The notes under the pieces: generated by a model
The model's database searches: none
What the model was told of the DNA's origin: nothing
What the model saw: only the letters and a program-made list of their open reading frames with translations
Origin: Adineta vaga
Lineage: Eukaryota; Animalia; Rotifera
NCBI GenBank assembly: GCA_021613535.1
Contig: CP075493.1
Coordinates: 10,205,179-10,269,178, forward strand
DNA: 64,000 nt
Direction of reading: 5' to 3'
Shown: positions 1 through 64,000 of the stretch, piece after piece
How positions within the stretch are numbered: position 1 is the stretch's first letter
Layout of the letters: every line of letters starts with the position of its first letter
Program-made: the position numbers and the translations under genes

Positions 1-454
1 GGAACTTCGATATCTTCGTAATTGATGTAATATTCGAAAATTGATCAAAGTTCTTTTTATTTCTATCATCATGAATACTAAACATATCAACAGAAAATCA
101 ACGACATTTATTAATTTAAAAACAAAAAGAAAACAGTACGATCTACATCATTTTGGAAGGTACAATAAAAGTGAAGCTTATCTTCTCTTTATGTCAAAAT
201 TAAAAAAAAATGAAATTTATCAAACCAATTCTTTCCGTAAGTAAACATACAAAAATAATCCTATCACATGTGAACAAGATCATATTTTTCTTGGATTTAT
301 TCTGTCGTTATGGTCAAAAGTCGAAGAAGATAAATAAATATCTGACAAAGAGTGGTACATTAACTATTTTTGAATAAGATTTCTAGTTGTTTTTCACTAA
401 TTTTCAATAAAAGAAAAACAAAAACCTTATTCTGTTCAAATTACTCTTAAAAAA

Positions 455-3400
455 TTATGAAGTAGAAGATACTTCATAGACATGATCATCATCAAAACCA
501 ACTGATCCCGTATTCGTAATAGGTGCTATTCGACCTGTTGAATCGATATAAGTTATAATTGTGCTTCTTGACGGTACGACAGGTGAGGAAGAAACACTTG
601 TCTACAATAGAAAAACAAAACAAAACAGTTCTTGTAATCAATATTGTTAAAAATTTTTACTTTAGGTGAAACATTAATATCGAATCGAACAACGCTGGCA
701 TCTCGACGCAATTCACCTGGTTCGGTTACAGTATGATCGATTCGATTATTTAAATACTTTATTTGTTGTTCAAGTGAGTGAATTTTCGATGTTAACACAA
801 AGTTTTCATGATGCATTTCATGTTCTTTCGTATCTTTCTCATCCATACTATCACATAAAAAAACAAAAAAATTCATTGGATATTATACTTTTATAACAAG
901 ATATCTATAGTCAATGATAGTTAAATTAGTACCTTACAAGTAATTGTCGTCTTCCATCAATTGCTTTTTGATAAAATGTCTGTTGATTTAATCTGATATC
1001 CGCATCTTTAGTTAGTAAGTGTCGTGTTTCTTGAAGATCTCGTTGAATATTTCGAATATAGTCAACATATTTCGTTTTAGAACATTCATGAATATCCCTA
1101 ATGAAAAGATACATTTATTTTTTTATTTCTGTCAAAATTGCATTGGTAACTGAAAAACAAACTTTTCCTCTTGTAAACGTTGTTTATATTTTTGTTTGAG
1201 TATTTCATAACTTTTCTTTAAATGCTCAATTTGCTGTTGATATGTTCGACATGTTAACTGACAGTGGAGATTATCCGATTTTTCTTTGAGATACAATTGA
1301 AGAACACTTGATGAATGAGAATTCTCAGACTAGTTATTAACATAAAGTTTCAACAAAAATCATACATTTTTATTTTCAACTTACTGATTTTTCCGAAGCT
1401 GGTAGTTGAGGATGAATATGTGAATAATAATCTGCTGTTAATCGACATTCAATTAATTCATACTGTAGTGATTGATTCTCTTCCGTTCGTGCATAGAGTT
1501 CATTACGTACATCAGAATATTCTTGTTTCAATCGTTTTAATTTCATTTCCAGACTATGCCTAAATAGTAAATAAACAACTTCATGTCAAATACAATCGAA
1601 TGCAAATAAAATTGAACAAACCGTCGAAGTTGTTCATCATGAATTGAATGTTTTAAGATAGTGTTTTCATCAGATTTTGTTATCAATTCATTTTTTAACA
1701 TAAGAAGCTCACGTTTTGTAGATTGATTTATTTGATCGAACGAGTAACGGTGATGTTCTTGAGGTAGTAGATTCTGTTCTGACAATTGCTTATCGACTGT
1801 AGACAATGCAAGTGAATCTTGTAGTTTCTGTTAAAAATCAATAAACAGAAACGTTTTCAGACATTTCTTCAAATGACTTACATGTTGTTGTTCGTCAGAT
1901 AGTGCTTGTTCAAGTTCGTTAATTTTCATAGCTTTCATCTTATTCTCTTGTGATAACTGGTTATTAATTGTAACAAATAATGTTGACCGTTCTGCTAGAT
2001 CAATTTGTATTTGCTCAATAAACTAAAATCAGACAATAGAATTGTTTCGGGGAGAAAAAAAAGAATTAATTATTTTACAAACATTTTGTTTTTCATTGAT
2101 TTCAGTTTGCAATTTATCAATTTTCGAACGATAATGTTCTAATTGATTAGCGTATTGATTAATATGATGTTGTAATTGAATATTTGTTTGATGACTTTTT
2201 AATATTTCACTATCATAATTTTCCTAAAATAAAAAAGATGTTATTTATCAACAAAACTAAATAAAAGATTATTTCATTTCAACATACAGTCATTTGTTTC
2301 TGTATGGTACGTAAAGATTCTATTTGAGATTGATATTCGGCAATTTCATTATCATATTTCTCCTGTAATTCAGTGAGATTTGTAATTACTTGAGGTGTTC
2401 GATTCTGTGAGATTTGTTCCTGATAATCAATTGGCACTATAATCAGTTCAACATCTTGTGTTGTTTCGCTTTTCGAATTTGTTGTCTAGAACATGGGATT
2501 AAAAAAATAAGGAATATTTCTGAAGATAGATTACCTGTTGTTTCAACACTTCATTTTCTTGTTGAAGTTGTTGATATTGATTTTGTAGAGAAGTAAATTG
2601 TGATAGAATAATATCGCGTTGTTGAATAGTATCATCCATTTGTTGAACGAAAACAAGTTCTTTCTGCCGATAATCATTTCGAAGTTTGTCAATTGCATCA
2701 CGAATAGACTAGAAAAAATAAGTCATACTAGCAATAAAACAAGACAAATATTTTCTTATGTTGGAAATTAACATTCGACTTTATAGAATCACATACTATC
2801 TATACTTCGATTCATTTAGATAAGACTAGAGAAATGATTCTTTAACTTTCTAACAATAAGTTTTGTTTGAAAAAGTAACTTGGTCCCCAAGGCATTCATT
2901 CAATATGTCATCATCATACAATCACTGTTGTTTTTCGAGTTTTTATCACTTTCACTTAAGCTCAAAACGTAAAGTGCCTACTTATATATATATATATATA
3001 TATATATGTAAGAACACTTATCAAACAACTTCTTCATTTCTCTCATCGATTGATTGTAGATGTAGAAAAACACATGCTATGTATTACACTTCACCTTACA
3101 TTATATTTTTGTTCTTGCTTTTCATTTTGTTCGGTAAGATCTTGAATTGTTTCTTTATATTCTTGTTGTTTTTGTTCGAATTCATTTGCCATTGCAATAT
3201 TCATTCGTTCTACACGAGCCAATTTCTAGTAGAACAATTTAGAAAGATAATCCAACAAAAATATATACATATATCGATTGAATTTACTTTAGGAAGTTTT
3301 TGTGCATGTTGAGTAGCTTGTAGAATTTGTTTATAATGATGATTTGTATCAACTAAATCTTGTTTATCTCTTTCATATGCTTGTTTCATATGATGCATTT

Positions 3401-5366
3401 GTTCACGTAGATGAATCAGTTCATCTTCTAATTCATGATTCCTCTGAGTTATTTGATCAATTTCAATTTTAAAATGCGAAGTATCTGAATGATTAGTTTG
3501 AAGAAAATCATTTTCACGTTGTTTCAATCTATTCATTTCTTGTACGAGTGTTAATTGACGAAGTCTGCAATGTTCCATTTCTTCAGCCCATTGACTTCTT
3601 TCATTGTAAAGATATTGATTTTCTTCATAGATTGTATCAACTTCTTGTAGACGGGATTGAAGTATTTGATTTTCATTTGTTAATTCATCTAATCTGTCAT
3701 GTAATTGATCGATTTCATTCTGTAAATCATTAATAGTTGGTTGTTGTTTGTAAAGAGAGAGTGTTGATGCTGGCCGTGGTGATGAAACTTTCGATGATGC
3801 AATACAAAGATCTTCAATTGAACTCATAATTGAACTTGTACCTTTTTCGATTTGATTTTGTAACTTTTGTAAATCATAATCACGTTGTTGTAATGTTTGT
3901 TCTAGACGGTGAACGTGCTCGTGTAATTCAACAATATCATTTGATGAATAAGCAATCGAAAGATTTTCAACATCTGTTCTTGAAGAATGCGTTGAGATTG
4001 GTGAAAGTTGTAATTGATTAGATAGCGATGATGGTGGTGTTGGATAAATATGCACCTACAAATAGATGAATCAATCTTAGAAAAATTTTATTCACTTTTG
4101 TTTTATTCATTAGAAAAATTAAACATAGAAAAAAAAGGGAACTCTTTGTTTGTTAATACGCGAATAAATGGAATCTAACAAGGACGTTGTCTCGGTAGAG
4201 CAACTATTGCTTGGTATATATTAGAAACCTATCGAATTCAAGACCAAATTCCGATATTTATTCAAGACAAATATGATTCTCTTGTATAGAATTTGATAAA
4301 ACTTACTTGTTTCGAAAATGTGACTTGTTGTTGAGACAATCTTTTATTAGTTAATCGTAATTCTTCACATTCTTCCAATGCTGCTGTTAATTTTGTTTTT
4401 AAATAACTAATTTCATCGAAATTTATCATTTGTTTCATTTGATTATTTTCACTGATAGCTTGATTTAATTGTTGCTGTAAATGTATATTTACTGATTCTA
4501 ATAACTGAACTTGTTCATAAACAGGATCACTTGTTTTGAAATAGTTCAATTCAGAATATAGATGTTCATTTTCTTGTACGATTTCTTCGATGATTCGTTT
4601 CAATTGTTGATAATCTTTCGATTCAGTTGTTGATCGAGGATTTTCAGGTGCATCAATAAGATTTCGATATAAAATCAATTGTTTTGATAACGAACGATGT
4701 TCATTCATCAAACGATCATTTTCATTTTCAACTTCGTCAAGACGATGTTTCAAGATTTGATCTTGTTTTTCGTAAATTGAACGAAGATATTCGATCTAGA
4801 TTTACAAGGAAAAAAACGTGGTGAAATAAATTTCTTTTAGTCAAAACTTACTTCATCGATAAGTTCAAAACGTTCAGAAAGAAAACATTCTATTTGCTGA
4901 ACTCTGTCCAAATGAATCAGATAAGACAGATCAGCATTTTGAAGCAAACGAGCTATATAAATAGCACGTTCGTCATTATCAACAGGCACTAAAAGCAAAT
5001 TTCAGATAATAATGAAATAGTAAATAGAATAATTTTTTCAGAATATCGACTTTCAAGTGTTATAAATTTTAATTACATAGTGTCAAAACTCGAATTGAGA
5101 ATCAGTTCTTATTAACAAAGTAATCAAAGCTTACCAGGGAGATTCGAGCCAGAATAATCATCACTGTTTGTTGTAGATAAATCACCTTGTTGTTGATATT
5201 GTTCAGTATCAAATGTATATCGTTCTTTTTCACTATTTTCGTTCACAACACCTTCGACTTCTTCTCCAGTATCCATCAAACTTTCAGTCTGCTGTTGTTG
5301 TTGTTGTTGATGATGTCTTTGTCGATTTGTTGTGTACATATTCAAAGAATTCTCGACATCAATCAA
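455..5366 (-). CDS. Large multi-exon coiled-coil protein gene, family not resolved (possibly a cargo-adaptor-type coiled coil). N-terminal exon carries a poly-Q tract; terminal exon ends ...GFDDDHVYEVSSTS*.
   Basis: Minus-strand ORF pieces 5124-5366, 4262-4753, 3210-4055, 926-1114 and 553-876 have heptad-like, E/Q/L/K-rich composition. They are joined by short GT..AG introns, for example gtaaaaat...ttgtag at about 601-660. The poly-Q tract is encoded by (TTG)n on the plus strand at about 5290-5312. Start taken as the ATG at 5366; stop read at 455-457. Confidence 0.55.
2984..3007. repeat. (TA)12 microsatellite inside an intron of the coiled-coil gene.
   Basis: tatatatatatatatatatatata at 2984-3007. 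Confidence 0.9.
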
Positions 5367-6281
5367 CGTTCAAATCGAAGTGTTACGATAAATGGTCAGT
5401 GACTGTCCTTTTTATATGTGTTTGTTCTAATCCAGCAAGTGATCAATCTTAGCATCTTAACTTTATTCTAGGACGTTTCTGTTTTAGTAACTCGCATGCA
5501 TATGAAGACGTACATTAATAAAAAACACATCATCCTCATGCATACTTCTTGTTCATCTAAGAGAGAGAGAGAGGGAGGGAGGGGAAAAAAAGAAATTTGT
5601 ATGTAAATGTGCATAGATATGAAAGATGTTGTTCAATCGACGTAATATCAACATATGCAGACAAAGAGTAGAGAGTAAAAAGAAATTGTATAAGTAATCG
5701 TTCAAAGAATATATAAAAATGCACAGAAGTGTGAGAAGTTCTATGTGATTGATGGTACTCTATTTATATAAGAGAAGCTTTCTTCTTCTCTTCTCGGTGC
5801 ACATTAGAATTATAATTTTATTCATCTCAACTTACGAGATTGTATTTGTGATTATTATAAAAGTGTTTTTATTACAAACGAATGCAAATTTAACATTTAG
5901 ATCGAGATATCAAAATGAGTATATTTGATAGAAAATGATCAGGTGAATGTATCATATTTTATATGATGATATTGTTCATAGAATGAACCAAGTGTTCTTC
6001 TCCTTGAGATGTTTTGTCGACAAACAAATTCGAATCGAAACAAATGAAGAGATATTATAATCAACTGAATGATCTTGAGAATGAAAGTGTGGATGTGTTA
6101 TTGTATATTGTGGAAACATTGTTTTCTATACGAGATTTACCGATAAAATTAATCAGAAGTGAGAAATTTGTTTATTCACGTTTGCTCTAAATGAATTCTA
6201 AATACTTCATCAAATCAAAATTTTCATAAAAAGTTGATTAACAATAATCACCAAAGCTTAAAAATGAAAGAAAAAAAAAAT

Positions 6282-8178
6282 TTATAATCGTACAGCATAA
6301 ATTCCACATCCAGGTAATGTCGGGAAAATACTTTGATCTGCTTTGCTAGCCCGTTTCGAATCATTACTACCAATATAAAACTTATCACGAACACTGGCAA
6401 TAAATTTATCCAAATTTTCTTGTCGAACAAGTGAAACTGCACATCCACCCCATCCAGCACCTGTAAGACGTGAACCAAGTGCACCACTTTGTCTAAACAA
6501 CAGTATTATTTCATTTTTGTTATCTTTCATAAGAAATATTCGTGTAAATAAAACATACCGACAAATGTCTGTTAATTCATCAAGCTCATTACTACTACAT
6601 TCATATAATCTTGAACAACTATTATGACTTTGATTCATTAATTCTCCAAGTGTTTCAAGACGATCATGTGTATTCGAATCACACACTTCTTTGAAAAGTA
6701 ATACACGATTTGCTTCACTAAGAACATGTTTCATACGTTTACATAATTCGAATTTTTGTTCTAAAAACATCAAGACTAGGAATGCAAAGCAATAAATCGA
6801 AACCGACCTCGATTAATGTTTGCTTTTAAACTGATAGCGATCAATTCGTCGACAGAAACATCTAATAATCCAGCTACTTCATCAAGTGTATAGGGGACTT
6901 CATGAAGTGAATCTGTTGCAAATTTTTCTAATTCATTTATTGTCCAACCCAAAGCAGTTTGAAGTTCATACGGTTTACGAATAGTACGCCAATCAAGTCC
7001 CTTTAGCATGTGTTAATATCTTTCAAGTAAAGAAATTCTTATAGAATGAAAATATATTAAATCATCCATCAGTTTTACTTGAGTTGCTAATCGACATTCA
7101 GATACACGAATATTAAAATGATCTGTTGCTGCTTTATTTACTTCTGTTAAAGAATGTGTTACGACAAAAGCACAACCAACTGGTCTGGTAACGTAACATC
7201 ATACGTTTTCAATGGATTAAAACTGATCAGCATTGCCTATATAATGAAAATTATAAAGAATCAAATACGATTGATACAAAAAAGAACGTACAGAACCACT
7301 ATGTGCAAGACATGATGCCGCTTGATCCATTCCACCTTTTCAAAAATATTAATTTTAATAAACATCATCGCTTCTCAATGAAATTACCTCCTTGTGTCCC
7401 AATATATTTTTCACATTCAGCACAAAGTTCTGCAAGATCACTCTAAAACATGTCTCATGAGATTAAATATATATATATATATGGCGAAATGAAATGTAAA
7501 CCTTGCTTATATTGATTCCATTATTAATCGCTGTAGTCAAAGCTGCACAAACAACTAAAGCTGATGATGACGATAGGCCAGCACTACGTGGAATTGTTCC
7601 ATCAATTAAGACTTTCATGCCTTTTAATTTTATATCAGGATATTTATCACGAATACCTTGCACACCACATTTAAAATATTCATACCAATTCGCATTTTCA
7701 TACGAAATAGAAAAATTCTGAAGATCAAATGAACCTTCTCTATAAATAGTAAAAACGAAATTGTTACAAAATATCTATAAGTTAATCATTGAAATTCTTT
7801 ACTTGAATGATTGATCATTATTACTAATTTCTACTTCATTACCATCAACAGCTGCAAAAACGGATACAATATCTTGATCAACAGCCATTGGTAACACTGA
7901 ATACCCACAATAATCAATATGCTCACCTTGAACAAAAAGAAATGATCTCTCTTCACATTAAAACTTCATTTTCATTATTACCAATTAGATTCACACGTCC
8001 AGGCGCACGACAAAGAAACTGTGGTTGAACATCAGCATATACCGTTTTAAATTTTTCTACTAATTGTTTAAATCTTTCTTCACTAAAGCAAAGATTAATC
8101 AGAACATTCTCGTGAAATCATAGTAAATACTCACTTCGGATTTTGTGGTATTCCATCAGCTATTGAAATCAAATCCAT
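6282..8178 (-). CDS. GALK2: N-acetylgalactosamine kinase / galactokinase 2 (GHMP kinase), multi-exon.
   Basis: Galactokinase signature [24 protein letters not shown] at about 7880-8060. GHMP ATP-binding motif PRSAGLSSSSALVVCAALT in ORF 7463-7663. C-terminal motif RLTGAGWGGCAVSLV in ORF 6282-6773, which carries an in-frame retained intron at about 6490-6556. Start MDLISIADGIPQNP at about 8178. Confidence 0.85.
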
Positions 8179-8957
8179 ATCACTTAACTTCTTCTTATTC
8201 TTCTTTCTATTAGTAAGTTCAAATCTAAAATGTGTCTTATCTCATATTTTATCTCTAGTTCTTTATATATATATATACAAACACGCTCAATAGCGTTTCT
8301 TTTTTAACTATAGATCTCTTTCACACATACAATAATAATTCATCGTATGAAAGACACACGACACACACACACATACATGTATAAAGAAGTTACACACATA
8401 TTAAAGGCTTCAATCATCTCGAGAAAGAGAGATAGAGAAAGAGAAGAAAAAAAGAGTAACAACAAAGAATACAACGACTTTGGATGTCAAAATAGATATA
8501 ACATTTATATGTATTTACAAAAAAAAACGTAAACAGAAAGAATATTGAGAATATATATTTGTTTGTTTCGTATTTCTCTTCAATTATTCGTTTCGCATAG
8601 CAAAGATAAACTGTTCAATAGAAGAGAAGAAGAGAAAACAATACGAAGAAATCTTCGAAATAAATTTCATTTTCTATGACTTGTCATCAACATTATCATC
8701 ATCATCATCGAAAATTCTTATCAGATCGTCAAATAAACATGGATGTTTTTTTTCTTCATATTTTTTTCTACAGAAACAAAAGACAAAAACAACCACCGGT
8801 TCACAAAATAAGAAGAAGAAGAAGAAGAAGAAGACAGAGAAGACAAGCTTATTGCATAAACATAAAGCCATGTTCAATGACATCTCAATGAGATTTCATA
8901 GAAAAACAAACAAATAATATTTATAAGAAAAGTATGTATAAAGTATATTTATATATG

Positions 8958-11900
8958 CTATCGTTCTTTCGTCCGTTTTATTGTCGAAGATTTTGACATT
9001 GAACAGATATCTTGTAATGTATTTCCATGATCAAGCAAATTAACAAGTATAGTAGATATTTGAGTTAGGTGTTCACAAAAACAACGATGCCGTTGACTAT
9101 TAGCCTACAAAAGGAAAAGAAATCAATTCATATAATATTTGTATTGTATCTTTTGTTTCTAAAAACTAAACACTATGTTTGAAAAACAACTATCATCTTC
9201 ATTTTAAAATCTGAATAAACAAGATTTTCATTTATCTTACTTCGATAAGATCTTCGACAGTCCTTCGTATTGATTGATCTTCAATATCTAATAATTGTGT
9301 TATATCAGACAATTGATTTTGTGTCATTTGTTCGTCTTGTGTCTAAAATGAACAAAAACACATTTATTACTATTTCTAAAAATCGCCTTTTTTTCTCCTT
9401 ACCAGATCGGATAGATATGTTGTTAATTGATCAATACGCCAGGTTGCCCACGGTTCAGTTAGTCGTTTTCGTATCGTCTCAATACTTTTGACCGGTACAG
9501 TTCTTTTTGGATCTAGGGAAAAATAAAATTTGAAGATCAAACAAAACAACATATTCAATGAAATTGTTTACTCGTTCGAATAATATCTGAATATTTTTCA
9601 TAATGATTGATTTTTGGTTTCCACGAAAAACGTGATACAAGTGTACTCATGGATTGCGGTCGAGTTTTTCCTCCAATCCAACGAATGCCAGTTCGTTTAT
9701 CATCATAAACAAAATCTACAGAAAAGAAAAACAAATTCAATGAATTTATTTCGAATGTAATTCTTCTTACCCTGTGATAATCGTCGAAGAAGTTCATCAT
9801 CGATTTGATTGATAAGTATATCTGTAGATGTTGTTTCTTGTTTAATATTTTCATTCGATACTAATTCAGGAGTTACTTTCGTAATTGCTCTTCGTTTTCG
9901 AGATAATAGAGCAGCATTGGCTGTTTCTGCTGAATTACGCTTTTTGGATATACCACTCGTATCAATACCGATGGATGATACTGGTGTCGTATTTTCAATA
10001 GAAAATTTTGATAATGGACGATTACGAGAATTGGAAAGCTTCTTTAAATTCGATGATGAATCAAACTGTTCATAATGAATTAGTTTCGACGGTGGCTCAC
10101 TAGATGATAGTGGATCACTGAGAGAAAAGAAGACAAGGAAAGATATAAAATGAAATAGAAGAAAATGATTTTAAAATTTACTCATCGATTAGTTTGTGCT
10201 TTTTCGGTTGTCGAATAGTTGTTGCTGTTGCTGATGATAGTGATGATGATGATGATGCTGGTAGAACAGTTGTTGATATTGGTGTTATTTGTTGAGTGGA
10301 TGGTTGTAAAGGAAGGCGTGTTCGATTTTTCGTTGACATTTTATTATGATGAACTAAAAATAGTAAGGTTTATTCAAAAAAGAAACGAACGAAAAGATTT
10401 AATTCATTTCTTACGATTTTTAATAATTGTTGAATCGTTAAGTTTTTCATCCGTTTGCATTTCACGAATAATTGGTGTTGTTATTGTAGTTGTTGTTGAT
10501 TGATGATTATTATTATGATCCATTGAACGTTGTGTAGTTGATATAAGTACAGATGGTGTTGAGGAAGAAGAGGTTGATGATGAATATAAATGGGTTGCTG
10601 GAAGTGTAAATTGAACTGGTTGTTGGGGAGAATTGATTGACTCGGAATTTGTTGATGAGGGTAACAATTGCATATGAAAATAAGTTTGATGACCAGAAGA
10701 ATCAAGATTTTTTGTCGTATATGAATGCGGATGTTGAACTTGAACATTCAAGGATGCTAGAGGATTTTCAGTTGTTGTCGGAGATGACAAACCAAAATGC
10801 ATACTTATTGGAAAAGAATCCGTTTTTTCACTTTTTACAGTTTGAACATGAGTGATATGTGGATGATGATGATGATGATGATGTTCAGAAGATGATATTG
10901 AAGTAGGAATCAATTGTACTGGTCGAGAAAGTACTTTAGCTAAATAAAAGAAATTATTCGTTTATTTAATTGAAGTTTTATTTGAATCATTTATTACAAA
11001 ATAAAACATTCTTTAAAGTAAGATTCACTTTTCTTCTTATCTACCCACAGTTTACTTTGTTGTTAAGTTGGATTTTTCTTTATACAAAGACCTGATAATA
11101 ACCACAACACACTAAAAGATCTAACAAATACAAACATTTCGTTCTAAACTGATCTTACAAATCGTTCTCGAACAGTAAGTTGTTCTTTAGAAGACTCCTA
11201 GCTACTAAATCGAAACGATCATTTTCATACATTCTTCCAGTAAAGATACGACGATTGGTGAATACAATGTTCAAGAAAAAGTCTGATTTTCATTACTTAA
11301 AATATTTTCAAAGACAATACCTGTTGGTAACATAGATGATGGTGGAATTGAAACTACAAAAGAAAAAGAAGAAATATGTAAGTTACTTTCCAGATCTATC
11401 TTTCTTTCAAACTTACAAATCTTCGTGGCTTGTGTTTGTTGTTGTGGTTGCCAAAAATTATTATTTGTATTTGATGCATTTGTATTTTGTTGAATGACTA
11501 ATTTTGGTGTAATATTATTTGTAACATTCGTTGATGATGATGATGCAGATACTGACGATGAATTCGAATTTGTAATCAATGGTTGTACAAGTGTAACACG
11601 ATTTTTCGATAGAAAAACGGATTGATTTGTATTGCTTGAACAGGATTTATCTGTTCCCATTGTTGACATATCATTTGTAGATGAGATTGTCACACTATTT
11701 AATGTCTGAATTTTTGGTGATGTTGTTCCAGGTGGAATTAATGTTACTAATGATGACGATGATGTTGAATTTGAAGGAATTTGTTGTTTATTTACTGTTG
11801 TTGTACTGCTCTGTTGTGGATTTAATATATATGTTTTAGCTGTTGAAAAACCTCCATTCATGGATGATTTATCCGTCAATTGGAACTGTAAATTTGTTGG

Positions 11901-12360
11901 AGGAGATGATTTACCAGTTGGTGTAACTAAACGAATTGATGATGGAGTTGTAGTTGTTGTTGATGTGGTTACATTTGATGATGATGATGATGTATGTCTC
12001 ACATTGTTATTTGAATTATCTAAATGTGAATCAGCTAAAAAAATCACATTTCAAGATGATTGACTCATGTATGAATAAATAAACATACGGATGGATAATT
12101 TTTTCACGATTGTTAATGGACTTGCCACACCGGGCATTGATATTGTAGGTACGAGTGGTTTTGGATGCTAAAGAAAAGAAAATTCATCAATATTTTATCT
12201 ATATTATTTGAACTTATTTAACGAACCAATTTTAAACCAGAATAAATAAGTGTCGTTGCAGTCGTTGCTGATAATGTAGAACAATCAATATCGTTCGATA
12301 TTTGTTGTTGTTGTTCGTTTAAAACATCACTCTGCATTGGTTGTAATGATCGTCGGTGTG
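8958..12360 (-). CDS. Ser/Thr-rich, poly-His-containing low-complexity protein with a short non-repetitive C-terminal region (exons at about 8958-9720). Possibly a transcriptional regulator; family unresolved.
   Basis: Minus ORFs 11271-12047 and 10404-10913 are S/T/N-rich; the His run HHHHHHHP is encoded by (GAT)n at 10863-10882. Downstream exons encode ...DFVYDDKRTGIRWIGGKTRPQSMSTLVSRFSWKPK, ...TEPWATWRIDQLTTYLSDLV and ...LVNLLDHGNTLQDICSMSKSSTIKRTKER*. Start tentatively MTVRICSHRR at about 12360. Confidence 0.45.
10863..10882 (-). repeat. (ATC/GAT)n trinucleotide repeat encoding poly-His (HHHHHHH) in the S/T-rich protein.
   Basis: ggatgatgatgatgatgatgatg on the plus strand; the minus-strand ORF 10404-10913 reads SSEHHHHHHHP. 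Confidence 0.85.
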
Positions 12361-13986
12361 AACATATGCGGACTGTCATACACAAACTAAAAAATCAAAC
12401 GTTTTGTTTATTATTATCCGAATAAGAATTGCCCAAAAACGAACGACAAGAAAAAGAAATCAAGAGAGGGAGAGCAGCAACAGGCTACCCCAGGAGTGCA
12501 ACGATGTCTTTTAGCTACATATGCGTATGGAGAGAGAGAGAAGACGCATGAGTCTGTCGCTTTTTTTCCTTTCTTTCCTCTTTCTTTCTCTCCCTCCTTC
12601 TATTCGTTCCTTCGATCTATCAAAAGGCTTGGTTCGATGATGGTCGTTTTCTTTTCTTTTCTTTTCTTTAGTTTGTGTTGTTTTCTCTTCGTTCGAGCTC
12701 GGCAGCGGTGGTAGCTATCGTCTACATATATACATTAATGACAATCTCGGGCATCGTGCATGTGTGCGAGGCATGCCTGACCTACGTAAAATTGCACGTT
12801 GATTGGTTAAAAGGAACGATGTAGGAAGAAAAAGATTTGACAACGCAAAAGAAAAGAACATAATACAACACACATACACGACCGAGCAAGAATGATTTTT
12901 TTTCTTCTTTCGATCATTTTTATTTTAAGGTAATATAGAACGATTGAATCGTGTTATCAATTAAAATACTTGTTGTTTTTATCCGAATATTAAGACGAAT
13001 TTTTCTTTTTTTGTTTTGTGAATAGAACGATGGACCAGCTGCTATTCTTTCAGAATCTTTTTCTTCTCGCTATTTTTTTTTGTCTATTCTTCTTCTTTGT
13101 CAATTAAGTCTGATGTCGATGAGAAAAGAGAAAAGTAAATGCAACCAATGTGTAGTATTTCTTCTTTTCTTCTTATCGTCGTACGACTATTCTTTTCTGG
13201 GCTTTTATTCGCGCAATATTGGTCGGACGCATGTAGACAGACAGTAACAGGCGACGTGAAAAAAAACGGAGAAGAAAATGAAATACATGCATATACACTC
13301 TTAGATAGATTCATTCGATAAGTAACTAAAACCTTTCACCATTTGTCTTTTTTCTTTTCTTTGCCTAAATCAAGAGATAAAAATCAATGATAAATTTTCA
13401 AGATTGTTTGATTATCTAATGAAGAAGAGATTCTTTTTTTTGTTGCCTTTTGTATATTTGCACTTACTAATGATGTGAATGTTGAAAGAAGACAGACGAA
13501 GGACATTTATGACTTAATTGAAGTATATTTCGAAGACATGAATGATTTCTATTTAAATGTATATGACAAATACATCAAATAGTCGAAATTCTTTTTTATT
13601 TCGTCTTGTGGCACATGAACTGAAAGTTGTATAATGTTATAGCAAGTATAAAGAAAAGAAATATGCATATAAACTAAACAGCACAACAAGATGAATTTTG
13701 AAAACGGAAAGAAAGGAAAAAATATAATTGGCTATTTCAAAGTGATTCTACTGATGCATTTATGCATTTAGTTGAACGGTTTTTATGAATAAGAAAAAGA
13801 TATTATTTGAACGAAATATTTCTTTAAAATATAGATCTTCATAAAATACGTCATATCGAAGAGGATAGAGTCTGAATTATAATTTTGTATTGGCAGATTA
13901 GAACACGGACTTCGTGTGCTGAAGAACTGTGTTGTGAGAAAACTTGATTTTTGTCATTCGATTTTCGTGAAATTACAAAGAAAAAG
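12361..13986. promoter_or_regulatory. Divergent (bidirectional) intergenic region between the S/T-rich gene (-) and ASCC2 (+). It contains CT-rich and T-rich tracts (12540-12700).
   Basis: Inferred from the flanking gene starts on opposite strands. Pyrimidine tracts tttcctttctttcctctttctttctctccctccttc. No TATA or Inr call made. Confidence 0.3.
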
Positions 13987-16900
13987 ATGGCTATTCCACT
14001 TGATCAACAATTCAAACTAGAAAAAAAAGGAATTACAGAAAACCGTATTCCTGTTTTGGTAATTTTCAATAGAAAATCTATTATTTATTAATATATCAGT
14101 ACTATGATTGATTGTAGGATGAATCTGGGATGGAACAACGTTGTTTCGTCACATATACTCCACTACCAACAGATATACACGACGGAGGAGCTGTTGAACA
14201 ATGGATTGAACGAATGACATTCATCTGTGAAGATTTAACATGGTTATTACAACAAAGTCATACAAAATTTTGGTGTGAAGTATGTGATTTTCTTGGAAAT
14301 AATCTCTTTTTAAAAATTAGAATTTCATTTAGGTTGTTTTTAATAAAGATTTTCATTCCATGTTTGATTCTTATTTACGTTATTCACCACGGTAAATCTC
14401 TTCTTTTTTTATCATTTAGTTTATTTAATTGTTAACATATTATCGAATAGACCACAACGAACTGTGATAGCTGATAATTATTCTTTTGTTCCAAATGGTA
14501 AACAATTAGAAGAGAACGTTTCACATCTCATGTTTCTATGTATTCTTCGACTTTCAACTCATAAAGAATCTACTGTATGTTTCATACATTCTTTCGTTCT
14601 ATTTTGAATTTCTACAACAAATCAAATAGGAATATTTCTTCACACCACAAGGATTTGGTAATATTATATATGAGAAGTATATTTTTGATATTCCTCGAAT
14701 ATTTGATATATGTTCATTATATGCAATCAATAATAAAGATTTGTTAAGTAAAATGATTGGAAATATTTTTAAACAACAAGATGCATATCATAATGATCTT
14801 AAGAATGCAATTAAAGCAATCACAGAAGTAAGTTTCATAGACTACTGATCTATTCATCAGCTATTTTATGAATTTAGGTAGTCAACACTCGAATTCAAGC
14901 ATTCAATACACAAACTGGTCCGAAAAAACTTACTGCCACGACAACGAAATCGTCCGGTTCAGAAGAAATCATTGACTTTCTCCATTATATTCTTGATCTA
15001 AGTTGTACAATCAATCGTTTATTCTCTGTTTATCCACCAACTCGAATGATACTTTTCCATGAAAACTTTCATATAACGCAAGTACGCTGAATACACTAGG
15101 CAACAAACTAAAGAAATGTGTTTTTGCTTATTTTATTAGATTGATCGAACTGTTTGAAACATTCTTACGTATTTATGAACGTACTCAAAAAGCAAATAAT
15201 CTCGAAGATAATGAGTAAGTTTAAATAAACGATTGCCAATTAAAATACTTCTCATATGAATTATTTAGAGAATTGTTCGAAGAAACAAAATATGAATCTA
15301 TTGTTTTATTCAATGATCTTCTTGCGTCATGTTGTATTGATCCATTACTTGTGAATGAGTAAGATTATTTCTTGAAAATATCGAAACTGTTATTTCATAT
15401 ACATTCATTTTTATAGAAATAAATCTGATAATGTCGAATCATTGATCGATATATTTTCATTATTAATTACAAAAAAACGATTTCTTGCTGCATATGAAGA
15501 TTATTTCGATCTTCGTGAAATGATTGATCTTGTTCATCAAACAACTAATCTTTTGTAAATAGTACAATACTGATGAAAATATCGATAAGAAAATGTATAT
15601 ATTATCTGTAGAGATGATCAACAAATTACGTTTTATACCGATGGTGTAAAACAAGCTATTGAACTTCATGGAACTCCATCATGCAAACAAAAATTATCTT
15701 CTGTATGTAGTTCAAACGAAGTTTTATGTTATCTATTTTCTCTATTTAGTCAGCAACTGGTATTTCTTCCGTTAAAAAATCAACTAATCCAAATGTTCAA
15801 ATGATTCAAGATATGTTTCCACACTTAGATGAAAAATATATTCAAGTAAGTTGGAGAGAATGAAAAGGTAATCTAGAGAATTATTTTAAAAGTTTTAAAC
15901 CCATTTTATCATTGAAATCCAATGTTTTTAATGTGTTTACGAATGTTTCGAGTGATACTTTGGAATTTGGTTGATCATCTATAAATTCTGCAATAACTTT
16001 TTCTGCTATAATTGAGGCTTCATCATCACTGATTTTGCCAACCTAAATGATAAAAATAGACAGATATAAATGTACATATTGATTCATGATTGTTTCTTTA
16101 TTGATTTACCATCATTTTAAGTGTTTCTTGTACGTCTTCCTTTGACAAACGTCCATCACGATCAATATCGTACATCTAACAGAACAATACAAAAACATAT
16201 AAGAATGTTAAATAGAAAGAATGTTAGTTTTGATCATACACGAAACATAAATTTAACTTTACGAGTTTTTGGTGTATCATCAGGAGAGTATCGGACGTTT
16301 TCTAAAGTAGATTTGGTTGCAAGTTGAGAAGTACTATTCACTGTAGTTGCTTGCAGGGATGATCGACGTTTTGAATGAGAATGATGATGACCATGATGTT
16401 CGTGTCCGCCACGAACACATTGACCGAATGTACTCATAAAGTAAACAAATTGTGGGAATGTTAATTTTCCATCTGAACCGAAATCATCCAAAATAACTTT
16501 GATCAATCGAGGTGCAATTGGATTTTCATCAAATTTTGGTACACGACCAAGATCATCTCCATCTATATAACCTTTATATCCTTTTGTATCACCGCGACCA
16601 TCACGATCAAGTTCAAAAAATCGTGTCCATAATGAAGAAATTTGTTTTTTTGAAAGGCCTAATTCATTTCTCAAGAGATTTTCTTATTGGAAAAATGTTT
16701 CTTTATTACCTGTATTATTAGTTATCTCCTCAACATTAACCGATTCCGGTAATGATGGTGTTGCACCCATCGCTATTTTGCTTCCGTTCTCTTCTGTGTT
16801 GGTTTGTCTTAGAATCGATTCTATTTATTGTTTAACGGAGAACGTGTTCTAAATGTTAAACATACGGTTAAAATAGAAAAGAATAGAAAATATTGTGTTT

Positions 16901-18715
16901 TTCTCTTATTCTCGAACATATCACATGTACGTGTAGTCATGCATTAAAATCATTATTATCATCGCTACCTATTCAAGTATGATATAAATGTGCGAGTGTA
17001 TGCTAGAGAAAAAAAGCTTGTAAGAGAAAGAAAAGTAGCCTTTTTTTTTGTATGAAATAAATATAACTGCAAGTAGAAAAAGAAGAGAAGAAGGAATAAA
17101 AATGAGAAGATAAAATATAGTTTTTGTCTTATGATTATAAATTAAATGAAGAAAATGCTCTTTTGTATATTGAAAAGATCAGACAAATAGCTAAAAGTCA
17201 CGTTCGTTGATAGAACGAGCAAGTTTATTACTTGCCTCATTTTTCTGATAAGATCGACTTGAAGATACTCGATGCCAAACGTATGAACGAGGAGAAGTAG
17301 AATTTATTAAATGTCGCAATCAAACGTAAGAGATAGAATAGAACAATATGACGAGTAGCGCATAATAATTGATTGAATGTCTGCTGTGTCTGTTATTGCT
17401 TCTGTATTCTCTCTCTTTCTCTCTTTTTCGGTGTGCGCGCTGAACTTTTACACATCGAATCAGAGAAAAGAATGTGATAATAAAGGAAGAAAAACAAGAA
17501 TTTATTCATTGTTACTTGATCTAATCACAGTAGGCTGTTGCCTGCAAACTTATAAAAGAAAAGAAAAGACACATAAGATGACTGTCATTAATGATGTATT
17601 AACTCATGTTGAATCCATAGAAAGAAAAGCATAAGTCACTGAAATAATAATAATCTATTCTCTTTAGACTTGTCTTAATCATTACGATAATAATACTGAA
17701 CGTCTTGTTAATGCTCTATTTGATAATACTGTTCCTGAAAATCTCAAATCTGAGACGATAAATACTGTAACAACGTCGGCATCAGGATTTTCATCTTATG
17801 ATACAACCGATACTGAGAATTTATTTACGAGTAAAGATCTATATCTTGTGGAACAACGTTCAAATATATATGATAATGATGAATTTGATTTCTTCAATCG
17901 TGAAAATATTGATAGATCCAGAATACATCGAGGAAAGAAGTACGTAGATATTATTTGCACGACTAATATTGATGATTTTTTGTTCTCTTAGAACACAAGA
18001 TTCATTAGCAATTCTTGATGATAAATCTCATTTGGAAGGAATGAATGAACGTTATGCTCGTCTAGGTCTCGTTCAAGATTATACAGATGAAGAATATGAT
18101 GATGAATACGATGACACATATGATGATGGTATTGTCAATGTGAGAGATAAAGATGATACGGTTGATAATGAATTAGCAAAAAATGAAAACAGGTTTGATA
18201 TTTATTACTATTAATCTTTCTCTTTTTTTATGAATCATAAAAAATTCTCAATAGATCAACTGGCATAAAACCAAGACGTTTTCGTCAACAATCGGATGAT
18301 GAAGAAGAAGAAGAAGCAGATAATGAAAATAAAGTAATTTCCTTTTAGCATGGATCTTTTTTTTTATTATTATTTCTGTCATAAATCAATCTCTCGTTCT
18401 TTCGTTAAGGATAAACGCCGCCAACAATTCGTAGAAAATCCTGAAGTTGTTCGAGAACGATGGGCACAACAACGAGCAGCTTGGCAACAACGTCATCAAC
18501 CACATCGATCGCACGCTCAACAACAACAACAACAGCAGCAGCAGCAGCAGCAGCAGCAACAGCAACATGATGTCGTTGGTAGTGCTCGTGGTCGTGGTCA
18601 AACAACAACAGTTCAGCATAATCGACGTTGGAAAGATTCACATAAATCATCACAAGGAAATCATAATCGTCGAGATCGAGCAGCACAAAAAGCAAATCGC
18701 GGCTTACTTTCTTAG
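13987..18715 (+). CDS. ASCC2: Activating signal cointegrator 1 complex subunit 2 (CUE-domain protein), multi-exon.
   Basis: Exon 1 MAIPLDQQFKLEKKGITENRIPVL at 13987. FVTYTPLPTDIHDGGAVEQWIERMTFICEDLTWLLQQSHTKFWCEV at 14130-14285 matches ASCC2 FVLYKPPP...ERATFVANDLDWLL...DKFWCQV. PQRTVIADNYSFVPNGKQLEENVSHLMFLCILRLSTHKEST matches ...FLTFLRMSTHKES. The CUE domain is split between exon ...MIQDMFPHLDEKYIQ (ends 15843) and exon TCLNHYDNNTERLVNALFDN... (from 17659). NDEFDFFNRENIDRSRIHRGKK matches NDEFDVFSRDSVDLSRVHKGK. YDDEYDDTYDDG at about 18090-18130 matches the human YEDEYDDTYDGN motif. C-terminal HNRRWKD...NHNRRDRAAQKANRG matches ...ANHNRRTMADRKRSKG. Confidence 0.85.
15861..16775 (-). CDS. CHP1: Calcineurin B homologous protein / tescalcin-like EF-hand Ca-binding protein, four exons, with an N-myristoylation-type MG start. 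Lies entirely inside an ASCC2 intron on the opposite strand.
   Basis: Exon 1 MGATPSLPESVNVEEITNNT at 16716-16775. Exon 2 is in ORF 16234-16674: LSKKQISSLWTRFFELDRDGRGD...FGSDGKLTFPQFV...KVKFMFR. Exon 3 MYDIDRDGRLSKEDVQETLKMM at about 16115-16181. Exon 4 VGKISDDEASIIAEKVIAEL...LKLLK* at about 15861-16045. EF-hand loops DRDGRG and DIDRDGRLSKED are readable. Unusual His-rich insert GGHEHHGHHHSHS. Confidence 0.8.
18518..18570 (+). repeat. Coding (CAA/CAG)n tract: poly-Q run of about 18 residues in the ASCC2 C-terminal exon.
   Basis: caacaacaacaacagcagcagcagcagcagcagcaacagcaa within ORF 18350-18715 (HAQQQQQQQQQQQQQQQQQQHD). Confidence 0.9.
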
Positions 18716-18830
18716 AAAATAAACAACACGAAAAATTTTATTTTTTTATCTTGAATAAACTTCAGTTGTTTTATAATTCTAGAAAGAAAATCTTCTATTG
18801 AGTTGTTTTGTTTTACGATATTTCAGATGG

Positions 18831-21800
18831 CGAATGAAAAACAAGAAAAAATCGACGAACAACTTCGTCCATTGTATGCTGAATTACAAAAATATAGTCA
18901 AACACAAGACTGGGATCGAGCATTAAAAGTAACAAAGAAAAGTATGTATAATTGAAGAGATTCTATTTTCTCATTTCTACGTTTCAATATGTTTAGTTTT
19001 GGGAATTTCAAGTAACGAAAAAAAAGCAACACACTGTAAAATCATTTGTTTAATGCAATTGGATAAATTTGATGAAGCATTAACAACAATTGTGAAAAAT
19101 GCAATGGATACAGAGTAAGACATTCAAAGATGAGATTTACTTCTGTTATCAGTCTGCACGAACTTCTATCCTATTTGTGTCGTGTGTCATTTAGAGATTT
19201 GATATTTGAACGTGCCTATTGTGAATATCGTCTCAATCGTATCGAAGATGCCTACAAAACATTAAAGAATGTTGACAGAGACTTAAACGAACGTGAAAAA
19301 GAATTGTTTGCTCAAGTAGTAAGTAAAGATAATTTAATATTTATACTGTTCTATAAAGTTCAACCTGTTTTCTTTTGTACAGTTGTTTAAATTAGAAAAC
19401 TATAGTGAGTGTGTGGAATCCTATCGTGCATTATTGAAAAATAATGAAGATGAATATCAATCTACACGTCAAGCAAATTTTATTGCTGCATTGGCAACAT
19501 GGAAACTTATTGATCCTTCGAAAAAAATTCAATTAGTAAATTTTTAAACTATCGAATCTATTGTCAAATATCTTTCTATTTTTAATCAAATAGGAATCGA
19601 ATGATCTAAGCGATGAAACATACGATACCACGTACAATTCTGCTTGTGTTCTTCTTAGTTCAGGTCAATATACCGAAGCAGAAAGTAAACTTCGAAAAGC
19701 TGATGGTAAGAAAGAATCAAAGATGATTTTGATTTCATCTTCAAATCAATATCTTTCTTTTCATAGCACAATGTCGACGTGAATTAGAAGAAGAAGGAGA
19801 TATGGCCGAAGACGAAATCTTACGTGAAACTGCTAATATACGGTAAGCCGTTTGCTGTTTATAAACTTACCCATATGTTATTTCAAAACATCTCTTGTAT
19901 AATAAAAATGTTACTTAAATATGTACATTTTGCTTTTTGTTGTATTTCTACTTAGACAAAAAAAGTGCACTCCATTAGCTAAGAGATAATATAAGAATTA
20001 GAAATAAGGATGCATAAAATTGAATAACATACAACTGACAACACATCATAAGTCTGAAGTACAGAACGCTGTTCTTTTCTGTTTTTAATTGATATTAGTA
20101 AAAAGCTTCTCTACGTTACTTACAATAGTAAAGATCGTACTAATTTATGCATTTAGTATAGTTCACACCAATTTGAAAAGAGCACTCTATTGTAAATGGA
20201 TTTCCTTTTTAAATTTTAGAGTACAATTAGCATATTGTCTTCAACAACAAGATAAAAATGTCGAAGCATTAACACTTTACAATGATGTTCTTAAGTCAAA
20301 GTATGATTGTTTTCTTCTCCATTCTTTGGTTTCTTTTTATAATAAAGATGGTTTTTCATTTAATAGACCAACTGACTTAGCTGTTATTGCTGTTGCTTCA
20401 AATAATTTAGCGGTCTTAAATCGTGATCAAAATCTATTTGATTCACGTAAACGTATCAAAACAGCAGCAGCTCCCGAAACAGAACTAAAATTGAATGCTT
20501 TTCAAAAGAAAATCATTCAAGTTAATGAAGCATTATTAGCTATCTACACTGGTCAAGTTTGTATTGAATTTAAAATAGTTACCGAAATATAATTGAAGTT
20601 TATTGTAGCATGATACTGCTCGACGTATTCTTGATAAGATGGTGCAAAAGAACGATGATACTGATGATACCATTCCCTTAGCAAAAGTTTCATTATTAAT
20701 GAAAGAAAAGAAATTACCTGAAGCAACGCAATTATTACAAGTAACAAAGAATATTTACAATTGATATTAACTTGAATTTTAATTTAGGAGTTTATCGAAA
20801 ATCATAAAGAAAAACGTATTTCAATCTATTGTCGATTAACATATGTACAACTTCTCCTATCACAAGGTTTCTTTTCAATCCTCAATATAATTGAAATTTA
20901 AAAATATCCTTTTTTCTTCTAGGAAAAGTTAGTCAAGCTTGTGATTTTATAAGAAAAGATGCTGAACTCTTAGTCAAGCCAGGAATTGTATGTCTTTTAT
21001 TCAGATCATTTCTCACACAGATACATAATATCATTGTATTCTAGGTGGCAACATTGGTGACACTTTATAATTATTTAGAAGATTCAAAATCTGCTGCTGA
21101 AGTACTCAATGAAGCTGTCGATCGTTTATATAATCTTGATCGAACTAAAGGCAAAAATTCTCGTGCATTATCATATTTGATTAAACAAAATATTATCTAT
21201 CAAGAAAAACAAGGCAATGCACAACGTGTAACAGAAATGCTTGAAATTCTTCATAAGTAATTATCTTTCTTTATTTGAAAGAGAAATCATCGTATTATTA
21301 TTACTTTTTAGACTTTATCCAAATGATACAAATACCTTATCGAAATTAATTGTTCATTATTTAAAATCCGATCCTGATCGAGCTAATTTATTAGCACAAA
21401 AATTACCTTCGATTAAACAATTAGCTGAAGGTGTCGATGCTGATATGCTTGAATCAACATTCGGCAAACGAGTACAAAAGGCAGAAAAAGCAACAGAAAA
21501 GTATATTTAATCTTTTTTTAGTATTACTATCAATAGAGCATACATTGGTTCATTTAGAATAAAACCAAGTGATTCAAAATCAACACTAACAACAACAGCA
21601 GCAGCAGCGACAGGTGCGGCAAAACAAAAAAAGAAACGAAAACGAAAAAGTAGATCCTTATTTTCATCTTTATTTTTCAAAGTAGTAAATTTTTTCTCTT
21701 GTCTAAAGTTTGTTTACCAAAGAAATATGATTCATCGTCAAAACCTGATCCTGAACGTTGGTTACCATTACGTGAACGTTCTTACTATCGAGGTAAACGA

Positions 21801-22010
21801 GGAAAACGTGGTAAACAAGCAGCAGTTGGAAAAGGCACACAAGGTGCGATTGGATCCGATCAATCAGCTGCTACAACAGTGACAACAGCAAGTGGCGCTC
21901 AAAGATCGATGCCAACATCGAAAACGACAACAGGAGGAGCTACATCAACTCAACCGAAGCCAACGCCACCATCTGGCAAAACAGCAGGAAAACGACGAGG
22001 AAAACATTAA
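18831..22010 (+). CDS. SRP72: Signal recognition particle 72 kDa subunit (TPR protein), multi-exon.
   Basis: Start MANEKQEKIDEQLRPLYAELQKYSQTQDWDRALKVTKK at 18831. TPR-like exons across 19000-21500. C-terminal exon (ORF 21699-22010) has the SRP72 signature PKKYDSSSKPDPERWLPLRERSYYRGKRGKRGK and a Lys/Arg-rich tail. Confidence 0.8.
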
Positions 22011-22773
22011 TTATCTTTTGCTTTTTAAAATTTTGTTTCATGAACATCACTTTTTAGCAATAAAAAACATGGATTAAAAACGTTTTTCAATTGTGCACTT
22101 TTTCCACTAATTTATAATGGAAAGAAATATAATGAAGTGACACGTCTCACTTACTTTCAAGATGACATGAGCTTTTCATAAAAGAAAGAAGGCAGTTGTT
22201 TCCGAAGAAAACAAAATTGATCGAGTTCTTTCAATAAACAATACCCTCAGGATGATCCAAATGAGGGCATTTATTCATTATAACTTCAAAATACTAAGAA
22301 TTATGTTTTTATATTTTATTGAATGACAAAGACAAATTCATATGATCATACAATTCGTTCTAACTAAAAAATAATCGAGGATTTTCATGCTACACGAAGC
22401 ATTTAAAATTTAAACTCATAGAAATAAATTTTTTGACAGTGTGTTTAAATATACGTTCTGCAACACTGAGCAATATGTGTGGAAACAATAAATAAGCTAG
22501 AAATGAAAAGATATTCTGTACATTTTAGTTATGTTTAGTATGTATACTCTGCTTTTGCAAACCATGATAATACCGCTTATAGCTTTCCAATATTATGAAC
22601 ATATACATAGCATGTATAAGATAAACGACAGATCAATAAGATTGAGTGAGATAGAGAAAGAGAGTGAGAGCGCGAGAGACAAAAAAATGAATGAAGTTAA
22701 AAACAAATGAGAAATATTCAACTGTTCAAATTGACAACGAGATTAGAAAAGGAAGAATTGAAGAGAAGAAGGA

Positions 22774-24527
<1,754 letters not shown>

Positions 24528-26377
24528 ATCACAATAGATTTCAAAACGGAATGATAAATAATCACATAAAATTCTAAAAATATAACATCAATCATCGATT
24601 TTATATAAATGTGTTTTTTTCTCTCTATATCGTTATTCAAACCTATCTTCAATTAAGTGTATATGTTTGAATGAAAGTGAATAGAAATTTCCATTTTCCT
24701 TCATTACCTATCCACATCCGCTCACTGAGCGCAAAAGGCAGCAGCTGTAGAAAATCATTATCAACCGACCGATAAAAGAACCCCTCGCATTTACTACACA
24801 AGATAATATAAAAAAAATATTTTTTTTCACAATATGAGAAAGATATAGAAACGTCAGAAATCATATGAAACGATTGAATGAAACATGAGCAATGGTGAAT
24901 GAAGAAGAAAATGAACGTAGGACTTGTCAAATTATTCTTCGCAGCTCACAACAGTATGACCTTTCCTTTGCTTTGCTTTCCTTTTCTTTTCTTTCTTTCG
25001 TTCTTCCTTTCACTCTCAACACTCTCGGTGTTCTTATTTGGACGTAAAAAAAAAGAATTGGACTAAGAATAAAAAAAAAGTGAGCGAATGGTACTATAAA
25101 TGATGAATGTATTCATTAGAATGGTAAAAGAAGCAATTCTGAATCCTGTAAGACAAGATCTTCTTTATATATACAAAAGAAAGATAATGGATAAATAAGA
25201 ATAATATGTTTTTAATGAATCTCAAAAGAACCAAAAATAATATTAACTCAAAACTTTGTATTATTGAATGAGTTTCTAATTCTAATAAATAGATGTTTCG
25301 ATATTCTTATAGTCTTTTCTCTTCTACAAATGAATAATACTACCTGTTTGTCAAAATCGATAGATTTGAAACTTATTTGAAGCAAAAAAAAGACAACTAT
25401 GTATATATATATAGAGTTAGTGAGTCATTCAACAAAGTATCGTGCTTGCTTCCTTGACAGTCAATGAGAAAGAGAAAGAGAAGAGAGAACTAACATAGTA
25501 AAGAACAAAATGCTTATATTTTTTTTCAATGGTTGATTGTTGAAACCAGTGAATAATAATACTCAGTTCGAAGGAGAACGGTTGGAAATCGAGTTCCAAT
25601 CAAACAAACGTACTACAACGCGCTCTATACATAATCGACAGAGTTCGCTAGTTTGCGTCGTAACTTTACGTTCCATACACTTTAAAAAAGATGAATAAAA
25701 CTTTTGATGATACTAATATATTATTCGACTCAATTCGATCTTATTCTCCACCAATCTATACTTACTTTTCTCTATATTCCTTAGTTTTGGAATGGTATAC
25801 ACGTATATATATTTTAAACCAATAATTTAGTAAGAAAAATAAAAAGTTAACTTATCCAATTATACTTTAACGCACTTCTATCTGTGGTTTACTCGTTAAT
25901 TCTGCTGTACAAATCATAACATTATTTTCATTAATTTAGTTTTATCACACATAGAAACTCATGGTGAAGATTATCATTTATTTGAAATACAATGACATAT
26001 TCATTATGGCGTTCTTCAGTTGTAGCTCTTTCTTAGCACATTTTTGTTATACAAGGTCATTATCTTCTATTCCACATCTATAATTCAGTTTATAATTAAA
26101 GATAACGTTCACATTTCTTAACAACTAAATTTTGAATAGAACCATCTTCAAATATACATTGTTTCAACTAGGTATTTTCATTGTATTTCTTTATGAAAGA
26201 ATATCTTTTTGAATTGTTAATTCCACATTTCGTAAAGACATTACTATTCAAATGAATTGATCAGTGCCTTAGATCTGACTATTTAATTAAATGATTTTCT
26301 ATTTTTGTAACTAAACTTTTTTCCATTGATCAATTACATTTGCATATTCATATTCCCCATATGGAAACAAGACACAA

Positions 26378-26401
<24 letters not shown>
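26378..26401. repeat. (GA)12 microsatellite in the KLC-POU4 intergenic region.
   Basis: agagagagagagagagagagagag at 26378-26401. Confidence 0.9.
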
Positions 26402-26408
<7 letters not shown>

Positions 26409-27967
26409 TTCGTGACACGGCAAGTAGTTTCACAGTTACCAGATGGTTGACGACGAAATTAAGAGTAACTCTATGCATACATATAACTCTTCTTCTTTTC
26501 ATCAATGAGATTACCGATCAAAAACGAAACTAAAGTACGTCATCGATTACCACCTGTTATCACTTGTAATTGTTCAAGTTTGACCCACCCATTCATTTCT
26601 TTCCTTTTTTGGTCATCTTCTCTGGAGACATGTCCACATATATCACTTGTTCTTTTTCACGTCACAATTAAAAACGAAACTACTAGAGGACAATCTATCA
26701 AGGGACTTATCATTGTAATTCAGGTAGATTGATCGATGAGAGTACGTTCATTTTCTTTTTTCGTTCCATCTGATTATAAATGAGAACAAGAAAAAAAAAA
26801 AGCAAATTGTTGTTTTTTTCTTTTGTTTTTCAATGCTTCAAGCTATTCACCGGCACGATAATGATTGACACAATTTCTCTCATTCATTTTTCATCTAACA
26901 CCGAATGTCAACAAATCTTGTCATCAAATTTTATATATGTCTTATCTCAATAAGAATAACATCAATACGGAAAAAGAAAAACGATGGTAATCAATACGGT
27001 CGAACAATTATGATAAGCAATAGTCTCAAGTGTCATCTGAGAATACTCTCACAAACGGACAATGTCATATAGACATAGCAACAGTAGTCGTCAATCGATT
27101 GATGACGTGACGAAAATGAATGAATGCAAAGGGCGTGTTTCACTCCTCATCATCATCGTTTTCATCGTGACAGACAAGAAACAGAAATGAGATCAGAAAT
27201 AGTTTTTTCTAAAAGAAAAGAAAATGTTCCATCTGTTCTTTTTCTCATTTAAACAAAAAACAGTTCAAAACTAGTAGTTTACTTCAAGCAAACATATCAG
27301 CAGACCGAGAATACACACACAAACACATGCACATGCCTACACCTTTTGCTTCCGATCTGATGCGTAACAATGTATTAAAAATTGATTCGTTTTTCTTTTA
27401 CCTATGCGGCTGCCTATGTTGATCATTGCCTTTAGGGCAAGTACACAAGAATAATATTTCAGTTAATGAGAAACGGAAATCTTCCATCTCAACAAGTATC
27501 TAGTAAATATGAGATCAAAGAGGCGAATGATGAGTGCGACAGAAAGAGAGAAGAGAAAAAATAATTAACGCAAAAAGTTTTACTTTTCTGATCTATGAAA
27601 ACAAACTGTTCTTAATATTTAAAATTAAGATTAATGAATTATCTTTTTGAACATTTAAAAAAACGGAGCGAATAGTATTGTATCCGTTTTTCCCGTTTCT
27701 TCCTATTATTGTATGCATCTATATATTCTTTATTTAACATGTAGAAAAAAAAGTAGCATAACAAAGACAAAGAAGAAAAGAATTGAATATAACGTGAATA
27801 GTTGATGATGCTTGTTGTGCACCGTTCATTTGTTTAAATAGGCTTTTACGAGTATTAACTTATTTATATCATTTCTTTTTTCTTATTGTGCATGACAACA
27901 AAAAAGCGAAAGAATATTAGAGTTCAATTGAATTAAAGTAAGAGAGAAGATAATACTAGAAGAGAAA

Positions 27968-27992
27968 ACGAGAGAGAGAGAGAGAGAGAGGA
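27968..27992. repeat. (GA)n microsatellite followed by GGAAGGGAAGGAAAAGGAG purine-rich tract, about 700 bp upstream of the POU4 ATG.
   Basis: cgagagagagagagagagagaggaagggaagg at 27968-28000. Confidence 0.85.
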
Positions 27993-28418
27993 AGGGAAGG
28001 AAAAGGAGATGAAGAACATCCAACTGATCGTCGCCTTGCGTGTCGCTTGCGCTTGGGGAAATCTTCTTCTTCTTCTCTCTTTACTCTGGTAAAGATGACT
28101 GACAGATGGATGAATAGAAAATTTTTATTCATTGGTTGATGAGAAAATTGTTTGACCAATGAGAAAATTTCTCTTCATTCTCTAGCAGGTAAATTTTCTT
28201 TCTCTCATATTTAATCACAGAAAAAAAAATGAGTTCTTTCTCATTTTTTATTTATCATTAATCACTCACGGAATGAACGTTAGTAACACATAGAAGAAGA
28301 AGAAAGAAAAACTCATACTTTCACCATCACAACCATAGGAAATGCAGTAGAAATAAAAACTAGGAATAACCATTATTCAACACATTGATTATATCTTTCT
28401 CTTTTTCTCCCTTTCTCT

Positions 28419-28443
28419 TGTGTGTTTGTGTGTGTGTGTGTGA
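28419..28443. repeat. (TG)n microsatellite about 220 bp upstream of the POU4 ATG.
   Basis: cttgtgtgtttgtgtgtgtgtgtgtga at 28417-28443. Confidence 0.85.
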
Positions 28444-28661
28444 ATATTGAAAAATCTTCTGATCAAATGCATTTTTCTTCTTCTTTTTCTTTTTAAGTAT
28501 GTATATATTTATTTATTATTTAGTATATACATAAAAAACATCAACAAAGATATATAATTAGTGAAGTGTGTCAAGAATTATTTCGATTCATTGATAATAA
28601 TAATGAAATGTTAACAGACAAGTAAATTATTTATTGAAACAAATCAATAATAGAAATACAA

Positions 28662-29895
28662 ATGCTTAATAATACAAACATATCAGCTGTTGATCAAGCA
28701 ACATCAAGTAAATCATCCTTTTCGAATACAACAAGTGGACTTATGAATTCAAATTCAATTGGAAATACGAATGGTCGGTATTCACCAAGTAATTTCTATC
28801 GAGCTGCAGCTGTAGCTGCTGCAACAAGTGATCCTAATAATCGACGATATATGCCTAGTACACCGGTATACATTTGTATTTTTATCAAAATAAGAAACAG
28901 CAACAACATATATTTCTTTTTCTAGTGGCCTAAATCAAATTGTTTTGGCGATAGTTTTAAATTTGAACCAAATGTATGTGTACAGAAAAGAAGATGTTCA
29001 AAAAAGTATTTGAAAATTTCTTATTTTAGAGTCTATTTTGTCCAACCATTGATGATAATTTTCTTCGTCAAGCTGAAGCATTATCAAAACCTGAATCATC
29101 ATCCCTTTATTACCCATCGCCCTTTGCTTGTTCATCAGCAGCAGCCACATCATCATATCATCTACGGGCAATGTTTATTCTGGTTCATCAACAATGGAAT
29201 CTCATCTTTTATCTGATCATAATCAACATAATCATCATTCGCATGTAAATTCCAATTTACATCCATTTTATCAACGTCAATATGCTGCAGCTGCTGTTGG
29301 TGTTTTACCTGGTATGGTTGTTGGCATGCATCATCACAGTGTTGTCGGTAGTCTTGTTCCATCTCATGAACTTGATGTTGATCCACGTGAATTAGAATTG
29401 TTTGCTGAACGTTTTAAACAACGTCGAATTAAATTAGGTGTTACTCAAGCGGATGTTGGTCATCAATTGTCGAAATTAAAAATGCCCGGCGTTGGTTCTC
29501 TATCTCAATCGACTATATGTCGATTTGAATCACTTACATTATCACATAATAATATGGTGGCATTAAAACCAGTTCTTCAAGCTTGGTTAGAATTTGCTGA
29601 AGCAGAAATGCGACAGAGAAAAAAAGATGAAATGAATGGCAATATGATTGGTTTAAGTGGACATATTAGTTCAAGTGGAAGTTTAATTGATAAGAAACGT
29701 AAACGTACATCGATTGCTGCACAAGAAAAACGTTTTCTTGAATCGTGTTTTATTCAACAACAAAGACCAAGTGGAGAACGTATTGCCCAAATAGCAGATA
29801 AACTTGATTTAAAGAAGAATGTTGTTCGTGTTTGGTTTTGTAATCAACGACAAAAAAATAAACGTTTACGGTTTGCTGCTGGTCAATCAGCGTAA
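28662..29895 (+). CDS. POU4F: POU class IV homeobox transcription factor (Brn-3 / unc-86 / acj6 family): POU-IV box, POU-specific domain and POU homeodomain.
   Basis: Exon 1 at 28662-28865: MLNNTNISAVDQ...RRYMPSTP. Micro-exon at 28923-28964: WPKSNCFGDSFKFEPN. Exon 3 from 29032 encodes the POU-IV box SLFCPTIDDNFLRQAEAL. POU domain in ORF 29128-29895: DPRELELFAERFKQRRIKLGVTQADVG...GVGSLSQSTICRFESLTLSHNNMVALKPVLQAWLEFAE...KRKRTSIAAQEKRFLESCF...DKLDLKKNVVRVWFCNQRQKNKR, nearly identical to the Brn-3 consensus. Stop at about 29893-29895. Confidence 0.9.
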
Positions 29896-30002
29896 CATAT
29901 ATGAGTATTTGAGACCGAAAGAAGAAAGATCGAATAAGTCCGTCCATTTTAATGAGTTTATATATTCGTTTTTCTTTGTCGTTCTTTTTTAACTGTTGTC
30001 AC

Positions 30003-30024
30003 TCTCTCTCTCTCTCTCTCTCTT
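30003..30024. repeat. (CT)n microsatellite in the POU4 3' flank.
   Basis: ctctctctctctctctctctct at 30003-30024. Confidence 0.85.
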
Positions 30025-30214
30025 TTTCTCTGATATTGTTGTCTCCTTTTAGCAGTTAATCTCTATTTTCTAGCACAAAGTGTGTTTTCTTTGTTCTATA
30101 ACAATATTGATCAATTGGAATTTTATTCTATTTTTTATAGACAACGTATTAACAGCATTTATTCATCTAATCAATGAAATGTACAAAAGCCATATATAAA
30201 TATATACACGTATC

Positions 30215-30945
30215 TTAAATAGAATTTTCTGTTCGAGGTGAATTTTGTTGCTGTTTTATTATGTGTTGAAGAAATTCAATGATAAACATTTGTAAACGTA
30301 CATCTTGTGGTTTATTCGTTGCATGCATACATGGTACACCAACTTTTTCTAATCTCGTTTGTTGTTCTAACATTTTTTGATCAAGATCTAAAACAATTTT
30401 CATATCGAAACGTTGTTGTTCATCGGCAACTCTTTTTACAAATGCCTAAATGATTTTTAATTGAAGATCAAAATTTAAGAATAGAGAAATAAACATACAT
30501 CAAATTCACGTTTATTTGCTGATTGAAGAAGATTTAAATGTTGTGGTCTATCAGCACAACGAGCTTCATCTTCGGAATGTTTTCGAATTAAATCTAATTC
30601 TTGTTCTAAAGAACCTTCAACAGTTGTTACTTAGAGGTATATTTTCTCGTACCTTTTGCTTGTTTAACTAATTTTTGTCGTTCATTGAATAATGTTTTCT
30701 CAGTTCGTGTTTGTATCTCTTGTAAACTATTGATAATATCAATAACATTTGTATCAAGTGATACGGTTATCAAATTTTCAATGAGATTATCTTTTTCAAA
30801 ACGTTCTTGTAATTTTCTAAATGATTTATTCAACGATATAAAATCCTTTCTAATCAAACGTTTCTTTTTTCTTCTTACGATGGTAAATCATTAATCATTA
30901 GTTTTAATTGTTCTGAAATTTGTTGACGATTCATATCTTAAACAC
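30215..30945 (-). CDS. Small (about 200 aa) coiled-coil protein, three or more exons; family unresolved.
   Basis: Minus exons: MNRQQISEQLKLMINDL at about 30895-30945; ORF 30627-30857 (KDFISLNKSFRKLQERFEKDNLIENL...KLVKQAKG); about 30420-30600 (VTTVEGSLEQELDLIRKHSEDEARCADRPQHLNLLQSANKREFD); ORF 30215-30403 (...QTRLEKVGVPCMHATNKPQDVRLQMFIIEFLQHIIKQQQNSPRTENSI*). GT..AG introns of 30-60 bp. Confidence 0.5.
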
Positions 30946-31290
30946 AAATATATCAATGAAACATATATATATATATATATATATTCTATTCAAAAATTTG
31001 TTAATTAATATTTATTAAAGTATAAAAATACGTTATACAAATAAAAATATTCGTAAAACGAACAATTATGTTAGAAAGCAACGAATAATAAAAACAAACA
31101 CTGTTGACATGTTAAGAAATGAGTTCACCGAAAGACTTAGATAAATTAGTAAGAAGTTAAAACGAAAGATTGCGAGGATAGGGTTAGAAAAAAAATAAGA
31201 GCACCAATTAAAGCAATTTGTCATGCAAATCGTCAGATTTATTAAAATTGTGTGTTCATGGTTTCATTGTTTGCTGCTTTATTTTGACGC

Positions 31291-34200
31291 TAAGGAAAAA
31301 GAATATGACTAAAACATGGACACAAAGGAGTTTTCTCTTACTTCACGTCGTAGAGCTTGATTGGATTCAAAAAGACTTTTTGCTCGTGCAATTTCCACTT
31401 CATATGGAACATCAGGTATGGCGAAATCGATTGCAAATTTAATCGCCAACAGAATATGCTATAAAACAATCCTAATTACTTTCATAATTACTTCTACAAA
31501 TCATATACCTCAGCTGCGATAAATAGAAGAATATATTCTACATCCGTATACGTCGAAAAATAAGCACGAACTGACGGTTGCATAGCAATTAATGCTGTAT
31601 TTGTAACAATTGCAATTGAACTTAATATATCAAAAGCATAATGCCAACTTCCAATATTACTAGCTGGTTGAGCAAATGGACGTTGATAAACGTAACAATA
31701 TTTGAATGCATCAGCACGAAGTTCAAAAATGTTATTAATCAATCCGCAAATAGTTACCCAAGGAAATACCTGAAATAAATAAACAAATATTTTCAAAAAA
31801 TATCTCAGAATATCTAAGAAATTTACAGCAGAAAATAAAGCGATATAACCATATTGTTCGAAGATAGTTAAATAATCTCCATATGTTCCCTAGAAACGAA
31901 GAAAACGAATTCATATGTTCAATTCTCACTTTCTCAAATAATGTTAATCATTACTTCAAATGGTGTTAAAGTTTTCGATTGTTTAATAACTTCGCTAACT
32001 TTTGTATCGACTGATCCTGTTCGAACTAATTGATTCTTTTTCACTCGTTTGAATATATATGGAAGAACTTGTTCAGTAAATTTTAATATAATAGCATTAA
32101 TAATAACCAATGATGTAAGTAACTAGAAGAGATTTTTCAATGAAGAAAAGTTCGTTTATCAAAACCAAAGAACTTACTTGAACAACATTAGCATAGTTAA
32201 CATTGAAAAATGCTTGATAAAATAACCCGACAAAACTGTTGACAAAAAAGAAGATGAATAGTTTCGATGTTAAATTATTTTCATAGGCAGTTTGAAGACG
32301 ATGATTTTCTAAATAAAAACAAACCTATATTGTTGACTAATAACCAAAGCAAGATGTTTAACATACCAAAATCTGTTAAGAATGTTGCTAGTTTTTTGTA
32401 GATTAATTTTACAGGAATAACTAGTAATGAATAACCAGTTGATGGTATCATACGTCTTACTTTCGTTTCAACAGGTATTCCAGAGTTAGTTAATGGATAA
32501 TTTGTATTCGTACGTTCTTGAATGCCATAATAAGTAAAATAAAGTGTCATTGCAAATACTAAACATCCCATAACAATTGGATAACTAACAAGATATTTCT
32601 TTATTTGTCGTTTCCATCTAAAAAATCTGTACATGGAAAGGAAAATAGATCACAGTTGTTAACATACGCTGGATAAAGTGGTTCTAATCTTCCTGTAATT
32701 GGTGATGGTTGTAATTCTCCAAAATAAGCTGGACGTGGTCGTTCAAATACTTGTAAATCAAGTGTACCCCATTGATAAGCTAATTTATTTGTTAAACGTT
32801 TCCATCGTTCCATCTAAATTATCAATTTATCATTGATTTTGAAAGAGAAAATACGGATACATACAAATATTGTCCACCAGATAACATTGAACAAGCAGAA
32901 GAATGAATATCTAGCAAAATCCGAAATTGGCAAAAAACTAACCAAGACACCTAGAAGAAACGATAAAATTGTAGAGAATAGTTAGAATTAAAGCAGTTAA
33001 ACAAGACGAGAATAGATAACACTAATTAATTACGTATTTATTTTTAAAGATATTCATTGATTATGCCAGAATTTGTATTTACTATAAAAAATAAAACATT
33101 GTATCTTGCCAAACAATTAGGTCGTTTTCAAGTATGTGTTTTTTTACACGATTTACTGTCAAAACTACAGGTCACAGAAATATCATGACTCATTGTACGA
33201 AATATTGATAGGCAGTTATAATGATATATTTTTTTGTTTTTATTACGCCTGATTGGTTTTGTTTTTTTCGCATACTATGTTCGATGATTGTTGATTATAC
33301 CGCAAAATATATAACATAATATCATTTCTTTTCTCATTCTACGCATGGCTAATGAGAGATATATGATTATATTCTCAGAATTAACTGTCAATGATTCATA
33401 AATATTATGAAAGAGAATATCTGTTAGAAAATTTTTTTTGTAATTGATATGCTTACCAAGAATAGATGTTGGTATGAGAGCTTTTGTATAATATTCCAAG
33501 AATGCAAAATAAAATGCAACATTATCGCCAAAATAGTTTCGAATTTTATCTAAATAATAAATAATAATTGACATATTTTTTGAATAGTTTACTTGCTTAC
33601 GAATATCTTGCGATTTAAATATTGAAAGTTTCGATTTAAACCAATCATGTTCAAGTAATTTAATATCTTCTTTTTCATGTAATGGAAAGAAATTTACAAC
33701 AAAATGCAGATCATTAAGTATCGCAACTAAATAAAACATGAAAATGAATAAAAGAGAAATCATTTGATGATATATTTCATTTACGCATAGTATCATTTTC
33801 AGGTGAAAATGATTTTGTTGGTACACCTGGTACTGCATGTTCATTTTTCATTGGACGTAGATTTTGAATTTCTTCAAAGACAATTCGTTGCTTTTCAGAT
33901 TTGAGTAGAATGTCACCAGGATTTTCTAATTTCGAATGAATATGAGTAATTAGTTTAAGATAATCGATATTCACCTGAATTCTGAAAATGTTCAATATCC
34001 GCAACAAGAAATTCCGTTAGACCTTTCGTTGTATCCCATTTTTGTATTCGTAGCTCTTCGGCGCCAACTAATAAACGTTCTAGTGTTGCACCGATAACAA
34101 TCAAACTATTCTATACAATAGACAAATGAGCTTTTTTCGAATGGAAATAAATAACAATGTTTGTTTTAAAATAGCTCCGAAATCTCAAAAAAAGCTTATT

Positions 34201-34390
34201 GAGAATTTCTAGTTCCTCTTACTCGATTTTCGGTGTTCGACTCGAATCGAGCTAGTAATCCAGCACCTTCATCTTCATATTGATTTGCAGTTAATCGATG
34301 AATAATCCATTCTTTGGTTACTGCTGGTGTTGTGGGTGAGAGTTGAAGAACTACTAAAGGTTCAAAATCATCCTTCTCATCGAAAGACAT
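31291..34390 (-). CDS. ANO: Anoctamin / TMEM16 family Ca-activated channel or scramblase (ANO10/ANO8-like size), multi-exon.
   Basis: N-terminus MSFDEKDDFEPLVVLQLSPTTPAV (ORF 34196-34390). IRNYFGDNVAFYFAFLEYYTKALIPTSILG (ORF 33275-33844) matches anoctamin [20 protein letters not shown]. Pore-region exon VFPWVTICGLINNIFELRADAFKYCYVYQRPFAQPASNIGSWHYAFDILSSIAIVTN (ORF 31494-31796) matches ...LLNNWVEIRLDAQKF...RRP...DIGIW. Last exon HILLAIKFAIDFAIPDVPYEVEIARAKS...* at about 31291-31446. Confidence 0.8.
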
Positions 34391-35064
34391 CTGTCTACGG
34401 ACAATTTAGGTCGATTAAATAAAGGTTACAACGCATCAATATACGCATTAGCGATATAGCGAAAAACAACCACACGATGATTCATTCTTTTCTTTGATTA
34501 GTCGTAAATAATCCAATACGGAAATATAATCAAATTGAACTTAAGTTTCTTAATTTTATTGATAATCTAACTTATTTATACACATTCATAATGTTCAAAT
34601 ATTTCTTTCGAAATAAAATTCCTCCGATCAAATAGACGTTCAATCCATAGTTTACCCTTTCCAGGAAATCTTTCCATTGCACTTGCACATACATAAACAG
34701 AATTCATTTATCTTTAAATCTTTTTTTTTGTCAATGAAAATTCTGCATATGATGTTAACTTATATAAGACAGATTAGTCTGATTCATTATGAAAGATCAA
34801 ACTTTTTGACTGATGCAGACTCGATGAATCAATCTACAGTCCAATGATGTAAAATGACTATTGAAGAGCATTTTGATTGTAAGACGAACAAACAACTACT
34901 TAATTTCACTTGTTTTCTTTCTTTCTTATTCGATTAAGTAGCAGTTTGTTCGTCTGAAGTCAGTGGGCTCATATGATTATTGATTATGAGATCTGAGGAC
35001 TGTTAGAATTCGAAATTCAATTTATATTCTCATTTGGTTTTCGATTTTAGATTGACATCTGACA

Positions 35065-35760
35065 ATGAAACATAATAACGTCATCCCAAATGCTCACTTT
35101 CATAAAAAGTGGCAATTACATGTCCGTACTTGGTTCGATCAACCAGGCCGTAAAGTACGACGTCATCAAAAACGTTTAAACAAAGCTCAACGTGTTGCTC
35201 CTCGACCAGCCAAAGGTTCATTACGGCCAGTTGTTCGTGGTACCACACGTCGTTATAACATGAAAGTACGTTCTGGACGCGGTTTTTCTTTGGATGAAAT
35301 TCGTGCTGCTGGTCTTCATCCAACCTATGCTCGAACCATCGGTATTTCAGTTGATCATCGACGACGCAATAAATCCACTGAAGCTTTTCAAGTAAATATC
35401 AATAAAAAATATTGAATTAATTAAAAAAAAATAATTTTTTTGATTTAGCTTAATGTTCAACGTCTCAAACAATATCTCGGTAAACTTATCTTGTTTCCAT
35501 TGAACGCCGATAAACCTAAGAAGAACGATGCTAAACCTGAAGAAACCAAATTAGCTGTTCAACTTAAGAAGCAACGTGTTATGCCAGTTAAACAACGTGT
35601 TATTCGTGAAAAAGCTCGACCTGTCAACGATACTGATACGAAATTTCAAGCTTTTCAAGCTATACGTATGGCTCGTGCTGATGCTCGTTTAATTGGTCTA
35701 CGTGAAAAGAAGGCTAAACAAGCAGCTGAAGACGAAAAGAAACCGAAAAAAGAGAAATGA
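35065..35760 (+). CDS. RPL13: 60S ribosomal protein L13 (eL13), two exons (35065-35391 and 35449-35760).
   Basis: [84 protein letters not shown]...[17 protein letters not shown]. Intron gtaaat...tgatttag. Second exon [17 protein letters not shown]...[33 protein letters not shown]. Near-collinear with human RPL13. Confidence 0.93.
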
Positions 35761-35904
35761 GCATTTTCTTTTGTTTTTGTAACCAAATGTTTAGATTGAA
35801 AAGAATCGAAATAAAGAAAAAGAAGATCATAGTTCGCCGACGAAATCAATATGTCGGTTCGAGAAAAAAACTAACAAAAATCTTGTTTTGTTTTTATAGA
35901 TTTC

Positions 35905-36795
35905 ATGAATCTTTTACTATCTCGCCATATTCTACGTCCTTCTTTTCTTTCAAAAACTTTTCTTCATAATTCTATTCTACCGTGTTTATCATCAATAAAA
36001 CAGTTTTCATTATCATCATCATCATCATCATCATCATCAACTAATAATCAGTATAACAAATCACAATCATCAAATAAGAATGATTTCGAAAAAGAATTTA
36101 AAAAATTTGAACGAAATGAAAAAAATCGTCGAGTTAATATTGCACTTTATATGAGTTCTATGGCAATTCTCATGCTTGGATTAACTTATGCATCTGTTCC
36201 ACTCTATAAAATGTTTTGTGAAGCAACAGGATTTGATGGAGTTATTCGAAAAACTGACGATGAGGATATAATATCAGCAAATGTCAGACAATTACCTCAA
36301 CGAATGGATAAAGAAAATCCGATGATTCGAATACATTTTTCTTCAACACCTTCATCACTTTTACCGTGGACATTTGAACCTGAACAACGTGAAATTTCTA
36401 TTCAACCAGGTGAAACAGCACTAGCTTTTTATCGCGCAAAAAATGAATCGAATCGACCAATTATTGGTATTGCAACATACAATGTTCAACCATCACAAGC
36501 AGCATTTTATTTTAATAAAATTCAATGTTTTTGTTTTGAAGAACAACGTTTAGAACCAGGCGAAGAAATTGATATGCCCGTCTTCTTTTATATCGATCCA
36601 GATTTTATACGAGATCCAAATTTACAAGGTGTTAATGATATTAGTTTATCTTATACATTTTTTGAAAGTAAAGGTACCGAATATCTTGCTTTAATGGGCG
36701 GAGATCCAGCAATGGCAAATATGAAATTTAAACCAAGTGAAACATTACCATATGCACATCGACACAAAGAAAAGATCATAACAAATCCTTCTTAG
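35905..36795 (+). CDS. COX11: Cytochrome c oxidase assembly protein COX11 (mitochondrial copper chaperone), apparently a single exon.
   Basis: ORF 35905-36795: TM helix MSSMAILMLGLTYASVPLYKMFCEATGFDG; conserved copper-binding CFCF motif in KIQCFCFEEQRLEPGEEIDMPVFFYIDPDF. S-rich presequence-like N-terminus. Lies 145 bp downstream of the RPL13 stop. Confidence 0.9.
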   Translation: MNLLLSRHILRPSFLSKTFLHNSILPCLSSIKQFSLSSSSSSSSSTNNQYNKSQSSNKNDFEKEFKKFERNEKNRRVNIALYMSSMAILMLGLTYASVPLYKMFCEATGFDGVIRKTDDEDIISANVRQLPQRMDKENPMIRIHFSSTPSSLLPWTFEPEQREISIQPGETALAFYRAKNESNRPIIGIATYNVQPSQAAFYFNKIQCFCFEEQRLEPGEEIDMPVFFYIDPDFIRDPNLQGVNDISLSYTFFESKGTEYLALMGGDPAMANMKFKPSETLPYAHRHKEKIITNPS

Positions 36796-37592
36796 TTTTC
36801 TATGTGTATATAAATAGAATTGTTCTTTTTTCTTTTTATTTGTCTTCAATATGGAAACACATTCGAACGATGTATAATTGAAAATAAACATTTTCAGTCC
36901 AATTCGATTGTCAATCAGCAGAAAACTCTTTTCGTATTTGAATTACTCTCAACTTTGACTTATATGATAGTTTGAATGAATTACATGCTCAAAGCAGATA
37001 TATCAAGTTTTGCTAAACAAGATCGATATTGTACTATAAGAGATGTATGTATGTTATCAATTATGATTGCATTGAACTATTCATTAATGTTGTAAACGAA
37101 AGTATTCATTAACTAAGATTTTGTAGTGAGATGGATTGAAATCATAGAAATTTATTTTTCGAGAAAGCAGATTTTTAATTTTCGCAATTGAGTATACAAA
37201 CTTATCATCGTTTCGTTTCATGTGTTCATCCACGTCAATCATTTCTTCTGATACCACTTATATTAAACGAACAAATTGTTTGGCAAACATCATTTTCCAA
37301 TTCATTTAGTTTCTTCTATTTATTCATTGTTTCCTACGCTATGCCAATTATTTTCATAACTATTTTACATGTTTCCATTATTTATTATTTGAGAAAATAT
37401 TGACAAATTCATCGTCATCACCGTCTTACTGTTACAACATATTACTCTCATAGCTGCAAGAAATTCTTGATGTTTAATATGTTATTGAATAAACAAAAAC
37501 AAAACACCTGTCGCACGATATTTCAGTATATTATAAAATGATGGATAGATTTTTTTATTGTTTAAAGAAAAGAAAATCATACATTTGATAAC

Positions 37593-38816
37593 TTAATTCT
37601 TCTTACTAATTTTATTTAATGTTTTCCAACATAGATGAAAAGCTCGTGGTACATGATAACATCCTTTCCATTTTCCACCTTTTAAACTTAATAAAACTTC
37701 ACCCTGTCGATTTAAATATCCAAATAATTCTCCACCTTCGGCATCAACAAAATGATCAATTGTATATTTTTGAACTTTATTCAACCAAGGAAGTAATTCA
37801 TTCATCCGATCGGGTTGATGATCAATTGCTTTAATCAATGCGATTAATGTCTCAAGATGAACCCACCATAATTTTTGATCCCATTCAAGTTGTTGTGGTG
37901 GCCGTTGTTCGATATCAAGAAAATAGAAGATACCATTATATTTTTCATCCCAACTATAATTTAATATTTTCAATAATGTATCAATACAAATTGATGCTAA
38001 TTGTTGATCGTTTTGTCGTTCAGCAATATCAAGTAAAAACCACATGGCTTCTATTCCATGTCCAGGATTTAATAAACGACCTTCGAATGAATCATTTCTT
38101 GATCCATCTTTTGCATTGATATATTCTAAAATTAATCCTGAATCGTTTTGACGAAATTCTTCGATGATTTCTTTGATACATTCTTTTGTTAAAGTTTGAA
38201 TTAATTGTTTATCAATAAGATGTTCTAATTCCATAGCTAAATTACACATCATCATTGGTAAAGCAAAACTTTTTAATTGTCGAGGTGATAAAGAACTGCC
38301 TTTATTCCATTCACCTTTGGGATTTGACCGACGTTTTTGTATATCATCAAATGTTTCTAGAGCAATCTGTTTATATTTTTCAGAATTCATTTTATCGATC
38401 TTTGCCATTTGACCAAATGCCATTGAGGCAAAAACACTGGAAAATATATTGTATGGTTCAATTAATGGTTCACCATTTTGTGTTAATGAAAAATACCATT
38501 GACCATTAGTTGGATGGCGACCATATTTTTCCAAAAATATTGCTCCATGTTGAGCAGTTTTCAACCATTCTTGACGTTCTTTATCAGAAACATTCAAGTC
38601 AAGATCTTGATATAGTTTTGCAAACATCCATATCTGTCGAGCTTGTAACCAAATAAATTTATCTGTGTCAAAAACTTTACCATCACGATCCAGACATGTA
38701 AAATAACCACCATATTCTCGATCGATCGAATGACTAAGCCAAAACGGTATAATATTAGTAAGAAGATAATCACGATAATAATGTGACCATAAAGTAAAAT
38801 CATAAGTCTCACTCAT
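37593..38816 (-). CDS. RENBP: N-acyl-D-glucosamine 2-epimerase (renin-binding protein family, AGE superfamily), intronless 407 aa.
   Basis: ORF 37593-38816: MSETYDFTLWSHYYRDYLLTNIIPFWLSHSIDREYGGYFTCLDRDGKVFDTDKFIWLQARQIWMFAKLY...GHGIEAMWFLLDIAERQ...GGKWKGCYHVPRAF. Collinear with animal RENBP and the bacterial AGE alpha6/alpha6-barrel family. Confidence 0.85.
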   Translation of the reverse strand: MSETYDFTLWSHYYRDYLLTNIIPFWLSHSIDREYGGYFTCLDRDGKVFDTDKFIWLQARQIWMFAKLYQDLDLNVSDKERQEWLKTAQHGAIFLEKYGRHPTNGQWYFSLTQNGEPLIEPYNIFSSVFASMAFGQMAKIDKMNSEKYKQIALETFDDIQKRRSNPKGEWNKGSSLSPRQLKSFALPMMMCNLAMELEHLIDKQLIQTLTKECIKEIIEEFRQNDSGLILEYINAKDGSRNDSFEGRLLNPGHGIEAMWFLLDIAERQNDQQLASICIDTLLKILNYSWDEKYNGIFYFLDIEQRPPQQLEWDQKLWWVHLETLIALIKAIDHQPDRMNELLPWLNKVQKYTIDHFVDAEGGELFGYLNRQGEVLLSLKGGKWKGCYHVPRAFHLCWKTLNKISKKN

Positions 38817-39456
38817 TGTTGTCCTGTTGTGCTTTTGAATAATGTCTTTAGATAAGAATCCTACCTCAGTTAACTTAGTTTGAGGTTATCTAAAACAAGA
38901 TATCATATAAATGTCAATAAATCCAGTAATGTTATACTGAATAACAGATAAAGATAGAAAGTCAGATCATACAGGCGGAAGTAGAAGACTGCTGCTATAA
39001 AAAGATTTGAATCAAAACGTCAGTGAACTATGATCTATATACTATCATTTAGTAAGTATAGCGCCATCTGACGGTAAGTTGATAAAATAAGTTCCGTATA
39101 ACTATGGTGAACCATCTTCTTTTATGTATAATATTGTGTAAAAAAAGTTATTTCTATCGGAAAACGATGATGTGTTCTACTATATTCTAATCACATAAAT
39201 ATATAAAAATAAAAATAAAAATATTAAATAGTTATAGCCTTCGTACAAGCTGACGTTTTATTCAAAAGCAAGAATGAAAACCAATCGATGATAAACATAA
39301 AACTTCATACAGAAAACATCAAGCATTAATACAAATAACAAGAAGACACATTAAAGCAAGAATTAGATTTGAATAATTTTATGAATATGTAATGTGACTA
39401 AACTTTTATTTTTGATTTTAACTAGAGTAACATACGAAAATACGTATATTATACCT

Positions 39457-41767
39457 TTGTCATTTTTTTTCCTCCTTTCTCGTTTGTACTAGTTGTATTC
39501 TTATATCCATAGCTGGTGTTTTAGGTAACAATACCATCCGTTCACGTTGATCCGTTTCTTCCTCGCGTTCTCTCATACTGCAACAAAAAAACAAATATAT
39601 CCGACATTTCGTTTCTCTTCTTACCTTCGTAATATGATCAAACATACACCAGATAACACTAACATCAACACACAGAACATAAATATTATGGACAAACTAA
39701 AATGCTAGAGATGAAAAGAATAAAATAAAATAAAATAAAATATGTGATATTGTTGATGAATCTTACCCATATGATGATACTAAACATGAAAACAAATCGT
39801 GGAATACGAAAATAGTTCATAAGAGTTGCTCGAACTACGAAAAGATCAGAGAATGAGTGAAATGACATATTTTAATGTTGTATTACCTGAATCAGGGAGA
39901 TATTGACTTCGTAATAGACTGATGGATGGCAAATAAATACCAACACATAGTTCAAACAAACATAAACCAATAAATACCAGTATTTGAGCCTAGAAAGTTT
40001 TCGATTTATATAAAAAACGAATCATCAAGTATATTTATTCGGCACAACTTTCAACTTCGAAAGCAAGGATGACTATTTCACAGATATTATTAATTTCTGT
40101 AACAACTCCTTTATCTCAATATTTATTAAACTAAGACGATAGTTTTCTTCTTCATTTCTCTTTTGTATCGAAATTTAAGATTCAATAAAAACTGAATATA
40201 CTAACATTTGGTAAAATCACAGGTATACTCAGCGCAACAGCAGCCAATAGAATTACCACTCTACAGAGTCAAAAATAATATTTTAAATCAGAAGCAGAAA
40301 TCATAGACATACAACTTACGGCAGATAATAATGAACATCATATCGTTTTGATAGTTCTTTGAAAGCAAATGCACCCATCATGTTAAATGTCTATTGTATA
40401 TCCATGAATAATCATACACATACAGATCACTTCATACAAAACGACATTCTTACCATAAATCCAGAAAACATGAAACCTAGCGGTAAAGGATCAGAAATAG
40501 CCCACACTTTGGCTGCTTCAAGTGCAGGTGTCCATTCGATCGAATAAATATAAATCGTTGCTTCAAAAAGACCAGTAATCAAACCAACTAACACCACACG
40601 AGGCTCTAAATATATCAATGTATTTAGTCATCATCTGTGTTTTCCCAAACTACATTCGATATGGGAATACACTGACCATCACGAAGTATGTTAAAAGCAG
40701 TAATGAATGATGTCATTGGTTTTGCTTCTCGATCACCATAGTTTTCTGTCCACATCCACAATGTAAACAATATCATCACTATATAAACACCAATGGCAAT
40801 GTCAAATGGTGCTCTACAAGATAGATATTGATGTGAAAGCATGAGATGATGAGAGAAGTGAATATTTCGAGTCACTTCCGATTGATATCTAGTCACACTT
40901 ACGCATATCCAAGTGATTCTGCTGTAAACTGAGCGATGATACCTGATGTAACTGCTGCTAATGTCGCACACACAACTATAAATGAGAAACAGATATAGAT
41001 ACATCGTATCTAAAATGATAATATGACTTACAAGCATTGCGTAGTAGATGTTTGAGTGATTCAGTGTCCAAACCATGCTAAGAAAAAAGACAAGATCAAT
41101 TGCAAATTCATTCGATTCAATATGAAAATAATACTTTGTGATATTCTTGTAACAGCCACACTTCGAAGTTTGTATTATAGAATGAGTGACCGATGCCACG
41201 AAACATACTTCCAATAATGAGGATCGATAGAATGTTGAAATTCTTTAAAAAAATAGACGCGATGTAACTAAAATGCGTATGGAAGTAATATGATGATGAT
41301 ACTGACAAGTGAAAGGCAATGAATCGCATAGAAGAGAGATGATAGAATACATGCTAGTCGACGACCACTAAATCCAAAAGAAGAAAGCATTGATAATATC
41401 TATTTGGTGAATATTCGTACAAATAGTGAAGATGAAAATGCACTTACAATTTATCAGAAAGTGAAGATGCTACAGTACCAAGACATAGTGTAGAAAGATG
41501 TGCACAAAGATAAATGGATTCGATTGTTGACCGTTGAATATTGTATGAACTAAGGAGAGCATAACGATAAGATGCTTGAATATTGTTACCAGCTGAATAA
41601 AAGAGAAAAAGAATATAATTATAATATTTTAGACTGATTTTCGTGATGGAAATAAAGACGAATATACCTGCAGCAAGTCCATAGGCAATCAGATAGACTG
41701 CTTGAAGTTGTTGAAATACGGGTGAAGTTGAAGATGTATCAAATGAATGTTCAGAATCAATAGCCAT
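39457..41767 (-). CDS. MFSD5: MFSD5-like major-facilitator transporter (molybdate-anion transporter family), tandem copy A, multi-exon.
   Basis: N-terminal exon (ORF 41444-41767) MAIDSEHSFD...VFQQLQAVYLIAYGLAAGI...AGNNIQASYRYALLSSYNIQRSTIESIYLCAHLSTLCLGTVASSLSDKL matches human ...EGQIAILYVCGLASTVLFGLVASSLVDWLG. WTENYGDREAKPMTSF... (ORF 40624-41214) matches WGENYDRQRAFS. EPRVVLVGLITGLFEATIYIYSIEWTPALE... (ORF 40427-40618) matches DRRVLLLGTIQALFESVIFIFVFLWTPVLD. Terminal exon ends ...TDQRERMVLLPKTPAMDIRIQLVQTRKEEKK* at 39457. Confidence 0.75.
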
Positions 41768-44700
41768 ACTATTTTGTAATATAATTGCTCCTATGTTAAG
41801 CTAGAAAAGTTATGTATGATCGTGCGTGACGGATTATTTCGTTGTTTTATATGGACGTATGTTTCGATTTGACAACCCTATTTACCATATAGTAGTGACC
41901 GTTCGATTTGGGTAGACAAATATCTATGGATTCATATGAACGAACAAAAATTGTTACGAGGACAAAGTAGAGTGGGTCATTCAATATACTTTTGTTCTAC
42001 TAATGTATTTGTATAAGTTACAATGTTCATGCAGAGAATGATGGACTCTAAGGATTTATTGCATTTAAAATCAATAACACTGTGTTTTAAACAAAGTACT
42101 TTGAGGAAAAAATTGTGACAACGGAGCTATTTCTCAACAACAAGAAGTAAGCGAGAGGAATACGAGCTAGAAACTCTTTTTGAAAATGTCATATAGCTTT
42201 TTGTCTCCTCCCACTCAAATATAAGTAAGATGAAAAAAATAAAGAATACTTCGTCCAAGAACATATTCGAAAGAACGATTCTTTTCAGGAATAAATCCAG
42301 TAAAAATCTCAGTTGCAAACATTTCTCATTTAATACTTTATTTAATCTACAATTCATATGCACGCGATCTTCGCACATATTAGTGAACTCATCACGTTCT
42401 TTCGCCTTCACTACCTGTAATACTTTTCCTTTATATCGTATATTGTAGTACTAAAATGCCATCTTTTTCCTAGAACTATAGGCAAGTTAGTATTCAAGGA
42501 AATGAAATCATTGCTCATTATATATTTTCAGACATTCGTTTTACTTACATGTCATATATGTATTTTTTTCAATCGATTCTTTTCTTTCAAGATTACAAAA
42601 CTGTACGTGTATGGCAGTAACTTATAAAAAGATCAATAACAGTGACTGTGTTCATAAAAAGTCTTTGTAGCGTATCCTTTCCTTCAAAAGATAAGATTTC
42701 TTCTTGTCTATATTTCAGACACATCAATGTATTTTTAGGTTATCTTTTTCAACAGATAAATGTACTTATAGCTGATTGCTCTCTTACTGACATACAGATT
42801 CTCACTTAAACACAAATTAAGTGTCAATTTTTTTCTTTGCATTAACACACTATCACGACAAACAAACAACGTTTTTCCATTTCTTCTATTGTTCATTGAG
42901 AATATTGATTGATACACTGCGATGATCAATTCCATTCCATAGTCCTCTCATTTGTGGTAGTTTTAGTTTTATACCTACAGATGGTGATGTAGACAACAAT
43001 ACCATCCGTTCACGTTGATCCGTTTCTTCCTCGCGTTCTCTCATACTGCAACAAAAAAACAAATATATCCGACATTTCGTTTCTCTTCTTACCTTCGTAA
43101 TATGATCAAACATACACCAGATAACACTAACATCAACACACAGAACATAAATATTATGGACAAACTAAAATGCTAGAGATGAAAAGAATAAAATCAAATA
43201 TGTGATATTGTTGATGAATCTTACCCATATGATGATACTAAACATGAAAACAAATCGTGGAATACGAAAATAGTTCATAAGAGTTGCTCGAACTACGAAA
43301 AGATCAGAGAATGAGTGAAATGACATATTTTAATGTTGTATTACCTGAATCAGGGAGATATTGACTTCGTAATAGACTGATGGATGGTTCATAAACTCCA
43401 ACACAAAATTCAAATAAAAAAATACCAAAAAGAACCAATGATTGAACCTGAAAATTAGTGTATTATAAAGATAAAAAGCATTCAGTGAAATACTGACGTT
43501 AGAAAACATTGCTGTCATTGAAACTGCGACTACGCCGAGCATGATTATCACTCTGAAAATTATCATCATACTAACACTATGATAGATCTCAGTTATAGAA
43601 CTTACAGCATATATGAATGAACATCATATCGTTTTGATAGTTCTTTGAAAGCAAATGCACCCATCATGTTAAATGTCTATTGTATATCCATAAATAATCA
43701 TACACACACAGATCACTTCATACAAAACGATATTCTTACCATAAATCCAGAAAACATGAAACCTAGCGGTAAAGGATCAGAAATAGCCCACACTTTTGCT
43801 GCTTCAAGTGCAGGTGTCCATTCGATCGAATAAATATAAATCGTTGCTTCAAAAAGACCAGTAATCAAACCAACTAACACCACACGAGGCTCTAAACATA
43901 TCAATGTATTTAGTCATCATCTGTTTTTTCCCAAACTACGTTCGATATGGGAATACACTGACCATCACGAAGTATGTTAAAAGCAGTAATGAATGATGTC
44001 ATTGGTTTTGCTTCTCGATCACCATAGTTTTCTGTCCACATCCACAATGTAAACAATATCATCACTATATAAACACCAATGGCAATGTCAAATGGTGCTC
44101 TACAAGATAGATATTGATGTGAAAGCATGAGATGATGAGAGAAGTGAATATTTCGAGTCACTTCTGATTGATATCTAGTCACACTTACGCGTATCCAAGT
44201 GATTCTGCTGTAAACTGAGCGATGATACCTGATGTAACTGCTGCTAATGTCGCACACACAACTATGAATGAGAAATAGATATAGATACATCGTATCTAAA
44301 ATGATAATATGACTTACAAGCATTGCGTAGTAGATGTTTGAGTGATTCAGTGTCCAAACCATGCTAAGAAACAAGACAAGCAATTGCAAATTCATTCGAT
44401 TCAATATGAAAATAATACTTTGTGATGTTCTTGTAAGATCCAAGCCTCAAAGTTTGTGTTGTAGAGTGAATGAGCCATACCACGAAATATGCTTCCAATA
44501 ATGAGGATCGATAGAATGTTGAAATTCTTTAAAAAGAATAGACAACACGTAGTTAAAATGTGAATGAGATATATATGATGATAATGATACTGACAAGTGA
44601 TAGACAATGAATGACATAGAAGAGAGATGATAGAATGCATGCGAATCGACGTCCACTGAAAAGAATTAGAGCAGTAGATTGATTTTCTTGAAATATTATG

Positions 44701-45060
44701 GCAATTCTGTCGAAACAAATACTGTTGAATAGAGACTTACAATGTATCCGATAGTGATGATATCACGGTACCAAGGCATAAAGTCGAAAGATGTGCACAA
44801 AGATAAATGGATTCGATTGTAGATCGTTGAAGATTATAGGAATGAAGGAGAGCATATCGATAAGGACCTTGAAGATTGTTGCCGACTAAAGAATTAATTG
44901 AGAAATGTATAAAAACTTGTTCTTTTATTCATTTGAAAAATATACCTGCAGCAAGTGTGTAAACAAGCAAATAGTTGGTTTGCAGTTCTTTGAATACGAA
45001 TGGATTGGAAAAGGATGTATATAATAAACCATTCATATTGTTAGGCAAAATAGTTTTCAT
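39460..45060 (-). repeat. Tandem segmental duplication of about 3.4 kb (copy offset 3426 bp) covering the two MFSD5-like genes. Blocks of near-100% nucleotide identity, including introns, alternate with divergent blocks.
   Basis: 39481-39895 matches 42907-43375 (identical apart from an (ATAAA)n length difference). 40300-41300 matches 43590-44520, giving near-identical ORFs. Intervening segments (about 39900-40290 versus 43380-43585) and the 5' exons are divergent. Confidence 0.85.
42883..45059 (-). CDS. MFSD5: MFSD5-like major-facilitator transporter, tandem copy B. The 3' two-thirds is nearly identical to copy A, introns included; the N-terminal exons diverge.
   Basis: ORFs 43910-44443, 43713-43904 and 42886-43113 are near-identical to ORFs 40624-41214, 40427-40618 and 39460-39645. 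N-terminal exon MKTILPNNMNGLLYTSFSNPFVFKELQTNYLLVYTLAAG at about 44945-45059 differs from copy A. Confidence 0.7.
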
Positions 45061-45582
45061 TGTACTAAATTGTACAGAAATGAAGATAACGTATATTTGT
45101 AAAATGTAAATAATTCTTTTATTTCTACGTATACTGATGTATTGATCGATCCTAAAATGAATAGACTACTTGTTCATTTGCCAGCATCCAAAGTAATAAT
45201 GATTGCATGTGTGAGTTAATTATCGTATTCTTTGATCCTACGATACGTGAATTTCTGACATATAGTTTTTTTTCAAATAGACGAATGATAAATGAACTCG
45301 ATGCATGCAAAACTTCCACATTTTGAGTGTTTTTCTTAATACAAAGAATCTCTTAATCAAAACGTGTAGGTCAAACAATAGAATAAATTTCTAAGTAATA
45401 CAAAGCAAATTGGATTAATTTCAATTACTCAATTCTATTCTTAGAAGAAATCTATGTTGAAGATGCCGTGTACAACAGTGAATAAAAATCATCATCGTTC
45501 GATTCGATTTGTACAAATTGTTTATTAAATAGTTCTTCAAGATTATCGAAAAAATAAAAAGAATTTGAAACTGAGCTAATTA

Positions 45583-46116
45583 TTATGTGTATGAATAGTG
45601 AGTTCGTTTGATTCGTTTATGATTCTTATTGATACCTTCAGATGGATCGTCATTCTTATCAATTATGACTTCAATTGACTTACCATTGTTGCCAAGAAAG
45701 TATTTTATTCTTTTCTTATTCAACCATTTGATTGTATCCAATATTGAATTTGGCAAAGAATTATTGTGATGAAATGTAATCGTCTGTACATGTTTGATAT
45801 ATTTGAGAATCAATTTGACTTGATGAATGTCAATTGTGTGAATTTTAAGATGACGAATACGACGATAAGATACTATCGAACAGATGATTGGAATTCTCTC
45901 GTCGAAATCATCAATAATTGTTAATGTAAGTGTTTGAATATGGAATGCTTTCTCTAATAATTCTCTGATTGTTTCCGAACGAATGATAGATCCATAGTGT
46001 TCGATTAGCGAGATTTCATCTAATTGAGAAAGATTTATTAATGTAGATAGACGAATAATTAAATCATCTGCACATTCATCATTGATGTACAAAATAAGTT
46101 TATTAATATTTTCCAA
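45583..46116 (-). CDS. LRR-like protein fragment: a paralogous partial copy of the adjacent F-box/LRR gene, or a 3' exon. It lacks an ATG start, so it may be a pseudogene or part of a larger transcript.
   Basis: ORF 45583-46116 is L/I-rich with LxxLxL periodicity (LSQLDEISLIEHYGSIIRSETIRELLEKAFHIQTLTLTIID...HLKIHTIDIHQVKLILKYIKHVQTITF). An upstream in-frame stop lies immediately 5'; the first residue is TTG-encoded. Confidence 0.35.
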   Translation of the reverse strand: MENINKLILYINDECADDLIIRLSTLINLSQLDEISLIEHYGSIIRSETIRELLEKAFHIQTLTLTIIDDFDERIPIICSIVSYRRIRHLKIHTIDIHQVKLILKYIKHVQTITFHHNNSLPNSILDTIKWLNKKRIKYFLGNNGKSIEVIIDKNDDPSEGINKNHKRIKRTHYSYT

Positions 46117-46239
46117 AGAACACTGACGACCAAGTCTATTCTAGAAGAGAAACAAAAATACTAATAAATTTTTGACTGTGTCATAAAAACTAGAGTATTA
46201 TTATTTCTACTCAAATTATAATTTAAAAAGTCTTGGAAG

Positions 46240-47415
46240 TTAAGAAATGGTGTCACTTACATTCTTTAGTGATGCAGAACTGATGCGTAAAGTCCACTCT
46301 TGCTTTGTTCTTGATATGTTATTACTTCTTATCGTCGTTGCCCAATATGCGATAGTTCCAGTAGAACGGTTTTCAAGAAACATCTCAGTTGAAAATATTG
46401 GTGAGTGAAGAGTGATGCTTGCAGAATAAATAGATTCCATATATCTAGCAGTAACAAACCATTGTTTCTTGTCGAGCCAAAATGCTGTACAAAATGGAAC
46501 GAGAATTGATTCCATGTTTACGTTCTTCTCACTTGAATAAACAAAATAGAAATAGAATGTTTTAAGTAATGGTAGTTTTTCACCGATGAAATATTCCCAT
46601 AGAAGAAATCGTTGAACAAAATCAGATGAAACTAATGAATTCGTTTGGAATTTGAGATAAATAAGAGATGAAAAAAGTGATAAGAAAGATTCGAATACCT
46701 CAATTGCTTCAGGAATCGCATTGAGTGTTAATGAAGTCAATTGATAATATGGAATTCCTTGATCAATGGATATATTCCATTCATTCATCGCAAAAACCCG
46801 CAGATTTGTTGACTGACCAAGAATATGAGATAATTGTTCATTAGTACATGTTTTAATTCTTAATTCATAAATTTTCCATTGAATGGGCCATGTTATTCGA
46901 TTCATGATTGTATTTTCAACATCAAAAGTTAATTTTCGAAGACTTGGCATAGCAATGACGGAGGACAGAAGTTCGATCGTATCATTACCAAGTAATTTTC
47001 TCTCCTTGATTCTGAATGAAAATGACTTGATAGTATTCATCATAATGAGAGGATTAATAATTATATGCAAATCAAATTCATCGATACCACAAAGTGTCAA
47101 TGATCGAAGTTGGTTTAATTCATAAATAAAGACAGATCGTAAGAAGATTCCAATCATATTTACTTTATAAGATGTATTTTTCAGAGAAAGCGAACTAACA
47201 TTGTTGGTTTGCAAAGCTCGACATAATCGAGAAATAGTTGTTTTAGATGATTCAGATGTAAATTTAATTGATAAACGATTATAACTATCAACAATTGTAT
47301 AAAATCGTTTGCATACTGAACGAACTGAAAGTAGAATAAGTTCAGTATCAAGTTGATCAAGAATACGATGAACAAGTTCTACAGGTAATGTTAGAAAAGT
47401 TGCTGTCGATTCCAT
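46240..47415 (-). CDS. F-box protein with leucine-rich-repeat-like body (lineage-specific F-box/LRR family), single ORF of 391 aa.
   Basis: N-terminal F-box LPVELVHRILDQLDTELILLSVRSVCKRFYTIVDSYNR, followed by repeated L-rich segments (LRSLTLCGIDEFDLHIIINPL..., LRKLTFDVENTIMNRI..., LTSLTLNAIPEAIEVFESFLSLFSSLIYLKF). Confidence 0.7.
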   Translation of the reverse strand: MESTATFLTLPVELVHRILDQLDTELILLSVRSVCKRFYTIVDSYNRLSIKFTSESSKTTISRLCRALQTNNVSSLSLKNTSYKVNMIGIFLRSVFIYELNQLRSLTLCGIDEFDLHIIINPLIMMNTIKSFSFRIKERKLLGNDTIELLSSVIAMPSLRKLTFDVENTIMNRITWPIQWKIYELRIKTCTNEQLSHILGQSTNLRVFAMNEWNISIDQGIPYYQLTSLTLNAIPEAIEVFESFLSLFSSLIYLKFQTNSLVSSDFVQRFLLWEYFIGEKLPLLKTFYFYFVYSSEKNVNMESILVPFCTAFWLDKKQWFVTARYMESIYSASITLHSPIFSTEMFLENRSTGTIAYWATTIRSNNISRTKQEWTLRISSASLKNVSDTIS

Positions 47416-47890
47416 AAGTATCTTTACAATAGAATTTTTATTTTATTTGATGGAGAAAAAAAAAGAAACTATTTCGTAAGACAGTTGAAATAAAACACAT
47501 GTGTAATTTCTTTTGATATAAGTAGAAAAATAGAATAATATATGAGTCATTCTACCGTAAGTTACACAAACACACATAACGACTATGATGAAATTTAATA
47601 AAGATCGAAATAACAAATATATTCTTCTTTTTTTTTCCTAAAAGAAATATTATGCAAAATACAGATTATTTAAACTTTTAATAAACAGTGATTCTTAAAG
47701 AAGATATAGGTCAATCATTCATCAACATAAACAAAAAATATTGAGAGATCAATTATAGCAATTATCTATTGACAACCAAATGATATTAGTGTGACATGTT
47801 TATTCATTTATTTTTGTTTATATAACATATACAATGACAGAGAAGAAAAAAAAGAAGTCGGACGGAATAAAACATATAAATGTCTCGTCA

Positions 47891-50835
47891 TTAAACGGTT
47901 GTTACTGCTTGTTTCATTAATTTAACATTACTTAAATCTTCGAGATTGTCATCATCATCATCATCTATATCTGTTAAATTTGATATTCGTGTTTTTTCTT
48001 TTCGTAAATAATCTTTCGTTTTGATTATAAAGAAAATCAATAGAAAACCGATACATAAAGATAATAGTATTAAAATAAAAATCATCGAAATTAAAATATA
48101 ATGTTGTCGAAGAAATGGAAATGATATTAAATAAGAATCATTTACTGATGTCGATTGAGAACAATTTGAAGAAAATTGATCAAGATTTGAAAATGGTTGA
48201 CAATGTATATAATCATCACATACCAATGAATGATGAATACAAAATGATGTTTCATTTGATGGTTCACAATCAATATAATCTGTAGAACATTTATGATCAA
48301 TTTTCATTTGAATGATTGTCCATGTTAAATGAAAACCTTTCAATGATTCTTTTGTTTGACGATTTAATGAAATAAATTGTAATGTAAACCAATTTGATTT
48401 TGTAAATATATATGAAATCACTTCTTGTTGTCCACATAATTCATCAATACGTTCTTCACTTGAGATTCTTAAAACGGATGATTGACATCCTTGAGGAGGA
48501 TCTTTTGTTTGTGAACCTTCCATATCAAGAATAGTTAAATCAAGTTTAAATTGGTATCCAATTCTTGTACGATAGGACCATTCACAAATAATATTTTCGG
48601 GATAACCATGACTTGATAAATTTCCTGATAATTGTTCATTTTCATTTATATCAATAATTGGATCGAATGGATTTCGACATTTCGATGAAAAGAATGAATG
48701 TGTTCGATTAATAAATTCATATCGTCCATCGAAACCTAAGCCTGTTTCTGTATCATTATTTGAACGAAAATGTATACGAAATTGTTCGATTGAACGATTT
48801 GTTAAATAGGGTGATGGATAATTTCTATATCCACAATAAACGTAGGGATAAGATAAATAGGATAATGAAGAATATAAACGATATGTATAAGTTAAATTAT
48901 CGGATGGACAATGAAGAACATCATTATCAGCAATATTAAAATAATCATACCAGATAAGAAGACGAGAATTTGGATTAAGAATATTAAAATGAAATGTACA
49001 ATTTGAATTGGAAAAATAATCTTGATCCGATGACCGTGGTGGTTCAAATTTTCCTTTTTGAAGAAAAAATAAACAATTAAAACATGAATTATTCTCTCCT
49101 TTTCTTACCATTTAATGCCCGTGATTGATAATAGTAAAGACTACAATCCGTTCGATTAGTTGGATCAGTTGATATTTGATGATAACTTCTAATAAATTTA
49201 TATTTTGCTTGAAATTTTCCTCCATGAATCAATGATGGTAATAGATGACTTGTTTGACGATGATTCGGAATAAAAGATAATTTTAACAATGCATTCTGTG
49301 AAAGAAAACGTCCTTCAGGTTTAAAATGTCCACAAAATGTAAGATTATCTTTAAAATCAACTGCTTGTTGATAATAATTATTAAATGTCGAATTTATCAA
49401 TGAATGAGATTTTGATGAATGTAATTGATAATCATAGATTCGACTAGCATTATAGATAACAAAGATTGCTAATTGACAATCGACATCAAATTGTTCAAAT
49501 TCAATTTCAACATTTTCTAAACCATAACGATCATCAACACCTAATAAATAGGTTGAACAAGATGTTTGTGGTTTATAAAAATTTGGCCAATTCGGTGATT
49601 GAATTAATCCATAACCTTGACCAAAAGATTTGATTGTTTGATCACATTCTGTTCCTGATATATATTGATTCGATTGATTTCTTGTAATAAAATCTAATTT
49701 TGTTAATGTCGAAAGAAATTCATATTCAGCATAGAAACCTTTACGCCATAATAATGGTATTGATGCTTCATTTGATTGTATTTGTTCGTCATCAGTCAAC
49801 TCTGCATAATGTGTGGTAATGAAATATAGTAATAACGAATTCTTTGTTGAATAAACATCTAATGGCATTGAATATGTTCCGCAAAGATCTGTTATATGAT
49901 GAGGATCGATTTGTTCGGATAAAATTTCATCATCAAATTGATTGACTTGCTTAAAACCTGAGAGAAATCGTTGCAATTCAATTGAATGAAATGTATTATC
50001 ATATATACGAATTAGATCTATGGCACAATGTTGAGTATTTGGTGTTTTAAATAACATTAAATCACGAAAACGTATATGAATACGTTCATTTGATTGACCA
50101 ATAAATGAATAATTACAAAATTGCCACTAGAAACAAAAGAGAAAAACGATATTAATTGTTCAAACCTTTCTTTTTACCGGTGGATATGTTCCAGGATAGG
50201 TAGATGAAAAGAATTCTCCACGTTTTGATATCGATGAATTAAAAATATAATCACATGGTTCATGTATAAGATTGTCTTTATATCGTTGTGTAGGTATAAA
50301 ACGAAATGAACCATTAAAACCTCTTTCAGTTTTTGTATCTTCAGTAAAGAATCCTAATAAAAGTAGATTTGTCACGGATATCAATAATGGTGGTTTATTT
50401 CGTCCACAAAAACGATGAAGTAACTGATCATTGACTTGATTAAAATCTGTTAGATTAATAAATACATCGAGATAATCATGAGTACACTGAGGTGAAACAC
50501 CACGAATTTGAAAAAAGTCAATTTCAATAACAACACGATAATCTTTGGAAGCTGTAAATTGATAAAATAAAATTGTATCTTGTGGATAATTATTAGGAAA
50601 ATTAGGACCTGAAAAAAACAAAACAAGAATTACTGCAATCGAAAAAAAACAGAAGAAAATTTTTATTTAATCTACTTGAAAAAACACCACCATCCGATCC
50701 ATATTGAGACATATTGAAACTAAGATATTGTGTTTCAACAGTCTCCAATGATTTATATGATGAATCTTCTTGACATTCGATATACCATTTAAATAATATC
50801 AAATAAATGTATAGAAAAATAAATAAGAAATTCAT
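47891..50835 (-). CDS. Type I membrane protein with signal peptide, about 4 CUB domains, one LDL-receptor class A module, a TM helix and an acidic cytoplasmic tail (Neto / LEV-10-like auxiliary-subunit architecture).
   Basis: Signal peptide MNFLFIFLYIYLILF (ORF 50602-50835). CUB 1 GPNFPNNYPQDTILFYQF...YRVVIEIDFFQI...CTHDYLDVF...FCGRNKPP...GFNGSFRF (ORF 50160-50621). CUB 2 GTECDQTIKSFGQGYGLIQSPNWPNFYKPQTSCSTYLLGVDD...CGHFKPEG (ORF 49089-50057). Further CUB-like modules and LDLa-like CSTDYIDCEPSNETSFCIHHSLVCDDYIHCQ, then TM ILISMIFILILLSLCIGFLLIFFII and tail ...DIDDDDDDNLEDLSNVKLMKQAVTTV* (ORF 47891-49111). The 23-nt frame overlap between the two large ORFs implies a short intron. Confidence 0.7.
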
Positions 50836-51723
50836 GATGAAATTTGATTAAAAATAATAAGATACATTTTGACGACATAGTTGCCGTCATTGATAAATGA
50901 AAAACATTCAATATATCATAGAAATCTGGATTATCAATACATAGATACGTATGGACGAATAAAATCTACAATGAAGACAATACCCTTCATGAATTGATTG
51001 ATGTCGTAAAGAGTTTTGTGCTACTAATCATCTCTACGTCTGTCTTTTCTTTCTAATGATATTCCTTGGATAGAATGTTTAGATATATTATACAAAGCAT
51101 AGATAATTTGTACGATTGACTGTGTTTTATATAAACTAGAGGGAGAGAGCGAAAGAAGCTGGATGAAAATCACCTTAATGTGCTATCGACAGTCGTCAAT
51201 ATATGTTTCGCATTATATGAATATGGAAAGAAAAAGAAGGAGATGAAGTCTTTTCAAAGAATCATTTCTTTTTTTTTCGATAAGATAGGATTGTTGAAAA
51301 GAGATGCATCAGATGGAAGTTATCATCTGTTTTTTTGACATTGAATTAAGATGAAATGTCGTCGATTGTCCTTAATCAAGACTACTGATTCTTATCAATA
51401 AGTAATTATAAAATATCAGTAAATATCATGAAAAAAAGAAACTTTTCTGATACATAATTATCTCAAGATCGATGATTGATTAGTTGAAATATTTCGATAA
51501 TGTATCATCAGACAGACAACCTATTCTGTTCTTTTGTATACGTACTTACTGTCAGTTCTCACTTTGTTCATACATAAAATGATTGTGTATATTGTATACT
51601 GTCTATCATATCATATTTAGTTCAACTTTACTCGATATATTGAGTGATATGTATGTATATAGAGAACTTGACGTTATTGTTTTTCTTCTTCTTCTTCATC
51701 AAATGTTGTATGATTGGTTAAGT

Positions 51724-51746
51724 TAATATATATATATATATATATA
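51724..51746. repeat. (TA)n microsatellite in the intergenic region between the CUB receptor and PLD.
   Basis: atatatatatatatatatatata at 51724-51746. Confidence 0.85.
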
Positions 51747-52902
51747 ATGTTCAGATGATATACTTACCTCAAGAGACAGACGAACACATGAGATATGAAT
51801 TGTGTGATTTTTGTAAGTGACACTAAAACGTTAGATTGTTATTTCAATACGATCGAGTTTTACATAACTCTTTTTAATGAAAAATTTGACTGGCTTTTTT
51901 TTGTTTAAAAAAAACATTGATCAATATGCATCATTGAGTACTTTGTTATTCATTGTGACATAGAAATCATTATCAAAAAAAAATATCTGATTGTTATAAT
52001 GATCGAGTGTTGATATAAATATCATGTTTAGTGTAACTAATGTATAGTGAGTCGATATTCTATGGTTGAATGAATGAAATACCCGCTAGTATACACGTAT
52101 CGAAATCGATGTTTTGCTACTGGCTGAAAAATATTAGGAAAAAAGAGAATGAAATCATTCGAATAATCGCTTTGATCTTTTTCACGTCTGATAATCATAC
52201 TTTTCATTCATTAGTAGACTAAATCATATTCGATGAAGAATTGTTTTTCAATTCTAAACACAACACTTCTGTTAATGATATGATATGAAATCAATTTTTT
52301 TGTTTTGGAAAAAGAAGCAATACGTAATGATTGAAAAAAGATTGAATATAGATCTTTAAAACGATTGTAAAAGGAAACTCTCTCATAGTGACATCTGATT
52401 AGACAACGCTCATTCGTCAACTTGAATACGATGGATCAGAATCATAAAAAAAAAGAATTTTATGTTCTGTGTTTTGCAACTAGAAACGAGAAAAGAAGGA
52501 GAAGAAAAAATCTAACTTTCAGTTTCTTGTTATTATCCTTGAATACCATGTGTTTACTTGACGATCGAGATATTTCTAATTTTTTTCTATTGTAACACGA
52601 TTATTATCGCAGATCAAATGATTCATTAGAAAGTCAATGTTCTAATCTTTATATTTATCCGTATCGATTAAATTAGTATATGACATTTCTTTTCATAATC
52701 TTTGTAGTAACGTATTACTAAGAATTCGATGAATTGAATAATATTTGTTTTTTTTCTACCTTCTTCTAAAAAGACACTTATAATGAAAATAAGCATTTTA
52801 TTCATTTGATTATTTTTAAAGGTCATGAGAATATCTGTTGATATACAAGAAATTTTCCTTTGTCAACTACTGTTAATCTCACGTTAATATTTCTCGTTTT
52901 AG

Positions 52903-55900
52903 ATGGCACGCCATGATGATTCAGGCGGTGTTAGTGCATTAGTTCGGCACACAGCTGGCATGGCTGAATTAGCAATTAATGCAGGCCATCCTGATCGTAA
53001 ACATAATGAATATTTACCATATCCTGATAATAATTTCAATGATCCTGTTGACGAACGCTTTCAAAGAGGTTTGGTTGTTCTTTTTATTAAAAAAATTTGC
53101 ATACTATGTGATTGTTTAGCGGATAAATTTACTGTTGCACATGTATTTGATCGTAGTGGACGCACATTTGTTCCCAATGTACCTGTTCATGTTAAATCGA
53201 TTGTTGCTGAACGTACCTACGCAGGTTTTACTGAATTTCTCAATCCATATTTGTTCGTATCAATAAATTCTACAAATCTCATTGATTATATGAAATATTT
53301 TTCGTTCTTAGATATTGTGTTACCACAAAACATGGTCCATTTGAATGGACGATTTACAAACGTTATCGAAATTTTAATGATTTACATAAAGCTTTAGTTC
53401 AATTTGTTGAAGCTGAAACTAAACACTCAATCAGTGATTTAGAAAAGTAAGTATTGACATAAGAAAATTGAACATAAGAAATACTGAAGAAGAATTGATT
53501 GAATAAATAATATATTTACTAACTTAATTAATATAGATCAGCGAGGCGAAATGAACCTGTAAGATTTCTTTCGCAACGATCGTAAGTTTATCTGTTCTAT
53601 TTTGTGTATAATAATTGTTGTAAAGAATCTGTTATTTATTGAATTCAAAGAAAAAATGTTCTTCTTCTTTTTAATTAGAGTGCAAGAAGAAGAAAATGAA
53701 AATCCATGTTTTCCGACACGAAATGATCGAATGGCTTTTATTAATGATAGTATCGTTCGAGAACGTTGCGTACGTTTTATTTTTCCTAAGCAAGTGCATG
53801 ACTCATATTTCCTTTTTTCTTTATAGCAAATTCTTCTTGAATATTTAAATAAAATTCTTAAACATCCAAAATTTCGTAATCATCCTGCTACAGTAAGTTT
53901 ATCGATTACTTTCTTTACTATCGTTTGATTATTCGATTTATTTGTAGCGTGAATTTTTCGATGTTAGTTGTGTTTCGTTTGTCTATGGTTTATCTAGCAG
54001 TATTAAAGAAGGTTATTTATTAAAACGTTCACATGATGATTATCGTGGACATAGTATTTTCTTTCGTTTACCATTCTTTTGTGATTTTTGTAAATTTCAT
54101 CATGGTCGAAAGTATGTCTTTCAAAACTAAACATACCAAAATCTTCACTTGTTTTCTTTCATTTAGATGGTTTATTATTAAAGATTCGTATATAACTTAT
54201 ATGCGTCCAGACACTTATGAAGTGCGTTTTCCAATGTTAGTAGATCGTGCATTTGATATTCAGACGGGCTTTCGTCATGCTCGAACACCACATGGTATAA
54301 AAATTACTAATCTACAACGGTCATTAGTTTTAAAATGTCGTAATAAACGAGATTGTGAAGAATGGACACAACATTTATTAAATTTAAAAGAACAAGCGAA
54401 AAGTTTTGTTAGTTCACAAGCAAGTCGTTTTAATTCATTTGCACCTATTCGACGAAAACAATTAGCTCATTGGTATTTTATTTAAGAAAATAATTTAGAT
54501 GATGAAATTATTTCTTTTTTCTAGGTTTATCAATGGTAAATCATATATGGAATCTGTAGCTAAAGCGCTTCTAACAGCTAGAGAAGAAGTATTTATTACG
54601 GATTGGTGGTTATCACCAGAAATCATGATGATGAGACCGACTGATGATGAATCATTTCGATTAGATAATTTATTGGGAAAAATAGCGGTAAGAGATTGAT
54701 TTAAATGATGAGATTTGAATATTCTGTATATGTTTCTTTTTAAGGATGATGGTATACGTGTTTATGTATTAGTTTTTAAAGAAATGTCATTTGCAATGGG
54801 TTTAAATAGTTTACATACGAAACGAGCTTTGATCGGAAAGAGTAAAAAGGGATTTATTAAAGTAAGACGATATGAAATTCAAAAGAACATATTTGATACT
54901 TGGGTTTTTCAAGGTTATTCGTCATCCTGATCATTACCCAAGTGGTGGTGTTTTTCTCTGGTCTCATCATGAAAAACTAGTGATTATTGATCAGAAAATT
55001 GCATTCGTAGGCGGAATTGATTTATGTTTCGGTCGTTGGGATGATGATTTTATGCGGTAAATAAATTTCCTCTAGGAATAGAAGAGAAGAAAAACAAGCT
55101 TAAACTGATTCAATTATATAACTAACATTCATGATTTAATGATCTAAGAGACCATATCACAATTAATTAAAATAAAGAGATTTTTAAATATGTTTTAGTC
55201 TTGTGGATTTGGGTGAAGAAAATGAAACGAAATTAAAGATGCCAGCGGAAATTGAAGCTGATAAACAAGCAGCAGGTGGCAAAGAAACAGTTGAAGCAGC
55301 AGAAATGGTAACAACTGAAATGGCTGAAAATGCTGGTGAAAGTCCTGCAAAGGTAACGAGAAGAATTCCGAATCCGAGCAAGAATATTCAAAAGTATAGT
55401 CAGTATCTCGTAAGTGTAAAAGAGAAGAAGAAGAACTGAAACGATCTTAACTAACGAACTATTAAAACAAACCGAAACTTGCATCTTCAATTTACTTCTT
55501 TATTTGTATGAGACAAAAAAAACGAGAGAGTGTGATGTATATTTAGGGTTCTGATCAAATGAGAACAACTGTAACTCCACCAAATAAAGGAAGTGACGAT
55601 GTAAAACCAGGTGAACAAACACATGCAAGTGGATCTGGTCATCATATGAAAACTGCTGCGAAAAAATGTAATTAGTTTATTTTTCTATTTTTCTATTTTT
55701 ACAATTTTTTCGTTTGCTTTTTTCTTCATAGGGATTGAATCTAAATTGTCAGGTAAGACTGAATCTTCTTTATCTCACTATATAAATACAAAAACAGGAG
55801 TGTTTCTTTCAAAACTAATCTCAAACTAAAATCTTGAGAAAACTATCTTATTTAGTTAATAGTCATTCGAATACTGTCTATCCCGAAGAAATTAATCGTA

Positions 55901-58561
55901 AGTTCAGTTAACAAATCAAATAAGATATTCGTTTGAACTAATAATATTTAGCAAACAAATGAATTTCATGGGATTTATTTTCTATACATGTGTGTGTGTT
56001 TGTGTTTGCACACTTAGCTTCATATACTGATATGCTCTTCTTGTTCTTGAAAAACAATTGATCTTTTTCTTCTCCTCTAGGAAATGATAATGATGGAAAT
56101 GAAAGTGATACTGAAAAGGGTAATCTTCGCGTCTCTCGCAAACCACTAATGCGTACACTAACCAGTACTGATAATAAACTAACTAACAACTCTTATGAAC
56201 AAGATTCTCAATCCCAACGAATGTCCAATTGGCGTCATTCAAAAACGAATTTAAATCGTTTACGATCACTTGATTCATTCGAAGCCGGTCAGGATGATCA
56301 TGCTGCTCATACTAATGCTGCTCTTCCTTCTAATCGATTTCGCTCGCAAAATGCTTTTAATAAATTTGTTCACCAGACCATAGATTTTGCACGACGTAGG
56401 TGATATTTTTTTTTGATTATTTTGATTTCATTAATCAATCGATTGTTGCTCACTAACAATGAAATAAAGAAAATGATTATTCATGTTTTTCTTCTCTCCT
56501 TCGATTACAGACGATCAAACACAAAATGAACCAAAAGTGTTTGATGACGATGAAGGAGCTATTCGACGACAACAAAGATATGCTGGTAAATGGCGACGAT
56601 TGGCAAAAGTAAATAATGCAAAACAATCGAATATGTAATGAATCATTTCTTTGAATAGATCATAAGAAAAAGCAGCAGCGAAGAAGAAAATTCCGAAGAT
56701 GAAGAAAAACCTGAAGAACCTCAATCTATCATTGGTCCATCACCTGTTATCGATACAAAACATCGCTATTTTATTGGAAAAGATTATTCAAATCCATATG
56801 AAAAAGATTTTGAAATTCTTGAAAAATATGCTGAAGGTAAGTAACAAGAATTTTTTATTACATAATATGAAATTATTTATCGGATTGATTTCTAATAGAT
56901 TTTATTGATCGAAAAGCCGTTCCTCGAATGCCATGGCATGACGAACGAAGCACTTGTTGTATTTGGACAAGCTGCTCGTGATGTCGCCAGACATTTTATT
57001 CAACGATGGAATATTCATAAAGTATTTCTTAATGAAAATCAATTTCATGTGAAATTGTATCTTGATTTTCTTTTAGTGTGAAAAATTTCTTTATAATGAT
57101 TCTTATCCATTCCTATTACCAAAGACTTATGATGATCCTGATGAATTACGAGTGACTAATTGGAAAGATTTTCTCGATGCTCCACCATGTAAAGTTGATG
57201 CTCAGTGTGTTCGATCAGTAGGGACATGGTCTATAGGTACAAGAACAATTGAATCATCGATACAAAATGCTTATATACAAATGATTGATGCAGCGAAATA
57301 TTATATTTATATAGAAGTATATTAATCTATTGATATTCACTTTAATTCTATGAACTGTTTTAGAATCAATTTTTTATTACCATAGCTGATGATGCCGTAG
57401 TTAAAAATCAATTGGCTGAAGCACTTTTCCGTCGAGTATTACGAGCGCATGCGTTAGTACATTGAATTTCTTAATTTCAATAAATCGACTTTTTCTGTTT
57501 TAGTTCAAATGAAAAATTTCGTATTTATATTGTTCTTCCTCTTTTACCTGGCTTTGATAATGTTAATGCAGTTCAAGCTGTACTCTATTTTATTATGCGT
57601 TCGATTACAAAAGGTGAACAATCATTATTTAAACGATTGGAAAATGCTGGTAAATATATTTGACTATTTTGATCGATTCTGAATCTTTCTCGTTGGTCTT
57701 CAGGTGTACCACCAGATGATTATATTAGTTTTTATGGTATGCGTGCTCATGATGTTCTAATGGGTGTTTTAGTAAGTGATGAAGAAGAAGAAGAAGAAGA
57801 AGGAATCGATGTTTTTATATTCGTCAATTTAGGTAACTGAAATCATCTACGTTCATTCGAAATTAATGATAATTGATGACCGCATGGCAATATGTGGTAG
57901 TGCTAACATTAATGATCGTTCGTTACTTGGTCAACGTGATAGTGAATTTGGTATTGTAATAAATGATCTTGAAGAAGAAGACGGTATGTTTAATGGAAAA
58001 AAGATACTTGTCGGCAAATTCTGTTCCAGTTGGAGAAAACAACTTTTTGCGTATGTATAAATTCAACCATGAAATTATTTACTTTTCTTCTTTTCGTAGA
58101 ATGATGTTAGGTATTCAATTCGAAAATCCAAAAAATATCGATATTAATGATCCAACATCTGATGAATTCTATGATTATTTTCGTGGTGTAGCAAAAAAAA
58201 ATACATTAATCTATGAAGAAGTTTTTGCTACATTACCGAGTGATCGTGTTCGACGATTTGATCAAGTTGGTCAATATACAGAAGTGCCAAAATTGAAAGA
58301 TACTGATCCGATACAAGTTCGATTTTGATTCTAATACTTTTTTGTTTTGTAAATAATCATTTTTTTTGTTCGTTTTCAGGCACAAGATAAATTAAAAGCC
58401 GTACAAGGTTTAGTCGTCGAATATCCATTGTATTTTCTTGATGATGAAAATTATTTACCAAGTCTTCGAACTCGTGAAGGTAACGTTTGATGCAACTGTT
58501 GGTTCGATTATCTAAGATGATTTTGTTTATTTTAGGTCTTGTTCCAAATGTTATGTGGACC
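52903..58561 (+). CDS. PLD: Phospholipase D (PLD1/2-type, PX-PH-HKD-HKD), about 15 exons, ending with the canonical ...VWT*.
   Basis: PX-domain exon [28 protein letters not shown] at about 53340-53450. PH-domain exons [26 protein letters not shown] at about 54005 and [16 protein letters not shown]...[12 protein letters not shown] at about 54160-54470. [16 protein letters not shown] at about 54580. HKD1 [27 protein letters not shown] at about 54960-55050. Acidic/K-rich loop exons 55200-56400. PRMPWHDE...[14 protein letters not shown] at about 56915-57015. HKD2 [34 protein letters not shown] at about 57850-57950. C-terminus [32 protein letters not shown] ending 58561. Confidence 0.88.
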
Positions 58562-59224
58562 TAATTTGTCTTTCTTATTTTTTCATTATAAAAGAATGAA
58601 GTAATATAATCGTATATATATATATTTTTTTTCTTTTTCGGTGAGATAAATAATGAATTTGAGAAACAGAAAACTAAGTTATCTTGATTATTCTTCTTTT
58701 TACAAATCTGTGCTAGGTTGTGTTTATTCAGTTCAATTTCCGTTTTCTGTGATTTTGTAATCTATTTTCGTTCCGTATATCAAACTTCATTTCATCGTTC
58801 TTTTCTTCTTCTTCTTTTTTTTTAATGTCGACTGCTCAAATCTTGTTGATGGTATGCTTGATTGTTACATAACTATATATATATATAAATATACAGACGA
58901 GGATATAAATAAATGTCTAAGCAATAATATGCTTTGTTTTGTAATTCAAAAAGCAAAGTAAAAAGACACAACAAAAAAGAAGAACACAGAAATGCTGTTT
59001 GGAATATCGTTTTAATCCTGTTTATTGGTATTCGTCGAAAGTTTTGGTCGAGTTACTGTTCGGAGCATTAAACGAACACGAATGACACCTAGAAAAGAAA
59101 AGAAAAGAAGGGTGTGGGTGTTAGATAGATGTAATACTAACATCCTCAGACCAGAAGATCCTTGGATCCGTAGACCCGTGGACCCAAAGATATACATGAA
59201 TGAATGAATGTATGTATGTATATA

Positions 59225-59345
59225 ATTATATAGGTAGAGAATTATGAAGACCCGAAGATATGAGCATATCAGAATTGATAAAGTAGGAAGGTATACATGT
59301 GTATATATACATAGGTAGAGAATTATGAAGATCGGAAGACACGTA
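59225..59345. repeat. Two direct copies of an approximately 30-bp motif (ATAGGTAGAGAATTATGAAGAYCSGAAGA) about 80 bp apart in the PLD/ENT convergent 3' intergenic region. GATCC/GTGGACCC-type short repeats lie just upstream.
   Basis: taggtagagaattatgaagacccgaagatatgagcat at about 59232 and taggtagagaattatgaagatcggaagacacgtagaccc at about 59312. Also gatccttggatccgtagacccgtggaccc at 59158-59186. Confidence 0.6.
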
Positions 59346-59756
59346 GACCCACAGTGTTCAAAAGTAATTTAGTTGAAAATATCCAATTGGCTAATACATT
59401 TTTCAGCATTAGTCGTGAATTAAGGTGACTCAATGAACATAGTACTTAAAATGTATCTGGCGATGGTTAAATGAAATGATTAGGATCGTGAAAAATGTTT
59501 TGAAGAATGGAGAGCAGCGCTACCTAGACATGTAAGAATGGCTGTCATTCATTATATAAAAGCAATTTTTCTCTCGACCCGTATACCCACGGTTGTGTGA
59601 GAAAAGGATGTCCCTTGCGATTTTGAATTCAGAAAGAATTCAAAAAGACCATAGAGTCGGATATGTTCCCTCGTAAGTGAAAAAGTTTGTCTATGATAAT
59701 ATAGATTTATTCTTCGATTAAAAAAAAGAGAAAAAAATGAAATTAAATCAAAGAAC

Positions 59757-61017
59757 TTTCGCTAAAGCTAAAGCAGCTGAAACAATCGAACCAGCTGCAG
59801 TCATTAAATAAGCTGCTCTTTCACAATTATTAACTCCAACGATTGATGAAGGACGAACCATAAAAGTAACTGTTGCAAGAAGACCATTACTCATTCCCAT
59901 TAATGTTATTAAACCAAGAAGTAAGTAATTATCAGTTGAATGACGAAAAAATATAATTATAATAGATGCTGTTCTTAAAATAGAACAAATGAGACAAAAA
60001 GTTTTTCTGAAAAAAATCGATGAAGTTTAATAGCTATTGTTCGACCAATAAGATCTCCACTATTAAATGTGATAATAACAAATGGAGAACACCACCAATC
60101 TTTTCCAGTATCTCTAAACCAACGAGTTTTTGTTACACCACATGGAATACCTGGCCATAATAATAAACTTATAAATAAAACATAAAATTGAACGAATAAA
60201 TGAATTTTTAAAATTTTCGCTAATCTACAAAATGAAAGTTCACCCTCAACAAGTTGTAATTGAACAATATTTTCATTTTGTTCACGTTGAAATGAAGCCA
60301 TTGGTTGATTAACTCTTCCACTAATTGATGGAAGGTTAATTAAACGATAATAAACATAAATTGCAACAAAACATAAGAAAATTAAAACACCCATAAAGAT
60401 ATAAAATGATACTTGATCAACTTAACTTGAATCACTATGAGCAAGTAAAACAATTAACCGATTCAGCACGATTCGATTTTATTACAGTGTAATGTCGCCC
60501 ACCGCTGGACGACATCGTGTTGAATGGGTTAAGCAAATAATTCTATTTGCACTAGCATTAAAAAATCCAGCTATACCCTAGATTGATGATTCAGTTAATG
60601 TATTCAATGCTCCAACAGCTGCAAACGCAAATATTAATAAATATTGATTTTTTTCTTGAGGTAACTAAGATTTCAATGATTATATAACCAATATAACCAG
60701 GTATAATACGTTTTGTAAATCCAAAATTATAAACACGTTAAACTAATTGAATTATACGAAGTAAAAACATAGCTGAACCAGCTGACACTGTTCCCCAAAA
60801 TTCTGAATTAGCACGGGGAAAGATATGGAGATAATAATTTTGTGCGGATATTAATGATTCATATCCCCATAAGACAACTTAAATTAAGAAAAAGAAGATA
60901 GCAATAGATTTTTCGATGATATTTGATTAGATCAGCGTCGTCGTTTTGTACTACAGGAACCAATTCGACTATATTTATCTGTAAATTTTCTTTTCTATCA
61001 TCTCTCATTATATCCAT
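59757..61017 (-). CDS. ENT: Equilibrative nucleoside transporter (SLC29/ENT family), multi-exon.
   Basis: C-terminal exons at 59757-59990: ...TLMGMSNGLLATVTFMVRPSSIVGVNNCERAAYLMTAAGSIVSAALALAKVL* matches ENT FM..FG.SNGYL.SL.M.YGP...E.E.AG. ORF 59975-60394 is a multi-TM segment. Upstream exons about 60780-60900 (VVLWGYESLISAQNYYLHIFPRANSEFWGTVSAGSA). Putative start MDIMRDDRKENLQ... at about 61017. Confidence 0.7.
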
Positions 61018-61920
61018 TTTCATATCTAAAGAAGAAATGAATTTTTTCAGATGAACAAACTATCCTTCATACTTGCGAGGTAAATGATAAAGAAATATTA
61101 ATATTCTGATGTGTTACAGAAAAAGAAATAATAATAATGAATCTCATATCTTATCTTTTGACCATCATTTTTATTGGAATTATACACATGACAAATAATT
61201 TCATTATTTTTTCGTTCTAAACTAGGTCGAATCTTTGTTTTCTTTTCTCGATTCCGATGAAATTTCAGGATTTTTTTTCATGCGAAGAAAAACAAAGATA
61301 AAAATGCTGATATGAAACATTATTGTTGTGGTGCAGTTAAAGTCCTTCTTTTGATAAACAATATTGATAGAGTTATTAAAATCTTCTTTATATTCCTTGA
61401 AATTTTATCCTATCTATTGACAGTTCATAATTTATACGATTTTATCGCCTTTTTAATTAGCTTTTCAAGTGTAATCGGATAAAATTGAAAAATTTTCACG
61501 GATGATACACAGATCCTGAACTTCATATTTAAAAAAATGACCTCCTTATTCTGTTTTAATGGTCAAATTATTAAGTCATATATCACTAATGCGTTCCAAT
61601 AAATTTCATGCAAAAAGATGCAAACAATAATTATTTCTGATCAAAGTTTATTAAAGACAAGAGTAACATCGTTAAAGAAATCTATGAAAAAAGACAAAAT
61701 TGAACTATTTGAATAGAGTTCAAGTTGATTTTCAACACTCAAGTAGTTCATATTGTCTTCTTCTTCCTACAGATAAAAACAAAAATGTATGTTCATCTTC
61801 TCAAACTTCTGATCATTTTCGTTGCTCTTGTTGTCGACGTTCTAAATGGAACAAAATGCTAATATACGATACAGTGCAGTTCTTGGCTTACCTGTTAACA
61901 AGCCTTGTAATTGTCCATAG

Positions 61921-62322
61921 TTTAACATCCGCTCCTGGCACTAGAATACAACAAATCGATCAGCATTTTTATTATCCTATTTTCAGTGTATTGAATTTAT
62001 TTTCATCAATTATTGTACGAACCTTATTCATGAAATGCAGATTGATATTGTACACTGTAACAGCAGTAGAATCTGGCTTTTGGACTTCTGCCACCATTGC
62101 CGATGATAAATCATTCAATTCCTTGTCAAGAGTATCAATCTGTTGGACCAAAAGTTCTATCTAAACATGAAAACAAAAACTAGAATCATGAGACAAATAA
62201 TGGAGATATATCATGCAGTAAAACAGAAAAATTCAAAAACAATTCTCAATATCAACTGGCATTTGTCTTTCCATATTCATGGAGATTCTTACTGGATCAA
62301 TGGCCATTATTTTTATGATGGT
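61921..62322 (-). CDS. Small (about 85 aa) two-exon coiled-coil ORF not present in the ORF track because it is split by an intron. Hypothetical.
   Basis: Exon 1 MAIDP at about 62308-62322, followed by a gtaaga donor. Intron of about 150 bp ends at gtttag (about 62166). Exon 2 IELLVQQIDTLDKELNDLSSAMVAEVQKPDSTAVTVYNINLHFMNKVRTIIDENKFNTLKIGIIKMLIDLLYSSARSGC*, stop at 61921. Confidence 0.3.
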
Positions 62323-63305
62323 GGAATGAGAATATGATATTCATGCACATTTGTACAGATTTATATATATATATATCATCCCGTCATCAGATTAGTCGGA
62401 AACAAAACAGCAACGTTGAACAAGAAATAATGATAGAAAAGAAAGAAAGAAAAAAGAAAAGATAAACATCATGCGGACGAGCATTGTTAAGGTCATGCAC
62501 AAAAAAGTTAGTCGAGTAGAATTAAAAAAAAGTCGAATACCCTGTCCTGTCTAGAGACGAACAAAAATGATATAACAATCACAATACTCAATATATATTC
62601 ATTTCGAGATACTTTACGTACATTGTTTTTGGTTGCGATGCTGCGATATTGGACATTTTTTAATGTGATCAAGAAGTTTTTGATTGCAATCTACAAAATA
62701 GTACACTTTTAAACATCGATCGATGCAAATGAAAAAGACAGAAATTAAGAAACAATTTCACATAATTTAACTTACAAAACATTTTAGATTACAATACCTT
62801 CAAAGAATTTTACACGAAACTTTCCCTACTGTGTGTGAAATCTCAAATAGTTTTACGCGAAACTTTTTTGAAAGTTTCGTGATTTTTGTAATACTCAAAA
62901 AGTATACTAACGTTCTTTCGTATGTTATGATGCCTATTTTCAATCCAATATAGTATAATCGTATAAGTTGATATATAGTAGTAAATCGTTTACACGATGT
63001 CTTTGTTATTATCTCGTCGCGCCATTCGTTTTTATGGAAGTTCAGTGTTGGGTGAAGAAAAATTCCGAATAGATATCGCTTCACTTTGATTTAATCAAAA
63101 TAAATTAGAAAAACGAAAATAAAAAATTTCAAATAAAAAAAATAAATAAAAGCAGAAAAAAATATTTTTTTCTGAAAAGAATAAAATGTTGAGGGTCAGT
63201 ATCAGTAGTTACGATTTTATGTAATAATAATCTGTCTATGGAAGTAAAATAACTGATGATCTGAAATAATAAGTCGAGGATTAAAACAGAAAATCAAAAG
63301 AATTG

Positions 63306-64000
63306 ATGGCCTCAAGCGTTGCAAATATTCCGAATCCAAATGAAGCAGCTCCACGTTTATCAAGTGTTGACTCAGCTATATTTGATGAAGGAGAAGATTC
63401 ACCCGACGAAATTTTACATGGAGAAGAAGAAAGTTTCGATGAACTTAATGAAGATAATCAACAAAACGGACAATGCAAGTCAGTTATTTTATTGATTATT
63501 TGTTTTATTTAAAAGAAAAACTTGAATCTATTTGTTATAGAGCACTTGTTCCACGTTCAATTCGTTATGGTTCAACACGTGCACCAATGATTCAATTTTA
63601 TCCCAAAGTTGTCTATGGTCGATGTCCTCAAGCACGAAAAATCGGGGAAAAGCATAGTTTAACATTTAAATTTGTTAAAAATGAAATAAAATTAATTCGA
63701 AATATCTTAGAAGGACATGGATTTCGTGAAGTACATCCTTCCAGTTCAAAATTTAATATAATGTGGACTGGTGGAGGAATGAAACCATTTACATTACGAT
63801 CATGAAATTCATTTCAACGTGTTAATCATTTTCATCGATCCTATGAAATGACACGAAAAGATCGTCTTTATAAAAATGTTCAAAAAATGCAACAAGAAAA
63901 AGGAGTAAAAAATTCTAATTTTATTCTAACAACATTTCTTCTTCCTTATGAATTTGAAGATTTTTCAGGTGAATTTATTTCAATTCCTTAATAGAGTTTT
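63306..64000 (+). CDS. TTLL: Tubulin-tyrosine-ligase-like (TTLL polyglutamylase family) gene, 5' part; it continues beyond the window.
   Basis: Exon 1 MASSVANIPNPNEAAPRLSSVDSAIFDEGEDSPDE... Exon 2 from about 63539: YGRCPQARKIGEKHSLTFKFVKNEIKLIRNILEGHGFREVHPSSSKFNIMWTGGGMKPFTLRS. Then QRVNHFHRSYEMTRKDRLYKNVQKMQQEKG. This matches the TTLL core motif ...GF...S.DFNLMW.G.H.KP..LRSL...Q.VNHFP...ELTRKD.L.KN. Confidence 0.75.

What the first reader, a model, noticed from the sequence alone, without database searches (positions are those of the whole stretch)
15844..17658. EF-hand CHP gene nested antisense inside the intron that splits the ASCC2 CUE domain
The ASCC2 coding exon ending ...MIQDMFPHLDEKYIQ (15843) and the next exon TCLNHYDNNTERLVNALF... 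(17659) together form one CUE domain. The roughly 1.8 kb intron between them is by far the largest in the gene; the others are about 50-70 bp. It contains a complete four-exon calcineurin-B-homologous-protein gene on the opposite strand (15861-16775, MGATPSLPE... to ...LKLLK*). Such a nested gene in an otherwise extremely compact, short-intron genome is unusual. It implies either coordinated or interfering transcription of a DNA-repair/ribosome-quality-control factor and a Ca-sensor.
Basis: seen in the sequence. Interest (0 to 1): 0.6.

Follow-up and report, generated by a model that had tools for sequence, protein, structure and literature searches.

The report
Calcium-sensor gene nested inside ASCC2 intron
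In the rotifer Adineta vaga, a small calcium-sensor gene (CHP) sits backwards inside the one long intron of the ASCC2 gene, an old arrangement shared by bdelloid rotifers and an ordinary example of a nested gene, though gene annotators have wrongly cut the host gene in two.

Summary
The window is Adineta vaga. ASCC2 (+ strand, 15 exons, 13987-18715, 720 aa) has 13 introns of 47-76 bp and one of 1822 bp (15846-17667, GTAAGT..TTTAG, phase 0). That long intron splits the CUE domain 20+20 residues. It holds a complete 4-exon CHP gene on the minus strand (CDS 16770-15881, 235 aa), identical to NCBI UJR16378.1.

The same nesting occurs in A. ricciae, A. steineri, two Rotaria species and about 10 environmental bdelloid contigs. 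Intron length in the five named species is 1.8-2.0 kb. An environmental contig (L010) joins exon 11 directly to exon 12. A 97%-identical genomic contig (L014) shows that lineage also carries CHP in the intron, so the host intron is spliced out.

The intron position is old: a mollusc and another distant eukaryote have it, short or CHP-free. A decayed exon-12 relic beside the duplicated CHP copy suggests the nesting predates the bdelloid genome duplication.

New details:
- The CHP stop lies only 8-48 nt from the ASCC2 exon-11 donor, so the CHP 3' UTR must run antisense into that exon.
- All public bdelloid annotations I retrieved split ASCC2 into two genes.

Nested genes are common in animals, so this is a new member of a known kind, of low to moderate interest.

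The parts
13987..18715 (+). ASCC2 host gene, coding region of 15 exons, 720 aa. Exons: 13987-14058, 14118-14279, 14333-14391, 14451-14574, 14630-14827, 14878-15077, 15140-15214, 15269-15358, 15417-15554, 15612-15702, 15750-15845, 17668-17939, 17992-18192, 18255-18333, 18410-18715.
   Evidence: Manual splice model with an open frame. Human ASCC2 (PDB 6yxq_B) matches residues 2-390 at E=1.2e-61. Pfam CUE at E=1.7e-10. The exon blocks coincide with blastn blocks of the spliced contig L010.
15750..15845 (+). ASCC2 exon 11. It encodes the first half of the CUE domain (...NVQMIQDMFPHLDEKYIQ) and ends at residue 435.
   Evidence: CUE profile positions 2-20 only. A GTAAGT donor directly follows in nearly all bdelloid loci examined; two environmental contigs have GTAAGA.
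15846..17667 (+). ASCC2 intron 11: 1822 bp, GTAAGT...CTTTAG, phase 0. It is the only long intron of the gene and contains the whole CHP coding region.
   Evidence: Orthologous introns are 1831, 2003, 1854 and 1838 bp. It is removed in contig L010. The same intron position occurs in the distant L028 (about 57 nt) and in Elysia marginata L034.
17668..17939 (+). ASCC2 exon 12. It encodes the second half of the CUE domain (TCLNHYDNNTERLVNALFDNTVPE...) and the conserved NIYDNDEFD...RIHRGKK stretch.
15881..16770 (-). CHP (calcineurin-B-homologous-protein-like EF-hand) gene, coding region of 235 aa. Exons: 16770-16710, 16658-16240, 16175-16110, 16042-15881 (stop TAA at 15883-15881). Introns: 51, 64 and 67 bp.
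   Evidence: 100% identical to A. vaga UJR16378.1. PDB CHP1 at E=1.2e-19. Pfam EF-hand_7 and EF-hand_1. Relatives that lack intron 1 or intron 2 have exactly the predicted fused sequence. NG86 dN/dS is about 0.15-0.26 against three species.
15846..15880 (.). 35-nt spacer between the CHP stop codon and the last base of ASCC2 exon 11. It contains the host 5' splice site and no AATAAA on the CHP strand. The CHP 3' UTR and poly(A) site are inferred to extend into exon 11 as antisense.
   Evidence: The spacer is 35-48 nt in the named species and only 18, 11 and 8 nt in L027, L030 and L029.
16771..17667 (.). The 897-bp stretch between the CHP start codon and ASCC2 exon 12. Inferred to hold the CHP 5' UTR and promoter plus the host branch-point and acceptor region. 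Conserved non-coding blocks lie at about 16802-16861, 16926-17002 (contains TATAAAT), 17520-17535 and 17575-17608.
   Evidence: Five-species MAFFT alignment. No Rfam family, tRNA or notable repeat. Part of it is also retained beside the duplicated CHP copy in A. steineri.

Best explanation
This is a conventional host/nested gene pair in the bdelloid rotifer Adineta vaga. ASCC2 is transcribed on the + strand as one unit. Its 1.8-kb intron 11 is spliced out, joining exons 11 and 12 in phase 0 to make one intact CUE (ubiquitin-binding) domain.

Inside that intron, on the opposite strand, sits an independent four-exon gene for a CHP-type myristoylated EF-hand protein. It has its own promoter in the 0.9 kb next to host exon 12. 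Its stop codon lies only 35 nt from the host's exon-11 donor site.

The intron is long because it houses a gene, not because of repeats or transposons. The intron position is ancient, being shared with a mollusc and another distant eukaryote where no CHP is present (about 57 nt in the latter). So CHP came to lie in a pre-existing intron.

This happened before Adineta and Rotaria split, and probably before the bdelloid genome duplication. After the duplication, one copy kept host plus guest. The other kept only CHP, with a decaying relic of host exon 12 beside it.

Shown: the gene structures, the identities, the conservation, and the splicing of the host junction in a close relative. Inferred: separate promoters, the overlap of the CHP 3' UTR with host exon 11, and any transcriptional interference.
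For: CHP is identical to the annotated UJR16378.1.

The nesting is conserved, with GTAAGT/YAG splice sites, phase 0 and intron lengths of 1822-2003 bp, in five named species. It also appears in environmental contigs L015, L017, L018, L021-24, L027, L029 and L030.

The spliced junction is seen in L010, paired with genomic contig L014. The blastn blocks break at L010 positions 1486/1487, within a few bases, in every comparison that reaches the junction.

The CUE domain is complete only when the exons are joined. Both halves and CHP are under purifying selection.

The annotated 'C-half genes' begin with unrelated invented first exons (MNVIN, MAIDRRLAVL, MLYDGFRVII and others) and then all continue with TCLNHY....

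Outgroups share the intron position without CHP.

The duplicated block in A. steineri is collinear: polyprenyl synthase, CHP, gene X. It keeps an 88-bit, 376-nt match (controls reach at most 31 bits) that runs from the conserved intronic blocks across a dead acceptor into a decayed exon 12.

Nested genes are a common arrangement in animals (PMC3814207, PMC5174743, PMC13309782).
Against: There is no transcript evidence from A. vaga itself.

L010 comes from an unidentified relative with 77% amino-acid identity. It retains introns 10 and 12. I could not establish whether its JGI sample (3300052649) is a metatranscriptome, so it could be a retrocopy rather than an mRNA. Either way the junction was made by splicing.

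Every public bdelloid annotation I retrieved models ASCC2 as two genes. No A. vaga ASCC2 protein, whole or partial, appeared in the protein collection.

An ATG followed by GTATTAA, conserved among the three Adineta species 90 nt before exon 12, could in principle start a C-terminal isoform.

The ends of the CHP transcript were not observed.

The dating to before the duplication rests on one decayed relic. No relic of exon 11 was found.
Confidence: 0.88

Rival explanations
1. Gene fission. The arrival of CHP split ASCC2 into two independently expressed genes, as public annotations model it. One would be an N-terminal ASCC3-binding half ending by read-through of the donor (...KYIQVSWRE*). The other would be a C-terminal half starting from a promoter inside the former intron, possibly shared bidirectionally with CHP.
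For: All retrieved annotations in A. ricciae, A. steineri and the Rotaria species give an N-half of 408-473 aa and a C-half of 273-288 aa. Conserved non-coding blocks, including a TATAAAT on the + strand (16985) and an Adineta-conserved ATG mini-exon (17578-17595) with a GT donor, lie upstream of exon 12.
Against: L010 shows exons 11 and 12 joined. The donor GTAAGT, the acceptor and phase 0 are conserved in nearly every lineage; two environmental contigs have GTAAGA. Each half-CUE would be non-functional alone, yet both halves stay conserved. The proposed C-half start peptides are unrelated between species, and the ATG is absent in Rotaria. Gene predictors trained on 50-bp introns would be expected to break a gene at a 1.8-kb intron that holds another gene. 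A minor C-terminal isoform alongside the full-length mRNA is not excluded.
Confidence: 0.07
2. The nested CHP copy is a silent or decaying duplicate, a pseudogene or non-expressed retrocopy that merely sits in the intron.
For: A second CHP paralogue exists elsewhere in each bdelloid genome (P0013, P0014, P0011), so redundancy is possible. No CHP transcript was recovered here.
Against: The 235-codon frame is intact, with three consensus introns, so it is not a retrocopy. It shows 66-90% amino-acid identity across more than 10 lineages, and dN/dS is about 0.15-0.26. Precise intron losses in relatives preserve the frame. Upstream non-coding blocks are conserved. In the duplicated region it is CHP that survived and the host that decayed.
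Confidence: 0.03
3. Assembly artefact: CHP was mis-joined into ASCC2 in the A. vaga assembly.
For: None found.
Against: The identical arrangement is seen in independent assemblies of four other species, in several isolates, and in about 10 metagenomic contigs.
Confidence: 0.01

Closest known systems
Opposite-strand host/nested (intronic) protein-coding gene pairs of animals, for example those catalogued in Drosophila melanogaster (Lee & Chang 2013, PMC3814207; Assis 2016, PMC5174743), C. elegans opposite-nested pairs (PMC12274878) and mammalian host/nested pairs (PMC11694760, PMC13309782)
   Same: A complete, independently promoted protein-coding gene lies inside one intron of an unrelated host gene on the opposite strand. 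That is the commonest nested orientation (my own knowledge). The host intron is much longer than its neighbours. The host is still spliced across it.
   Different: The Drosophila definition (PMC3814207 abstract) states that the coding sequences and UTRs of the pair do not overlap. Here the guest's stop codon is 8-48 nt from the host's 5' splice site, so its 3' UTR almost certainly overlaps host exon 11. The guest is not a young duplicate in a long intron, which is the typical origin given in PMC5174743. It is an old, conserved gene in what was a short intron, in a genome whose median intron is about 55-60 bp (PMC5916493).
Human/rodent CHP1 (p22), CHP2 and tescalcin; calcineurin B
   Same: It has an N-terminal MGxxxS myristoylation motif, the four-EF-hand scaffold and C-terminal homology through ...KMxIxxL. 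It matches PDB CHP1 at 1.2e-19 and CHP2 at 5e-16, ahead of calcineurin B at 1e-15.
   Different: It carries a 40-50-residue His/Ser-rich insert between EF2 and EF3 (GGHEHHGHHHSHSKRRSS...). Only EF3 (residues 155-182) is a canonical loop. The EF4 loop has Q, P and T at positions 3, 4 and 12 (alignment), so calcium binding at EF4 is doubtful. No partner, such as a Na+/H+ exchanger, was tested.
Human ASCC2 (ASC-1 complex subunit p100; PDB 6yxq chain B)
   Same: The N-terminal ASCC3-binding domain aligns over residues 2-390 (E=1.2e-61). It also has a central CUE domain, the acidic YDDEYDDTYD motif and a basic C-terminal tail.
   Different: It has a poly-Q run in the tail (window about 18520-18575). 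One intron (intron 6) is GC-AG. The gene structure hosts CHP.

Membership tests
Host/nested gene pair (a gene wholly within an intron of another gene) | The guest coding sequence lies entirely between two consecutive host exons | tested here: met
   The CHP coding sequence (15881-16770) lies inside ASCC2 intron 11 (15846-17667).
Host/nested gene pair (a gene wholly within an intron of another gene) | The two flanking host exons are actually spliced together, making one host gene rather than two | tested here: met
   Shown in a close relative, not in A. vaga itself. L010 joins exon 11 to exon 12. Genomic L014 from the same lineage (97% identical) has the intron and CHP. The CUE domain is complete only when the exons are joined.
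Host/nested gene pair (a gene wholly within an intron of another gene) | The guest is an independent, functional transcription unit | tested here: inconclusive
   It has an intact ORF, consensus introns, purifying selection and conserved upstream blocks, and it is annotated as UJR16378.1. No transcript was observed.
Host/nested gene pair (a gene wholly within an intron of another gene) | No overlap of guest UTRs with host exons (strict Drosophila definition, PMC3814207) | tested here: inconclusive
   Probably not met. The stop-to-exon spacer is 35 nt with no AATAAA in A. vaga, and only 8-18 nt in three environmental lineages. The 3' end was not mapped.
CHP (calcineurin B homologous protein) subfamily of EF-hand proteins | Closest sequence relatives are CHP1/CHP2 rather than calcineurin B or NCS/CIB proteins | tested here: met
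   PDB phmmer ranking: CHP1 1.2e-19, CHP2 4.8e-16, calcineurin B 1.3e-15 or weaker, CIB 3e-9. The margin over calcineurin B is modest.
CHP (calcineurin B homologous protein) subfamily of EF-hand proteins | N-terminal myristoylation consensus MGxxxS/T | tested here: met
   The protein starts MGATPS. Actual modification is not testable here.
CHP (calcineurin B homologous protein) subfamily of EF-hand proteins | Functional Ca2+-binding EF3 and EF4 | tested here: inconclusive
   EF3 is canonical (Pfam EF-hand_1, residues 155-182, 34 bits). The EF4 loop deviates at positions 3, 4 and 12 (alignment).
CHP (calcineurin B homologous protein) subfamily of EF-hand proteins | Binds and regulates Na+/H+ exchangers | not testable with these tools
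   Biochemical property.
ASCC2 (activating signal cointegrator 1 complex subunit 2) | N-terminal helical domain homologous to the ASCC3-binding region of human ASCC2 | tested here: met
   6yxq_B, E=1.2e-61, residues 2-390 against 7-408.
ASCC2 (activating signal cointegrator 1 complex subunit 2) | CUE ubiquitin-binding domain following the N-terminal domain | tested here: met
   PF02845, residues 416-455, 40.7 bits against a cut-off of 21.1. The joined exon 11+12 peptide scores 45.6 bits.

The most novel reading that the evidence does not exclude
The tail of the CHP gene and the 5' splice site of the host's only long intron have been held within 8-48 nt of each other across the bdelloid radiation. 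This spacing may be functional. The CHP 3' UTR, running antisense over ASCC2 exon 11 and its donor, would couple the two genes. The coupling could act through transcriptional collision, masking of the donor, or RNA-duplex/small-RNA effects. Expression of the calcium sensor would then tune production of full-length, CUE-containing ASCC2 against a truncated, CUE-less N-terminal product.
Probability: 0.1. Interest if true: 0.45.

Novelty: new member of a known kind. Interest (0 to 1): 0.27.

Why it matters
There are three modest points.

1. Annotation. In every public bdelloid annotation I retrieved, ASCC2 is cut into an N-half and a C-half at this intron. The CUE domain is destroyed on paper as a result. 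Orthology, gene-count and 'gene loss' analyses of ribosome-quality-control and alkylation-repair factors in these radiation- and desiccation-tolerant animals would be misled.

2. Genome evolution. This is a datable example of a nest that has persisted in a compact genome (median intron about 55-60 bp) since before Adineta and Rotaria split, and probably since before the bdelloid tetraploidisation. After duplication, the guest survived in both copies and the host in only one.

3. Regulation. The forced antisense overlap of the guest's 3' end with the host's exon and donor is a concrete, testable case for transcriptional interference. No such effect is shown here.

Tried and rejected
- A length-maximising exon-chaining script gave a wrong ASCC2 model, with read-through of introns and a spurious exon at 17464-17607. 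I replaced it with a manual model, later supported by L010.
A. vaga's own annotation around the locus could therefore not be read.
- Rfam (E up to 1), tRNA and repeat scans of the intron found nothing: no snoRNA or other known non-coding RNA, no transposon-like repeats.
- tblastn found no significant ASCC2 remnants in the duplicated regions. A relaxed search gave only a borderline hit. Sensitive blastn with controls then recovered the relic on the exon-12 side but nothing on the exon-11 side.
- I looked for a canonical AATAAA for CHP. There is none within about 180 nt downstream of the stop on the minus strand. The AATATA antisense to the Tyr-Ile codons is widespread, but it is confounded by coding constraint.
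- No CHP transcript contig was identified. The many '69% coverage' ORFs are genomic ORFs from lineages lacking introns 1 and 2, not cDNAs.
- No A. vaga ASCC2 protein, whole or half, was found by homology or exact look-up.
- The first-half CUE exon of Elysia was not located. Only the acceptor side of the shared intron position is shown for that species. L028 shows both sides.


Full report
**What is in the window**

The window is AT-rich (30.5% G+C) and has very short introns. My spliced CHP model is 100% identical over its full length to the NCBI protein 'hypothetical protein I4U23_003281 [Adineta vaga]' (UJR16378.1). The sequence is therefore from the bdelloid rotifer Adineta vaga.

On the + strand I built a 15-exon ASCC2 model covering 13987-18715 and encoding 720 aa. 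Thirteen introns are 47-76 bp. Intron 11 is 1822 bp (15846-17667), runs GTAAGT...CTTTAG and is phase 0.

A first attempt that simply maximised coding length gave a wrong model and was discarded.

The protein aligns to human ASCC2 (PDB 6yxq_B) over residues 2-390 at E=1.2e-61. It carries a Pfam CUE domain at residues 416-455 (E=1.7e-10). Exons 1-11 encode exactly 435 residues, so intron 11 cuts the CUE domain into 20 + 20 residues.

The joined exon 11+12 peptide matches CUE profile positions 2-41 of 42 at 45.6 bits. The exon-11 half alone matches positions 2-20 at 21 bits. The exon-12 half alone gives no CUE hit.

On the minus strand inside that intron lies a four-exon gene:
- Exons: 16770-16710, 16658-16240, 16175-16110 and 16042-15881.
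- Introns: 51, 64 and 67 bp, all GT-AG.
- Product: 235 aa.

It starts MGATPS, a myristoylation consensus. It has Pfam EF-hand matches (EF-hand_7 at 1e-10; EF-hand_1 at residues 155-182). It is closest to CHP1/p22 (E=1.2e-19) and CHP2 (4.8e-16), ahead of calcineurin B (1e-15 or weaker).

Its coordinates are off by 2 to 20 bases: the exon ends at 15845 rather than 15843, the next exon starts at 17668 rather than 17659, and the CHP coding sequence is 15881-16770 rather than 15861-16775.

**Is the host really one gene?**

This is the only serious doubt. Every public bdelloid annotation I could retrieve splits ASCC2 at this point into two models:
- An N-half of 408-473 aa. Two models read straight through the donor (...DEKYIQVS*); most others end earlier through mis-spliced or retained upstream introns.
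- A C-half of 273-288 aa.

Four lines of evidence argue that these splits are prediction artefacts.

1. The donor, the pyrimidine-rich acceptor and phase 0 are conserved. The donor is GTAAGT in nearly all loci and GTAAGA in two environmental contigs. This holds in A. ricciae, A. steineri, Rotaria sp. Silwood2, R. magnacalcarata, Didymodactylos (donor side only) and the environmental contigs.

2. The annotated C-halves begin with short, mutually unrelated 'first exons' (MNVIN, MNVINH, MAIDRRLAVL, MLYDGFRVII, MLLFDDFRVII, MSIDSIQLTL). All then continue with TCLNHY..., the start of exon 12.

3. Both CUE halves are conserved and evolve under purifying selection.

4. The decisive line is contig L010 (JGI sample 3300052649, Ga0530681_015227, 1799 bp; 77% amino-acid identity to A. 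vaga ASCC2).
   - It lacks introns 1-9 and 11 and reads ...LNEKYIQ|TCLHHYNNNTERLVNALFDN....
   - Genomic contig L014 (Logan ERR9963770) is 97% identical to L010 from exactly L010 position 1487, the first base of exon 12, onward.
   - Upstream, L014 has an acceptor (TTTCTTTAG), 667 bp of intron and, on the opposite strand, the first 75 codons of CHP.
   - Against the other genomic loci the L010 alignment blocks likewise stop at 1486 or start at 1487, within a few bases.

In that lineage, then, CHP sits in the intron and the intron is removed.

L010 retains introns 10 and 12. I could not determine whether its sample is a metatranscriptome. It is therefore either a partly processed mRNA or a retrocopy of one. 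In both cases the exon 11-12 junction was produced by splicing.

No transcript from A. vaga itself was available.

**Conservation and age**

CHP is nested at the same place, on the opposite strand, in four other named species. The table gives the host intron length in each.

| Species | Locus | Host intron length (bp) |
|---|---|---|
| A. vaga | window | 1822 |
| A. ricciae | L011 | 1831 |
| A. steineri | L001, L002 | 2003 |
| Rotaria sp. Silwood2 | L003-L005 | 1854 |
| R. magnacalcarata | L012, L013 | 1838 |

The CHP start codon lies 861-923 nt from the host acceptor in all five.

A scan of metagenome contigs with an alignment of the exon 11+12 peptides (A1) recovered ten further environmental bdelloid contigs with the same layout: L015, L017, L018, L021-24, L027, L029 and L030.

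In Didymodactylos (L006) CHP and the ASCC2 N-half have the same convergent order but lie 4 kb apart. The contig ends before exon 12.

The intron position itself is older than the nest:
- A distant homologue on L028 (50% G+C, about 33% identity) has ...GEGFIE|VCLREF... interrupted by a phase-0 intron of about 57 nt.
- The mollusc Elysia marginata (L034) has an acceptor at the homologous residue (...CAG|RALQELGYDQ).
- Neither locus contains CHP.

So CHP came to lie in a pre-existing short intron.

Bdelloids carry a second, diverged CHP paralogue with 66-69% identity. In A. steineri its region (L007) is collinear with the primary region. Polyprenyl synthase lies on one side and a 697/795-aa gene on the other, but SRP72 and ASCC2 are missing.

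Sensitive blastn between the two CHP-upstream regions gives a collinear 376-nt, 88-bit match (E=4e-21). Reversed and unrelated controls reach at most 31 bits. The match runs through the conserved intronic blocks, across a dead acceptor (AG changed to AA) and into a frame-broken copy of exon 12 (TCLSH..NNNN.E.L.ALF). A second match lies further into exon 12 (E=1e-5).

I read this as a decayed host gene around a retained guest. The nesting would then predate the duplication that produced the two copies. No relic was found on the exon-11 side, so this dating is suggestive rather than proven.

**Evidence that CHP is a live gene**

- The frame is intact in every lineage.
- Identity to the A. vaga protein is 66-90%.
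- NG86 dN/dS against three species is about 0.15-0.26.
- Introns have been lost precisely in relatives. Intron 1 is absent in A. steineri, L014, L017, L018, L021-24, L029 and L030. Intron 2 is absent in Rotaria. The fused sequences equal the junctions I predicted for A. vaga.
- The 0.9 kb between the CHP ATG and host exon 12 contains non-coding blocks conserved between Adineta and Rotaria (window about 16802-16861, 16926-17002, 17520-17535 and 17575-17608). These probably represent the CHP 5' UTR and promoter plus host branch-point and acceptor elements.
- Rfam, tRNA and repeat scans of the intron found nothing else.

The CHP stop codon (15883-15881) is only 35 nt from the last base of ASCC2 exon 11. 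There is no AATAAA on the CHP strand in that spacer or in the next 150 nt or so.

The spacer is 35-48 nt in the other named species. It is only 18, 11 and 8 nt in L027, L030 and L029.

A 3' UTR with a poly(A) signal and cleavage site cannot fit in 8-18 nt. At least in those lineages, and very probably in A. vaga, the CHP mRNA must end inside host exon 11 or beyond it, antisense to the host's 5' splice site.

The pair is thus not 'cleanly' nested in the sense used for Drosophila, where UTRs do not overlap (PMC3814207). This makes some sense-antisense interaction physically unavoidable when both genes are transcribed in the same cell. Whether it has any regulatory consequence is untested.

**Comparison with what is known**

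Nested protein-coding genes in introns are commonplace in animals (all):
- Nearly 10% of D. melanogaster genes are in nested structures (PMC3814207).
[quoted passage not shown] - Opposite-strand nests have been dissected in C. elegans (PMC12274878).

Transcriptional interference is the standard hypothesis for such pairs.

In bdelloids most introns are 30-100 bp, with a median of 55-61 bp in three of the four species analysed. Nowell et al. 2018 nevertheless describe 'a substantial minority' class of much longer introns (PMC5916493). A 1.8-kb intron is therefore uncommon there but not exceptional.

I found no paper describing this particular pair or nested genes in bdelloids.

**Verdict**

It is a new, well-conserved member of a well-known kind of gene arrangement. 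Its value is mainly practical and evolutionary:
- It corrects a systematic mis-annotation of ASCC2.
- It dates a long-lived nest in a compact genome.
- It flags a forced 3'-end/donor-site antisense overlap that could be tested for interference.

Interest is low to moderate, at 0.27.

Noticed in passing
window 15078-15139 (ASCC2 intron 6): This intron is GC-AG (..CATATAAC|GCAAGT...TATTAG|A). The GCAAGT donor is shared by Rotaria (L003, L012) and environmental contig L029, while A. ricciae (L011) has GTAAGT at the same site. The spliced contig L010 confirms the junction (HLT|LI). Some public models (P0065, P0086) mis-handle it.
   Followed up: yes
L007 about 8950-9350 (A. steineri duplicated region), compared with L001 about 9080-9430: Next to the second CHP paralogue lies a decayed relic of the ASCC2 intron-11 3' part and exon 12, with a dead acceptor and stop codons. 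SRP72 and the rest of ASCC2 are gone. The flanking polyprenyl synthase and a 697/795-aa gene are collinear between the two regions.
   Followed up: partly
window 17575-17608: A conserved element lies about 90 nt upstream of exon 12 (AAGATGACTGTCATTAATGAT|GTATTAACTCAT). In the three Adineta species it reads as an ATG followed by a 5-6-codon mini-ORF and a GT donor. Gene predictors use it as the first exon of a 'C-half gene'. The ATG is absent in Rotaria. It could be a splicing or regulatory element, or an alternative first exon.
   Followed up: partly
window 16926-17002: This is the most strongly conserved non-coding block between Adineta and Rotaria in the intron (TGTACGTGTAGTCATGCATTAAAA..TTATTATCATCGCTACCTATTCAAGTATGATATAAATGTGCGAGTGTATG). 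It includes a TATAAAT on the + strand, 155-230 bp upstream of the CHP ATG. It is presumably the CHP promoter or a bidirectional promoter.
   Followed up: no
window 16330-16420, minus strand (CHP residues about 100-150): A His/Ser-rich insert (GGHEHHGHHHSHSKRRSSLQATTVNSTSQ...) sits between EF2 and EF3, in the region where CHP1 has its shorter linker. The EF4 loop deviates from the canonical pattern at positions 3, 4 and 12, so probably only EF3 binds calcium.
   Followed up: no
window 18716-18828 and 18829 onward: The next gene downstream on the + strand is SRP72 (MANEKQEKIDEQLRPLYAELQKY...). Only about 110 bp separate the ASCC2 stop from its ATG. Two AATAAA signals lie in that gap. SRP72-ASCC2 adjacency is conserved in all the bdelloid loci fetched.
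   Followed up: partly
window about 18520-18575: A CAA/CAG run encodes 18 glutamines in the ASCC2 tail. It is present but shorter in A. steineri and absent in A. ricciae and Rotaria (P0072-P0078).
   Followed up: no
L010 1334-1379 and 1746-1793: The spliced ASCC2 contig retains introns 10 and 12 while lacking the 1.8-kb intron and nine others. Intron 12 in that lineage is 48 nt, in frame and stop-free, and could be a retained or exonised intron.
   Followed up: no
protein collection: No A. vaga ASCC2 protein, whole or half, turned up by homology search or exact look-up, although the nested CHP (UJR16378.1) is present. The host gene may be missing or differently modelled in the A. vaga annotation.
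   Followed up: partly

What the first reader, a model, noticed from the sequence alone, without database searches (positions are those of the whole stretch)
28662..29895. POU-IV (Brn-3/unc-86) locus: frame discontinuity between the POU-IV box and the POU domain
The gene is unambiguous: POU-IV box SLFCPTIDDNFLRQAEAL, POU-specific domain and homeodomain near-identical to Brn-3. However, the POU-IV-box exon (from 29032) is in a different reading frame from the POU-domain ORF (29128-29895). Both frames are open across about 29095-29265. The box frame then hits a stop at about 29262, while the POU frame is closed upstream of about 29095. Joining them would need an intron whose length is 2 mod 3. 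The only candidate I could find is a 107-nt intron (29184-29290) with a weak donor, CTG|GTTCAT. The alternatives are a non-canonical intron, a sequencing indel in the His/Ser-rich linker, or an isoform that lacks the POU-IV box.
Basis: seen in the sequence. Interest (0 to 1): 0.55.

Follow-up and report, generated by a model that had tools for sequence, protein, structure and literature searches.

The report
One missing base splits rotifer POU4
The break in this rotifer Brn-3/POU4 gene is a single base missing from a run of serine codons, not a hidden intron; it is most likely a consensus error in the Adineta vaga reference assembly, so the finding is ordinary, though it caused a truncated gene model in GenBank.

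Summary
The window comes from the Adineta vaga AV20 chromosome assembly and carries a class IV POU gene. Its POU-IV box frame is open from 29030 to a TAA at 29246-29248. Its POU-domain frame is open from 29095 to 29895. The two frames are offset by one base.

Its donor at 29183 joined to the acceptor at 29290 gives 108 nt, which is 0 mod 3. Every GT-AG pair that does join the frames would remove residues conserved in all bdelloid orthologues.

In 15 of 15 other bdelloid loci the stretch is one uninterrupted exon with a length that is a multiple of 3 (mode 150 nt). The window has 149 nt. The deficit lies in a serine-codon repeat: ACA TCA TCA T-A TCA TCT, where relatives read TCA TCA TC(A/C) TCA TC(A/T). 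Adding one C after 29156 gives a three-exon, 372-aa protein, the same length as the A. steineri orthologue.

Both sides of the break are under strong purifying selection. The break is therefore either an assembly error (favoured, about 0.6) or a very recent real mutation (about 0.3). GenBank models the gene as a truncated 233-aa protein, UJR16381.1. Interest is low.

The parts
28662..28865 (+). Exon 1 of the POU4 gene: 68 codons, MLNNTNIS...RRYMPSTP, phase 0 donor CCG|GTATAC
   Evidence: Aligns from the start Met to the N-termini of the A. steineri, A. ricciae and Rotaria orthologues. Splice-site context was checked.
28866..28925 (+). Intron 1, 60 nt, GTATAC...TTTCTAG
   Evidence: The A. steineri intron at the same place is 58 nt.
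28926..28973 (+). Micro-exon 2: 48 nt, WPKSNCFGDSFKFEPN.
   Evidence: The 16-aa segment WSKSNCFGDSFKFEPN is present in all full-length bdelloid orthologues. The DNA aligns to A. steineri and to the A. ricciae-like contig. It is flanked by AG|TGG and AAT|GTATGT.
28974..29029 (+). Intron 2, 56 nt, GTATGT...TATTTTAG
   Evidence: The length of 2 mod 3 carries the frame from exons 1-2 (0 mod 3) into the box frame (2 mod 3).
29030..29156 (+). Exon 3, part upstream of the frame break (box frame). The POU-IV box SLFCPTIDDNFLRQAEAL is at 29030-29083, followed by SKPESSSLYYPSPFACSSAAATSS.
   Evidence: A. steineri exon residues 1-32 hit window frame 2 at 90.6% identity. dN/dS against A. steineri is 0.075.
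29150..29163 (+). Serine-codon repeat that carries the one-base deficit: TCA TCA T-A TCA TCT. The missing base, most simply a C, falls between 29156 and 29157.
   Evidence: DNA alignments. The anchor-distance test gives 149 nt in the window against multiples of 3 in 15 of 15 other loci. Restoring one C gives a 1119-nt CDS of 372 aa.
29157..29895 (+). Exon 3, part downstream of the frame break (POU frame), through the stop TAA at 29893-29895. The POU-specific domain is at about 29383-29601 and the POU homeodomain at about 29695-29865.
   Evidence: 94% identity over 243 aa to A. steineri. One search places Pfam Pou at residues 203-275 and Homeodomain at 307-363 of the restored protein. dN/dS is 0.024.
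29246..29248 (+). Premature TAA reached in the box frame if the sequence is translated as deposited. The product would be 156 aa and would lack the POU domain.
29194..29895 (+). The CDS as annotated in GenBank for A. vaga (I4U23_003284, UJR16381.1): 233 aa starting at MESHLL. It is a truncated single-exon model.
   Evidence: Exact-sequence look-up.

Best explanation
The locus is the A-type (A. steineri CAF3846857-like) class IV POU gene of Adineta vaga. It is an ordinary three-exon gene: exon 1 at 28662-28865, a micro-exon at 28926-28973, and exon 3 at 29030-29895. The expected product is a 372-aa Brn-3/unc-86/acj6-type transcription factor with a POU-IV box, a Ser/His-rich linker, a POU-specific domain and a homeodomain.

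The deposited sequence lacks exactly one base inside a (TCA)n serine-codon repeat of exon 3, between 29156 and 29157. That deficit alone produces the frame offset. There is no intron in the linker.

Shown here: the one-base deficit, its position to within about 10 nt, the absence of an intron, and purifying selection on both sides.

Inferred: the missing base is most likely a consensus or polishing error of the ONT-based, haplotype-collapsed AV20 assembly, possibly at a site where the two haplotypes differ in repeat length. On this reading the animal makes the normal full-length protein. The 233-aa GenBank model is a downstream consequence of the missing base.

The confidence of 0.6 applies to the whole statement including the artefact inference. 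The one-base-deficit, no-intron part alone I hold at about 0.95.
For: Source of the window:
- Two window ORFs are identical to A. vaga UJR16385.1 and UJR16386.1 on an 18.1-Mb chromosome.

One continuous exon in relatives:
- All full-length bdelloid orthologues read straight through box, linker and POU domain.
- Prokaryote-style single-ORF calls on metagenome contigs, such as P0013, P0014 and P0011, span the linker in one ORF.
- The distance between the anchors YYPSPFACSS and LHPFYQ is 0 mod 3 in 15 of 15 other bdelloid loci (mode 150 nt). It is 149 nt in the window.
- The codon-level alignment places the gap in TCA TCA T-A TCA TCT.
- Adding one C gives 372 aa, the same length as the A. steineri P0001 protein.

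Selection on both sides of the break:
- dN/dS against A. steineri is 0.024 downstream and 0.075 in exon 3 upstream of the break, at a downstream dS of 0.34 (0.53 for the short upstream block). Exons 1+2 give 0.315.
- There is no second disabling lesion, so the break is either very recent or not real.

Assembly method:
- AV20 was built with NextDenovo on ONT reads, collapsed with purge_dups, and polished with HyPo using Illumina and PacBio reads (PMC8494291). From general knowledge, such assemblies retain occasional indels, particularly at heterozygous short-repeat sites.

Annotation:
- The deposited model is the truncated 233-aa ORF.
Against: - No reads, transcripts or independent A. vaga assembly could be examined, so the artefact reading is not shown.
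- The site is not a homopolymer, and the assembly was polished with short reads.
- In about 12 kb of synteny with A. steineri, this is the only real coding exon with a frame break. DGCR6, anoctamin, RPL13e, Cox11 and GlcNAc-2-epimerase are all clean. The assembly is therefore not generally indel-ridden.
- A. vaga keeps an intact B-type ohnologue (P0009, I4U23_017638, 405 aa), so a real loss-of-function allele could be tolerated.
Confidence: 0.6

Rival explanations
1. The one-base deletion is real, either heterozygous or fixed in the sequenced A. vaga clone. It would be a very recent frameshift that inactivates the A-type POU4 ohnologue, an early step of ohnologue loss in a degenerate tetraploid. 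It would be tolerated because the B-type ohnologue is intact. The mRNA would encode a 156-aa N-terminal fragment carrying the POU-IV box and, at best, a little POU-domain-only protein from the internal ATG at 29194.
For: - The sequence stands in a short-read-polished chromosome assembly.
- The site is not a homopolymer.
- Neighbouring genes show no frame errors.
- An intact B-type paralogue exists.
Against: - There is no second lesion.
- dN/dS is 0.02-0.08 on both sides of the break over a dS of 0.34, so any inactivation must be extremely recent.
- Every other bdelloid examined keeps this copy intact, including both A. ricciae copies and five A. steineri isolate sequences.
Confidence: 0.3
2. 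A canonical or non-canonical intron of length 2 mod 3 lies in the linker and joins the two frames.
For: GT-AG pairs that would join the frames do exist: 29130-29290, 29173-29339, 29173-29351, 29245-29339, 29245-29351 and 29067-29290.
Against:
- Each frame-joining pair deletes 30-75 codons that are conserved in all bdelloid orthologues and that evolve with low dN/dS.
- None of the 15 other loci has an intron here.
- The two real introns of the gene are 56-60 nt, AT-rich and full of stops. This stretch is open in the POU frame and aligns codon for codon with relatives.
Confidence: 0.02
3. The true product is the short 233-aa protein lacking the POU-IV box, as annotated in GenBank. It would be analogous to the short Brn-3a and Brn-3b isoforms of vertebrates. 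The upstream exons would no longer be part of the gene.
For: - The GenBank model UJR16381.1 equals window 29194-29895.
- Short box-less isoforms are described for vertebrate brn3a and brn3b (bioRxiv 10.1101/2021.05.26.445703).
Against: - Exons 1 and 2 and the box part of exon 3 are intact, keep their splice sites, and are conserved as coding sequence.
- In bdelloids the POU-IV box lies in the same exon as the POU domain, so the vertebrate route of an alternative start inside the intron would not skip it.
- The model is what a gene finder returns when it meets a frameshift.
Confidence: 0.04
4. Programmed -1 ribosomal frameshifting, or transcriptional slippage, restores the frame during expression.
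For: The two frames overlap by about 150 nt.
Against: - No X XXY YYZ slippery heptamer lies in the box frame in 29095-29246, and there is no homopolymer at the site.
- Relatives need no recoding, so the feature would be lineage-specific and unselected.
Confidence: 0.01

Closest known systems
Adineta steineri POU domain protein CAF3846857.1 (P0001, 372 aa) and its A. ricciae counterparts CAF1505442.1 and CAF1003685.1 (373 aa)
   Same: They share the same three-exon structure, the same micro-exon, POU-IV box, Ser/His linker, POU-specific domain and homeodomain. Amino-acid identity is 86-90% overall and 209 of 212 residues downstream of LHPFYQ. The flanking genes are syntenic: DGCR6, anoctamin, RPL13e, Cox11 and GlcNAc-2-epimerase.
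   Different: The window is one base short in the serine repeat, so its ORF is split. The orthologues are intact.
Adineta vaga I4U23_003284 (UJR16381.1), the GenBank model of this very locus
   Same: It is identical in sequence to window 29194-29895.
   Different: The model omits exon 1, the micro-exon and the POU-IV box. The comparative evidence here indicates that a 372-aa product is the ancestral and probably the real one.
Class IV POU factors: vertebrate Brn-3a/b/c (POU4F1-3), Drosophila acj6 (I-POU), C. elegans unc-86
   Same: They share a POU-specific domain plus a POU homeodomain, with 60-72% identity over the roughly 47-65% of the query that aligns (the POU domain and, for some hits, part of the linker), and an N-terminal POU-IV box (definition of the box in 10.1101/2021.05.26.445703).
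   Different: In vertebrates the POU-IV box lies in a separate first exon. Here an intron sits immediately before the box, which shares an exon with the POU domain. Function in rotifers is untested.
Adineta vaga B-type ohnologue I4U23_017638 (P0009, 405 aa)
   Same: It is the paralogous POU4 from the bdelloid genome duplication, with the same architecture and 81% identity over aligned positions in the multiple alignment (75% by BLASTP).
   Different: It has a longer Ser run and an extra VAHHHAA and His-rich insert. It is intact in the assembly.

Membership tests
Class IV POU transcription factors (Brn-3 / unc-86 / acj6) | POU-specific domain | tested here: met
   Pfam PF00157 Pou: E 3.2e-28, 97.9 bits against a cutoff of 27, residues 203-275 of the restored protein. 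PDB sequence hits include the Oct-1, Brn and Pit-1 POU domains.
Class IV POU transcription factors (Brn-3 / unc-86 / acj6) | POU-type homeodomain C-terminal to the POU-specific domain | tested here: met
   Pfam PF00046: E 3e-17, residues 307-363.
Class IV POU transcription factors (Brn-3 / unc-86 / acj6) | N-terminal POU-IV box | tested here: met
   SLFCPTIDDNFLRQAEAL at 29030-29083 is near-invariant in all bdelloid orthologues. I compared it with the vertebrate box only from memory. No profile for the box is available in Pfam.
Class IV POU transcription factors (Brn-3 / unc-86 / acj6) | Closest named relatives are class IV rather than classes I-III, V or VI | tested here: met
   Beyond rotifers, the named hits are 'POU domain, class 4, transcription factor 1/3' and 'inhibitory POU protein' from molluscs, arthropods and vertebrates.
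Class IV POU transcription factors (Brn-3 / unc-86 / acj6) | Uninterrupted reading frame from the start codon to the homeodomain | tested here: not met
   As deposited, the frame breaks at about 29156 and a TAA follows at 29246. Adding one base restores it.
Spliceosomal intron in the linker | GT-AG (or GC-AG) boundaries of a length that restores the frame, with the removed sequence absent from orthologous proteins | tested here: not met
Frame-joining pairs exist, but they remove conserved residues present in all orthologues.
Decayed (unitary) pseudogene | Several disabling lesions and relaxed constraint (dN/dS approaching 1) | tested here: not met
   There is a single lesion. dN/dS is 0.024 and 0.075 on the two sides of it.
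Assembly or consensus indel error | Reads or independent assemblies of the same clone disagree with the deposited base string | not testable with these tools
   No A. vaga reads or alternative assemblies were reachable. An exact-pattern scan of metagenome contigs for an A. vaga-like allele found nothing. The assembly method is known from PMC8494291.
Programmed -1 ribosomal frameshift site | Slippery heptamer X XXY YYZ in the upstream frame, conserved among relatives | tested here: not met
   No heptamer lies in 29095-29246. Relatives have no frame offset.

The most novel reading that the evidence does not exclude
The one-base deletion is real and fixed in the A. vaga laboratory clone. One of the two POU4 ohnologues would then have been caught at the very first step of pseudogenisation. 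Alternatively it would now be expressed as two separate polypeptides: a 156-aa POU-IV-box fragment and a 233-aa box-less POU-domain protein. That would be a natural split of the regulatory N-terminus from the DNA-binding domain of a Brn-3-type factor.
Probability: 0.25. Interest if true: 0.25.

Novelty: already known. Interest (0 to 1): 0.1.

Why it matters
The matter is mostly one of curation.

- The GenBank model of A. vaga I4U23_003284 (UJR16381.1) lacks 139 N-terminal residues, including the POU-IV box, because of one missing base. Anyone cataloguing homeobox or POU genes, or ohnologue retention, in bdelloids from this annotation would miscount or misdescribe the gene.
- The corrected model has three exons including a 48-nt micro-exon, and encodes 372 aa.
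- If the deletion proved real, it would be a small, datable example of ongoing ohnologue decay in an ancient asexual.
- Neither outcome changes what is known about POU-IV factors.

Tried and rejected
- I enumerated all GT-AG, GC-AG and AT-AC pairs across 29060-29420.
- Exact look-ups of window products in the contig index found nothing: the 233-aa ORF and two neighbouring ORFs. The A. vaga P0009 look-up also failed, so the A. vaga assembly seems not to be in that index. The species was identified through the cluster look-up instead.
- I looked up the 255-aa TTG-start ORF, the 193-aa ORF, the 87-aa read-through of exon 1 and the 156-aa frameshifted product. None is on record, so there is no independent sighting of the frameshifted allele.
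- An exact-pattern scan of metagenome contigs for the A. vaga flanks, allowing 0-12 bases in between, gave 0 hits. The closest environmental relative is only 91% identical.
- A search for a -1 PRF slippery site or a homopolymer at the break found none.
- Literature searches for rotifer POU-IV found nothing relevant.
- I ran no further search on other genes of the window to measure an assembly-wide indel rate. Only about 12 kb of synteny was checked.

Full report
**What is in the sequence**

- The frame that reads SLFCPTIDDNFLRQAEAL (codon starts = 2 mod 3) opens after the TAG at 29027-29029 and runs to a TAA at 29246-29248.
- The frame that reads the POU-specific domain and homeodomain (= 1 mod 3) is closed by a TGA at 29092-29094 and open from 29095 to the stop at 29893-29895.
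- The mechanical ORF list gives 29128-29895 from a TTG start.

The exon starts at 29030, and the box-frame stop is at 29246 rather than about 29262.

**Where the window comes from**

A protein search with a provisionally joined product returned bdelloid rotifer POU proteins as the best hits: Adineta steineri at 86% identity, then Rotaria species. Class 4 POU and inhibitory-POU proteins of molluscs, arthropods and vertebrates followed.

Two intronless ORFs of the window are identical to A. vaga proteins on an 18.1-Mb chromosome.
- 35905-36795 (+) equals UJR16385.1 (I4U23_003288).
- 37593-38816 (-) equals UJR16386.1 (I4U23_003289).

The window is therefore from the AV20 chromosome-level assembly. 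According to its paper, that assembly was built with NextDenovo on ONT reads, collapsed with purge_dups, and polished with HyPo using Illumina and PacBio reads (PMC8494291).

**Gene structure**

The alignment with nine full-length bdelloid orthologues shows a 16-residue segment, WSKSNCFGDSFKFEPN, between the first exon and the POU-IV box. In the window it is a 48-nt micro-exon at 28926-28973 (WPKSNCFGDSFKFEPN), with the boundaries TTTCTAG|TGG and AAT|GTATGT.

The gene is laid out as follows:

| Feature | Coordinates | Length |
|---|---|---|
| Exon 1 | 28662-28865 | 204 nt |
| Intron 1 | 28866-28925 | 60 nt |
| Exon 2 (micro-exon) | 28926-28973 | 48 nt |
| Intron 2 | 28974-29029 | 56 nt |
| Exon 3 | 29030-29895 | 866 nt as deposited |

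The A. steineri gene has the same layout, with an intron 1 of 58 nt.

**The frame break is a one-base deficit, not an intron**

- In every full-length orthologue the box, the Ser/His-rich linker and the POU domain are read continuously.
- Single-ORF gene calls on metagenome contigs span the linker. An example is P0013, MTKPDSSSLYYPSPFACSSATATTSSSNNVYPGSSSMESHLL....
- A DNA alignment of the window with A. steineri and an A. ricciae-like contig shows the window one base short, modulo 3, in the serine run.
- I measured the distance between two invariant peptide anchors, YYPSPFACSS and LHPFYQ, in 15 other bdelloid loci: A. steineri, the A. ricciae-like contig and 13 metagenome contigs. The distance is a multiple of three in all 15 (138-186 nt, most often 150). 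It is 149 nt in the window.
- Written in codons, relatives read ACA TCA TCA TCA TCA TCA ACA or GCA TCA TCC TCA TCT TCA ACA. The window reads ACA TCA TCA T-A TCA TCT ACG GGC.
- Inserting one C after 29156 gives ...ACSSAAATSSSSSTGNVYSGSSTMESHLL... The CDS becomes 1119 nt and encodes 372 aa, exactly the length of the A. steineri protein. One environmental relative, L010, even shares the STGNVY motif.

**The intron hypothesis**

Joined to the acceptor at 29290, the interval is 108 nt, so it does not change the frame.

The GT-AG pairs that would join the frames are 29067-29290, 29067-29395, 29130-29290, 29173-29339, 29173-29351, 29245-29339 and 29245-29351. Each would delete 30 or more codons that are conserved in all relatives. 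Those codons align with relatives codon for codon. I reject this hypothesis.

I found no -1 frameshift heptamer and no homopolymer of four or more bases at the break. Recoding is therefore also rejected.

**Is the gene alive?**

Against A. steineri:

| Region | Codons | dN/dS | dS |
|---|---|---|---|
| Downstream of the break | 212 | 0.024 | 0.34 |
| Exon 3 upstream of the break | 34 | 0.075 | 0.53 |
| Exons 1+2 | 84 | 0.315 | 0.35 |

In exons 1+2 the C-terminal 30 residues of exon 1 are invariant. There is no second lesion. Both halves have therefore been kept as coding sequence for essentially the whole time since the two Adineta species split. The break is either extremely recent or not real.

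Pfam recognises Pou (E 3e-28) and Homeodomain (E 3e-17) in the restored protein. The PDB sequence search finds the Oct-1, Brn and Pit-1 POU domains.

**Artefact or real mutation?**

These tools cannot settle the question.

For an artefact:
- The assembly is ONT-based and haplotype-collapsed.
- The site is a trinucleotide repeat, where haplotypes often differ in length and polishing can leave a hybrid string. This point rests on general knowledge.
- Every other bdelloid keeps this copy intact, including both A. ricciae copies and five A. steineri sequences.

For a real allele:
- Short-read polishing was applied.
- The site is not a homopolymer.
- In about 12 kb of synteny with A. steineri, the POU exon is the only real coding exon that changes frame. 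DGCR6, anoctamin, RPL13e, Cox11 and GlcNAc-2-epimerase are all clean.
- The intact B-type ohnologue (P0009, I4U23_017638) could buffer a loss.

I put the artefact reading at about 0.6 and a real recent frameshift at about 0.3.

An attempt to find an independent A. vaga-like allele in metagenome contigs by exact pattern gave nothing. None of the frameshift-specific products is on record elsewhere.

**What the databases already say**

The exact 233-aa product starting at the ATG at 29194 (MESHLL...QSA) is GenBank UJR16381.1, 'hypothetical protein I4U23_003284 [Adineta vaga]'. The locus is therefore already annotated, but as a truncated single-exon model without exons 1-2 and the POU-IV box.

Vertebrate brn3a and brn3b do have short box-less isoforms that start inside the intron (bioRxiv 10.1101/2021.05.26.445703). 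In bdelloids the box lies in the same exon as the POU domain, and the upstream exons are conserved. The short model is therefore best read as a by-product of the missing base.

**Verdict**

- The gene is an ordinary member of a well-known family in a published genome.
- The only useful outputs are a corrected gene model (three exons, 372 aa) and a flag on one base of the reference. Interest is low.

Noticed in passing
window 28926-28973: A 48-nt micro-exon (WPKSNCFGDSFKFEPN) lies between exon 1 and the POU-IV-box exon. It is flanked by 60-nt and 56-nt introns and conserved in all full-length bdelloid POU4 proteins.
   Followed up: yes
window 29194-29895: The GenBank annotation of this locus (I4U23_003284, UJR16381.1) is a 233-aa N-terminally truncated model. 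It is worth correcting, or at least flagging, in the reference annotation.
   Followed up: yes
window 26250-38366: This block is collinear with A. steineri contig CAJOAY010001468.1. The genes are POU4 (+), DGCR6-like (-, about 30221-30818), anoctamin (-, about 31318-34402), RPL13e (+, 35056-35727), Cox11 (+, 35905-36795) and N-acylglucosamine 2-epimerase (-, 37593-38816). None of the neighbours shows a frame break.
   Followed up: partly
window 26250-28660: About 2.4 kb upstream of the POU4 start codon still aligns to A. steineri at 74-82% DNA identity. That is as good as or better than expected from the synonymous divergence (dS 0.34). It may be conserved regulatory or 5'-UTR DNA of a developmental gene.
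   Followed up: no
window 37593-38816 (-): The intronless N-acylglucosamine 2-epimerase gene sits in a 90%-identity protein cluster of 64 members that spans Adineta and Rotaria and includes many environmental contigs. That is unusually high conservation for bdelloid genera this far apart.
   Followed up: no
window 28420-28443 and about 29997-30020: A (GT)n microsatellite lies upstream of the POU4 gene and a (CT)n microsatellite lies just downstream of it.
   Followed up: no
(P0001-P0009): Bdelloid POU4 proteins fall into two types. The A-type has a short Ser run and about 372-378 aa. The B-type has a longer Ser run and an extra His-rich SVHHH-type insert (present in all but A. vaga P0009), and about 401-407 aa. 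The VAHHHAA segment does not separate the types: the Rotaria A-type proteins have it too, and it is missing only from the Adineta A-type sequences, including the window. Both types occur in Adineta and Rotaria species, consistent with ohnologues from the bdelloid genome duplication.
   Followed up: partly

What the first reader, a model, noticed from the sequence alone, without database searches (positions are those of the whole stretch)
39457..45060. Tandem MFSD5-like transporter duplicates with mosaic near-identical blocks (probable gene conversion)
Two MFSD5-family (molybdate-anion transporter-like) genes sit head-to-tail, 3426 bp apart, on the minus strand. Their 3' two-thirds are essentially identical at the nucleotide level, and this includes introns and the 3' flank: 39481-39895 versus 42907-43375, and 40300-41300 versus 43590-44520. 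Short internal segments and the 5' exons are strongly divergent. Copy A begins MAIDSEHSFD..VFQQLQAVYLIAYGLAAG; copy B begins MKTILPNN..FKELQTNYLLVYTLAAG. Identity that extends through introns but is interrupted by divergent tracts is the signature of ongoing gene conversion between old paralogues, not of a single recent duplication. It points to paralogues with distinct N-terminal, possibly substrate- or targeting-related, regions but homogenised cores.
Basis: seen in the sequence. Interest (0 to 1): 0.7.

Follow-up and report, generated by a model that had tools for sequence, protein, structure and literature searches.

The report
Gene conversion between tandem transporter paralogues
Two neighbouring MFSD5-type transporter genes of the bdelloid rotifer Adineta vaga are old duplicates that have recently copied about half of their sequence, introns included, onto one another; this is a clean but ordinary example of interlocus gene conversion.

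Summary
The window is Adineta vaga (AV20 assembly). Two intact 14-exon MFS_5 genes lie head-to-tail on the minus strand: B at 45060-42886 and A at 41767-39460. Their alignment is a mosaic:
- Block 1 (A 41142-40330 / B 44426-43616): 811 nt, 98.5% identical.
- Block 2 (A 39929-39527 / B 43387-42995): 393 nt, 99.7% identical.
- A 51-nt perfect mini-tract.
All three run through introns. They are separated by tracts of 57-75% identity.

The longest identical run is 224 nt, against a maximum of 113 in 10,000 permutations.

The syntenic A. ricciae locus carries B-type and A-type copies in the same order. Exon 10 plus the 5' part of exon 11 groups by type across species (1000/1000 bootstraps, Ks 1.3). 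The near-identical blocks group by species (1000/1000, Ks 0-0.02). A. ricciae shows independent tracts elsewhere in the genes.

Corrections: the 3' flank and C-terminal tails are not shared. The strongest conversion-resistant island is TM9-TM10, not only the N-terminus.

This is a well-known phenomenon and a new instance of it. Read-level support could not be checked.

The parts
42886..45060 (-). Copy B: MFS_5 (MFSD5-like) transporter gene, 14 exons, 457 aa. It is I4U23_003291 / UJR16388.1.
   Evidence: My spliced model is identical to the NCBI protein P0001. Pfam PF05631 at E=4.9e-68. The AF2 model has 12 TM helices, pLDDT 82, and an MFS fold by Foldseek.
39460..41767 (-). Copy A: MFS_5 transporter gene, 14 exons, 438 aa. 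Its locus, I4U23_003290 / UJR16387.1, is annotated as an aberrant 286-aa product.
   Evidence: Intact ORF with 13 GT-AG introns. Pfam PF05631 at E=4.4e-68. Exon lengths match B and the three A. ricciae copies. The annotated P0008 skips exon 3 and ends after exon 10.
40330..41142 (-). Conversion block 1, copy A side: 3' end of exon 4 to exon 9, including introns 4-8. Partner in B is 43616-44426.
   Evidence: 811 ungapped columns with 12 differences, 98.5% identity. Ks 0.019, Ka 0. Groups by species in 1000/1000 bootstraps.
43616..44426 (-). Conversion block 1, copy B side.
39527..39929 (-). Conversion block 2, copy A side: 3' part of exon 11 to the first 51 nt of exon 14, including introns 11-13. 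Partner in B is 42995-43387.
   Evidence: 393 columns with 1 difference, plus a 10-nt microsatellite indel in intron 12. Ks 0. Groups by species in 1000/1000 bootstraps.
42995..43387 (-). Conversion block 2, copy B side.
41208..41258 (-). 51-nt perfectly identical mini-tract across the intron 3/exon 4 junction. Partner in B is 44492-44543. It sits inside a zone of 74-75% identity.
   Evidence: a run of 51 or more in 2 of 20,000 permutations.
39930..40329 (-). Non-converted island, copy A: 3' end of exon 9, intron 9, exon 10, the 216-nt intron 10 and the first ~60 nt of exon 11. It encodes TM9 and about two-thirds of TM10. Partner in B is 43388-43615, where intron 10 is only 50 nt.
   Evidence: 62% identity overall and exon 10 at 51%. 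Ks 1.34, Ka 0.39. Groups by paralogue type with A. ricciae in 1000/1000 bootstraps. Helix map.
43388..43615 (-). Non-converted island, copy B side.
41143..41592 (-). Moderately divergent 5' zone of copy A, exons 2-4 (81-87% in exons). Partner in B is 44427-44885. Exons 3-4 probably record an older conversion. Exon 2 still carries the type signal.
   Evidence: Exons 3-4: Ks 0.55, against 1.3-1.7 for orthologues, and species grouping 1000/1000. Exon 2: type grouping about 910/1000.
39460..39526 (-). Copy-specific C-terminal tail of A (last 22 codons plus stop). B's tail is 42886-42994. The 3' flanks are unrelated.
   Evidence: 57% identity in the tail. The 300 nt downstream align at 65%, which is the baseline. 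Protein alignment.
41768..42885 (.). Intergenic spacer between B's stop and A's start. It is not part of the repeat.
   Evidence: The 300 nt upstream of A and of B align at 65.8%, the same as unrelated flanks. No repeat family covers it.

Best explanation
Two positional paralogues of an MFS_5 (MFSD5-like) transporter arose by tandem duplication before A. vaga and A. ricciae diverged. They have since been partly homogenised by interlocus (non-allelic) gene conversion.

Inferred mechanism: a break in one copy was repaired by homologous recombination, of the synthesis-dependent strand-annealing type. The template was the paralogue about 3.3 kb away on the same or the sister chromatid. That overwrote several hundred bases of exons and introns without exchanging the flanks.

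At least two recent tracts exist. Block 1 is at least 811 bp and about 1.5% diverged. Block 2 is at least 393 bp and about 0.25% diverged. There is also a 51-bp tract, and an older event over exons 3-4 (Ks about 0.55).

The tracts stop at a highly divergent island made of exon 10, intron 10 and the 5' part of exon 11. There the copies differ by a 166-nt intron-length heterology and about 40-50% of exonic bases. Both species keep type-specific sequence there under purifying selection.

Shown: the mosaic, its significance, the age of the duplication, the phylogenetic switch, and the intactness of both genes. Inferred: the repair pathway, the number of events, why the island persists, and the direction of transfer.
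For: 1. Mosaic identity that runs through introns. The longest identical run is 224 nt, against a permuted maximum of 113 (0 of 10,000).
2. The flanks, 5' exons, island and tails sit at or near the 65% baseline seen for unrelated sequence aligned the same way.
3. The collinear A. ricciae locus holds B-type then A-type copies. The type-specific intron-10 length is shared across species: 216, 355 and 562 nt in A-type, 50-51 nt in B-type.
4. Segment-wise quartet bootstraps switch. The island groups by type 1000/1000 and exon 2 about 910/1000. Blocks 1 and 2 and exons 3-4 group by species 1000/1000.
5. Ks is 0.019 and 0 in the blocks, 1.34 in the island and 1.1-1.9 between orthologues. The same blocks are only about 72-78% identical between species in exons, and at baseline in introns. 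So the identity is not conservation.
6. The residual differences inside the blocks look like real post-conversion mutations under selection. There are 2 in 719 exonic sites, both synonymous, against 9 in 378 intronic sites (Fisher p=0.0017). Nine of the 11 are transitions.
7. A. ricciae shows independent tracts at other positions: L001 3301-3736 vs 6390-6825 at 96%, 3301-3664 vs 10346-10709 at 97%, and 6113-6741 vs 10100-10697 at 98%, against about 63% elsewhere.
8. There is no third copy in the window and no other close A. vaga paralogue in two protein searches.
9. Gene conversion is already documented as pervasive in A. vaga, and loss of Rad52, BRCA2 and MMR genes has been proposed to permit conversion between divergent sequences (PMC6264785). 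Block-1 divergence of 1.5% is close to the median homologue divergence of 1.4% (PMC5916493).
Against: - No reads, second haplotype or population data could be examined. Assembly or polishing effects are therefore excluded by argument only.
- The direction of transfer is unresolved. In the blocks the A. vaga sequence is equidistant from A-type and B-type A. ricciae copies (p-distance 0.27 to all three).
- The difference in age between blocks 1 and 2 is not significant (12/811 vs 1/393, Fisher p=0.07). One discontinuous event cannot be ruled out.
- The species grouping of exons 3-4 is partly driven by homogenisation in A. ricciae.
- L001 could be the ohnologous rather than the orthologous region. 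That would only make the duplication older.
- Expression of copy A is unverified, and its public annotation is truncated.
Confidence: 0.88

Rival explanations
1. The mosaic is an assembly or polishing artefact. Either haplotypes were duplicated in tandem, or short-read polishing homogenised two real paralogues across mis-mapped reads.
For: No read-level check was possible. The exact copy-A protein is absent from the protein collection, and the locus could not be retrieved from independent assemblies. Block 2 is 100% identical apart from one microsatellite indel.
Against: - A haplotype duplication would be uniformly about 98-99% identical, flanks included. Here the flanks, exon 1, the island and the tails are at 51-75%.
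- Both copies have type-specific orthologues in the same order in A. ricciae.
- Polishing cannot turn hundreds of bases at about 75% identity into identity.
- The residual differences are intron-biased, silent and mostly transitions, as expected for real mutations.
- Independently assembled A. ricciae shows the same kind of mosaic, at 96-98% identity and therefore not collapsed.
Confidence: 0.04
2. A recent tandem duplication produced two near-identical copies. The divergent patches (exon 1-4 zone, island, tail) were later imported into one copy from a third, diverged paralogue, or arose through unequal crossing-over in a formerly larger array.
For: A. ricciae has three copies where A. vaga has two, so array size has changed. 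Unequal exchange does produce chimeric genes.
Against: - Both AvA and AvB carry type-specific sequence in the island and N-terminus, and a type-specific intron-10 length, that match the positionally equivalent A. ricciae genes. Both lineages are therefore old at this locus.
- No third copy lies in the window and no other close A. vaga paralogue was found.
- A single unequal crossover gives one switch point. It does not give two internal identical blocks flanked by divergence on both sides in both genes.
- This rival would itself require gene conversion.
Confidence: 0.05
3. A single duplication was followed by ordinary divergence. The identical blocks reflect extreme purifying selection.
For: The blocks encode conserved TM5-TM8 and TM10-TM12 of the transporter.
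Against: - Eight introns are 95-100% identical between the copies.
- Ks in the blocks is 0-0.02, against 0.55-1.3 elsewhere in the same genes.
- The same segments are only about 70-78% identical between species in exons, and at baseline in introns.
- Permutation rejects uniform divergence (0 of 10,000).
Confidence: 0.01

Closest known systems
Interlocus (ectopic) gene conversion between tandem paralogues. Examples: Caenorhabditis paralogues (PMC3966223) and 'mosaic divergence' of tandem HMA4 copies in Arabidopsis halleri (bioRxiv 10.1101/2025.10.29.685298). From my own knowledge, also the classic globin, opsin and RHD/RHCE cases.
   Same: Closely spaced, same-orientation paralogues. Tracts of hundreds of bases of near-identity that ignore exon/intron boundaries. 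Sharp boundaries against old divergence. Gene trees that switch between 'by species' and 'by paralogue' along the gene. Islands that escape homogenisation.
   Different: Nothing in kind. The host is a bdelloid rotifer, where attention has gone to conversion between homologues rather than between tandem paralogues. Independent tracts in the same array are seen in a second species.
Allelic (homologue) gene conversion in Adineta vaga, as summarised in PMC6264785 and PMC5916493.
   Same: Same organism and presumably the same recombinational repair machinery. The youngest tracts here (0.25-1.5% divergence) are of the same order as the median homologue divergence of 1.4%.
   Different: Donor and recipient here are non-allelic genes 3.3 kb apart on one chromosome. 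Outside the tracts they are 25-50% diverged, not about 1.4%.
MFSD5 / MOT2-type 'molybdate-anion transporter' family (Pfam MFS_5, PF05631).
   Same: 230-bit Pfam match over about 300 residues. 12-TM MFS fold. Invariant family residues are conserved in the alignment.
   Different: Only about 30-38% identical to non-bdelloid members. This is a lineage-specific Adineta expansion. The substrate is unknown, and the TM10 position that is aromatic in non-bdelloid homologues is Glu, Leu, Met, Gln or Arg here. No molybdate-transport evidence exists for these proteins.

Membership tests
Pfam MFS_5 (PF05631; MFSD5/MOT2-like) | Whole-protein score above the Pfam gathering threshold (25 bits). | tested here: met
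   A scores 230.2 bits (E=4.4e-68) and B 230.1 bits (E=4.9e-68). MFS_1 is also matched.
Pfam MFS_5 (PF05631; MFSD5/MOT2-like) | 12-transmembrane-helix major-facilitator fold. | tested here: met
   The AF2 model of B has pLDDT 81.9 and pTM 0.77, with 12 long helices. Top Foldseek PDB hits are MdfA, FLVCR1/2 and SLC19, with target TM-scores of 0.72-0.79 and probability 1.00. No PDB relative was found by sequence.
Pfam MFS_5 (PF05631; MFSD5/MOT2-like) | Molybdate (anion) transport activity. | not testable with these tools
   The name comes from algal MOT2 and human MFSD5 studies (papers listed). Nothing here bears on the substrate.
Interlocus gene conversion between paralogues | The paralogues are older than the identical tracts, meaning the duplication predates a speciation that the tracts postdate. 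| tested here: met
   A-type and B-type copies sit in the same order at the collinear A. ricciae locus. The island groups by type in 1000/1000 bootstraps.
Interlocus gene conversion between paralogues | Phylogenetic incongruence between adjacent segments of the same genes. | tested here: met
   Species grouping in 1000/1000 bootstraps in blocks 1 and 2, against type grouping in 1000/1000 in the island.
Interlocus gene conversion between paralogues | Identity extends over silent sites and introns, and is significantly clustered. | tested here: met
   Introns 4-8 and 11-13 are 95-100% identical. Ks is 0-0.019. The run-length permutation gave 0 of 10,000.
Interlocus gene conversion between paralogues | The flanks are not exchanged (non-reciprocal, no crossover product). 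| tested here: met
   Each tract is bounded on both sides by copy-specific sequence, and gene order and flanks match A. ricciae. Non-reciprocity in the strict sense cannot be observed from one haplotype.
Interlocus gene conversion between paralogues | Identifiable donor and recipient (direction). | tested here: inconclusive
   In the blocks, A. vaga is equidistant from all A. ricciae copies. The only hint is weak: GC3 of A is 0.215 outside the blocks, while it is 0.289 in the blocks and 0.283 in B outside the blocks.
Interlocus gene conversion between paralogues | The assembled sequence is supported by reads spanning both copies. | not testable with these tools
   No read data are available. 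The exact-protein look-ups returned no independent contigs.

The most novel reading that the evidence does not exclude
The island that resists conversion (TM9 plus most of TM10) may be actively maintained by selection because it carries the functional difference between the two transporter types. The difference includes a buried Glu in B-type TM10 (residue 341) where A-type has Leu or Met and non-bdelloid homologues have an aromatic residue. Both Adineta species keep the island while repeatedly homogenising the rest of the array. If so, this locus would be a natural 'conversion versus diversifying function' experiment in an ancient asexual. Permissive bdelloid break repair may also make such interlocus conversion unusually frequent genome-wide.
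Probability: 0.25. Interest if true: 0.45.

Novelty: new member of a known kind. Interest (0 to 1): 0.3.

Why it matters
This is a well-resolved case of concerted evolution in a bdelloid rotifer, a group in which gene conversion is central to debates about how ancient asexuals purge or retain variation. It shows that recombinational repair in A. vaga also acts between non-allelic tandem genes. It did so several times, and within roughly the time needed to accumulate homologue-level divergence.

It has three practical consequences:
1. Duplicate ages estimated from whole-gene Ks in bdelloid genomes will be wrong for such pairs. Here Ks ranges from 0 to 1.3 within one gene pair.
2. The public annotation of copy A (286 aa) should be replaced by a 438-aa, 14-exon model.
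3. The conserved non-converted island points to TM9-TM10, and to one charged residue, as candidate specificity determinants in an uncharacterised transporter expansion.

None of this changes current understanding of gene conversion.

Tried and rejected
- **Third copy or other repeats in the window:** tblastn and self-BLAST found none.
- **Independent contigs for the A. vaga genes:** the exact-protein look-up for P0001 returned nothing. The full-length copy-A protein is not in the collection. So there is no independent assembly or transcript evidence.
- **A functional element in the long A-type intron 10 (snoRNA or similar):** Rfam gave no hits at E up to 1 over 39000-45500. The three A-type introns share no sequence. 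Rejected; only the length is type-specific.
- **Direction of conversion from distances to A. ricciae types:** uninformative, about 0.27 to all. The GC3 hint is weak.
- **GC-biased conversion signature:** introns are 0.29-0.30 GC inside the tracts and 0.26-0.27 outside, too small and too few sites to interpret.
- **Separate ages for blocks 1 and 2:** Fisher p=0.07, not significant.
- **Dating the duplication with A. steineri:** the syntenic slot has one MFS_5 gene plus a partial copy about 7 kb downstream. Its sequence mixes A-like and B-like motifs. Left unresolved.
- **PDB sequence search for a characterised relative:** none.
- **Uniform old duplication and conservation-only explanations:** rejected, see the rival explanations.

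Full report
**Source and gene models.** The window is about 30% G+C. Its best protein matches are Adineta vaga locus tags I4U23_003290/003291 on an 18.1-Mb chromosome. The sequence is therefore the AV20 chromosome-level assembly of this bdelloid rotifer. By hand-splicing guided by the A/B alignment, I obtained two intact genes on the minus strand. Each has 14 exons and 13 canonical GT-AG introns of 47-216 nt. Copy B runs 45060-42886 (457 aa) and copy A runs 41767-39460 (438 aa). The B model is residue-for-residue identical to the NCBI protein UJR16388.1, which validates the approach. The public model for A (UJR16387.1, 286 aa) skips exon 3, uses an internal donor in exon 4 and ends after exon 10. 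My 438-aa model is collinear with B and with the annotated A. ricciae orthologues. Both proteins match Pfam MFS_5 (PF05631) at 230 bits. An AlphaFold model of B (pLDDT 82, pTM 0.77) has 12 TM helices. It superposes on MdfA, FLVCR and SLC19 structures with target TM-scores of 0.72-0.79.

**The observation.** Repeat finding, BLASTN and a global alignment all show the duplication. Scoring by segment gives:
- The 300 nt upstream and downstream align at 65-66%. This is the baseline for unrelated AT-rich sequence with these alignment settings.
- Exon 1 is 71% identical, and exons 2-4 are 81-87%, with introns 1-3 at 74-80%.
- Intron 4 to exon 9 is 94-100%.
- Intron 9 is 64% and exon 10 is 51%. Intron 10 is 216 nt in A and 50 nt in B. 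Exon 11 is 83% overall, with its first ~60 nt divergent.
- Intron 11 to intron 13 is 98-100%.
- Exon 14 is identical for only its first 51 nt.

A two-state HMM on 1948 ungapped columns gives the tract coordinates listed under 'parts'. The longest identical run is 224 nt. In 10,000 permutations of the 230 differences the mean maximum was 47 and the largest 113. A 51-nt perfect tract inside the 75% zone is itself unlikely (2 of 20,000).

The 3' flank and C-terminal tails are not shared. The B coordinates of the 3' block were mis-registered. About 55% of the gene is near-identical, not two-thirds.

**Old paralogues or young duplicates?** A. ricciae proteins fall into two types. The contig carrying P0002 (locus L001) has three tandem MFS_5 genes flanked by a CUB-domain gene on one side. 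On the other side lie GlcNAc-2-epimerase, Cox11, RPL13e, anoctamin, DGCR6 and a POU gene. tblastx shows the same genes in the same order in the window. For example, the epimerase at window 38828-37593 is 90% identical over 412 aa. L002 is the same locus in a second assembly.

A spliced DNA aligner that I wrote recovered 14-exon models for Ar1, Ar2 and Ar3, with the same lengths for exons 2-13 as in A. vaga. That gives a gap-free 1099-nt alignment.
- Ar1, next to CUB like AvB, has the B-type N-terminus (YLLVYTLAAVGNNLQGPY), a B-type exon 10 and a 51-nt intron 10.
- Ar2 and Ar3, on the epimerase side like AvA, have A-type sequence and long introns 10 of 355 and 562 nt.

Quartet bootstraps per segment:

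| Segment | Grouping | Support |
|---|---|---|
| Exon 10 + exon 11a | by type | 1000/1000 |
| Exon 2 | by type | ~910/1000 |
| Exons 3-4 | by species | 1000/1000 |
| Block 1 | by species | 1000/1000 |
| Block 2 | by species | 1000/1000 |

Nei-Gojobori Ks between AvA and AvB:

| Segment | Ks |
|---|---|
| Exon 2 | 0.67 |
| Exons 3-4 | 0.55 |
| Block 1 | 0.019 (2 synonymous, 0 non-synonymous changes) |
| Island | 1.34 (Ka 0.39) |
| Block 2 | 0 |

Orthologue Ks is 1.1-1.9 throughout. In the blocks the A. vaga genes are only about 72-78% identical to any A. ricciae copy in exons, and at baseline in introns. The identity is therefore not conservation. This is the classical signature of interlocus gene conversion superimposed on an old duplication.

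**Are both copies real and functional?** The 11 substitutions inside the equal-length parts of the blocks are 2 in 719 exonic sites, both synonymous, and 9 in 378 intronic sites (Fisher p=0.0017). Nine are transitions. That is what mutation plus purifying selection on both copies predicts after conversion. It is not what assembly noise predicts. Block 1 (1.5%) is about as diverged as A. vaga homologues (median 1.4%, mean Ks 0.05; PMC5916493). Block 2 is younger or was converted again, although the difference is not significant (p=0.07). Exons 3-4 are less diverged than orthologues and close to the mean ohnologue Ks of 0.61. This points to a much older event.

**Recurrence in a second species.** A. 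ricciae has its own tracts at different positions:
- Ar1/Ar2: L001 3301-3736 vs 6390-6825, 96.1%.
- Ar1/Ar3: 3301-3664 vs 10346-10709, 97.0%.
- Ar2/Ar3: 6113-6741 vs 10100-10697, 98.3%.

These cover intron 1 or exon 3 through intron 5, against about 63% identity elsewhere. Both species spare exon 10/11a.

**The island.** On the AF2 helix map the island corresponds to TM9 (B residues 298-318) and about two-thirds of TM10 (323-351). Within each type it is under purifying selection across species. For AvA-Ar3, Ka is 0.098 and Ks 1.41. For AvB-Ar1, Ka is 0.19 and Ks 1.86. Between types Ka is 0.39-0.57. One difference is a charge. B-type has Glu341 (VYEPS) and A-type has Leu or Met. A. steineri copies have Gln or Leu, a more distant Adineta paralogue group has Arg, and non-bdelloid homologues have Trp, Phe or Tyr.

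From general knowledge of the MFS fold, TM10 is one of the cavity-lining helices and TM9 is peripheral. The persistence of the island can be explained in two ways. The first is a recombination barrier: about 40-50% exonic mismatch plus a 166-nt intron heterology. The second is selection against conversions that erase a functional difference. The data do not separate the two.

**Mechanism (inferred).** The likely route is non-allelic homologous repair of a break using the paralogue 3.3 kb away, without crossover. Bdelloid literature already documents extensive conversion between homologues. [quoted passage not shown] Mosaic divergence of tandem paralogues through interlocus conversion is well described elsewhere (PMC3966223; bioRxiv 10.1101/2025.10.29.685298).

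**Rivals.**
- A haplotype-duplication or polishing artefact is contradicted by the divergent flanks, the divergent island, the cross-species type orthology and the pattern of residual differences. It could not be tested with reads.
- A young duplication patched from a third paralogue is contradicted by positional and type orthology of both copies, and by the absence of any further close A. vaga paralogue.
- Conservation alone is refuted by intron and synonymous identity.

**Dead ends.**
- Intron 10 holds no conserved or Rfam-detectable element.
- The direction of conversion is unresolved.
- There is no GC-bias signal.
- A. steineri has one MFS_5 gene in the syntenic slot plus a partial copy downstream, which does not date the duplication cleanly.
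- No solved structure is related by sequence.

**Verdict.** It is a textbook phenomenon in a new place: a new member of a known kind, of modest interest (0.3). It has some value for bdelloid genome biology, for duplicate dating and for annotation.

Noticed in passing
window 39460-41767 (-): The public annotation of copy A (I4U23_003290, UJR16387.1, 286 aa) skips exon 3, uses an internal donor in exon 4 and terminates after exon 10 in shifted frames. An intact 438-aa, 14-exon model exists, collinear with copy B and with A. ricciae P0002/P0003.
   Followed up: partly
L001 3301-3736 / 6390-6825 / 10346-10709; also 6113-6741 / 10100-10697: The three tandem MFS_5 genes of A. ricciae carry their own near-identical tracts (96-98%, introns included). 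These cover exon 3 to intron 5 in all three copies and intron 1 to exon 5 in Ar2/Ar3. They are independent of, and differently placed from, the A. vaga tracts.
   Followed up: yes
window 39990-40205 (A intron 10) vs 43448-43497 (B intron 10); L001 7498-7852 and 11482-12043: Intron 10 is long in all A-type copies (216, 355 and 562 nt) and 50-51 nt in B-type copies, in a genome whose introns are mostly about 50-90 nt. The long introns share no sequence and have no Rfam match.
   Followed up: yes
copy B residue 341 (codon in exon 11, about window 43395) and copy A residue 336: A TM10 position that is aromatic (W, F or Y) in non-bdelloid MFS_5 proteins has diversified in Adineta. It is Glu in B-type, Leu or Met in A-type, Gln or Leu in A. 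steineri, and Arg in a more distant Adineta paralogue group.
   Followed up: partly
window 39719-39742: An (AATAA)n / (TTATT)n microsatellite in intron 12 of copy A. Its 10-nt length difference from copy B is the only indel inside conversion block 2.
   Followed up: yes
L004 10001-12174 and 19446-20833 (A. steineri): The syntenic slot between the CUB gene and GlcNAc-2-epimerase holds one MFS_5 gene in A. steineri. A second, partial MFS_5 copy lies about 7 kb downstream, beyond Cox11. Other paralogues sit at unrelated loci such as L003. The array's history therefore differs between Adineta species.
   Followed up: partly
P0018, P0023 (A. steineri proteins, 747-791 aa): These are annotated as fusions of half an MFS_5 domain with NHL-repeat domains. 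They are probably merged gene models.
   Followed up: no
window about 45550-54860 (-): A large multi-CUB-domain gene lies upstream of copy B and is collinear with the A. ricciae CUB gene. The whole stretch 28.5-55 kb keeps gene order with A. ricciae contig CAJNOJ010000062.1.
   Followed up: partly
copy A CDS outside vs inside the conversion blocks: GC3 of copy A is 0.215 outside the blocks and 0.289 inside. Copy B is 0.283 outside. This is a weak compositional hint that B was the donor, with too few sites to rely on.
   Followed up: partly
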